Part shown: positions 1-32,382 of the stretch, in pieces
How the letters are laid out: every line of letters starts with the position of its first letter
Position numbering within the stretch: position 1 is the first letter of the stretch
From: Verrucomicrobiia bacterium
GTDB lineage: Bacteria > Verrucomicrobiota > Verrucomicrobiia > Limisphaerales > SXQI01
Assembly (NCBI GenBank): GCA_036002705.1
Contig: DASYTB010000275.1
Location: 1-32,382 of the forward strand
Direction: 5' to 3'
Length of the DNA stretch: 32,382 nt
Program-made: the position numbers and the translations under genes
Notes under the pieces: model-generated
The model's input: the letters and a program-made list of their open reading frames with translations, nothing else
Told to the model about the DNA's origin: nothing
Databases searched by the model: none

Positions 1-1017
1 ATTGGGAGTGATTCGCTTGCCCTGGAGAAGGCCGTGATACGCGCGGACGGCTTCTTCCGGGCTGATGCGGCCTTCGGTGATGAGGCGGAGCATTTCGATA
101 AAGGCCAGTTGATGCTCGGCGTTGTTGATCTTGCGGCCGAAAAGGGCAACTCGCGCGCCGTACTTTTGCGCGTCGTGGATAAGTTTGAAAGCATCGTAAG
201 TGGTGCCGGCGCTTCCGCCGAGAATGCCGACCACCAAGTTGGGATCGTATTGGGCCAGCTCTTCCATCGCTTGGGGGCCGTGATACACGATCTTCAGGAA
301 GATCGGCCGGCCAGCGTCGGACACGCCCGCGAGCGTCCGAATGATATTATCATTAATGAATTCGCCGAGCTTTTCGGGCGCAATGCCGCTAGCGACATTC
401 GGATCGAAGACTTCGAGAAAATGGCGGAATTTTTTTTGTTCGGCCTCTTCGCGAAAGGCTTTGTAAGAAAGCAACGTTTCCCGGTCTTGCGCCAGATCGT
501 TGACGAAAGTGACGGAGTAGAGGCCGAGATTCGCACCGGGGACCTCATCCATGGTGCGATCGCAATCGAGTTGACCGCATTGAATATGGTCGATGCTGGC
601 GCTGCGGAAAGGTTGGGCGGGTTCGGCCACGTAACATCCGTGACGGATCGCCCAAACGTCAGTGGTATCGTTGGCGCGCGCGGCGGGAGTAACCTGGGAG
701 TTCTTGAAGAGTCCCTCTTTGATCGAAAGTTGCTCACTGACGTAGGCGGACATGAGCATGATGTCCACGAGGCCTTGATGGACCACTTCGCGGATGATAT
801 CAAGAAACTCGGGCAGATTACGGTAGCCATATTCCTGACGGTTCCAGACTTCCGGCGAAAACCGCGCGGGCCGGGCGCCCTGGCGGGAGAGATAACCGCG
901 CGGTCCGGGCGCTCGCACGCCGAACGCCATGTCAGCATCCTTCGCGTCCGCGAGGATGAAAGCGCGCGAAGCGGGGTTGGCGCGGATTTCAGCGAGTTTT
1001 GTGTCGAGGGATTTCAT
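1..1017 (-). CDS. Partial CDS (3' end beyond window edge): class I aldolase-like TIM-barrel protein (DeoC/LacD/FbaB-like), function uncertain
   Basis: The minus-strand frame is open for all 339 codons from ATG (1017-1015) to nt 1, checked triplet by triplet. It is absent from the supplied track because it has no stop inside the window. Translation: MKSLDTKLAEIRANPASRAFILADAKDADMAFG...RPIFLKIVYHG...VVGILGGSAGTTYDAFKLIHDAQKYGARVALFGRKINN. The LK (possible Schiff-base Lys) and the C-terminal GG...GA....GR pattern resemble DeoC/LacD/FbaB class I aldolases. The family call is from memory only. Confidence 0.6.
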   Translation of the reverse strand, partial: MKSLDTKLAEIRANPASRAFILADAKDADMAFGVRAPGPRGYLSRQGARPARFSPEVWNRQEYGYRNLPEFLDIIREVVHQGLVDIMLMSAYVSEQLSIKEGLFKNSQVTPAARANDTTDVWAIRHGCYVAEPAQPFRSASIDHIQCGQLDCDRTMDEVPGANLGLYSVTFVNDLAQDRETLLSYKAFREEAEQKKFRHFLEVFDPNVASGIAPEKLGEFINDNIIRTLAGVSDAGRPIFLKIVYHGPQAMEELAQYDPNLVVGILGGSAGTTYDAFKLIHDAQKYGARVALFGRKINNAEHQLAFIEMLRLITEGRISPEEAVRAYHGLLQGKRITPN

Positions 1018-1030
1018 GTGCCAGATCGAT

Positions 1031-1540
1031 TTATGGCTGCGAGGGGTGCTCACCAACGCCCTCCAAGACCTTCCGATAAAAGGCCGCACCCATATGGAAA
1101 TTCGTTTCTGCAAGCAGCCGATCAAGAAGCGATTTCAAGTTTGTTAAGTGGCCTTCCCGTTTTGCCCGACTAAGAATACCCAGCGTTTCTGAAACTGTGA
1201 CTCCGAGATGCTCGGCGGTCGCGCGCGCGTCGGAATCATCGTTCAAAAGAACCGCTCGAAGCTCAGTCGCGAGCAGGATGGCTTCGATTTCGCCTTGCCC
1301 AAGGCGAGAGGAGGACGGCAATATGGTTTGTGAAGAACTGGGGGCCTTGCATTCGATCCAACCTTGAGTCACCGCGAGCTGAAGATTTTCTGACTCAGGT
1401 AAACCTTTTCCACCCACGGTGATTTCCTGCCAAACCGCCGCGGGCACGATGACTCGATCGTAAAGAGTGCGAAGGGGGGAGAAAAGTCCCAGCCTTGTGA
1501 GATAAATAAGCGGCGAGGTATCAGACACAACCGCCTGCAT
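1031..1540 (-). CDS. PIN-like nuclease toxin candidate (DUF3368 family)
   Basis: 169-aa ORF. The N-terminus MQAVVSDTSPLIYLTRLGLFSPLRTLYDRVIVPAAVWQEI fits the DUF3368/PIN-like pattern (D.SPLI.L......L..L.....iP..V..E). It overlaps the upstream small ORF by 20 nt. Confidence 0.72.
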   Translation of the reverse strand: MQAVVSDTSPLIYLTRLGLFSPLRTLYDRVIVPAAVWQEITVGGKGLPESENLQLAVTQGWIECKAPSSSQTILPSSSRLGQGEIEAILLATELRAVLLNDDSDARATAEHLGVTVSETLGILSRAKREGHLTNLKSLLDRLLAETNFHMGAAFYRKVLEGVGEHPSQP

Positions 1541-1781
1541 ACGTTAGATCTTGCTTGAGCATCTGCTCTGTATATTCCCGAGCCACACCGCGATCCCGCA
1601 GCAGATCCATAAAACGACCGATGTATAGTTCGGCAAACTGCGCCGCTTTGCCTGTGCTCCACTTTCCTTCGCGATACATTTCAATGGCCAGCTCAAGCTT
1701 TGCGTTGCGGCGGACTTCGTCGGCGCTCTCACCAAAGCTTCGGGCGTATTCCTCCGGAATTTCAAGAGTCACGCTGTTCAT
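1521..1781 (-). CDS. UPF0175-family antitoxin candidate
   Basis: 86-aa ORF. LELAIEMYREGKWSTGKAAQFAELYIGRFMDLLRDRGV fits the UPF0175 pattern usually paired with DUF3368. The 20-nt overlap with the toxin ORF is typical of a type II TA layout. Confidence 0.72.
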   Translation of the reverse strand: MNSVTLEIPEEYARSFGESADEVRRNAKLELAIEMYREGKWSTGKAAQFAELYIGRFMDLLRDRGVAREYTEQMLKQDLTYAGGCV

Positions 1782-1828
1782 ATTCCGTCAATCTAATAGA
1801 TCACATCCCCGCTGGAGAGAAAGAAGGT

Positions 1829-2755
1829 TTATCCCCCTACCTTGGTTAAAGTGTCCTTGAGCGCCTTGCCGGAGTTCTGCAAGGCCATCATCTCTTTCGG
1901 CCAGAGTTTGATCTCGACGTGTTTCTGAACACCGGATCTGCCCACGACGCTGGGCACGCTCAAACAGATGTCACGAATATCGTAAGCTCCCTGGACAAGC
2001 GAGGAAACGGGCAGGAGCGTTTTTTTGTTCAGAAGCACAGCGTGGACGACTTCGCGGATCGCCACTCCCACGGCCCAACCCGCGCCGCCCTTGCGTTTAA
2101 TGACTTCGGCGCCGCTGCCTTTGGTTCGTTCGAAAACGGCATTTTGAAAACTCGGCGTGAACTCGGGCAGGCCAGCGAGTGGAAGTCCATTGACCGTGGC
2201 GCTGGACCAGATCGGGACCATTGAATCACCGTGTTCACCCAGAATGAGAGATTTCACCTGAGTGGGAGCGAGCTTCAGTTCCTCCGCGACAAAAGAGCTG
2301 AAACGAGAGGTATCCAGCATCGTGCCGAGGCCATAGACCTGTTGCCACGGCAGGCCAAGACGTTTCACGGCGAGCCGAGTCAGAATATCCACGGGATTCG
2401 AGACCACAAAGATATGGGCATCTTTTCGCATTCCCGCGGATTTGATGCTTTCGAGAATTTGATTGAAAAGCGTGACGTTCCGATTGATCAAGTCGAGCCG
2501 GGACTCATCGGGTTTGCGACGCAATCCCGCGGTGATGAGGAAAATGTCGCTGTCGGCCGCACGCGCGTAATCACCCGCGTAAATTCGCTGGTCACCGCAA
2601 AAAGCGCTGCCATGCAACAGGTCCAACGCCTCGCCTTGGGCCATATCCTGATTGGCGTCGAGGATTTGTATCTCGGCAACGAGGCCCGCACATTGTAGAG
2701 CAAACGCTGCGCACGATCCAACACGTCCGCCACCGCCTATAATTGCAACTTTCAT
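1829..2755 (-). CDS. LDH/MDH-family NAD-dependent 2-hydroxyacid dehydrogenase (last gene of BMC operon)
   Basis: 308 aa. Motifs: Rossmann MKVAIIGGGGRVG, substrate loop ITAGLRRKPDESRLDL, LDTSR, catalytic GEHGDS. It starts 4 nt after the aldolase stop. Confidence 0.9.
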   Translation of the reverse strand: MKVAIIGGGGRVGSCAAFALQCAGLVAEIQILDANQDMAQGEALDLLHGSAFCGDQRIYAGDYARAADSDIFLITAGLRRKPDESRLDLINRNVTLFNQILESIKSAGMRKDAHIFVVSNPVDILTRLAVKRLGLPWQQVYGLGTMLDTSRFSSFVAEELKLAPTQVKSLILGEHGDSMVPIWSSATVNGLPLAGLPEFTPSFQNAVFERTKGSGAEVIKRKGGAGWAVGVAIREVVHAVLLNKKTLLPVSSLVQGAYDIRDICLSVPSVVGRSGVQKHVEIKLWPKEMMALQNSGKALKDTLTKVGG

Positions 2756-2759
2756 TCAG

Positions 2760-3812
2760 CTACTTTGTTTGGCTCATTATCTGATCCGTAATCGCTCGGA
2801 CCATTGCTTCGATCTCATGGTCAGCTCCGGATGCGGGAGTTGCTTCATTTCCTGGGACGGTGCAACTTACTCCCGGACGCCAATCCGAGTTATCACAAAG
2901 TTCGCATTCTTTCAGCCCGTGACGCGGATCCGGAATACCGAGGCTCTGCTTGATCTTCAGCAAATCCTGTAACTGGGGCGTGGTCATTGATTTGGACGGC
3001 ACGCCTAATTGCGAAGCGATGAGCACCGTGTGGCAATAGGCCTCGAGGATCTCCATTTTGAAGTAGGCGTCTTCGACATTGTTGTGGCTCCAGGCGACCA
3101 CGCCGTGATTGGCCATCAGAATGGTGTTGTGTTTGTCCACGAGGTCCGCGACGAGTTTGCCCATTTCCGGAGTTCCCGGGGTTCGATAAGGCGCCACAGC
3201 GACCGACGAAAAGACCTCGTACTCGGGGATCATGCAGGGCGGCGGTGTCATTCCCGCAACTGCAAAAGCGGTGCTGTAGGGCGGATGACAATGGACTGTC
3301 GCGAGCGCGCGGGGTTGACGCAACATAATTTGGAGATGCATCAGGATTTCGCTCGTGCGCCTTTTCGCGCCGCAAAGCTGGTTGCCTTCAAAGTCCACGA
3401 AGCACATGTCTTCGGGCTTCATGAAGCCTTTGCTGACGAGCGTCGGAGTGCAGAGCGCGATCTCCTCACCCACGCGAATGGCAATATTGCCGCCGTTGCC
3501 GTCCACATAGGCGCGCTGCCAGAGGCGGCGTCCAATATCGCAGATTTGCACCTTCAGTTCGTGGATGTGCGGCGAGTTAAAGAGGGCGTCGATCTCCGCT
3601 TTCGGGCTCTTCGAGCTAAGCAGTTTGGCGGGCTGGGCCAGGGAGGCACTTGCCGGTAGGGGCTTGGCCACTCCGTTTCGATTTCCGTTCTGCCAATCGC
3701 GCAACAGCTCGCGCGCGGAAGGGGTGATAATTGCATCGCCGGGCAGGGTGCCGGGATCGCCGCCGCCGCGAAGCAATTCTTCAATATCTCTTGCACTGAT
3801 GACCTGTTTCAT
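2760..3812 (-). CDS. Class II aldolase (fuculose/rhamnulose-1-phosphate aldolase-like) with N- and C-terminal extensions; BMC signature enzyme
   Basis: 350 aa. The core (about residues 80-275) carries GNGGNIAIR, TVHCHPPY and MANHGVVAW, typical of the class II aldolase/adducin-head fold. There are roughly 75 extra residues at the N-terminus and roughly 70 at the C-terminus. The start forms an ATGA overlap with the BMC-P stop (3809-3812). Confidence 0.9.
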   Translation of the reverse strand: MKQVISARDIEELLRGGGDPGTLPGDAIITPSARELLRDWQNGNRNGVAKPLPASASLAQPAKLLSSKSPKAEIDALFNSPHIHELKVQICDIGRRLWQRAYVDGNGGNIAIRVGEEIALCTPTLVSKGFMKPEDMCFVDFEGNQLCGAKRRTSEILMHLQIMLRQPRALATVHCHPPYSTAFAVAGMTPPPCMIPEYEVFSSVAVAPYRTPGTPEMGKLVADLVDKHNTILMANHGVVAWSHNNVEDAYFKMEILEAYCHTVLIASQLGVPSKSMTTPQLQDLLKIKQSLGIPDPRHGLKECELCDNSDWRPGVSCTVPGNEATPASGADHEIEAMVRAITDQIMSQTK

Positions 3813-4114
3813 TTCGTAAAGGGCGAATAGAAAATTTCGTCGATGAGCGCGGTGTTGATGGCGTCCACGGGAGTTGGCTTTTCAAACGGCTGCGCGGCTT
3901 CGCGGCCTTCGACATAACCGATTGTCTGCCCAACACCACCGCCCAGATCGTCGTAAACCACGAGACTCGGCTCTTTCCCAGAGCCGAGCGGTTCCTGAGC
4001 GCCGCGCCGATAATCTTCGCGCGTGAAGGGTGACACAATCAGCCAGCGAGCGCCTTCGAAGGGGGGCGTCACCTGGCTCAGAATGACTCGACCAATAACA
4101 GCGCCCAGCTTCAT
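3809..4114 (-). CDS. BMC-P (EutN/CcmL-family pentameric vertex protein), divergent paralogue
   Basis: 101 aa. MKLGAVIGRVILSQV...LVVYDDLGGGVGQTIGYVEG...VDAINTALID fits the EutN/CcmL fold pattern. ATGA overlaps occur at both ends (4111-4114 and 3809-3812). Confidence 0.82.
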   Translation of the reverse strand: MKLGAVIGRVILSQVTPPFEGARWLIVSPFTREDYRRGAQEPLGSGKEPSLVVYDDLGGGVGQTIGYVEGREAAQPFEKPTPVDAINTALIDEIFYSPFTK

Positions 4115-4389
4115 ACCGGCACTCCAGGCTCGTTCTCGTCCACGATTCCGACAATCAGCCAGCGCACCGGGCTTTTGTCGTCGCCTACAGTCCTGCGCGC
4201 CGACAAACCATCCGACGAAATGATCACTCGTTGATGGATTCCCGCCCCGTGCGAATCAATGGCCACCTGCGGCGCGCCTTCGGGTTCGCCGGCGGAGCCG
4301 ATCGGCTGGCAGACGACAAGGCGCCAACCTTGCAAGCTGGGGTGCTTGCGGGTGGCGACGACGTTTCCTTCAACGCGAGCTAGGTACAT
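4111..4389 (-). CDS. BMC-P (EutN/CcmL-family vertex protein)
   Basis: 92 aa. MYLARVEGNVVATRKHPSLQGWRLVVCQP...AIDSHGAGIHQRVIISSDG...VRWLIVGIVD is the classic EutN/CcmL pattern. Confidence 0.9.
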   Translation of the reverse strand: MYLARVEGNVVATRKHPSLQGWRLVVCQPIGSAGEPEGAPQVAIDSHGAGIHQRVIISSDGLSARRTVGDDKSPVRWLIVGIVDENEPGVPV

Positions 4390-4397
4390 ACGGTTCC

Positions 4398-4505
4398 AAA
4401 TCCGAAGGTCGAAATCCGAATACCGAAGATTGAAGAGCTAAACTCATTGTGTTCCAATTTGGATTTCGACGTTGTTTCCGCATTCGGATTTCCGACCTCG
4501 GGTTT
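4398..4505. repeat. Imperfect inverted repeat (24-nt arms, about 60-nt loop) in the aldehyde dehydrogenase / BMC-P spacer
   Basis: 4398-4421 (AAATCCGAAGGTCGAAATCCGAAT) versus 4482-4505 (ATTCGGATTTCCGACCTCGGGTTT): 22 complementary positions with two 1-nt bulges and one mismatch. A further unit, TTGGATTTCGAC, sits at 4459-4470. Confidence 0.65.
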
Positions 4506-6001
4506 TAATAAATCCTCAAATTATCGACCATTACACACCGTCGCACCCGGCAGAAGGTTTTTGGATTCGTGACGCCTTCGCCAGTCGGTGTGGCAATCGA
4601 GTAGCTCAGATAGCCTTCTCCGCCCAGGCCAAGTCCGGCCATGCAGGGGCCATTCTTAATGAAGAGCGTCGTGTCCATGGCGCGGGCCATCGCGGTCATG
4701 TTCTCGACATCGTGCGAATGGATGATGCTCGTGTGTTTGTAATTGTGCTCGGCTTCGAGAGAATGCTGGATGCCTTCCTCAATGCTTTTCACCCGCACCA
4801 CGGGAATGAAAGGCATCATCTGTTCCTCGACGACGAAGGCGTGATTCGCGTCCGTCTCGGCGAAGAGCAGTTGGGTGCCGGAAGAAATATTCACTCCGGC
4901 GGCGCGGGCCAGGACGGCAGGATCTTTGCCGATGAAATCCTTGTTCAAGACGGTGTGGCCGCAACCATGCGCGCCTTGTCCTTCTTTAAAGGTGAAGACG
5001 GCCTTGGTTAGCGCCTCCAGTTGGGCTGAGTTGAGGCGCACCGCGCCATTCTTTTCCATCTCTGACATCAACTTGTCGGCGATGTTATCGAGCGCGAAAA
5101 CTTCCTTCTCGCCGATGCAGAGGAGGTTGTTATCGTAGGATGCGCCCTGGATGATCGCGCGAGCGGCGCGCTTCATGCACGCCGTGTCATCCACGAGCAC
5201 GGGGGGATTTCCAGGACCGGCACAGATCGCTCGTTTGCCGGTTTGCATCGCCGCTTTGACGACACCAGGTCCGCCCGTGACGCAAAGGAGACGCACCGCT
5301 TCGTGCTTGCAGATCGCATCGAAGCTCTCGAGCGTCGGTTTCTCGACAATGCAGGCGACATTCTCGATCCCTGTCTCGCGATGGATTGCTTCATTATAGG
5401 CGCGGACGGCCGTGGCTGCGCAACGCGCGGCGGCGGGATGAGCATTGAAGACGACGGTATTACCCGCCGCGACGATATTGACGATATTCCCGCTGAGCGT
5501 GGGGATGGAATGAGTTGAGGGCGTGATCGCGGCCACAACTCCAAAAGGAGTGTATTCCTCCAGGGTAATACCGTGATCACCGCTGCGGCCATCGGGTCGA
5601 AGCCAATCCACGCCCGGGACCAGTTTGATAATCTGAAGCTTCTCGATCTTGTGATCGAGCCGTCCGATTTTAGTTTCGTCTAATTCAAGGCGGCCCCAGG
5701 CTTCCGCGTTTTTCTCCGCCAGACCCTTGACGATTTCTTCGACTTTGCGGCGCGCCGCGACTCCTTTCTGCCGAAGCTGTTCGAAAGCCTCTTGCGCCGC
5801 GACGCAAGCCTCGTTCGCGTCCTGGAAGACGCCGAATTTCCCCCGGAGCGCGGTCCCCGAAGCACGACCTTTTCCGTTGCAGCCGCAATCGTGTTGCCCG
5901 GGCGCGGAACCTGGCGGCAACGCTATCGGCGCGCCATTAAGGCGACTAAGGACTTCCGTGACAACGTCACGGATCAAAGTTTCGTTGACAGATGAATTCA
6001 T
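4505..6001 (-). CDS. CoA-acylating aldehyde dehydrogenase (PduP/EutE-like) with N-terminal encapsulation-peptide-like helix
   Basis: 498 aa. ALDH fold with catalytic Cys in NNLLCIGEKEVF and the GNPPVLVD motif. The N-terminus ETLIRDVVTEVLSRL is followed by a Pro/Gly-rich linker. Confidence 0.92.
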   Translation of the reverse strand: MNSSVNETLIRDVVTEVLSRLNGAPIALPPGSAPGQHDCGCNGKGRASGTALRGKFGVFQDANEACVAAQEAFEQLRQKGVAARRKVEEIVKGLAEKNAEAWGRLELDETKIGRLDHKIEKLQIIKLVPGVDWLRPDGRSGDHGITLEEYTPFGVVAAITPSTHSIPTLSGNIVNIVAAGNTVVFNAHPAAARCAATAVRAYNEAIHRETGIENVACIVEKPTLESFDAICKHEAVRLLCVTGGPGVVKAAMQTGKRAICAGPGNPPVLVDDTACMKRAARAIIQGASYDNNLLCIGEKEVFALDNIADKLMSEMEKNGAVRLNSAQLEALTKAVFTFKEGQGAHGCGHTVLNKDFIGKDPAVLARAAGVNISSGTQLLFAETDANHAFVVEEQMMPFIPVVRVKSIEEGIQHSLEAEHNYKHTSIIHSHDVENMTAMARAMDTTLFIKNGPCMAGLGLGGEGYLSYSIATPTGEGVTNPKTFCRVRRCVMVDNLRIY

Positions 6002-6104
6002 AGATTCTCAACTACGAATGAACACAAATTCACACAAAGAACTGCAATGATTCTCCGCGTAAGTTAGCGCATGCCCGGCAGCAGATTCGTGTTTATTCAC
6101 GGTT

Positions 6105-6416
6105 TTAGGTTTTCGCGTTGTAGAGCGTCTTCCCCAGCACATCGACGGTATCAACAATCCCGATGATCACCGCATCGACCGGCGCTTCCTTCAGGCCGGG
6201 CGCGAGCCGGGCGGAACTGCCCTGGCAAAAGAGGACCATCTCGCCGATTCCCGCGCCGAGGCTATCCACCGCGACGATAGTGTTTGAGCCGGGGCGGAAT
6301 TTCGCTGGATCCTTTTCGTCCACCAGTTGAGGGCGGAGCAGGAGCAGCTTGCGGCCTTCCATGCCCGGATCCTTTTTCGTGGAAACGACCGAACCTTCAA
6401 CTTTGGCGAGGAACAT
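6105..6416 (-). CDS. BMC-P (EutN/CcmL-family vertex protein)
   Basis: 103 aa. MFLAKVEGSVVSTKKDPGMEGRKLLLLRP...AVDSLGAGIGEMVLFCQGSSAR...VDAVIIGIVD. Confidence 0.9.
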   Translation of the reverse strand: MFLAKVEGSVVSTKKDPGMEGRKLLLLRPQLVDEKDPAKFRPGSNTIVAVDSLGAGIGEMVLFCQGSSARLAPGLKEAPVDAVIIGIVDTVDVLGKTLYNAKT

Positions 6417-6420
6417 GGTA

Positions 6421-6526
6421 AAGTCCGAAATTCGAAGTCCGAAAGCCGAGAAAATACCGAAAACCGAGGTGCCCGAAGCTGCCGTCTCTGCAGGAGCGGA
6501 TTTCGGGTTTCGGATTTCGGATTTCC
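6421..6526. repeat. Inverted array of degenerate TCCGAAA units versus four tandem GGRTTTC heptamers in the BMC-H / BMC-P spacer
   Basis: 6498-6525 is GGATTTC GGGTTTC GGATTTC GGATTTC. 6421-6479 holds opposite-sense units (GTCCGAAA, TTCGAA, GTCCGAAA, GCCGAG, ACCGAAAA, CCGAGG, CCCGAAG). The two runs can pair into a long imperfect stem. Confidence 0.65.
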
Positions 6527-6545
6527 AGAGACATTCTGGGTTAGC

Positions 6546-6830
6546 TTACTTCTTTTTCGGCAGCACTTGCTCCACATCTGTGTGCGGACGCGCGATAACG
6601 TGGACGCTGACCAGTTCGCCTTTGATGGCTTTGACGGCTTGCGCGCCGGCGTCGGTGGCGGCTTTGACGGCGGCGACATCGCCGACGACTACGGCCGTCA
6701 CGAGCGCGTTGCCAACCTGGGTCATCGGGCCGGCCAGTTCCACGTTGGCCGCTTTGAGCATGGCGTCGGTCGCTTCCACGAGCGCCACCAGGCCGCGGGT
6801 TTCAATCATTCCAATTGCTTGTTGTGCCAT
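6546..6830 (-). CDS. BMC-H shell protein (PduA/EutM/CcmK-type, single PF00936-like domain)
   Basis: 94 aa. [32 protein letters not shown]...[19 protein letters not shown]...VHVIARPH. It starts 8 nt after the ackA stop. Confidence 0.92.
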
Positions 6831-6838
6831 AAATCTGC

Positions 6839-8131
6839 TTAGTTTCGTGTTTTGAGTTTCAAGTTCCGAGATTCGTTCGTTAAGAGACGTCGCACTTCGC
6901 GCGCAACGACGAGTTCTTCGTTGGTCGGGATGACCATGATTTTGACTCGCGCGCCATCCCGGCTGATCACCGCTTCTTCGACGCGTGTTTTGGCGTTCTT
7001 CTCCGAATCCAACTCAATTCCGAGTTGATCCAGATCGGCGCAGATGGCTGCGCGGATATCAGGATTATTTTCGCCGATGCCAGCCGTGAACACGAGCGCG
7101 TCGGTCCCATTCATTTGCGCGAGGAAAGCGCCGATCCAATGTTTCACCGACGCAACAAAGACATCGATCGCGAGCTTCGCCTTCTCGTTGCCTTGAGCGG
7201 CAGCGCTCTTGATATCACGAAAATCATTTGAGAGGCCGCTGATTCCTTTGAGCCCTGATTCCTTGCAAAGCTGCCGCTCCACCTCTTCCAGCGACAGGCC
7301 GAGCGTTCGCATCACAAAAGGAATCGCGAAACTATCAAGTTCGCCAACTCGGTTGTTGTTGGGAAGACCAGATTGCGGACTCATGCCCATGCTGTTGCCG
7401 ACAGAAACGCCGTTAAAAATGCCGGTGATACTCGAACTTCCGCCGAGGTGGCAGGAGATCACGCGGAGGTTAGGACTGCCCTTCTCAAATTCTTTCCGAA
7501 ACTCCAACTCAAAATCATTCGACGTATAAAGATTTTGCGCCCGCTGGGCGACATCCTCGCGCCCGAGCAGTTGAGCGCTCCGCTCAGCGATGAATTTGTG
7601 GCTCGCGCCATGATATCCCCAACGGCGAACACCGGCTTCGGTCCATTGATCCGGCACGGCGTAGCGCATGATGGCTTCTGGCGCGTATTGGTGGCAGGCT
7701 GTCTCAAACAGCCCAACCAGCGGCACGCCGGGCATGCGTTTCGCAAAAAGGCGAATTCCGACAATGTAAGGAGGATTATGCGCGGGTGCGATGCCATTGA
7801 ATGCCTCCATCGCTTTAAGCACCGTCTCATCGAGACGCACGCAGCCGGTCACTCCCTTGGCGGCCACAGTCTTGAAGCCAACCGCCGCGAGATCTTTTTC
7901 GCTATGGATATGGCCGGAATCGAGGAGTTGCGCCAGGCATTCCTCAATCGCTTTCGGATAATCGCTCACGCGCTCGAAGCCGCCCTTGTGGAGCATCTGC
8001 TCCGGGCCGTTCGAGAGCTCAAACAGCCGCCATTTCAGCGAGGTCGAGCCAATATTCGCGACGAGGACTTTCACGCCAGGTGAAAAAGGATTATTGCAGA
8101 AGCCACTTGCCGAGTGTCGGCAGTCCATCAT
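6839..8131 (-). CDS. ackA: Acetate/propionate-family kinase
   Basis: 430 aa as tracked. [27 protein letters not shown] and FTAGIGEN are acetate kinase hallmarks. The tracked ATG (8131) overlaps the upstream BMC-H gene by 41 nt. An in-frame GTG at 8074 directly precedes [14 protein letters not shown] and is an alternative start. Confidence 0.9.
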
Positions 8132-8372
8132 GCGGGCGAGGGATCACCTGCACACTGACGACGGAACCAACCTGAGCTGCGGCGGCGGCCCCGGCATCCG
8201 TCGCTGCCTTGACGCTGGCCACGTCGCCGCGGAAAAAGGCAGTGACATAGCCGCTTCCAATTTTTTCCCAACCGGTAAAGGTAACGTTCGCCGCTTTCAG
8301 GGCGGCATCCGTGGCTTCGAAAAGAGCGCAAAGCCCTTTGGTTTCGATCATGCCAATTGCTTGTTGAGACAT
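8091..8372 (-). CDS. BMC-H shell protein with canonical KIGSG pore loop
   Basis: 93 aa. [61 protein letters not shown]. Confidence 0.92.
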
Positions 8373-8396
8373 ATAAAATCGATTTTTAGTTTGTTC

Positions 8397-8693
8397 TTAC
8401 TTTTTGACCGCTGCCGGAACCGCATCGCCGAGAAAGATTTTGCTCAGGTCTTCGTGCGCCCGTGCGATGACGTGCGCCGCAACCAACTCGCCCACCTTGC
8501 CCGCAGCCTTGGCACCCGCGTCCACAGCCGCTTTTACGCTCGCGACGTCGCCGCGGCAGATGACGGTGATCAAGCCGCCGCCGATGGGGATGGTTTTGGA
8601 AATGGTCACGTTCGCGGCTTTCGCCATGGCGTCGGTGGCTTCGACGCTGGCGGTGTAACCTTTCGTTTCAATCATGCCGATTGCTTCGCTCAT
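8397..8693 (-). CDS. BMC-H shell protein
   Basis: I take the internal ATG at 8693 as the start ([29 protein letters not shown]...[15 protein letters not shown]), giving 98 aa. The tracked longer ORF (to 8789) would add 32 non-homologous residues and overlap the pduL 3' end by 65 nt. Confidence 0.85.
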
Positions 8694-8724
8694 ATTTTTA
8701 TCGTTTTTGGTTCGCTCCGAAAAA

Positions 8725-9405
8725 TCATTTAAGTAGTTGGCAGGGAGTGTCTGGCTGGAGATCGCAGGCGTTGCCTTCGTCGGTGTCAATATGGACTTCC
8801 AGCTTGAAGCTCTTGTCCACGCGCGCCAGCATCTTCTCTAGAGTGATCGCGCACGGCCCGCCAATTTTCAGGCGCATCTCGTCGCCGTTTTTCACTCCGT
8901 AAAACTCCGCGTCGGCGGGGCTCATATGGACGTGACGCAAGGCACGGATCACGCCATTGGGCATCTCAAAAAATCCGTTCGGTCCCATCAACATGCCGCC
9001 AGGAGTGCCCTCAATATTTCCGGAAGGCCGGAGTGGGATATCGAAGCCGAGCGCAATGGAATCCGTATAGGCCAGCTCCACCTGGTTCAATGTCCGGCAC
9101 GGTCCCAAGATGCGAAGATTGGAGATGACCCGACTGCGCGGGCCAATCAAGGTCAGCGACTCTTTGGCGGCGAATTGCCCCTCCTGGTAAAGCCACTTGT
9201 GGACCTGAAGCTGGTGTCCTTTTCCGAAAAGAGCTTCAACCGCTTCCTGCGTGAGATGGCAATGGCGGGCGCTCACATTCACGACAAGCGGATTGGGCGC
9301 TTGCGCGGCGCGGGGCAAAGGCTTCCCTAAACGCTGGTAAACCGTCTGGCGGACCAGATGTTCAATTACGGCGCGCGGGGCTTGACTGGGCAACACAACG
9401 GCCAT
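8725..9405 (-). CDS. pduL: PduL-type phosphotransacylase, first gene of BMC operon
   Basis: 226 aa. Two PduL repeats ([20 protein letters not shown] and [18 protein letters not shown]). N-terminal helix [16 protein letters not shown]. Confidence 0.9.
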
Positions 9406-9509
9406 CTCTACGACTCATTTTGAAAGAAAATGAATTTAAGTCAATAAAAATCTTTCAAATATTTTCATTATCGTCCATAATCTACCAATATCTATCAAAA
9501 CCGCTTAAA
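9406..9509. promoter_or_regulatory. AT-rich divergent control region between pduL operon and DeoR gene, with 8-bp inverted repeat
   Basis: The only strongly AT-rich stretch I noticed in the window. It contains a perfect inverted repeat, TTGAAAGA (9420-9427) / TCTTTCAA (9451-9458). Candidate sigma70-like elements are TTGAAA (9420-9425), a 17-nt spacer, then AATAAA (9443-9448) on the plus strand. The mirror TTGAAA (9458-9453) lies on the minus strand. These promoter calls are speculative. Confidence 0.5.
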
Positions 9510-10421
9510 ATGAAGGCTGAAGAACGCCGGAAACGGATTCAGGAGTACCTTTCGAAGGCGGAGTTCGCCTCTCTTGAGGAGCTGTCCAGGCATGTTTCGG
9601 CTTCGCCTTCCACCATCCGGCGGGATCTGAACCTGTTAGAGAGTGGCGGAAATATTCGGCGAACGCACGGTGGCGCTTGTCTCGTGAACCTGCGCTCGGA
9701 TGATTACGTTTTTGCCCAACGAGAAACGGTTCAACTTCTCGAGAAAGAGGCGATTGCTCGTGCCTGCGCCCAATTGATCCAGCCGGGCCAGAGCGTGATT
9801 ATTGACGCCGGGACGACGGCTTTCCAGGTAGCGCGCCAACTCGAGGATAAAGCATTACAGATCATCACGAACTCACTGCCGGTGGCGAATTTCTTTGCCT
9901 CGACTCCGAACGTCGAAGTCATTGTCTCGGGAGGTGTGATTTATCCCCGACTCGGAGTGCTGGTTGGGCCTTTGGCCGTGGAAGTTTTCACCAGGACGCA
10001 TGCCGACGTCGCCATCATGAGCGGCGGCGGGATTACGCCGGAAGGCGTAACCAATTCTCACGCCCTGCTGATCGACATTCAACGAGCCATGATCGAAGGG
10101 GCCAGCCGCGTCATTTTCTGCTTCGACCACACCAAAGTCGGTCGCCGTTCCGTCGCGCATCTTTGCGATCTGGCCAGCATTGACACGGTGGTGACCGATG
10201 CCGGCGCACCGCCGGAGATAGTGGCCGCGCTGCGCCAAGCCGGTTTGGAAGTCTTGCTGGCAGGCGAAACGACCTCGCTGGTCCAGTCGCCGGAAAGCGA
10301 ATTATCCGACTGTGAGCCTTCCAAAGACAACGCTTTGAGTCCTTCTCCTTCGAACAAGCCTGCAGCCGAGCCTGTCGCCTCCACTACTGGTGATCTGAGC
10401 GGTGGAATGAGTTGGGATTAA
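9510..10421 (+). CDS. DeoR-family transcriptional regulator (HTH + sugar-phosphate-binding domain) with low-complexity C-terminal tail
   Basis: I take ATG 9510 as the start (MKAEERRKRIQEYLSKAEFASLEELSRHVSASPSTIRRDLNLLESGGNIRRTHGGA, the canonical DeoR N-terminus). The tracked TTG start at 9420 would read through the AT-rich control region. Confidence 0.88.
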   Translation: MKAEERRKRIQEYLSKAEFASLEELSRHVSASPSTIRRDLNLLESGGNIRRTHGGACLVNLRSDDYVFAQRETVQLLEKEAIARACAQLIQPGQSVIIDAGTTAFQVARQLEDKALQIITNSLPVANFFASTPNVEVIVSGGVIYPRLGVLVGPLAVEVFTRTHADVAIMSGGGITPEGVTNSHALLIDIQRAMIEGASRVIFCFDHTKVGRRSVAHLCDLASIDTVVTDAGAPPEIVAALRQAGLEVLLAGETTSLVQSPESELSDCEPSKDNALSPSPSNKPAAEPVASTTGDLSGGMSWD

Positions 10422-10475
10422 GAACAAGCGATCAGGGCTTCGCCTTCCGGGACGCAGTGTGAGTTACTCCCGCGT

Positions 10476-11900
10476 TCAGCTTCCGCCCAAAGCTTTGAAG
10501 ACCGCGACGAGGGCGGTGGCGGTGCGGGTTTGGCTTTGGGCGAATTGATCTTCGGTTACGAGTTGGGCCCGCTCGGCATCGAGCACGACGAGGAAATCGA
10601 CAGCGCCGGCATCGTAGCGCTGGCGGGCGAGGACGGCGGCGATCCGGCTATCGGCGACGCTTTGCTGGAGGTAACCAAGACGCTGTTGTTCGCGGCCGAA
10701 AGCGACGAGGGCATTTTCGGCTTCTTCGAGACTGGTCAGGACGGTGCGCTCGTATTGGGCCAGATAGGACTCGGCGCGGGCGTTGGCGGCCTGGATGCGC
10801 GCGCGAACGTGTCCGAGGTCAAGGGCGGCCCAGGTGATGCGCGGGCCAAAAGACCAGGCTTCGCCGTTCGCGGTTCCAAGGGCGCTGAAATTCGAGGCTT
10901 CCCAGCCGAACTGACCGTTTAAGGTGACGCGCGGGAAAAGATCGGCGACCGAAACCCCAATATTCGCGGTGGCGGCGGCGAGGTTCCGTTCCGCAATGCG
11001 AATGTCAGGCCGGCGGCGGAGCAATTCATTCGGATCGCCGATATTCACAACGTTCGGCAGCGCGGGCAAAGAGCCGGGCGGCGTCAATTCCGCCCGAAGG
11101 GCAGTCGGCTGTTGGCCGGTGAGAACGCCGAGCCGGTGGATCGCTTCAGCTACAGAGGTCTCGAGCGGAGGAATGATGGCCAGAGTATTGTTCAGAATGG
11201 AACGCGCGCGCGCCACGTCCAGTTCCGTGCCGCGACCACCTTCGAGGCGAGCGCGGGTGATATTGACCGTTTCCTGTTGGTTGGTGACGTTTTTGTAGGC
11301 GACAGCGAGTTCATTTTGCAGGCCGCGCAATTCAAAATAGTTCCGCGCGATCTCGCTGGTGAGGGAAACGCGGACGGCTTCGAGCGACGCTTCAGATGCC
11401 TCCATCGCCGCGGTGCGCGATTCCACCGAGCGGCGGACTCGGCCGAATAAATCGAGCTCCCAAAGCGCGTCGAAGCCGGCATCGAAAAATGAGGCCCGAA
11501 GCGGTTGCGAAGTGAACCCCGGAAACGAAGCCGGGCTGAGTTGCTCCTTGGTGTAACCAGCGGTGGCTTGAGGAACGGGCAGCAGATCGAATTGCGCCTG
11601 CCTTCGCAGAGCGCGCGCCTCGTTGAGATTCGCGGCCGCGATGCGAAGATCGTGATTATTCGTGAGGGCGGTTTGGACCAGGCGGATCAGGAGCGGATCG
11701 TTGAAGCTGCTCCACCATTGAACGAGCGGCGTATTGGTTGAGTACTGGGCTTCGCCGACACGGCCGAATTCGGCGCTGACCGTCGTTTTCGGCTGGTGAT
11801 AATCCGGCCCCACCGCGCAAGCGGCCAGCAATGAAAGGAGAGCCGACCCCGTTATTATTTGTAATTTCGCGCGCATCTGATTAACCCTTGTCTCACGCAA
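10476..11900 (-). CDS. RND efflux outer-membrane factor lipoprotein (NodT/OprM family)
   Basis: 474 aa. Lipobox LLAACAVGPDYHQP and two repeated OEP-type halves. It overlaps the RND pump stop by 8 nt. Alternative start: Met9 at 11876. Confidence 0.9.
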   Translation of the reverse strand: MRETRVNQMRAKLQIITGSALLSLLAACAVGPDYHQPKTTVSAEFGRVGEAQYSTNTPLVQWWSSFNDPLLIRLVQTALTNNHDLRIAAANLNEARALRRQAQFDLLPVPQATAGYTKEQLSPASFPGFTSQPLRASFFDAGFDALWELDLFGRVRRSVESRTAAMEASEASLEAVRVSLTSEIARNYFELRGLQNELAVAYKNVTNQQETVNITRARLEGGRGTELDVARARSILNNTLAIIPPLETSVAEAIHRLGVLTGQQPTALRAELTPPGSLPALPNVVNIGDPNELLRRRPDIRIAERNLAAATANIGVSVADLFPRVTLNGQFGWEASNFSALGTANGEAWSFGPRITWAALDLGHVRARIQAANARAESYLAQYERTVLTSLEEAENALVAFGREQQRLGYLQQSVADSRIAAVLARQRYDAGAVDFLVVLDAERAQLVTEDQFAQSQTRTATALVAVFKALGGS

Positions 11901-14900
11901 TTTGTTCCTGGCCGTGAATGTGCGAGACAGCCTCGCGGCGAATCTCGCGTTTGCCTTCGGTAATTCGCCGGATCACGACATAGAAAACCGGCGTGAGAAA
12001 AATCCCGAAGAGCGTCACACCCAACATGCCGCTGAAGACCGCGGTTCCGAGAACGCGCCGCATCTCCGCGCCCGCGCCGGTGGAAAGCACCAGCGGAATC
12101 ACGCCGAAGATAAACGCGAACGACGTCATCAGGATCGGGCGCAAACGCAAGCGGCTGCCTTCAATGGCGGCCTCGGTTCGGGAAAGCCCCGCCTCCTGCC
12201 GTTGCCGCGCGAACTCGACAATGAGAATGGCGTTTTTGCAGGCAAGCCCGACCAGCACCACAAAACCAATTTGCGTGAAGATATTGTTCTCCATGCCACC
12301 GATGTAAACGCCGGCCAGCGCGAACAAAATGCAGAGCGGCACGATCAAGATGATCGCCAGCGGCAGCGACCAGCTCTCATAAAGCGCCGAGAGCGTGAGG
12401 AAGACGAAGAGAACGCAAAGGGGAAAGATGTAAACGGCTGTGTTGCCCGCGAGAATTTCCTGCAGCGTGAGTTCGGTCCACTCAAAACCCATCGAAGCCG
12501 GAAGCGTTCGAGCGGCCAAATCCTCCATGATTTTGATGGTCTCGCCCGAGCTTACACCGGGCGCGCCGTTGCCAGTTAATTCAGAGCTCGAGAACATATT
12601 GTAGCGAACCACCTTGTCTGGTCCGGTGGTCGGCCTGACATCGACCACGGAACCGAGCGGGACCATTCCACCCTGGGCATTGTGGGTCTTGAGCTGAAGG
12701 ATGTCGCTAGGTTCGCGGCGAAACGGAGCGTCGGCCATGGCGGTAACCTGGTAGGTGCGACCGAAAAGGGTCAGGTCGTTCACGTAAAGAGAACCGAGAT
12801 AAATTTGGAGCGTTTCGTAAATATCACTCAAGGCGACGGACATAGCCTTGGCGCGCGGTTTGTTCACCGTAACCTGAAGCTGGGGGGTGTTGGCGCGAAA
12901 CGAGGTAAGAACGCTTTGCAGCCGGTGGTCCTGGTTGGCCGCGTTCATCAGGGCGTAAGTGGCGGTCTGCAGTGCTTGCAAACCGGCGCCTCCGCGATCC
13001 TGGATCTGCATCTTAAAACCGCCGACAATCCCGAGACCGTTCACGGCGGGCGGCGGGAAAACACCGCAAAATGCCTCCTGGATCACGGCGAGCCGCCGGC
13101 GCAAATCCGCCACGATCTTCGTCGCGGTCAGCCCTTTCTTCATCCGCTCGTCGAAATCATCAAGAATGATGAAGATCGTGCCGGCGTTCGGACTCGAGGT
13201 GAGGCTGATCGGAGAGAGGCCGGCGAGGTCGATCGTCGCTTTAATTCCGGGCGTTTCGCGGGCGATTTTGCTGAACCGATCCACGACGTCGCCCGTGCGC
13301 TCCAGCGAAGCAGCGTCCGGCAATTGCACCATGGCGGCGACGTAACCCTTGTCCTGTTGTGGAATGAAACCGCTGGGGACGATTTTGAACCCAAAATAGG
13401 TCAGCACGAGTAACCCCGCATAAACAAGCAAAGCCACCGCCGCGAACCGAATGAGCCGGGCGACCACGGACGCGTAGGTGTTCGCGGTCCACGAAAAGGC
13501 GCGATTGAAGCCGCGGAAAAACCAGCCGAAGGCCCGGTCGAGAAAACGAGTGACCAGGTCGTGCCGCGCGCCGTGCGGTTGGAGCAACAGAGCGCAGAGC
13601 GCGGGGCTGAGGGTGAGCGAATTAAAAGCGGAAATGACGGTCGAAATTGCGATGGTCAAGGCAAACTGGCGATAGAATTGCCCGGTAATGCCCGACATAA
13701 ATGCCGTTGGAACGAACACCGCCGCCAGCACAAGGCCCACCGCCACGACCGCGCCGCTGACTTCATCCATCGCTTTATGAGTCGCTTCTTTTGGCGAAAG
13801 CCCCAGTTCAATATTCCGCTCGACATTCTCAACGACGACGATCGCGTCATCGACCACAATGCCAATCGCGAGCACCAATCCGAAGAGTGAGAGGTTGTTT
13901 AGGGAAAACCCAAGGGCATGCATCGCAGCAAACGTGCCGATCAGCGAAACCGGCACGGCCAAAAGCGGGATGATCGAAGCGCGCCAGCTCTGGAGAAAAA
14001 TAACCACGACGAGGACCACGAGCAGGATCGCTTCGATCAAGGTGTGGATGACAGCCCGGATCGACTCGCGCGTGAAGCCAGTGGTATCGAACACAATGCG
14101 ATAGTCAAGACCGGGAGGGAACCGTTTCTTCAGTTGCTCCATGGCGTCATGGACGGCGTCGGAGGTCTCGATTGAATTTGACCCGGGCAACTGGAAAATT
14201 CCGAGGGAGGCATTCGGCTGGCCATTCAGCTTGCTGTCCATACTGTAGTCACGAGCGGCCAATTCAATCCGCGCGACGTCCGCGAGACGGGTGATCTGCC
14301 CGTCCGGCGTGCTCTTGACGATGATATTGCGGAACTCATCTTCGCTGACGAGACGGCCTTCGGCGTTGACGGTGAATTGAAAAGGCACGCCGGCGCTCAT
14401 GGGTGGTTGGCCGATGATGCCCGCCGCAACCTGGGTATTTTGCTCGCGAATTGCGTTGACGACGTCGCTCGCGGTCAAACCCATCCAGGCAACCTTTTCC
14501 GGGTCGAGCCAAACGCGCATGCTGTAATCCCTCGCCCCGAACACCGTCACGTTGCCGACGCCCGGGAGCCGCGAAAGCACGTCCTTCACTTGCAGATAGG
14601 AGTAGTTATCAATGTAAAGTTTATCGAGGCTCCCGTCGGACGAGATGAGATTCACGACAATCGTGATATCTGGTGAACGTTTGGCGGTGGTGACACCCAA
14701 TCGCCGCACTTCCTCAGGCAGGCGCGGTGTGGCCACGGCCACGCGGTTCTGGACCTGGACCTGTGCTTTGTCGATGTCCGTGCCGAGCTTGAAGGTCACC
14801 GTCAGAGTCATGCTGCCGTCCGCCGCGCATTGGGAGGACATATAAAGCATGTTTTCGACGCCATTAACCTCTTGTTCGATGGGCGTTGAAACGGTTTCCG

Positions 14901-15078
14901 CCAGCACTCGTGGGGTCGCCCCGGGATAACGCGCGGTGACGATCACGGTGGGCGGAACCACGTCCGGAAATTGCGCGATAGGCAATTGGATCAGCGCGAG
15001 GGCGCCAACGATCACGATCACAATCGAAAGGACCGACGCGAAAATTGGCCGGTTAATAAAGAAATGAGCGAAACGCAT
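11893..15078 (-). CDS. RND (HAE1, AcrB/MexB-like) inner-membrane efflux pump
   Basis: 1061 aa. MRFAHFFINRPIFASVLSIVIVIVGALALIQLPIAQFPDV is the canonical AcrB-family N-terminus. Length and TM-rich segments fit. Confidence 0.95.
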   Translation of the reverse strand: MRFAHFFINRPIFASVLSIVIVIVGALALIQLPIAQFPDVVPPTVIVTARYPGATPRVLAETVSTPIEQEVNGVENMLYMSSQCAADGSMTLTVTFKLGTDIDKAQVQVQNRVAVATPRLPEEVRRLGVTTAKRSPDITIVVNLISSDGSLDKLYIDNYSYLQVKDVLSRLPGVGNVTVFGARDYSMRVWLDPEKVAWMGLTASDVVNAIREQNTQVAAGIIGQPPMSAGVPFQFTVNAEGRLVSEDEFRNIIVKSTPDGQITRLADVARIELAARDYSMDSKLNGQPNASLGIFQLPGSNSIETSDAVHDAMEQLKKRFPPGLDYRIVFDTTGFTRESIRAVIHTLIEAILLVVLVVVIFLQSWRASIIPLLAVPVSLIGTFAAMHALGFSLNNLSLFGLVLAIGIVVDDAIVVVENVERNIELGLSPKEATHKAMDEVSGAVVAVGLVLAAVFVPTAFMSGITGQFYRQFALTIAISTVISAFNSLTLSPALCALLLQPHGARHDLVTRFLDRAFGWFFRGFNRAFSWTANTYASVVARLIRFAAVALLVYAGLLVLTYFGFKIVPSGFIPQQDKGYVAAMVQLPDAASLERTGDVVDRFSKIARETPGIKATIDLAGLSPISLTSSPNAGTIFIILDDFDERMKKGLTATKIVADLRRRLAVIQEAFCGVFPPPAVNGLGIVGGFKMQIQDRGGAGLQALQTATYALMNAANQDHRLQSVLTSFRANTPQLQVTVNKPRAKAMSVALSDIYETLQIYLGSLYVNDLTLFGRTYQVTAMADAPFRREPSDILQLKTHNAQGGMVPLGSVVDVRPTTGPDKVVRYNMFSSSELTGNGAPGVSSGETIKIMEDLAARTLPASMGFEWTELTLQEILAGNTAVYIFPLCVLFVFLTLSALYESWSLPLAIILIVPLCILFALAGVYIGGMENNIFTQIGFVVLVGLACKNAILIVEFARQRQEAGLSRTEAAIEGSRLRLRPILMTSFAFIFGVIPLVLSTGAGAEMRRVLGTAVFSGMLGVTLFGIFLTPVFYVVIRRITEGKREIRREAVSHIHGQEQIA

Positions 15079-15109
15079 ATTTTTCTTCCGCCTTTTTGCG
15101 TGTAGTGGG

Positions 15110-16306
15110 TTACCGGGAGGCTATGGCTGGTTTGTTTTCGCCGGTCATCGGCGCTTCCTGCGGGTTTACGGGACCGCCGGGGCGCACGCTCATTAGGCCA
15201 TTAACGATTATTTTGTCGGGCGGCTGCAACCCTTGATAGACGACGCGGAGACCGTCGATTAAAGGGCCGAGTTTTACGGGGCGGTAAGCCGCCGTGTTGC
15301 TGGAAGACAAAGTATAAACAAACTTCTGGGCCTGGTCCGTTCCGACCGCCAGGTCCGTGATCAGGAGAGCCTTGTACTCAGGGCTGCCTGGGAGTCGCAC
15401 GCGCCCAAAGTAGCCAGGCTCAAGCAGGCGATTGGGGCCGGGGTTTTGAAAGATGGCGCGCATCCGCAATGTACCGGTGCGAAAATCAAGCTGGTTCTCG
15501 ACGAAATCGACGAAACCTTTGTGGGGAAAATTTGTTTCGCTCGCCAGTTCCAGTTCGGCGGGCAATTTGCCGTTTTCCGCGAGTTTCAATTTTTTCTCGC
15601 CCGTCAGCCTTTGATATTTGAGGGCCGATTGTTCATAAACATCGAAATAGACGTAAACGGGATCAAGAGAAACAATCGTCGTCAGCAGCGTGGATTGTCC
15701 CTGGTTGCCATTGACCAGGTTACCCTCCGTGATCATTCGACGGCCAATCCGACCGTCAATGGGCGCGGTAATCCGCGTGAAGTCCAGATTGATCTGGGCG
15801 GTTTCCATCGCGGCTTTGCCGGCGACCAGCGCCGCTTCGGCTTCGCGTTGGGCCTTCGCTCGGGAATCCGCTTCCTCTTCGGAAACGGCTTTCGATTTGA
15901 GCAACCGTTCGGAACGTTGGGCATCGTTGACGGCCAGGTCCAGCCTTGTCTGGGCGCGGTTCAATTCGGCTTTGGCGCGATCCAGCTCGGCCGTGTAAGG
16001 GCGCGGGTCAATGGTGAAAAGCAGATCTCCCTTGTGCACTTCGGCTCCATCCTTGAAGTGAATGGCTTGCAAATAACCGTTGACTCGCGCGCGAACCTCG
16101 ACTTCCTCGACGGCTTGCAGACGCCCCGGATATTCGTCCCATTCGGTTACATCGCGTTGCACGGGCTGGCTGACGGTGACCTGGGGCGGCGGCGGCGCCA
16201 TGGGCGCGGCGGCCTTTTTCGCGCAGCCCATCGCTCCCGCCACGAGGGCGAGACAAATTGAAATTCTGGACGGCTTCATTGTTAAAACATCCTTTCTCGT
16301 GATCAT
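15110..16306 (-). CDS. RND efflux periplasmic adaptor (MFP, AcrA/MexA-like) lipoprotein
   Basis: 398 aa. Lipobox LVAGAMGCAKK, a coiled-coil hairpin region (AELDRAKAELNRAQTRLD...) and a beta-barrel C-terminus. Alternative start: ATG 16279 (MKPSRISICLALVAGAMGC). Confidence 0.9.
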   Translation of the reverse strand: MITRKDVLTMKPSRISICLALVAGAMGCAKKAAAPMAPPPPQVTVSQPVQRDVTEWDEYPGRLQAVEEVEVRARVNGYLQAIHFKDGAEVHKGDLLFTIDPRPYTAELDRAKAELNRAQTRLDLAVNDAQRSERLLKSKAVSEEEADSRAKAQREAEAALVAGKAAMETAQINLDFTRITAPIDGRIGRRMITEGNLVNGNQGQSTLLTTIVSLDPVYVYFDVYEQSALKYQRLTGEKKLKLAENGKLPAELELASETNFPHKGFVDFVENQLDFRTGTLRMRAIFQNPGPNRLLEPGYFGRVRLPGSPEYKALLITDLAVGTDQAQKFVYTLSSSNTAAYRPVKLGPLIDGLRVVYQGLQPPDKIIVNGLMSVRPGGPVNPQEAPMTGENKPAIASR

Positions 16307-16327
16307 CTGCTCACCTTTGAGCGCCGC

Positions 16328-17020
16328 TTAGAAAAAAAGTCCCAACGCCCGTGAATTGAAATGCGTTTTGATCGCTTCATCCTTCATTCCCATCCCACGC
16401 AAGCAAAACCAAACCGCCTCCTCAACCAAATTCTCTTGGTCCTTCTTCCCCACGCCGTAATTCAGCGTCGGCTTTCCCGGCAAGTTCGTGAGAGCGATCC
16501 AGGCGCCCACGTGATGCGCAAAATAAGCGGCGTTCATCCCGCCGGTCGGCCCTGGCGTGATCTCCCCCGAATTGATGCCGGCTTGAATGCAGCGGACGAT
16601 CTGTGCGCAAAATGGTTCGAAACGGTTGCGGTGCATCAGCCGCGCGTAGGAACCATCCTCTAAAAAGCTGTGAATCATCAAGCGAAATCGCATTTCCCAC
16701 GAGATGGCATCGCCGGGTTTTTCCTGGACGAGCAGGCGAGTCAGGAAGTAAACAAGATGCACCAGGGCCGAGCCGGAAGGCGGCAAGCTCCTCAATTTCG
16801 AGGTGATCGGGTCTGTTTCGCGGCAGCTAAAATCCTGAATCTCGCGATACAGCGCTTCCTTGCTCGGGAAGTGTTTGTAAAGGAGCGGTTCGGAAATTCC
16901 AGCGGCCTCGGCCAAGTCCCGCGTCGTCGTCTTCCCAAATCCCTTCTCCGCGAATAACGGGAGCGCCGCGTTAATGATCGCTCGTTTCCGCTCCTCGCTG
17001 GTCAGACGCTTCTGGCGCAC
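16328..17020 (-). CDS. TetR/AcrR-family transcriptional regulator (first gene of efflux operon)
   Basis: 230 aa with a GTG start. RKRAIINAALPLFAEKGFGKTTTRDLAEAAGISEPLLYKHFPSKEALY is a TetR HTH. Confidence 0.9.
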   Translation of the reverse strand: MRQKRLTSEERKRAIINAALPLFAEKGFGKTTTRDLAEAAGISEPLLYKHFPSKEALYREIQDFSCRETDPITSKLRSLPPSGSALVHLVYFLTRLLVQEKPGDAISWEMRFRLMIHSFLEDGSYARLMHRNRFEPFCAQIVRCIQAGINSGEITPGPTGGMNAAYFAHHVGAWIALTNLPGKPTLNYGVGKKDQENLVEEAVWFCLRGMGMKDEAIKTHFNSRALGLFF

Positions 17021-17107
17021 CCGTAGAGGTTAGCAGACGCTCACTAACTGTCAAAAGAAAATTCAGAAGATTGACGGGAATTGCCGAGCTTGCCATAAAG
17101 CATCCGG
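17021..17107. promoter_or_regulatory. Divergent intergenic region with candidate promoters and small inverted repeat (possible TetR operator)
   Basis: Inverted repeat GTTAG (17029-17033) / CTAAC (17044-17048). Minus-strand TTGACA (17054-17049) followed at 16 nt by TAACCT. Plus-strand TTGACG (17071-17076), 17-nt spacer, CATAAA (17094-17099). All matches are weak. Confidence 0.3.
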
Positions 17108-17830
17108 GTGAATCCGAGGATTTCCAGCAGGAAAACCGTGGTGGCGATGGCAACCGGCTTTGCTCTTGTCCTCATTCTGCCGATGCTCTGGCTTTGGCTG
17201 ACTGCCCCTCCGGACCCAATTTACAACGGAAAGCATCTATCGGAATACCTTTATGGCCAGCCGATCGTTGCCCGAGGGCGGGTCTGGTATCTCGCCAATG
17301 ATTTCAAAGTTCTGGAAAATTTCGGCCCCAGGGCCGTCCCTCTATTGGCCGCGTGGTTGCGAGAACGCGATTCGGCCATGCGCGCGAAGCTGCAAAACCT
17401 GCTGCAAAAGACGCGATTTCGCTGGCCCTACTTAACCGAGGACCGCGGACAGATTGCTTATCGCGCGCTCTTCACCGCCAGCAGCATTCCGGAGATTGTC
17501 ATTCCGCTGAGCGGCGTCCTGCGTGAGCAGATCTTGTCCGGCGACCCGCGGCAACGCACTGAATCGGCGGTGCTGCTGATGTACCTTTTGAAGACGACCC
17601 AGACGGATGCACGGCGGCAAATCGCCAGGGAGAGCGCGGCGTTTATTTCCAAAGTACTCGACCGGTTTGAGAAAACGGGCGAAGATGATTATGCTCTGAC
17701 ACTTCTCGCGCCGATGATCCGCGATCTTCAGATCACCCCGTCAATGCGCGAACGAGTCGTGAGGCTGAGCGCAAAATCACGTTATCTTGAGACAGCGGTA
17801 GCGGCGCTCGGCGGGAAACCAGCAAAATAA
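17108..17830 (+). CDS. Hypothetical membrane-anchored protein
   Basis: 240-aa ORF with a GTG start. One N-terminal hydrophobic segment (VAMATGFALVLILPMLWLWLTAPP), then a helical-looking soluble part. No family recognised. Confidence 0.5.
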   Translation: MNPRISSRKTVVAMATGFALVLILPMLWLWLTAPPDPIYNGKHLSEYLYGQPIVARGRVWYLANDFKVLENFGPRAVPLLAAWLRERDSAMRAKLQNLLQKTRFRWPYLTEDRGQIAYRALFTASSIPEIVIPLSGVLREQILSGDPRQRTESAVLLMYLLKTTQTDARRQIARESAAFISKVLDRFEKTGEDDYALTLLAPMIRDLQITPSMRERVVRLSAKSRYLETAVAALGGKPAK

Positions 17831-18003
17831 AAAAGCGCACCGAAATGCGCCTTGTGAAACCGCCAAAGCCCGCGACCAAGGCTATCCGGGTTTTTCGCGA
17901 ATTCCATTCCAGATTTCCTTGCACAAAACCGACGACGGGCAGAGCGATATTGAATTGGCATGCTGGAAGTTTCATTTAAAAGTGCTCCCGTATTAGCACC
18001 GAA

Positions 18004-20301
18004 ATGAAAACCGGAAGAGTTTTAGTTGTTTGCGTTCTGCTGCTCCTGCCGTGGGGCCAAGCCGAGCAGGTCGATAAGCAACCTGGCGTATTTTCGCCCG
18101 AAAAGCTGCGTGAGATCGACGACACCATTCAGCAAAGCCTCGCCAGGAAGGAACTCCCTGGCGGCGTGTTCTGGCTTGAGCACAACGGCCGGACGTACCT
18201 CCGTGCCTACGGTAATCGCGTCGTTTTTCCGAGCGTCGAAATCATGACCGAAGACACGATCTTCGATGCCGCCTCCCTCACCAAAGTCCTTGTCACCACC
18301 CCATCGATCATGCTCCTTGTCGAGCAGGGAAAAATCGAGATTGACGCACCGGTGGCGAAATACATCCCGGAATTCGCTCAGAAGGAAAAAGATAAAATCA
18401 CGCTTCGCCATCTCCTCACCCACACCTCCGGACTGCGGCCCGGGCTCCCGCGCGATACGGAATGGCACGGCTACGAGCAAGGCATCAGGCTCGCCTGCGC
18501 TGAGCGCCCCGTCACGGAACCAGGTTCTGTTTTCCATTACAGTGATATCAATTTCATCGTCCTTGGCGAAGTGGTGCATCGCGTCTCAGGAAAAATGCTC
18601 AACGAGTTTTCAGTCGAAAACGTTTTTCGTCCTCTTAAGATGATCGACACCGAATTTCTTCCGCCGAAAATGAAGCTGGAGCGAATTGCTCCAACCGAGC
18701 GATCTGGAAACCACGTCTTTCGCGGTGAGGTTCACGATCCCACGGCCCGCCGGATGGGCGGAGTCGCTGGCCATGCCGGAGTTTTCACAACCGCGAGTGA
18801 TTTGGCGCGTTTGGCTCGGTGCTTCCTGAACGGCGGCGAATTGGACGGCGTTCGCGTTTGGAAACCCGAAACCATTGCGCTTTTCACCAGCATTCAATCT
18901 CCCGCTCGCGTGCAGGTGCGGCGAGGGCTTGGCTGGGATATCGATTCGCCTTACGCCGGCCCGCGCGGACAGGTCTTTCCCATTGGCTCCTTCGGCCACA
19001 CCGGTTGGACCGGCACATCCGTCTGGATCGATCCGTTTTCCCGCACGTTCGTCATCCTTCTCTCGAACCGAAATCATCCCGACGAATCCGGCAATGTCAT
19101 TCATCTGAGGTCTCAATTGGGCACTTTGGCCGCCGAAGCGGTGCAGGATTTTGATTTTTCCGACGTTGGGACAACCCATGTGCTCAATGGCATCGACGTT
19201 CTGGAACGCGATCACTTCGCTCCGTTGCGAGGATTGAAAGTCGGGCTAATCACGAATCAGACGGGTACGGATCGCGACCGCGTCCCGACGATCGATCTCC
19301 TCGCCAAAGCCGAGGGCGTTCAACTCGTGGCACTCTTCAGCCCCGAGCATGGCATCCGCGGCGTTTACGATGAGAAGGTCGGTGATAGCAAAGACGAAAA
19401 GACCGGGCTGCCCGTTTATAGTTTATATGGGGAACGGCGCAGTCCCAGCGCGGAGCAACTCGCTCATTTGGATGCGCTCGTCTTCGATATTCAGGATGTC
19501 GGCTGCCGCTTTTACACCTACGTTTCGACCATGGGCAACTGCCTTGAGGCGTCCGCCAAGGCGAAAAAGAAATTCTTTGTGCTCGATCGCGTGAATCCAA
19601 TTGATGCGGACAAGGTCGAAGGCCCAGTGCTCGATGGTGAGACGAGCTTCACCGGCTGGCATAACATTCCCGTGCGCTACGGAATGACGATAGGCGAACT
19701 CGCGCGCATGTTCAACGACGAGCGCGAATTCCATGCTGATCTCACGGTTGTTCCGGCGGAAGGCTGGCGACGCAACTGGTTTTTTGATCGCGACGGACTC
19801 CCCTGGATAAACCCCTCGCCCAACATGCGGAACCTCGCCGAAGCCATCCTCTATCCCGGAGTTGGCCTCCTCGAAACAACCCCGCTTTCCGTGGGCCGAG
19901 GCACGGATACGCCGTTCGAGCTAATCGGCGCGCCTTATATCAGTGATTCTTCCTTTGTCATCGAGCTAAATGCCGCGGGCCTCCCCGGCGTGCGCTTCAT
20001 TCCAGTCACGTTCACGCCCACAAGCAGCACCTTCGAAGGGAAAGTCTGCAAAGGCGCGAGCATCATTCTAACTGACCGACGAAAATGCGATGTGGTCAGC
20101 GTCGGAATCACAATTGCCCGCGTTTTGTCTCGTATGTACCCGAATGATTTTGACCTGGCGAAGTTCAATCGGCTCCTGGTCCACAAGCCCACGATTGACG
20201 CAATTCACAACGATCAATCCCTTGAGCAAATAAAGGATTCGTGGGTCGAAGCCCTGAAAGAATTTCAGAAACGGCGCGAAAAGTACCTGCTCTACAAATG
20301 A
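18004..20301 (+). CDS. Secreted fusion protein: beta-lactamase-fold serine hydrolase domain + DUF1343 (NamZ-like exo-beta-N-acetylmuramidase) domain
   Basis: 765 aa. Signal peptide MKTGRVLVVCVLLLLPWGQA. The N-terminal half has SxxK (ASLTKVL), YSD and GHTGWTG motifs of the class C beta-lactamase/PBP4* fold. The C-terminal half (from about residue 385: GIDVLERDHF...GLITNQTGTDRD...LFSPEHGIRG...FDIQDVGCRFYTY) fits DUF1343. Confidence 0.85.
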   Translation: MKTGRVLVVCVLLLLPWGQAEQVDKQPGVFSPEKLREIDDTIQQSLARKELPGGVFWLEHNGRTYLRAYGNRVVFPSVEIMTEDTIFDAASLTKVLVTTPSIMLLVEQGKIEIDAPVAKYIPEFAQKEKDKITLRHLLTHTSGLRPGLPRDTEWHGYEQGIRLACAERPVTEPGSVFHYSDINFIVLGEVVHRVSGKMLNEFSVENVFRPLKMIDTEFLPPKMKLERIAPTERSGNHVFRGEVHDPTARRMGGVAGHAGVFTTASDLARLARCFLNGGELDGVRVWKPETIALFTSIQSPARVQVRRGLGWDIDSPYAGPRGQVFPIGSFGHTGWTGTSVWIDPFSRTFVILLSNRNHPDESGNVIHLRSQLGTLAAEAVQDFDFSDVGTTHVLNGIDVLERDHFAPLRGLKVGLITNQTGTDRDRVPTIDLLAKAEGVQLVALFSPEHGIRGVYDEKVGDSKDEKTGLPVYSLYGERRSPSAEQLAHLDALVFDIQDVGCRFYTYVSTMGNCLEASAKAKKKFFVLDRVNPIDADKVEGPVLDGETSFTGWHNIPVRYGMTIGELARMFNDEREFHADLTVVPAEGWRRNWFFDRDGLPWINPSPNMRNLAEAILYPGVGLLETTPLSVGRGTDTPFELIGAPYISDSSFVIELNAAGLPGVRFIPVTFTPTSSTFEGKVCKGASIILTDRRKCDVVSVGITIARVLSRMYPNDFDLAKFNRLLVHKPTIDAIHNDQSLEQIKDSWVEALKEFQKRREKYLLYK

Positions 20302-20309
20302 AATGTTTT

Positions 20310-21863
20310 TCAGTGCCTGAAGTGCCGCACGCCCGTGAACGCCATCGCCATGCCGCGTTCGTCCGCCGCCGCGATCACGTCCGGATCGCGAATGGAGCCG
20401 CCCGGCTGAATCGCCGCTGTGGCGCCAGCTTCCGCTGCGGCCACCAGCCCGTCCGCAAACGGAAAGAAGGCGTCACTGCATATAACACTGCCCTTGAGCG
20501 AAAGGCGGGCTTCGCCGGCTTTCCAGACCGCGATCCGGCTGGAGTCCACCCGGCTCATTTGTCCGGCGCCGACACCCAAAGTGCGGTCCCGGCCAACGTA
20601 AAGAATGGCGTTGGACTTCACATGTTTCACCACCCGCCACCCAAAGAGCATCGCCTGCAATTCCAAATCCGAAGGCCTGCGCTTCGTGACGATCTTCAGA
20701 TCGTTCGCGCTCGTCGCCTTCAAATCGCGCTCCTGCATCAGAAACGATTCCGCGCCCACCGACCGAACGTCGCCGCCCGGCGCCTTCGCGGGATTCTTCA
20801 ACATTCGCAGCAAGCGCAGATTCTTTTTCTTCTGCAAAACAGCCAGGGCCTCCGGACTGAATTCCGGAGCAACAATGACTTCGCTGAAGATTTCCGAAAT
20901 CGCCTCGGCGCACCCGAGATCAAGAGGTCCATTCACCGCGATAATTCCCCCGAAGGGCGCCTGTCGATCCGTTGCATAGGCTTTTTCCCAGGCTTCCCGA
21001 AGGTCATTTCCCTGTCCGGCGCCGCATGGATTCATATGCTTAAGAATTGCGAGCGTCGGCCGGTCGGCTTCAAACTCGCAGATGAGTTGCGCGGCAGCCG
21101 TTAGGTCGAGGATATTATTATACGAAAGCTCCTTTCCATGAAGTTGTGAGAAATACTCATTGAAACGGCCGTAAAGCGCCGCCTTCTGATGAGGGTTTTC
21201 ACCGTAGCGAAGCGACTGCGATTTGCTGGCCTCGATTTGGAGCCGCGCCGGTAACGGTTCCGCGCCAGCAAGCTTAAATGCCTGGTTCAAGTACGTCGCA
21301 ATCGCGCCGTCGTAGGCGGATGTGCGCGCAAATACTTTCGCGGCGAGCCTTCGCCGCGTCTCGAGGCTCGTGTTGCCCGTCGTGCGGATTTGTTCCGCGA
21401 TCATTGGGTAGTCCGCGGGATCAATGATGACCGTCACACTGTCATGATTCTTGGCGGCGCTACGGAGCATGGAGGGGCCTCCGATATCGATGTTCTCAAT
21501 CGCCTCGTGCAGCGCGACGTTCGGTTTTGTCACGGTTTGTTCGAAGGGGTACAGGTTCACCACCACGAGGTCGATGGGCGGGATGTTGTGCTGCCGGACG
21601 GCGGCCTCGTGCGCTTCGTTGCCGCGGATATAGAGAAGTCCGCCATGGACCCGGGGATGGAGTGTCTTTACGCGACCATCGAGCATTTCGGGAAAGCCCG
21701 TGTGTTCGCTCAAATCTTTGACGCTGAGCCCGGCTTCACGAAGGGCTTTGGCTGTACCCCCCGTGGAGATGAGTTCCACGCCGGCCTCCGCCAAAGTTTT
21801 TGCGAAAGGCACAAGGCCGGTTTTGTCGAAAACGGAAAGAAGCGCGCGTTCGATCTTCTGCAT
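20310..21863 (-). CDS. purH: Bifunctional AICAR transformylase / IMP cyclohydrolase
   Basis: I take ATG 21863 as the start ([41 protein letters not shown]). The C-terminus [10 protein letters not shown] is canonical PurH. The tracked TTG at 21905 adds 14 residues. Confidence 0.93.
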
Positions 21864-22149
21864 ACGAGCGAGAGAGAGAATCGGGAGCGCAGCCTTTGGC
21901 GTCAACCGGCAAATGAACGATCAGGCAATCCGGTGCTGCCGATTACTCTGCCCTTGAGGCTAAAGGCCGCGATAGGTTTAAGGAAGCCTTGGATAAACAG
22001 GCGGAACGAATGGAGCGAAGATAGGCAGCGAGACCATGCATATGTTGTTGGCAAACAAACCCCGGTGAGGAAATGTTTCGATCTCTTCATGAGAAGAATC
22101 CGTAACCAAAACGACCGCCGAAAGGTCTTTGGTTCTAACCACTGAAAAA

Positions 22150-23517
22150 ATGTCGATCCTGATCAACAAGAACTCTCGATTCTCAGCTTTTATCGCTGCC
22201 GTGACGATTTCCGGACCGATTTCGCTTTTCGCGGCGGGCTTTGACTGGCCGCAATGGCAGGGTCCCGACCGGAATGCCGTGTCGAAGGAGACGGGATTGC
22301 TTAAGGAATGGCCGAAGGAGGGGCCGCCCCTCGTTTGGAAGATCAAGGGGTTGGGTGGTGGCTATGGCGGTCCCTCCATCGCGGGAGGGCGGATTTACGG
22401 CATGAGCAATCGTAACGGCGACGAATTCGTTTGGTCCTTGTCTGAGACGGACGGCAAGGAGGTTTGGGCGGCGCGCCTCGGACCGGCCCTAACGGAGGGC
22501 ATGCCGCAGGGAAAAGAAGGCGCCGGGTGTTCGCCGACGGTGGATGGAGATCGGCTCTACGTCCTCGGTCAAAGCGGCGACCTGGCGTGCCTTCAGGCCA
22601 AAGACGGCAGCGTCATCTGGCGGCGCGGTCTGGCGGGCGATTTTGGCGGCGTTATCCCGACCTGGCGATATAACGAATCGCCGCTTGTGGACGGCGACAA
22701 GGTCGTTTGCACGCCGGGTGGCAAAGAGGCGACCCTTGTGGCCCTGAACAAGTTGACCGGCGAGACAATCTGGAAAACCAAAGTGCCTGATCCGACAGGC
22801 GGGAATTCCGAAGGTCCAGACGGTGGCAGGCGCGGGGGCGGGCGTCCCGGCTTCAGGGATTCGGGAGCGGCCTATGCCTCGGCCATCGCGATCGACTTCG
22901 AGGGGCAGCGTCAGTACGTGCAATTGACCGCGAAGTCGCTGGTCGGCGTCGCGTCGTCCGACGGGAAATTGCTCTGGCGCTATGATCGGCCTGCCAGCAA
23001 AGCCGGCATCAACTGTTCGACGCCGCTCTACCACGACGGCATGGTGTTTGCCGCCTCGGCCTACGGAACGGGTGGCGGGTTGGTGAAGCTAAGCAAGGAC
23101 GGAAATGGTGGCATCAAAGCCAACGAGGTGTGGTTCTCCAAAAACATGGAAAATCACCATGGCGGCGTTCTGGTCATTGACGGCGCTCTCTACGGTTCCA
23201 ACGGCGGCAATGGCGGCGGCTATCTCGCTTGTCTCGACTTCAAAACTGGCGACGTTCTTTGGAATGAACGCGATCCCGACAAACGCCGGGCGACGAAAGG
23301 ATCCGTCGCCTTCGCCGATGACCGCATTTACTACCGCACGGAGCAAGGCGCCATGCTGCTCATTGAACCGAGCACCAGGGAATACCTTGAGCGTGGTCGC
23401 TTCGAACAACCCGACCGCACGAAACAACCGGCCTGGACACACCCGGTTCTCGCCAACGGCAAACTATTCATCCGCGATCAGGATGCTTTGTTCTGCTACG
23501 ATGTGAAGGCTAAGTAG
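22150..23517 (+). CDS. Secreted PQQ-like (BamB-like) beta-propeller repeat protein
   Basis: I take ATG 22150 as the start ([30 protein letters not shown] signal peptide). [14 protein letters not shown] plus repeated G.(I/L)Y blades fit. A Gly/Arg-rich insert ([19 protein letters not shown]) lies at about nt 22800-22860. Confidence 0.8.
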
Positions 23518-25567
23518 GAAGCCATCGGTGGAACCAGTTTTGGACCGGGATGGCGATCTCGTGCAACCAGTAAGCAATTTGATCGTGATCGGCGTCCTTG
23601 ACCAGGAGGAGTTGAGAATTGGGAGGGTTGACGCGATGCAGGTGCTCCAACTCGGAGGGTAGGACGATTTGATCTTTCCGGCCCCCGATGAGGAAGACGG
23701 GTTGCGTCATCGCAGTGAGGGCGTTCCGTGCCGACAGGGTGGACCAGTCCGTCCAGAGGGATTGGGCGGCAAGCACAATGGCTTCTGAAAGCGCGGTGGT
23801 GGTGAGGGAGTGGGCGCGCGCTGCCCGTTCCATCGCGAGGGCCGGATCGAGTTCGGGAGCAATGGCAACCACAGTTTTTACGCGTGAATCGTGGGCGGCG
23901 AGCATCAGACCCAGCCTGGCGCCGTAGCCCAAACCGAGAACCCCCATATTTGAATGCGGATGCGTTTCCTGAATCCGGTCAAGGACTTTGCGGAGGTCAG
24001 CCAATTCCTTCGATCCATACGTGACTCGCGATCCCGACGACTCGCCGTGGCCGCGGAGGTCAACCGCGACGGTGCGAAAACCTTGCTGGGCCAGGATGTA
24101 GGCCCACCAGGTGAGAAGGGACTTTTCGCTGTTGTAATCGTGCAGCAGAAGGATCGTGTCGTTACCTGCGCGGAAGGGATGGGGGCCGGGCGGGGCTTCC
24201 TGGACTTCAAGAGTCAATTTTGTCTGGTTGGTTGAGCATGGTTCCGACGTGAACTCGAGGTGGTAATCAGCGGGTTCCAGCTCAAGACCACGCAACGTTT
24301 CGGATGGGTTGAGCTGGATGCGCAACTTTTTCAATTCTCGCTGAAGGCGCGCCCATTGAAACGAAGGAGAGAGCAGGCCCACGGGGTGAATGGCTGGCGC
24401 GGCGAGCAGAATTTTCGCGAGTTCAGCGCTGGAAATGTTTGGGGAGAGTTTGGCGCGTTCCCACCAAGCTAGAGTCGCGGGGGTTTCCTCTGTGCTGGAA
24501 GGGAGTGGACCGGTGCTGTGCTGGTCGAGATAGAGTCTACGGCGTGGGAAATCGAAGACGACATCGTGGCGGGCGAGCCAGCGAAGCCCGGCCATATTCT
24601 CGGTTGTTTTCCAAAAGCCCCACTCCCGCCCGCCAATGTTGACTCTGAATCTGTTGACCGGATGGGCAAGGCTTAGAATCAAGTTTGTATAATGAAAACT
24701 GTTCCAGGAGCCATTTTGAACCTCGATTTCCTCGATGAGCTGTCCGGTGGCTGACGGCCAGTGATTGGAGGAAATCAAGCCCTGTTCTTTCAACGCTCGT
24801 CGAAACAGATCAGGCCCGAGCTCCGCATCGACAGGGTCGCCAGTGTCGAAGCAGAGATCAACGCGCTCACCAAAGATGGTGGTGAGGACGCGGGCTCGTC
24901 CCGAGGTTAGGGAAAGCGGGAGTTCAAGACCTGCGGGGCTGGGAATGGGAACGGGGGCGCCGGGAACGCCGCCGCCCTCGGGAGTGAGTGTAAGATGATG
25001 AGTGCGAAAGTTCAGGCTGAGTGCATACTGTTTGAGGCAATCCAACCCGAGAATTCCGGCAAGAGGGCGTCCGGGACAGAGCCGGGAAAGGTCATCCGTG
25101 ATTACGGTTTTGCCGAGGCGCAATGGCTGGCCTTCAAGCTTCAAGTGGGGTGACCGGAATTTTGCGCCGGTCGCATTTTCGAACCAGGCGTAACGGAGGC
25201 GCTTATGGCCGATAGACGGACCGAGAATAGGTTCGAACGAGCGATCCAGGACTGTTACGGGAGAGCCAGTATCCACACCGAAGAGCCATTCATTGCCGTC
25301 CTCGGAACTGACCGTGATGAAGAGACAATCGCCGCGCCCGGCAGCGAAGTTAAAGGTCGTTTCGATTGGGCTTTGTAAAGAAAGCGAATTGCCAAGTGCG
25401 GAGATGCGAAAGGCGAAAACAAGCGCCGGGATAAGGACAATGGCATCCAAGGTTCGCAACACGTTGATTTGACCGCGATCTTGGCAGCCTGTTGAAAAAT
25501 TCCCTGTTTTCGCAAAGGCCACAAGCGGTCGCATGCGCGCAGATTTGGCTTTCGCCTTCTGGCGCAT
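23510..25567 (-). CDS. Multidomain protein: signal anchor + two retropepsin-like aspartyl-protease domains + alpha/beta-hydrolase fold with Gly at the nucleophile position
   Basis: D-T-G at nt 25265-25273 (FGVDTGSPV) with [12 protein letters not shown] second DTG (CFDTGDPV) comes with [17 protein letters not shown]-terminal LLLHDYN...VDLRGHGES...GLGYG (nt 23921-23935)...GRKDQIV...DADHDQ. Start uncertain: the tracked ATG 25630 overlaps the divergent gene by 32 nt, so I give Met22 (25567). Met33 (25534) is also possible. Confidence 0.7.
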
Positions 25568-25598
25568 TCTCTGACACTGCGCGGGAGGAGGTCGCATC

Positions 25599-26753
25599 AT
25601 GAACAAAGTTCGGGTTGGAATCATAGGCATGGGGAATATGGGAAAGTACCATGCCGATTATCTGCTCCAAAATAAGGTCAATCGCTGCGAATTAACCGCC
25701 TTGGCGAGCACTACACTGTCAAAGCTGGAAAAGTATAAACCGGTGAAGATATTCAGCTCCGGCGAGGAATTGATTCATTCGGGCGAGGTCGATGCCGTGC
25801 TAATCGCCACGCCGCATTATTCCCACACCACTTTTGGAATTGCCGCCTTTGAAGCAGGGCTTCATGTCATGGTTGAGAAGCCCATTTCCGTGCATAAAGC
25901 AGATTGCGAACGCCTGATCGCGGCGCACAAAAAACATACAGGCCGCATTTTTGGCGCGATGTTTCAACTGCGAACCGAGCCGCGTTATAAAAAACTCAAG
26001 CACTTGATCGAGTCCGGCGAACTTGGCCAGGTCGTGCGCGTGGATTGGATCATCACGGATTGGTTTCGCACGGAAGCGTACTACGCCAGCGGCGGATGGC
26101 GCGCGACCTGGAAAGGGGAGGGCGGAGGGGCGCTGCTCAATCAATGTCCGCATCAACTCGACCTGGTGCAGTGGTTGGTCGGGATGCCGGCGTGCGTCCG
26201 AGGCTTCTGCCAATTCGGGCGTTATCACAACATCGAGGTCGAAGACAATGTCACGGTCTTTATGGAATACCCGAATGGCGCGACCGGCTTATTCGTGACG
26301 AGCACCGGCGAAGCGCCTGGCACGAACCGGTTCGAAATCGCGGGAGAGCGCGGCAGAGTTGTGCTTGAAGCCGGAAAGATGACATTCACGCGAAACGAAG
26401 TTTCCATGCGGGATTTTAGCAAGACCGCGAAGACCGGATTTGTCCGCCCCGATATTTGGAATGTCGAAATCCCGGTCGAGAACGCGGCGGCTCAGCACGC
26501 CACCGTTATGCAGAACTTCGTCGATGCGATTCTGGATGGGAGCCCATTATTCGTTCGCGGCGAGGAAGGGACGAACTCCGTTGAAATCGCCAACGCCGCG
26601 CTTTATTCAAGCTGGACTGGCCAAACGGTGCATCTGCCTCTGGACAGCGCCGCTTACGAAAAGGCGCTCCAAGAAAAGATTAAAAACTCCCGGTTCGAGA
26701 AAAAGGTCGTTCAGACCAGTGACGAGGATTTTACGAAATCCTTTACACGCTAA
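25599..26753 (+). CDS. Gfo/Idh/MocA-family NAD(P)-dependent oxidoreductase
   Basis: 384 aa. MNKVRVGIIGMGNMGKYHADYL Rossmann N-terminus and the EKP motif (VMVEKPISV). Confidence 0.9.
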   Translation: MNKVRVGIIGMGNMGKYHADYLLQNKVNRCELTALASTTLSKLEKYKPVKIFSSGEELIHSGEVDAVLIATPHYSHTTFGIAAFEAGLHVMVEKPISVHKADCERLIAAHKKHTGRIFGAMFQLRTEPRYKKLKHLIESGELGQVVRVDWIITDWFRTEAYYASGGWRATWKGEGGGALLNQCPHQLDLVQWLVGMPACVRGFCQFGRYHNIEVEDNVTVFMEYPNGATGLFVTSTGEAPGTNRFEIAGERGRVVLEAGKMTFTRNEVSMRDFSKTAKTGFVRPDIWNVEIPVENAAAQHATVMQNFVDAILDGSPLFVRGEEGTNSVEIANAALYSSWTGQTVHLPLDSAAYEKALQEKIKNSRFEKKVVQTSDEDFTKSFTR

Positions 26754-26754
26754 C

Positions 26755-28206
26755 TCAGGCCAGCGCCTTCTCGATCACATTTCCGGCAACGTCCGTCAGG
26801 CGTTCTTCCCGGCCATTGTGCATATAGGTCAGTCGCGTATGGTCGATTCCGAGCAGATGCAGGATTGTCGCATGGAGATCGTGCACGTGGGTTCGTTCCT
26901 CGATAGCGCGCAAACCAACGGCATCCGTGGCGCCGATGACCTGGCCGCCTTTGACGCCTCCGCCAGTCAGCCACATGGAGAAGCCATGCGGGTTGTGATC
27001 ACGGCCGTCGGAGCCTTCGCTCATGGGCATGCGGCCGAATTCGCCGCCCCAAATGACCAGCGTGGAATCGAGGAGACCTCGCGATTTCAAGTCCTTGAGC
27101 AAGCCGGCTACCGGTAGATCGCTCTGTGCGCAGAGCTTGCTGTGATTTCCTTCGACATCGCTGTGGCCGTCCCAGCCATTCGTATCTCCGCAGTAGAGTT
27201 GCACGAAGCGCACGCCCCGTTCCATCATGCGGCGGGCGAGGAGGCAGCGCAGGCCGAATTCCGCGGTGACTTTGTTGTCGAGGCCGTAAAGTTTTTTTGT
27301 CGCTTCGCTTTCGCTGCTGATATCGGCAACCTCGGGGGCATGGGCTTGCATCCGGTAAGCGAGTTCGTAGGCGTTGATCCGGGCGGTGAGTTCCGAATTT
27401 TCTTCGCGGGGCGGCAGATTTTCGCGATTGAGTTGATTGATGAAATTAACGGTGGCCAGTTGCTGCTGGGCGCTGATGCCCGTTGGCGTGCTCAGGTTGA
27501 GGATAGGGGAAGCGCCGCCGCGCAGAATCGTGCCTTGATAGGCGGCGGGAAGAAAACCGTTGCTCCAGGCCGGCGCGCCGCCTTTCACGCAGCCGGCGGG
27601 ATCGGGCATGACCACAAAAGCCGGCATATTCTCGTTCTCCGTGCCCAGGCCGTAGGAGGTCCACGCGCCAAGGCTTGGCTTGCCCATCAGGATCGAGCCG
27701 GTGTTCATCAAATAAACCGATTCCGGATGGGTGACGCTATCGCCATAGCAGCCGCGCAAAAGACAAAGGTCATCCGCGCATTCCGCGATATTGGGCAGAA
27801 AATCCGAGATTTCCATGCCGCATTGACCGCGCGATTTGAATGGACGGCAGGGGGCGAGCAGTTTGTTTTTCGCGACGGCGCGGCGAGTTTTGAAAGTGCC
27901 AAAGGATTCCGGGATAGGCTGGCCGGCGAGGCGGATCAAATCCGGTTTGGGATCGAAAAGATCGACATGGCTCGGCCCGCCGGACATGAAAAGGAAAATC
28001 ACCCGCTTCGCTTTTGCCGTAAAATGCGGTTCGAGAGGCGCGAGCGGATTGGCCCGATTCGCTCCCGCGAGCAGCTTCTCGCTCTTCAACAACGAAGCGA
28101 GCGCCAGCAAACCGAAACCGCCGCCAGCCTGCCGCAAAAAGGAACGGCGCGAAGTCGCGAACATGCCGCTCGGACCGGGACAGTCGAATTGCGAGGACCA
28201 GTTCAT
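26755..28206 (-). CDS. DUF1501 protein (sulfatase/alkaline-phosphatase-like), Tat-signal
   Basis: 483 aa. Twin-arginine SRRSFLRQAGGGFGLLALASLL. VIWGGEFGRMP...GRDHNPHGFSMWLTGGGVKGG is the DUF1501 hallmark. The ATG directly abuts the stop of the upstream gene (TGAATG, 28204-28209). Confidence 0.88.
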   Translation of the reverse strand: MNWSSQFDCPGPSGMFATSRRSFLRQAGGGFGLLALASLLKSEKLLAGANRANPLAPLEPHFTAKAKRVIFLFMSGGPSHVDLFDPKPDLIRLAGQPIPESFGTFKTRRAVAKNKLLAPCRPFKSRGQCGMEISDFLPNIAECADDLCLLRGCYGDSVTHPESVYLMNTGSILMGKPSLGAWTSYGLGTENENMPAFVVMPDPAGCVKGGAPAWSNGFLPAAYQGTILRGGASPILNLSTPTGISAQQQLATVNFINQLNRENLPPREENSELTARINAYELAYRMQAHAPEVADISSESEATKKLYGLDNKVTAEFGLRCLLARRMMERGVRFVQLYCGDTNGWDGHSDVEGNHSKLCAQSDLPVAGLLKDLKSRGLLDSTLVIWGGEFGRMPMSEGSDGRDHNPHGFSMWLTGGGVKGGQVIGATDAVGLRAIEERTHVHDLHATILHLLGIDHTRLTYMHNGREERLTDVAGNVIEKALA

Positions 28207-30357
28207 TCAATTCACGTAAACGAAATCGTTCAAGTTAAACAGGGCGCGGCAGAATTCGTCCAATGGATATTGCGCGAGGAAATTTCGGCCCAGGTCCGTT
28301 TCTTTCGCCGTGGGCAACCGCCCGAGAATAAGGCGATAGGCCTGCACTAACTGCTCGTCCCGCGAGCGACCGCTTTTCGCGAGGCGTTCGGCGGTAAGCC
28401 GGGCGGCGGTTACCACGTCGTCTGCATTCAGCAAGGTCAATGCTTGCGGGGCCGTCGTGCTGCGCTCGCGGACAGGACAGCTTAAATTGTTATCGGGCGC
28501 GTCGAAAACTTCGAGGAAAGGAAAGCGCAGATTTCGCCGTGCAAAAATATAGATGCTCCGACGGCAATTTTCTTCGGAGGATTTGCTGGGCGTCCAGCCT
28601 GTCGCCCCTTGGAAAAGCTCTTTCGGAATCGGCGGGAAAACTCCGTGACCGCCCATTTGCGGATTCAGTTGGCCACTGACCGCGAGCAGGCTGTCGCGAA
28701 TCACTTCGCCTTCCAGGCGCGAACGGTCCATGTGCGAGAGGAGCCGGTTCTCGGGATCGGCGGCGATTTCACCGCCGGACTGCTGCCGATAGGTTGCGGA
28801 CATAAGCATCAGTTTGTGCAGGTGCTTGATGCTCCAGCCGTGATCCATGAATTCACTCGCAAGCCAATCGAGCAGTTGGGGATGCGATGGCTTATCGCCG
28901 CGCGTGCCGAAATCGCTTGGGCTTCCGACAATGCCGCGCCCGAAATGATGCTGCCAAATCCGGTTCACCATCACCCGGGCGGTCAGCGGATTATTCCGGC
29001 TCGCAATCCACTCGGCCAGCGCCGTTCGTTCGCGGGATACGGGAGTTTTCAACGCGGTGGAATTCGCCAGAATCGTCGGAAACCCAGGTTCGACCTCCTC
29101 TTCCGGATGATTGTAATCGCCCCGGTGCAGCACGAAGGTCTTTGTCGGCTCGCCACACGCCAGGGTCATGGCTTTGGGCAACGGCGACGGCTTGGGCAGG
29201 CTTTTGACTTCGGTGGAGAGCTTCTTCCACGCCTCCTTTTCAGTTCCGCTGAAAGCGTTCGCGACCTCCTTTTCCGTGATCACGACTTTATCGCGTGTCT
29301 CCAAAACAAGGTTGGCCTGTTCCGCGTTGCGTTCCGCGGCGGGCGTCTGGTAGGCCATTTGCGCCTCGGAAGAAAGTTTCGCCACTTTCGCTTCGAAGAG
29401 CTTTTGCCGAACCGGTTTTTCCAGGGCGGCGAGCTGAAGCGTTTTGGGATCGTTCTCGGCTTTTTTCAGCGCTTCTTCGTAGGCGGCACGAACCTCTGCC
29501 GTCGGGATCGGTTGGTCACGCTCGAATTTGGCGGGGCCGAAGAACGCCTGCAGTTGATAATAATCGCGCTGCGAAATCGGTTCGAGCTTGTGATCGTGGC
29601 AGCGCGCGCAACCAATCGTCAGCCCGAGAAAAACCAGCGACGTCGTGTCCGTCATGTCATTGAGCGTATTATGACGGCGCTGCACCTGGTCCGAGCTATC
29701 GACCATATCCGGCCCGAGCAAATTAAACCCGGTGGCCGTTAACGCGTCCGGGCTGTCCGGCCAGAGTTCGTCTCCGGCGATTTGTTCCTTGATAAACCGG
29801 TCGTAGGGCTTGTCGCTGTTGAAGGCGGCGATCACATAATCTCGATAGCGCCAGGAATAGGGGCGCGCTGCGTCATGCTCGAAGCCGTCACTTTCCGCGA
29901 AGCGCGCGAGGTCCAGCCAGTGCCGTCCCCATCGCTCCCCGTAATGCTTGGAAGCCAATAACCGGTCAATCAGCTTCTCATAAGCGTTGTCGGAGCGATC
30001 ATTCACGAATTCATCCATCTCCCTCGGCGTCGGCGGCAGGCCGATGAGATCGAACGTAACGCGGCGGATCAGTTGCGCCTTGCTGGCAGGCGGAGACATC
30101 GAGAGACCCCTCTTCTCCAGTCTTGCGAGGACAAAATAATCGATCGCATTGATCGGTTCGATGGGAGCACGGGCAATCCACGGAACCTCGGGCCGTTTTA
30201 CAAGTTGAAATGCCCAGTGCGGTGAGTTCGGGCGACTCGAAACTGCTGCACCAAAACTCCCCTCAGCCGCGTTCGTCGGACAGGGAGGCCACCACAACGT
30301 CGCGCCAGCGAGAGAACTAAAGAAGAGCGCCAACAATTTTTTCCTGCTCGGCTGCAT
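28207..30357 (-). CDS. DUF1549/DUF1553 (PSD1-type) secreted protein
   Basis: 716 aa with a signal peptide. DUF1549-like IDYFVLARLEKRGL...RRVTFDLIGLPPTPREMDEFV. Conserved GCARCHDHKLEP (CXXCH at nt 29596-29610). Central coiled-coil-like region. DUF1553-like NRIWQHHFGRGIVGSPSDFG...PSHPQLLDWLA. Confidence 0.85.
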   Translation of the reverse strand: MQPSRKKLLALFFSSLAGATLWWPPCPTNAAEGSFGAAVSSRPNSPHWAFQLVKRPEVPWIARAPIEPINAIDYFVLARLEKRGLSMSPPASKAQLIRRVTFDLIGLPPTPREMDEFVNDRSDNAYEKLIDRLLASKHYGERWGRHWLDLARFAESDGFEHDAARPYSWRYRDYVIAAFNSDKPYDRFIKEQIAGDELWPDSPDALTATGFNLLGPDMVDSSDQVQRRHNTLNDMTDTTSLVFLGLTIGCARCHDHKLEPISQRDYYQLQAFFGPAKFERDQPIPTAEVRAAYEEALKKAENDPKTLQLAALEKPVRQKLFEAKVAKLSSEAQMAYQTPAAERNAEQANLVLETRDKVVITEKEVANAFSGTEKEAWKKLSTEVKSLPKPSPLPKAMTLACGEPTKTFVLHRGDYNHPEEEVEPGFPTILANSTALKTPVSRERTALAEWIASRNNPLTARVMVNRIWQHHFGRGIVGSPSDFGTRGDKPSHPQLLDWLASEFMDHGWSIKHLHKLMLMSATYRQQSGGEIAADPENRLLSHMDRSRLEGEVIRDSLLAVSGQLNPQMGGHGVFPPIPKELFQGATGWTPSKSSEENCRRSIYIFARRNLRFPFLEVFDAPDNNLSCPVRERSTTAPQALTLLNADDVVTAARLTAERLAKSGRSRDEQLVQAYRLILGRLPTAKETDLGRNFLAQYPLDEFCRALFNLNDFVYVN

Positions 30358-30479
30358 CGCTTTTTGGGAATAGTCCGAAAGTGCCGGAAATCTCGTTCAA
30401 AGGAAAGGCCTATTAAAGAATCCACCGGGGTTGCCCCCGCTCGAAAAAACGCTTGGGGTGAGTGTCAGGCGCGCATGGG

Positions 30480-32000
30480 TCATGGTCCCAGGAATGTCGC
30501 GCGATAGAAGCGATTGGGATGGGCGACGGAATCGGCGTCAAACCAAATCGATTGCTGATTCGTCAGCGTGACATTCGCCGCCGCGTGCCACGAGTCCGAC
30601 GGATCGAGCTGGTCCTGGTATTCGAGGAGGAATTTATCGCCCGGATTCCCGCGAAGCGTCACGCCGGCGTAGAAATGCACGTCAGCGAACTGCACCGTCA
30701 CGGTGGCCTTAGCGCTGGTCAAGGTGCCGGACGGGCTCGTCACGACTACGTCGTATTCGCCGGCCAAGTCCACGGTGATATTTGTCAGCGTCAGAACGCG
30801 ACTCGTGGCACCAGCGATATTCGTTGCGTTTCTGCGCCATTGATAGGTAATCGGATCGCTGCCTTGAACAAGGACTGACAGCGAAACCGTGCCGCCCGCC
30901 GTTACGGCTTGGGGCTGAGGCTGCGCGATCAGCCGGAGCGGCGCAACTCCGCTGACGGGATTCGAGACGAAGATTTTCCCGAAACTCACCGTGACGAAAA
31001 TATTGTTTCCGAAAGCCACATCCGAGTACCCGGTTTCAGCCGCAGAGATATTCAGGCTCACCTGTGTCCAATTGGTTGTGATCACTCGTCCGGTATCCAC
31101 CAGATTCGTGGTATAGAAAACAGAACCGCCCGCCGGGACGACGTCGTAACCGCCGCCCGCGGCATTTTTCAAGGGCGTGAAGTTCGCATCCCCGAAATTG
31201 AATCCATTGGTCCAATTCATCCCGTCAGGGGAGAAGTAGAGAATGAATCGATCGTTCGCCTCGGGGCATGAAATACAGCCTGTGGACGAGGTCAGATCGA
31301 TCCTATAGGTAAAGAACAGCCCATTCTGATATGTGATCTCCGAATCGAACTGCGTGAGAGTGATCGGCGCGCCGGTTTTCATCCAGCTTTGGGCGTCGGT
31401 GGAAAAGGACAGAATCGGAATATTCGGGCCTGGTTGGTCGACCCTTCCCACGAATACGCCGCCACCGAATGCGATGTCATCGAAAATTGCGGTTCCCACC
31501 TGCGTCCAATGCACCAGATCGGGCGATGTGACAATCACCGGACCGATCGCGCCCGGTCCGACGGGTCCAGTTGCGAAATGAATTCCAAAATATGCTCCAT
31601 TGCCAAAGGTGACGTCTTTCAGCAGCGCGAGGTTTGTCGTGGTGCCAATCGTCGCTGTCAGGGGACTCCAGTTTGTTCCGTCGGACGAAGTCAGCGTGAG
31701 GGGAGAAGGCGGCCTTACTGAGGCGTCAACCGAAAACGCGAAGAATCGATCGTTTACGAATTTCACGCGGCTGATGTCGTTCGTGATTGTCGAATTCTGC
31801 CGCGCCCAGTCCACTCCGTTGCTTGAGGTGAGAATCGTTCCCTGCTGGCCGGAGGCGACAAAAAGACCATTCCCATAGGCGATCGAGATGGGGGCTCCGC
31901 TTCCCAGCGGGCGTGGAGATTCACCCCAATGGTCGAGTGCCTCCGCAAACAATGGGTGAGTAGTGATGCAAAGAAGGAGCGAACAGACGAGCGCTTTCAT
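30480..32000 (-). CDS. Secreted beta-propeller-like repeat protein with C-terminal Ig-like domain and RFYR-tail module
   Basis: I take Met29 of the tracked ORF as the start (MKALVCSLLLCITTHPLFAEA signal peptide). The coordinate is approximate (+/- 1 nt; see the rejected note). About six repeats pair [IV][AT][FY]GNG.F with S.DG..W. Ig-like YQWRRNATNIAGATSRVLTLTNITVDLAGEYDVVVTS. C-terminus ...HPNRFYRATFLGP. Confidence 0.7.
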   Translation of the reverse strand: MKALVCSLLLCITTHPLFAEALDHWGESPRPLGSGAPISIAYGNGLFVASGQQGTILTSSNGVDWARQNSTITNDISRVKFVNDRFFAFSVDASVRPPSPLTLTSSDGTNWSPLTATIGTTTNLALLKDVTFGNGAYFGIHFATGPVGPGAIGPVIVTSPDLVHWTQVGTAIFDDIAFGGGVFVGRVDQPGPNIPILSFSTDAQSWMKTGAPITLTQFDSEITYQNGLFFTYRIDLTSSTGCISCPEANDRFILYFSPDGMNWTNGFNFGDANFTPLKNAAGGGYDVVPAGGSVFYTTNLVDTGRVITTNWTQVSLNISAAETGYSDVAFGNNIFVTVSFGKIFVSNPVSGVAPLRLIAQPQPQAVTAGGTVSLSVLVQGSDPITYQWRRNATNIAGATSRVLTLTNITVDLAGEYDVVVTSPSGTLTSAKATVTVQFADVHFYAGVTLRGNPGDKFLLEYQDQLDPSDSWHAAANVTLTNQQSIWFDADSVAHPNRFYRATFLGP

Positions 32001-32204
32001 AAAAAAACCTTCAAACTGTGAATCAGCGTACCGAGCATTGCGGCTCTGCGGAGAAAAAGCAAGCGGCCAAAGATGAGATATCAAAACTCGTTTAAGCGCC
32101 GAATCGGCCTGATCGGCCGCTTGTTGAAACTAGGCATCTCGAAAAAGATCGGGACAAGAAAACTGGTCGCTTTCCTCTTCGCGGACCATGATCGATCTAA
32201 CGCA

Positions 32205-32382
32205 TTAACGCTCGTTCAGTTTTCGACGGGCGGCTTCCTGGAGCGGGTTGGAACCATCCGGGAGGCGGTCTCCGCCGATCTCCCAGAAAAATACGCCGCG
32301 CAATCCATTCGTCATGGCCCAGCCGCTTTTCAGGGCGACGGATTCGGGATCGTCGTAGCCGATCACGGCGGAGTGGTCGGGC
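32205..32382 (-). CDS. 3' end of a glycoside hydrolase family 18 (chitinase-like) gene; 5' part outside window
   Basis: Open minus-strand frame from the window edge to TAA (32207-32205). PDHSAVIGYDDPESVALKSGWAMTNGLRGVFFWEIGGDRLPDGSNPLQEAARRKLNER resembles the GH18 C-terminal strands (Y.D..S...K......gLgG.m.WE...D). Only 58 residues are visible. Confidence 0.5.
   Translation of the reverse strand, partial: PDHSAVIGYDDPESVALKSGWAMTNGLRGVFFWEIGGDRLPDGSNPLQEAARRKLNER

Follow-up and report, generated by a model that had tools for sequence, protein, structure and literature searches.

A PVM-type microcompartment locus of a Limisphaerales-like verrucomicrobium and its conserved downstream gene X

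Comparison with described PVM loci

Microcompartments of the PVM type are thought to burn fucose and rhamnose while the toxic lactaldehyde is kept trapped. The published gene set comprises a PF00596 aldolase as signature enzyme, an aldehyde dehydrogenase (AldDH), a PduL-type PTAC, an acetate kinase, an LDH/MDH-family dehydrogenase, a DeoR regulator, a BMC-P triplet and single-domain BMC-H proteins (Axen 2014, PMC4207490; Sutter 2021 and supplements, PMC8217296). Loci with three BMC-H and three BMC-P genes occur in marine Verrucomicrobiota, and their proteins have been found in bloom metaproteomes (PMC8857213). In cultured Limisphaera growing on rhamnose, microcompartments have been seen (PMC13608581).

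The window analysed here, a stretch of 32,382 nucleotides from a MAG contig of Verrucomicrobiae, contains eleven minus-strand genes, from PduL (9405-8725) to an LDH/MDH-family dehydrogenase (2755-1829), and a divergent DeoR gene on the plus strand (9510-10421). Families were assigned by Pfam gathering scores, and the products of all eleven genes as well as DeoR lie above them, including the PF00936, PF03319 and enzyme families that a first-pass annotation had named at these positions. Counted from PduL onward, the intergenic gaps are 31, 24, 16 (or a 41-nt overlap), 8, 129, 103 and 115 nt; these are followed by two 4-nt ATGA overlaps on both flanks of BMC-P3 and a last gap of 4 nt, in agreement with the 0-130 nt and two ATGA overlaps given earlier. 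The operon genes most likely form a single transcript, driven by a promoter within the 104 nt that separate DeoR from PduL (9406-9509).

In Planctopirus limnophila the Pvm genes read alphabetically B, D/E, G, H, J, K, M, N and O, which is the gene order found here; a PvmL-type gene is not present. Close relatives of the class II aldolase occur in at least 584 species genomes, and in the best 80 related loci out of these the order is DeoR(-) PduL H H AckA H P AldDH P P aldolase wherever the flank suffices; DeoR and PduL diverge in each related locus whose flank is long enough. Since composition and order match the published PVM descriptions, the locus belongs to the known type and is an ordinary, well-conserved example of it. 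The earlier PVM assignment is thus upheld by the enzyme and shell set, the Pvm gene order, the Verrucomicrobiota source and the recurrence in the best 80 loci. We are confident that these genes code for a metabolosome of the PVM type in a Limisphaerales-like verrucomicrobium; by homology with P. limnophila, it would follow the fucose/rhamnose-lactaldehyde mechanism. The catalogue description of PVM has two BMC-H proteins, whereas the locus studied here has three, as in the marine Verrucomicrobiota (PMC8857213). The lack of BMC-T, taken in the first-pass annotation as a defining PVM trait, is not one, as the catalogue tree includes a BMC-T from one PVM main locus of a member of the Phycisphaeraceae.

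Other aldolase-containing types (PVM-like/GRM5-related, MIC4, MUF2/MUF3 and ACI) share the PF00596 aldolase, AldDH and PTAC, and sometimes the acetate kinase and BMC-P triplet, but assignment to one of them is very improbable, judged by their published descriptions. MIC4 and MUF3 are described with a PduS/PduT-type BMC-T pair, and the window contains neither BMC-T nor PduS; MUF2 comes from Gemmatimonadetes and has BMC-T or fused BMC-H; ACI keeps its AldDH on a satellite locus and has a PF00389 dehydrogenase; PVM-like loci are from Firmicutes and show a GRM5-like order. The LDH-family gene, the DeoR regulator, the source in Verrucomicrobia and the PvmB-to-PvmO order likewise argue for PVM. Beyond the known PVM set there is one notable extra, the highly conserved, unnamed aldolase-like gene X, which had been missed on first reading.

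Shell proteins, cargo enzymes and pathway

The three BMC-H and three BMC-P proteins of the first-pass annotation all score as such. BMC-H1 (8693-8397; PF00936, 86.1 bits), whose ATG start lies inside a 130-aa ORF, has the pore loop IGGG and the edge motifs KAAN and ARAH; BMC-H2 (8372-8091; 95.3 bits) has IGSG with KAAN and PRPH. BMC-H3 (6830-6546; 81.1 bits), with pore loop VGNA, shows the top conservation in the locus (median 91% identity to relatives). BMC-P1 (6416-6105; PF03319, 102.2 bits; PvmH position), a vertex protein, and BMC-P2 (4389-4111; 98.7 bits; PvmK position) are pentamer proteins, and BMC-P3 (4114-3809; 52.8 bits; PvmM position) is divergent, with no BLAST-level similarity to P1 or P2 found. 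When all locus proteins were compared with the window by tblastn, only three BMC and three EutN domains were recovered, and no tandem BMC-T. The shell would be built from hexamers of the three BMC-H proteins and pentamers of the three BMC-P proteins, the latter all distinct, with lactaldehyde retained within.

PduL, the PvmB equivalent (PF06130, 227.6 bits over residues 42-216; NCBIfam PRK15070, 231 bits vs a cut-off of 209), carries a 41-aa N-terminal extension made of a 16-residue segment and a Pro-rich linker. We read this extension as a putative encapsulation peptide, of the kind published for the N-termini of PTAC enzymes (PMC4594438). The acetate/propionate-family kinase (8131-6839; PF00871, 313 bits; TIGR00016, 311.2 bits vs 293.4), equivalent to PvmG, likelier starts at GTG 8074 than at 8131; its first 19 residues lack conservation in relatives. 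Its last 13 codons lie in a 7-nt tandem array (6841-6875) and are unconserved. The CoA-acylating AldDH (6001-4505; PF00171, 86 bits; PRK15398, 599.9 bits vs 403), the PvmJ equivalent, has the catalytic-Cys motif NNLLCIGEKE and begins with the amphipathic segment ETLIRDVVTEVLSRL and a linker; the segment resembles the published PVM encapsulation-peptide profile (consensus sELIerIVrEVLrRLra) and is read as a predicted peptide of this kind.

The signature enzyme, a class II (Zn) aldolase equivalent to PvmN (3812-2760; PF00596, 142.1 bits over residues 89-263), consists of a conserved N-terminal extension of about 85 aa, a catalytic core (85-286), a linker and the C-terminal amphipathic HEIEAMVRAITDQIMSQ, which we likewise take for a candidate encapsulation peptide; C-terminal peptides have been published for microcompartment aldolases (PMC4594438). 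Residues 1-350 are kept in 79 of 80 relatives, and alignment with FucA-type structures shows that the E/HxH/NHG metal-site motifs are retained. As the enzyme shares only about 30% identity with FucA enzymes that have been characterised, and reaches no NCBIfam equivalog cut-off, its ketose-phosphate substrate is a prediction.

According to our proposal, drawn by homology with the P. limnophila system, L-fuculose-1-phosphate and/or L-rhamnulose-1-phosphate would be produced elsewhere in the genome and split by the encapsulated aldolase into DHAP and lactaldehyde, the latter being confined inside the shell. AldDH would convert lactaldehyde to lactyl-CoA, PduL would turn this into lactyl-phosphate, and the acetate-kinase homologue would yield lactate and ATP, with cargo presumably targeted by the terminal amphipathic peptides of PduL (N-terminal), AldDH (N-terminal) and the aldolase (C-terminal). 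This route from ketose-1-phosphate to lactate and ATP, as outlined in the first-pass annotation, is that of the published PVM model, but the outline had left out NAD+ recycling. Pfam scans of the other large ORFs of the window yielded neither a canonical sugar isomerase nor an FGGY kinase nor a sugar transporter, as the first reading had also stated. These scans revealed RND efflux genes with TetR, a beta-lactamase/NamZ fusion, PurH, a BamB-like protein, a hydrolase, a GFO/IDH/MocA oxidoreductase, DUF1501 and PSD1/PSCyt2.

The LDH/MDH-family enzyme and gene X

The LDH/MDH-family protein (PF00056, 121.5 bits; PF02866, 108 bits), the PvmO equivalent, aligns with T. maritima LDH over residues 1-306. 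It carries Arg102 in the motif LRRKPDESR and retains Arg109, Asp168, Arg171 and His195; Gly replaces Thr246, and there is an extra Arg101. In a classical experiment, the exchange Q102R is said to have turned an LDH into an MDH. Only the MDH subfamily cut-off is passed (283.8 vs 283), and the score stays below the L-LDH equivalog cut-off (288.5 vs 303.55). By these residues the protein looks like a 2-hydroxyacid (MDH-type) dehydrogenase. Its gene, present in 33 of 78 related loci, is an optional accessory of the locus.

Published models give the LDH-family protein the role of an alcohol dehydrogenase (PMC4207490), because no other gene of the locus can recycle NAD+. This recycling step appears weak here, since the MDH-type Arg102 occurs together with a 2-hydroxyacid catalytic set and the gene is missing from 45 of the 78 loci. 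The enzyme may therefore not be a lactaldehyde reductase at all, a reading to which we give somewhat less than an even chance: it would act in a malate/oxaloacetate shuttle, so that NADH from AldDH is re-oxidised via dicarboxylate exchange across the shell, or as a cytosolic lactate/2-hydroxyacid dehydrogenase after the organelle. The complete residue set, the profile scores, the conservation of LRRKPDESR in 31 of 32 linked homologues and the absence of a terminal extension would all suit such a role. However, alcohol dehydrogenases of other microcompartments are likewise devoid of encapsulation peptides (PMC4594438), and the published assignment itself stands against it; Gly at 246 is unusual, as is the extra Arg101, so that specificity is not readable from one residue, and the frequent absence of the gene argues that it is dispensable for the core function.

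The first-pass annotation called the locus complete, but the minus-strand gene string runs past 1829 through UPF0175 (1781-1521; PF03683, 66.4 bits) and PIN/DUF3368 (1540-1031; PF11848, 37.6 bits) to a twelfth conserved gene, X (1017-1), which the contig end cuts off at residue 339; its full-length relatives have about 420-435 aa. Of 76 related loci, 68 have X behind the operon. X is 90% identical to the downstream gene of the related locus L001 and reaches a median identity of 83%, compared with 71% for the class II aldolase and 77% for AldDH. Behind the aldolase, X is likewise found in a lineage of 60% identity (L091) and on a Planctomycetes contig (L094). Pfam gave no match for X. Its AF2 model (pLDDT 81) matches LsrF, ADH synthase, class I FBP aldolase, LacD and sulfohexulose-1-phosphate aldolase in Foldseek, and the family profile hits LsrF (E = 6e-6) across the GG...GR(K/N)I phosphate-binding loops. 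Modelling thus assigns X an LsrF/FbaB-like class I aldolase fold. Full-length relatives add a variable linker and a conserved tail (DGxPDFxxMxxxxRLxYxxxRLxRxFG) that is predicted to be helical (pLDDT >80). Linker and helix are reported only for microcompartment-linked forms, in which the helix resembles an encapsulation peptide; forms of about 340 aa (in loci L081 and L089) lack the tail and adjoin FGGY kinases, sugar ABC transporters, a class II aldolase and a DeoR regulator. Past the first-pass coordinates the locus thus extends to X, an enzyme of class I aldolase fold and probably a further encapsulated cargo.

With shell and core unchanged, X might then be a second aldehyde-releasing lyase of the organelle, a Schiff-base, DHAP-dependent class I aldolase cleaving ketose-1-phosphates beyond those of the class II enzyme, e.g. 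other 6-deoxyhexulose-1-phosphate stereoisomers. If so, the substrates of the compartment would range beyond fucose and rhamnose. We consider this possible but less likely than not. The linkage and conservation of X, its fold and profile matches and the tail restricted to microcompartment-linked forms point that way, as does the conservation of a candidate Schiff-base Lys242 (FLKIVYHG) along with other barrel-end residues. On the other hand, identity to known class I aldolases is only 11-14%, Lys242 was assigned by motif resemblance and not by residue-level structural superposition, and LsrF is a thiolase rather than an aldolase, so that the chemistry of X could differ. Moreover, the tail is known from relatives only, X being truncated in the window, and the contigs of some longer homologues carry no microcompartment genes.

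The toxin-antitoxin-like UPF0175/PIN pair, co-directional with the operon, is an insertion separating X from the LDH gene. In five other loci, too, this pair separates X from the last enzyme gene, and one further locus has UPF0175 only.

Control region and internal hairpins

DeoR belongs to the DeoR/GlpR family (PF08220, 53.2 bits; PF00455, 160.1 bits). The 303-aa form equals the deposited protein, the TTG at 9420 merely opening the ORF, and the C-terminus is an unconserved low-complexity tail of about 50 aa. In the DeoR-PduL spacer, five phased 10-bp direct repeats of the TTTGrWAGAt type (about 9451-9500) stand upstream of a conserved TTGACT box (9444-9439), and the spacer and -10 region that follow this box are occupied by two copies in inverted orientation (about 9418-9437). 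The 10-bp repeats share sequence with a promoter-like site for deoR (9454-9481). An anchored comparison of 53 related spacers gave the consensus TTTGGAAGATTTTGGAAGATTTTGCAAGAtaTTTgTTGACa...TttCAaAAtctgNCAAAA, with the repeat/TTGAC architecture conserved. Four of the seven matches to the repeat motif in the whole window fall inside this spacer; promoter-like and terminator-like matches were not enriched over shuffles. We regard the array as a candidate operator at which DeoR may bind, flanking the TTGAC box of the operon and overlapping the promoter of deoR itself; this control would be lifted by a sugar phosphate.

Three gaps of the operon contain hairpins. In the 129-nt gap between BMC-H3 and BMC-P1 (6417-6545), a long imperfect hairpin has arms at 6421-6448 and 6497-6524 built from tandem units of about 7 nt, GAAATCC/GGATTTC (fold -40.6 kcal/mol, z = -2.0). 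In 53 of 63 related loci the gap after BMC-H3 likewise measures 60 nt or more (median fold z = -2.8). The hairpin between BMC-P1 and AldDH (103 nt, 6002-6104), with CACGAAT-type arms, is weaker (-28.2 kcal/mol, z = -1.5) and not significant alone. The long hairpins after BMC-H3 and around AldDH would probably reduce the expression of the pentamer genes downstream, or uncouple it. The 115-nt gap between AldDH and BMC-P2 (4390-4504) again shows a GAAATCC-type unit, with arms at 4398-4427 and 4476-4505, and none of 200 shuffles was equally stable (-38.8 kcal/mol, z = -3.3). Its inverted repeat (I1) is the longest in the window, and I1 and that of the 129-nt gap (I2) are the two longest.

The microcompartment operon, its type and its relatives

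Judged by gene content and order, the locus is a bacterial microcompartment of the Planctomycetes/Verrucomicrobia (PVM) type, i.e. an ordinary, abundant organelle locus, known from earlier descriptions and found here in a new MAG. The first-pass annotation had described positions 1829-10421 as a complete PVM locus, and every element it named was borne out, coordinates included, by the ORF list and by Pfam/NCBIfam scans. The minus-strand operon begins with PduL (9405-8725; PF06130, 227.6 bits), followed by two genes for BMC-H hexamer proteins, H1 (8693-8397; PF00936, 86.1 bits) and H2 (8372-8091; PF00936, 95.3 bits), an acetate kinase (8131-6839, with the GTG at 8074 as the more likely start; PF00871, 313 bits) and a third BMC-H, H3 (6830-6546; PF00936, 81.1 bits). 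Then come the BMC-P pentamer gene P1 (6416-6105; PF03319, 102.2 bits), an acylating aldehyde dehydrogenase (AldDH, 6001-4505; PRK15398, 599.9 bits), the pentamer genes P2 (4389-4111; PF03319, 98.7 bits) and P3 (4114-3809; PF03319, 52.8 bits), a class II aldolase (3812-2760; PF00596, 142.1 bits over residues 89-263) and an LDH/MDH-family dehydrogenase (2755-1829; PF00056/PF02866). The DeoR regulator (PF08220 and PF00455) is encoded on the plus strand and starts with the ATG at 9510, the deposited protein being the 303-aa form. All operon products and DeoR exceeded curated cut-offs. Successive genes of the operon are separated by 31, 24, 16, 8, 129, 103, 115, -4, -4 and 4 nt, including two ATGA overlaps, just as initially described. 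Rfam (gathering thresholds) and ARAGORN tRNA scans of the whole window gave no matches.

Within the BMC-P triplet, P1 shares 40% identity with P2, and BLAST detects no similarity of P3 to either; the three PF03319 proteins are consistent with three distinct BMC-P clades (purple, grey and orange). The kinase ORF ends in a 7-nt tandem array (AGTTTCG five times on the plus strand, 6841-6875), which makes up about its last 13 codons. Since the corresponding C-terminal tail of 13 residues is unaligned in most relatives, the end of this ORF looks repeat-derived.

The signature enzyme of PVM loci is a PF00596 aldolase, with DeoR and acetate kinase as ancillary components and an LDH/MDH-family protein as presumed NAD+ recycler (PMC4207490). 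Two BMC-H together with one triplet of BMC-P are described for the type, with 285 loci found only in Planctomycetes and Verrucomicrobia (Sutter 2021; PMC8217296 and supplement). The name table of this catalogue (PMC8217296) lists PvmB as PTAC, PvmD/E as BMC-H, PvmG as kinase, PvmH/K/M as BMC-P, PvmJ as AldDH, PvmL as PF02441-related, PvmN as aldolase and PvmO as LDH-family protein. Compared with the name table only, the gene order in the window follows the pvm lettering B, D, E, G, H, J, K, M, N, O. The metabolosome core, consisting of AldDH (PF00171) and a PduL-type PTAC (PF06130), was found together with the acetate kinase homologue (PF00871) and DeoR. The assignment to the PVM type made from the sequence is thus supported by published composition, by the order of the pvm letters and by the Verrucomicrobiota source: the window proteins are deposited under 'Verrucomicrobiae bacterium', a phylum within the published PVM range, and flanking DUF1501 and PSD1/PSCyt2 genes agree with a Planctomycetes/Verrucomicrobia origin. 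The first-pass annotation had also counted the lack of a tandem-domain BMC-T among the marks of the type. The absence itself held, as a tblastn search of the window with all locus proteins detected neither a BMC-T nor any further BMC or EutN domain. As a defining feature it failed, because the catalogue reports one BMC-T in a Phycisphaeraceae PVM main locus (PMC8217296).

As far as the published description of the Planctopirus (Planctomyces) limnophila PVM locus goes (Erbilgin, McDonald & Kerfeld 2014, via PMC4207490 and PMC8217296), it shares with the window the PF00596 aldolase PvmN, PvmJ, PvmB, PvmG, PvmO, DeoR, the BMC-P triplet PvmH/K/M and the single-domain BMC-H proteins PvmD/E. Measured against the same description, the window adds a third BMC-H, located between the kinase and the first pentamer gene, to the two published ones (PvmD, PvmE), lacks a PvmL-type (PF02441-related) gene between the second and third pentamer genes or elsewhere in the locus, carries gene X (see below) and a toxin-antitoxin pair downstream, and comes from a host of a different phylum. 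No substantive difference was apparent from Verrucomicrobiota PVM loci (marine Akkermansiaceae/Puniceicoccaceae MAGs, PMC8857213; Lentimonas; Limisphaera spp., PMC13608581), which likewise have three BMC-H, three BMC-P, aldolase, AldDH and dehydrogenase. The type is further characterised by being needed for growth on L-fucose, L-rhamnose or fucoidan, by induction on these substrates and by polyhedral shells. The marine Verrucomicrobiota PVM proteins are expressed in algal blooms, as detected in metaproteomes (PMC8857213), and microcompartments are visible in cultured Limisphaera grown on rhamnose (PMC13608581). We also considered the PVM-like/GRM5, MIC4, MUF2, MUF3 and ACI types (Sutter 2021). 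Like the window, these have a PF00596 aldolase with a C-terminal encapsulation peptide and an AldDH with an N-terminal one, often together with PTAC, acetate kinase and a BMC-P triplet. By description they nevertheless misfit, featuring BMC-T/PduS-PduT, glycyl-radical modules or other dehydrogenases, another gene order and other phyla.

Searching with the aldolase in one genome per GTDB species, we found a relative in at least 584 genomes. The best 80 of these (loci L001-L080; 68-82% identity) stem nearly all from Verrucomicrobiota/Limisphaerales/Pedosphaera-type MAGs, a few of them bearing evidently wrong bin names, and thus share the order-level group of the window (Limisphaerales/Pedosphaera-type MAGs). 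Tblastn synteny among the best 80 showed the order DeoR (opposite strand), PduL, H, H, AckA, H, P, AldDH, P, P, aldolase to be invariant in every locus with enough flank. Given this invariance and the at least 584 genomes, the PVM locus is a common, strongly conserved unit in the Verrucomicrobiota/Limisphaerales lineage. Peculiar to the window are five rather than three candidate operator repeats, the combination of an LDH gene with a toxin-antitoxin pair, and lineage-specific hairpin sequences.

PVM organelles are the presumed route by which abundant Verrucomicrobiota/Planctomycetes of soil, freshwater and the sea eat algal and plant polysaccharides that are rich in fucose and rhamnose, and a further PVM example adds little to this. 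The new leads are gene X, a candidate operator array, positionally conserved hairpins and an optional MDH-like 'PvmO', and they bear on the regulation, the redox balance and the complete set of cargo proteins of the organelle.

Cargo extensions and the dehydrogenase

Several of the enzymes carry extensions beyond their catalytic domains. In PduL, 41 N-terminal residues are left uncovered by the Pfam domain, and AldDH has a long N-terminal extension; both extensions display an amphipathic pattern. The AldDH segment ETLIRDVVTEVLSRL resembles the published PVM encapsulation-peptide consensus sELIerIVrEVLrRLra. The aldolase extends for 87 residues C-terminal to its PF00596 domain and ends in the amphipathic stretch HEIEAMVRAITDQIMSQTK. 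In microcompartment class II aldolases, a linker of 23-81 residues leads to an encapsulation peptide at the C-terminus (PMC4594438), and the aldolase extension ending in HEIEAMVRAITDQIMSQTK matches this published rule as a candidate encapsulation peptide.

At its other end, the aldolase has a conserved N-terminal extension of about 85 aa (residues 1-88, window 3549-3812) that begins with ISARDIEELLRGGGDPGTLPGDAIITPSARELLRD and is covered from its first residue by the alignments of 79 of 80 relatives. Searches of Pfam and of PDB sequences gave no match to this extension, which presumably resembles the N-terminal motif of EutQ-type proteins. Equating it with the short catalogue model 'HMM02441_01.PVM' had to be rejected, the model being an encapsulation-peptide profile that resembles the AldDH N-terminus. 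The aldolase core aligns to FucA-type structures and the metal-site motifs are kept. As the protein scores below every NCBIfam equivalog cut-off, its specificity rests on orthology, not sequence.

The LDH-family protein aligned end-to-end with Thermotoga maritima LDH and has no terminal extension. It carries Arg where T. maritima LDH has the specificity-determining Gln102; Arg109, Asp168, Arg171 and His195 are kept, and Thr246 is replaced by Gly. The motif LRRKPDESR is kept in 31 of the 32 homologues linked to related loci. The protein passes the cut-off of the MDH subfamily only, its 288.5 bits against the L-LDH equivalog TIGR01771 being below the cut-off of 303.55. No more than 33 of 78 related loci carry the gene 3' of the aldolase. 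By sequence, we would class the protein as an MDH-type 2-hydroxyacid dehydrogenase with an optional, accessory role. Its MDH-type residues and its presence in 33 of 78 loci weaken the lactaldehyde-reductase role that has been published; the evidence suggests that the 'alcohol dehydrogenase' of the published model would be optional and MDH-like.

Gene X, a putative second cargo

The initial claim that the locus is complete at 1829-10421 did not stand, since a twelfth gene, termed X, also belongs to it. Gene X is encoded on the minus strand (1017-1), is truncated at residue 339 by the contig end, and is 90% identical to its copy in L001, one of the related loci. Clustering of the ORFs downstream of the aldolase/LDH gene in related loci yielded the X family as dominant cluster, and in 68 of 76 related loci (~90%) X comes after the PVM operon. 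It stands directly after the aldolase in 32 loci, after the aldolase and an LDH gene in 30, and behind a UPF0175/PIN pair (UPF0175 only in one locus) in six; in eight loci X is absent despite enough flank. Its median identity to the window copy (83%) is above that of AldDH (77%) and aldolase (71%). X also directly follows the aldolase in a Planctomycetes contig (L094), and microcompartment-linked copies include a lineage of 60% identity (L091). The gene has no Pfam family and is a 'hypothetical protein' under all its database names; an X-like protein is mentioned neither in the catalogue component table nor in the literature searched. One 330-aa X homologue, from a 5.7-Mb genome, lies in a neighbourhood that looks unrelated.

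In the window, a toxin-antitoxin-like pair of UPF0175 and PIN/DUF3368 genes (1031-1781, minus strand) is inserted co-directionally between the LDH-family gene and X. In L028, L054, L057, L065 and L066 the pair likewise stands between the last enzyme gene and X, and in L043 a lone UPF0175 gene does. The identities (37-68%) point to a recurrent or ancient residence at this junction.

An AlphaFold model of X built from 40 near-identical sequences had a pLDDT of 53, which a diverse alignment raised to a mean of 81. The best PDB matches of the latter model all belong to the DeoC/LacD/FbaB class I aldolase superfamily (LsrF, ADH synthase, archaeal class I FBP aldolase, LacD and sulfohexulose-1-P aldolase), with E-values of 1e-8 to 1e-5. 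Marks of this superfamily are a TIM barrel, a Schiff-base lysine on beta6 and phosphate-binding GG / GR(N)I loops on beta7-beta8. Target-normalised TM scores are 0.7-0.79 for LsrF, ADH synthase and archaeal FBP aldolase, and lower (~0.5-0.6) for LacD-type structures. In sequence-profile searches the sole significant match was that of the X family profile to LsrF (E = 6e-6), which runs across the GG...GR(K/N)I loops in beta7-beta8; a profile of close relatives searched against PDB sequences gave a chance match only. A candidate Schiff-base lysine, Lys242 (FLKIVYHG), is conserved in 29 of 34 sequences. Pfam PF01791 did not match X, and NCBIfam matches reached only E = 1e-3, far below cut-off.

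Microcompartment-linked X proteins, about 420-435 aa long, have a conserved tail, DGxPDFxxMxxxxRLxYxxxRLxRxFG, which is predicted to be helical and is preceded by a variable linker. Linker and predicted helical tail are restricted to X copies associated with microcompartment loci. The shorter homologues, about 340 aa in length (contigs L081 and L089), are devoid of the tail and adjoin FGGY kinases, sugar ABC transporters, and a class II aldolase or DeoR, with no shell genes nearby. X is probably a further encapsulated enzyme, a putative sugar-phosphate lyase.

Two known systems can be set beside X. E. coli LsrF (3-hydroxy-5-phosphonooxypentane-2,4-dione thiolase) and Methanocaldococcus jannaschii ADH synthase are its best fold matches (E ~1e-8, target-normalised TM 0.72), but identity to them is 11-14%, the barrel of X has about 70 additional residues and a conserved insertion (residues ~42-63), and the genomic context differs. 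SPU (sugar-phosphate utilisation) microcompartments have as signature enzyme a PF01791 DeoC/LacD-family class I aldolase, i.e. a member of the superfamily whose fold X adopts in the model, and many SPU aldolases share with X a terminal extension resembling an encapsulation peptide. X, however, falls below PF01791 and any other Pfam model, its extension is C-terminal whereas that of SPU aldolases is N-terminal, and its companion is a class II aldolase, where SPU loci have PF02502 RpiB. Our more specific proposal for X is tentative and, on balance, somewhat doubtful: most Verrucomicrobiota and at least some Planctomycetes PVM loci may encode a second, unnamed cargo with a divergent LsrF/FbaB-like class I aldolase fold and a C-terminal encapsulation peptide, which would act on a sugar phosphate within the shell. 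It could be a second aldolase that generates an aldehyde, or a CoA-dependent lyase of the LsrF kind. If this holds true, the substrate range or chemistry of the organelle would be broader than the single-aldolase fucose/rhamnose model implies.

Repeats, hairpins and flanking genes

The 104-nt spacer between deoR and PduL (9406-9509) was aligned across 53 loci, anchored on a conserved TTGAC box. Immediately upstream of this box are 10-bp phased direct repeats of the TTTGGAAGAT type (TTTGrWAGAt), three in most of the 53 loci. The window and its closest relatives have five direct repeats. Two inverted copies follow downstream of the box. Four of the seven matches to the repeat motif in the 32-kb window fall into this spacer. 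In a consensus scan, the -35/-10 elements of the operon fell at 9444-9417; a deoR promoter-like site came out within the repeat array, at 9454-9481. Promoter and terminator hits showed no enrichment relative to shuffled sequences, and the scans served only to place the TTGAC box. We regard the repeat array as a candidate DeoR operator; bound DeoR would keep both promoters repressed in the absence of a sugar phosphate.

Of all inverted repeats in the window, the two longest lie in operon gaps as long imperfect hairpins, one between BMC-H3 and P1 (6421-6524), the other between AldDH and P2 (4398-4505). Each has arms of about 28-30 nt, built of tandem units of about 7 nt (GAAATCC/GGATTTC), around a 48-nt loop, and their fold z-scores are -2.0 and -3.3, respectively. 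A further imperfect hairpin is located in the gap between P1 and AldDH (6002-6104). Within the window the GAAATCC-type unit is confined to operon gaps, bar one single-mismatch match. In the related loci, the same gaps hold 'stuttering' hairpins made of other units (CACGAAA, GGAGTGNT, TTCAAAC and TTAAACG). The gap after BMC-H3 measures at least 60 nt in 53 of 63 related loci, with a median z-score of -2.8. As far fewer copies of pentamers than of hexamers are required, it is plausible that the hairpins attenuate or uncouple expression of the pentamer genes.

On the other side of the locus, the deoR gene adjoins an RND efflux operon (outer-membrane factor, RND pump and membrane-fusion protein) with a TetR gene (10476-17020), which shows no apparent relation to the microcompartment locus and is not kept beside it in relatives. 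A 240-aa ORF with no Pfam family (17108-17830) lies between TetR and a single 765-aa ORF (18004-20301), in which a beta-lactamase-family domain (PF00144) is fused to the N- and C-terminal domains of the exo-beta-N-acetylmuramidase NamZ.
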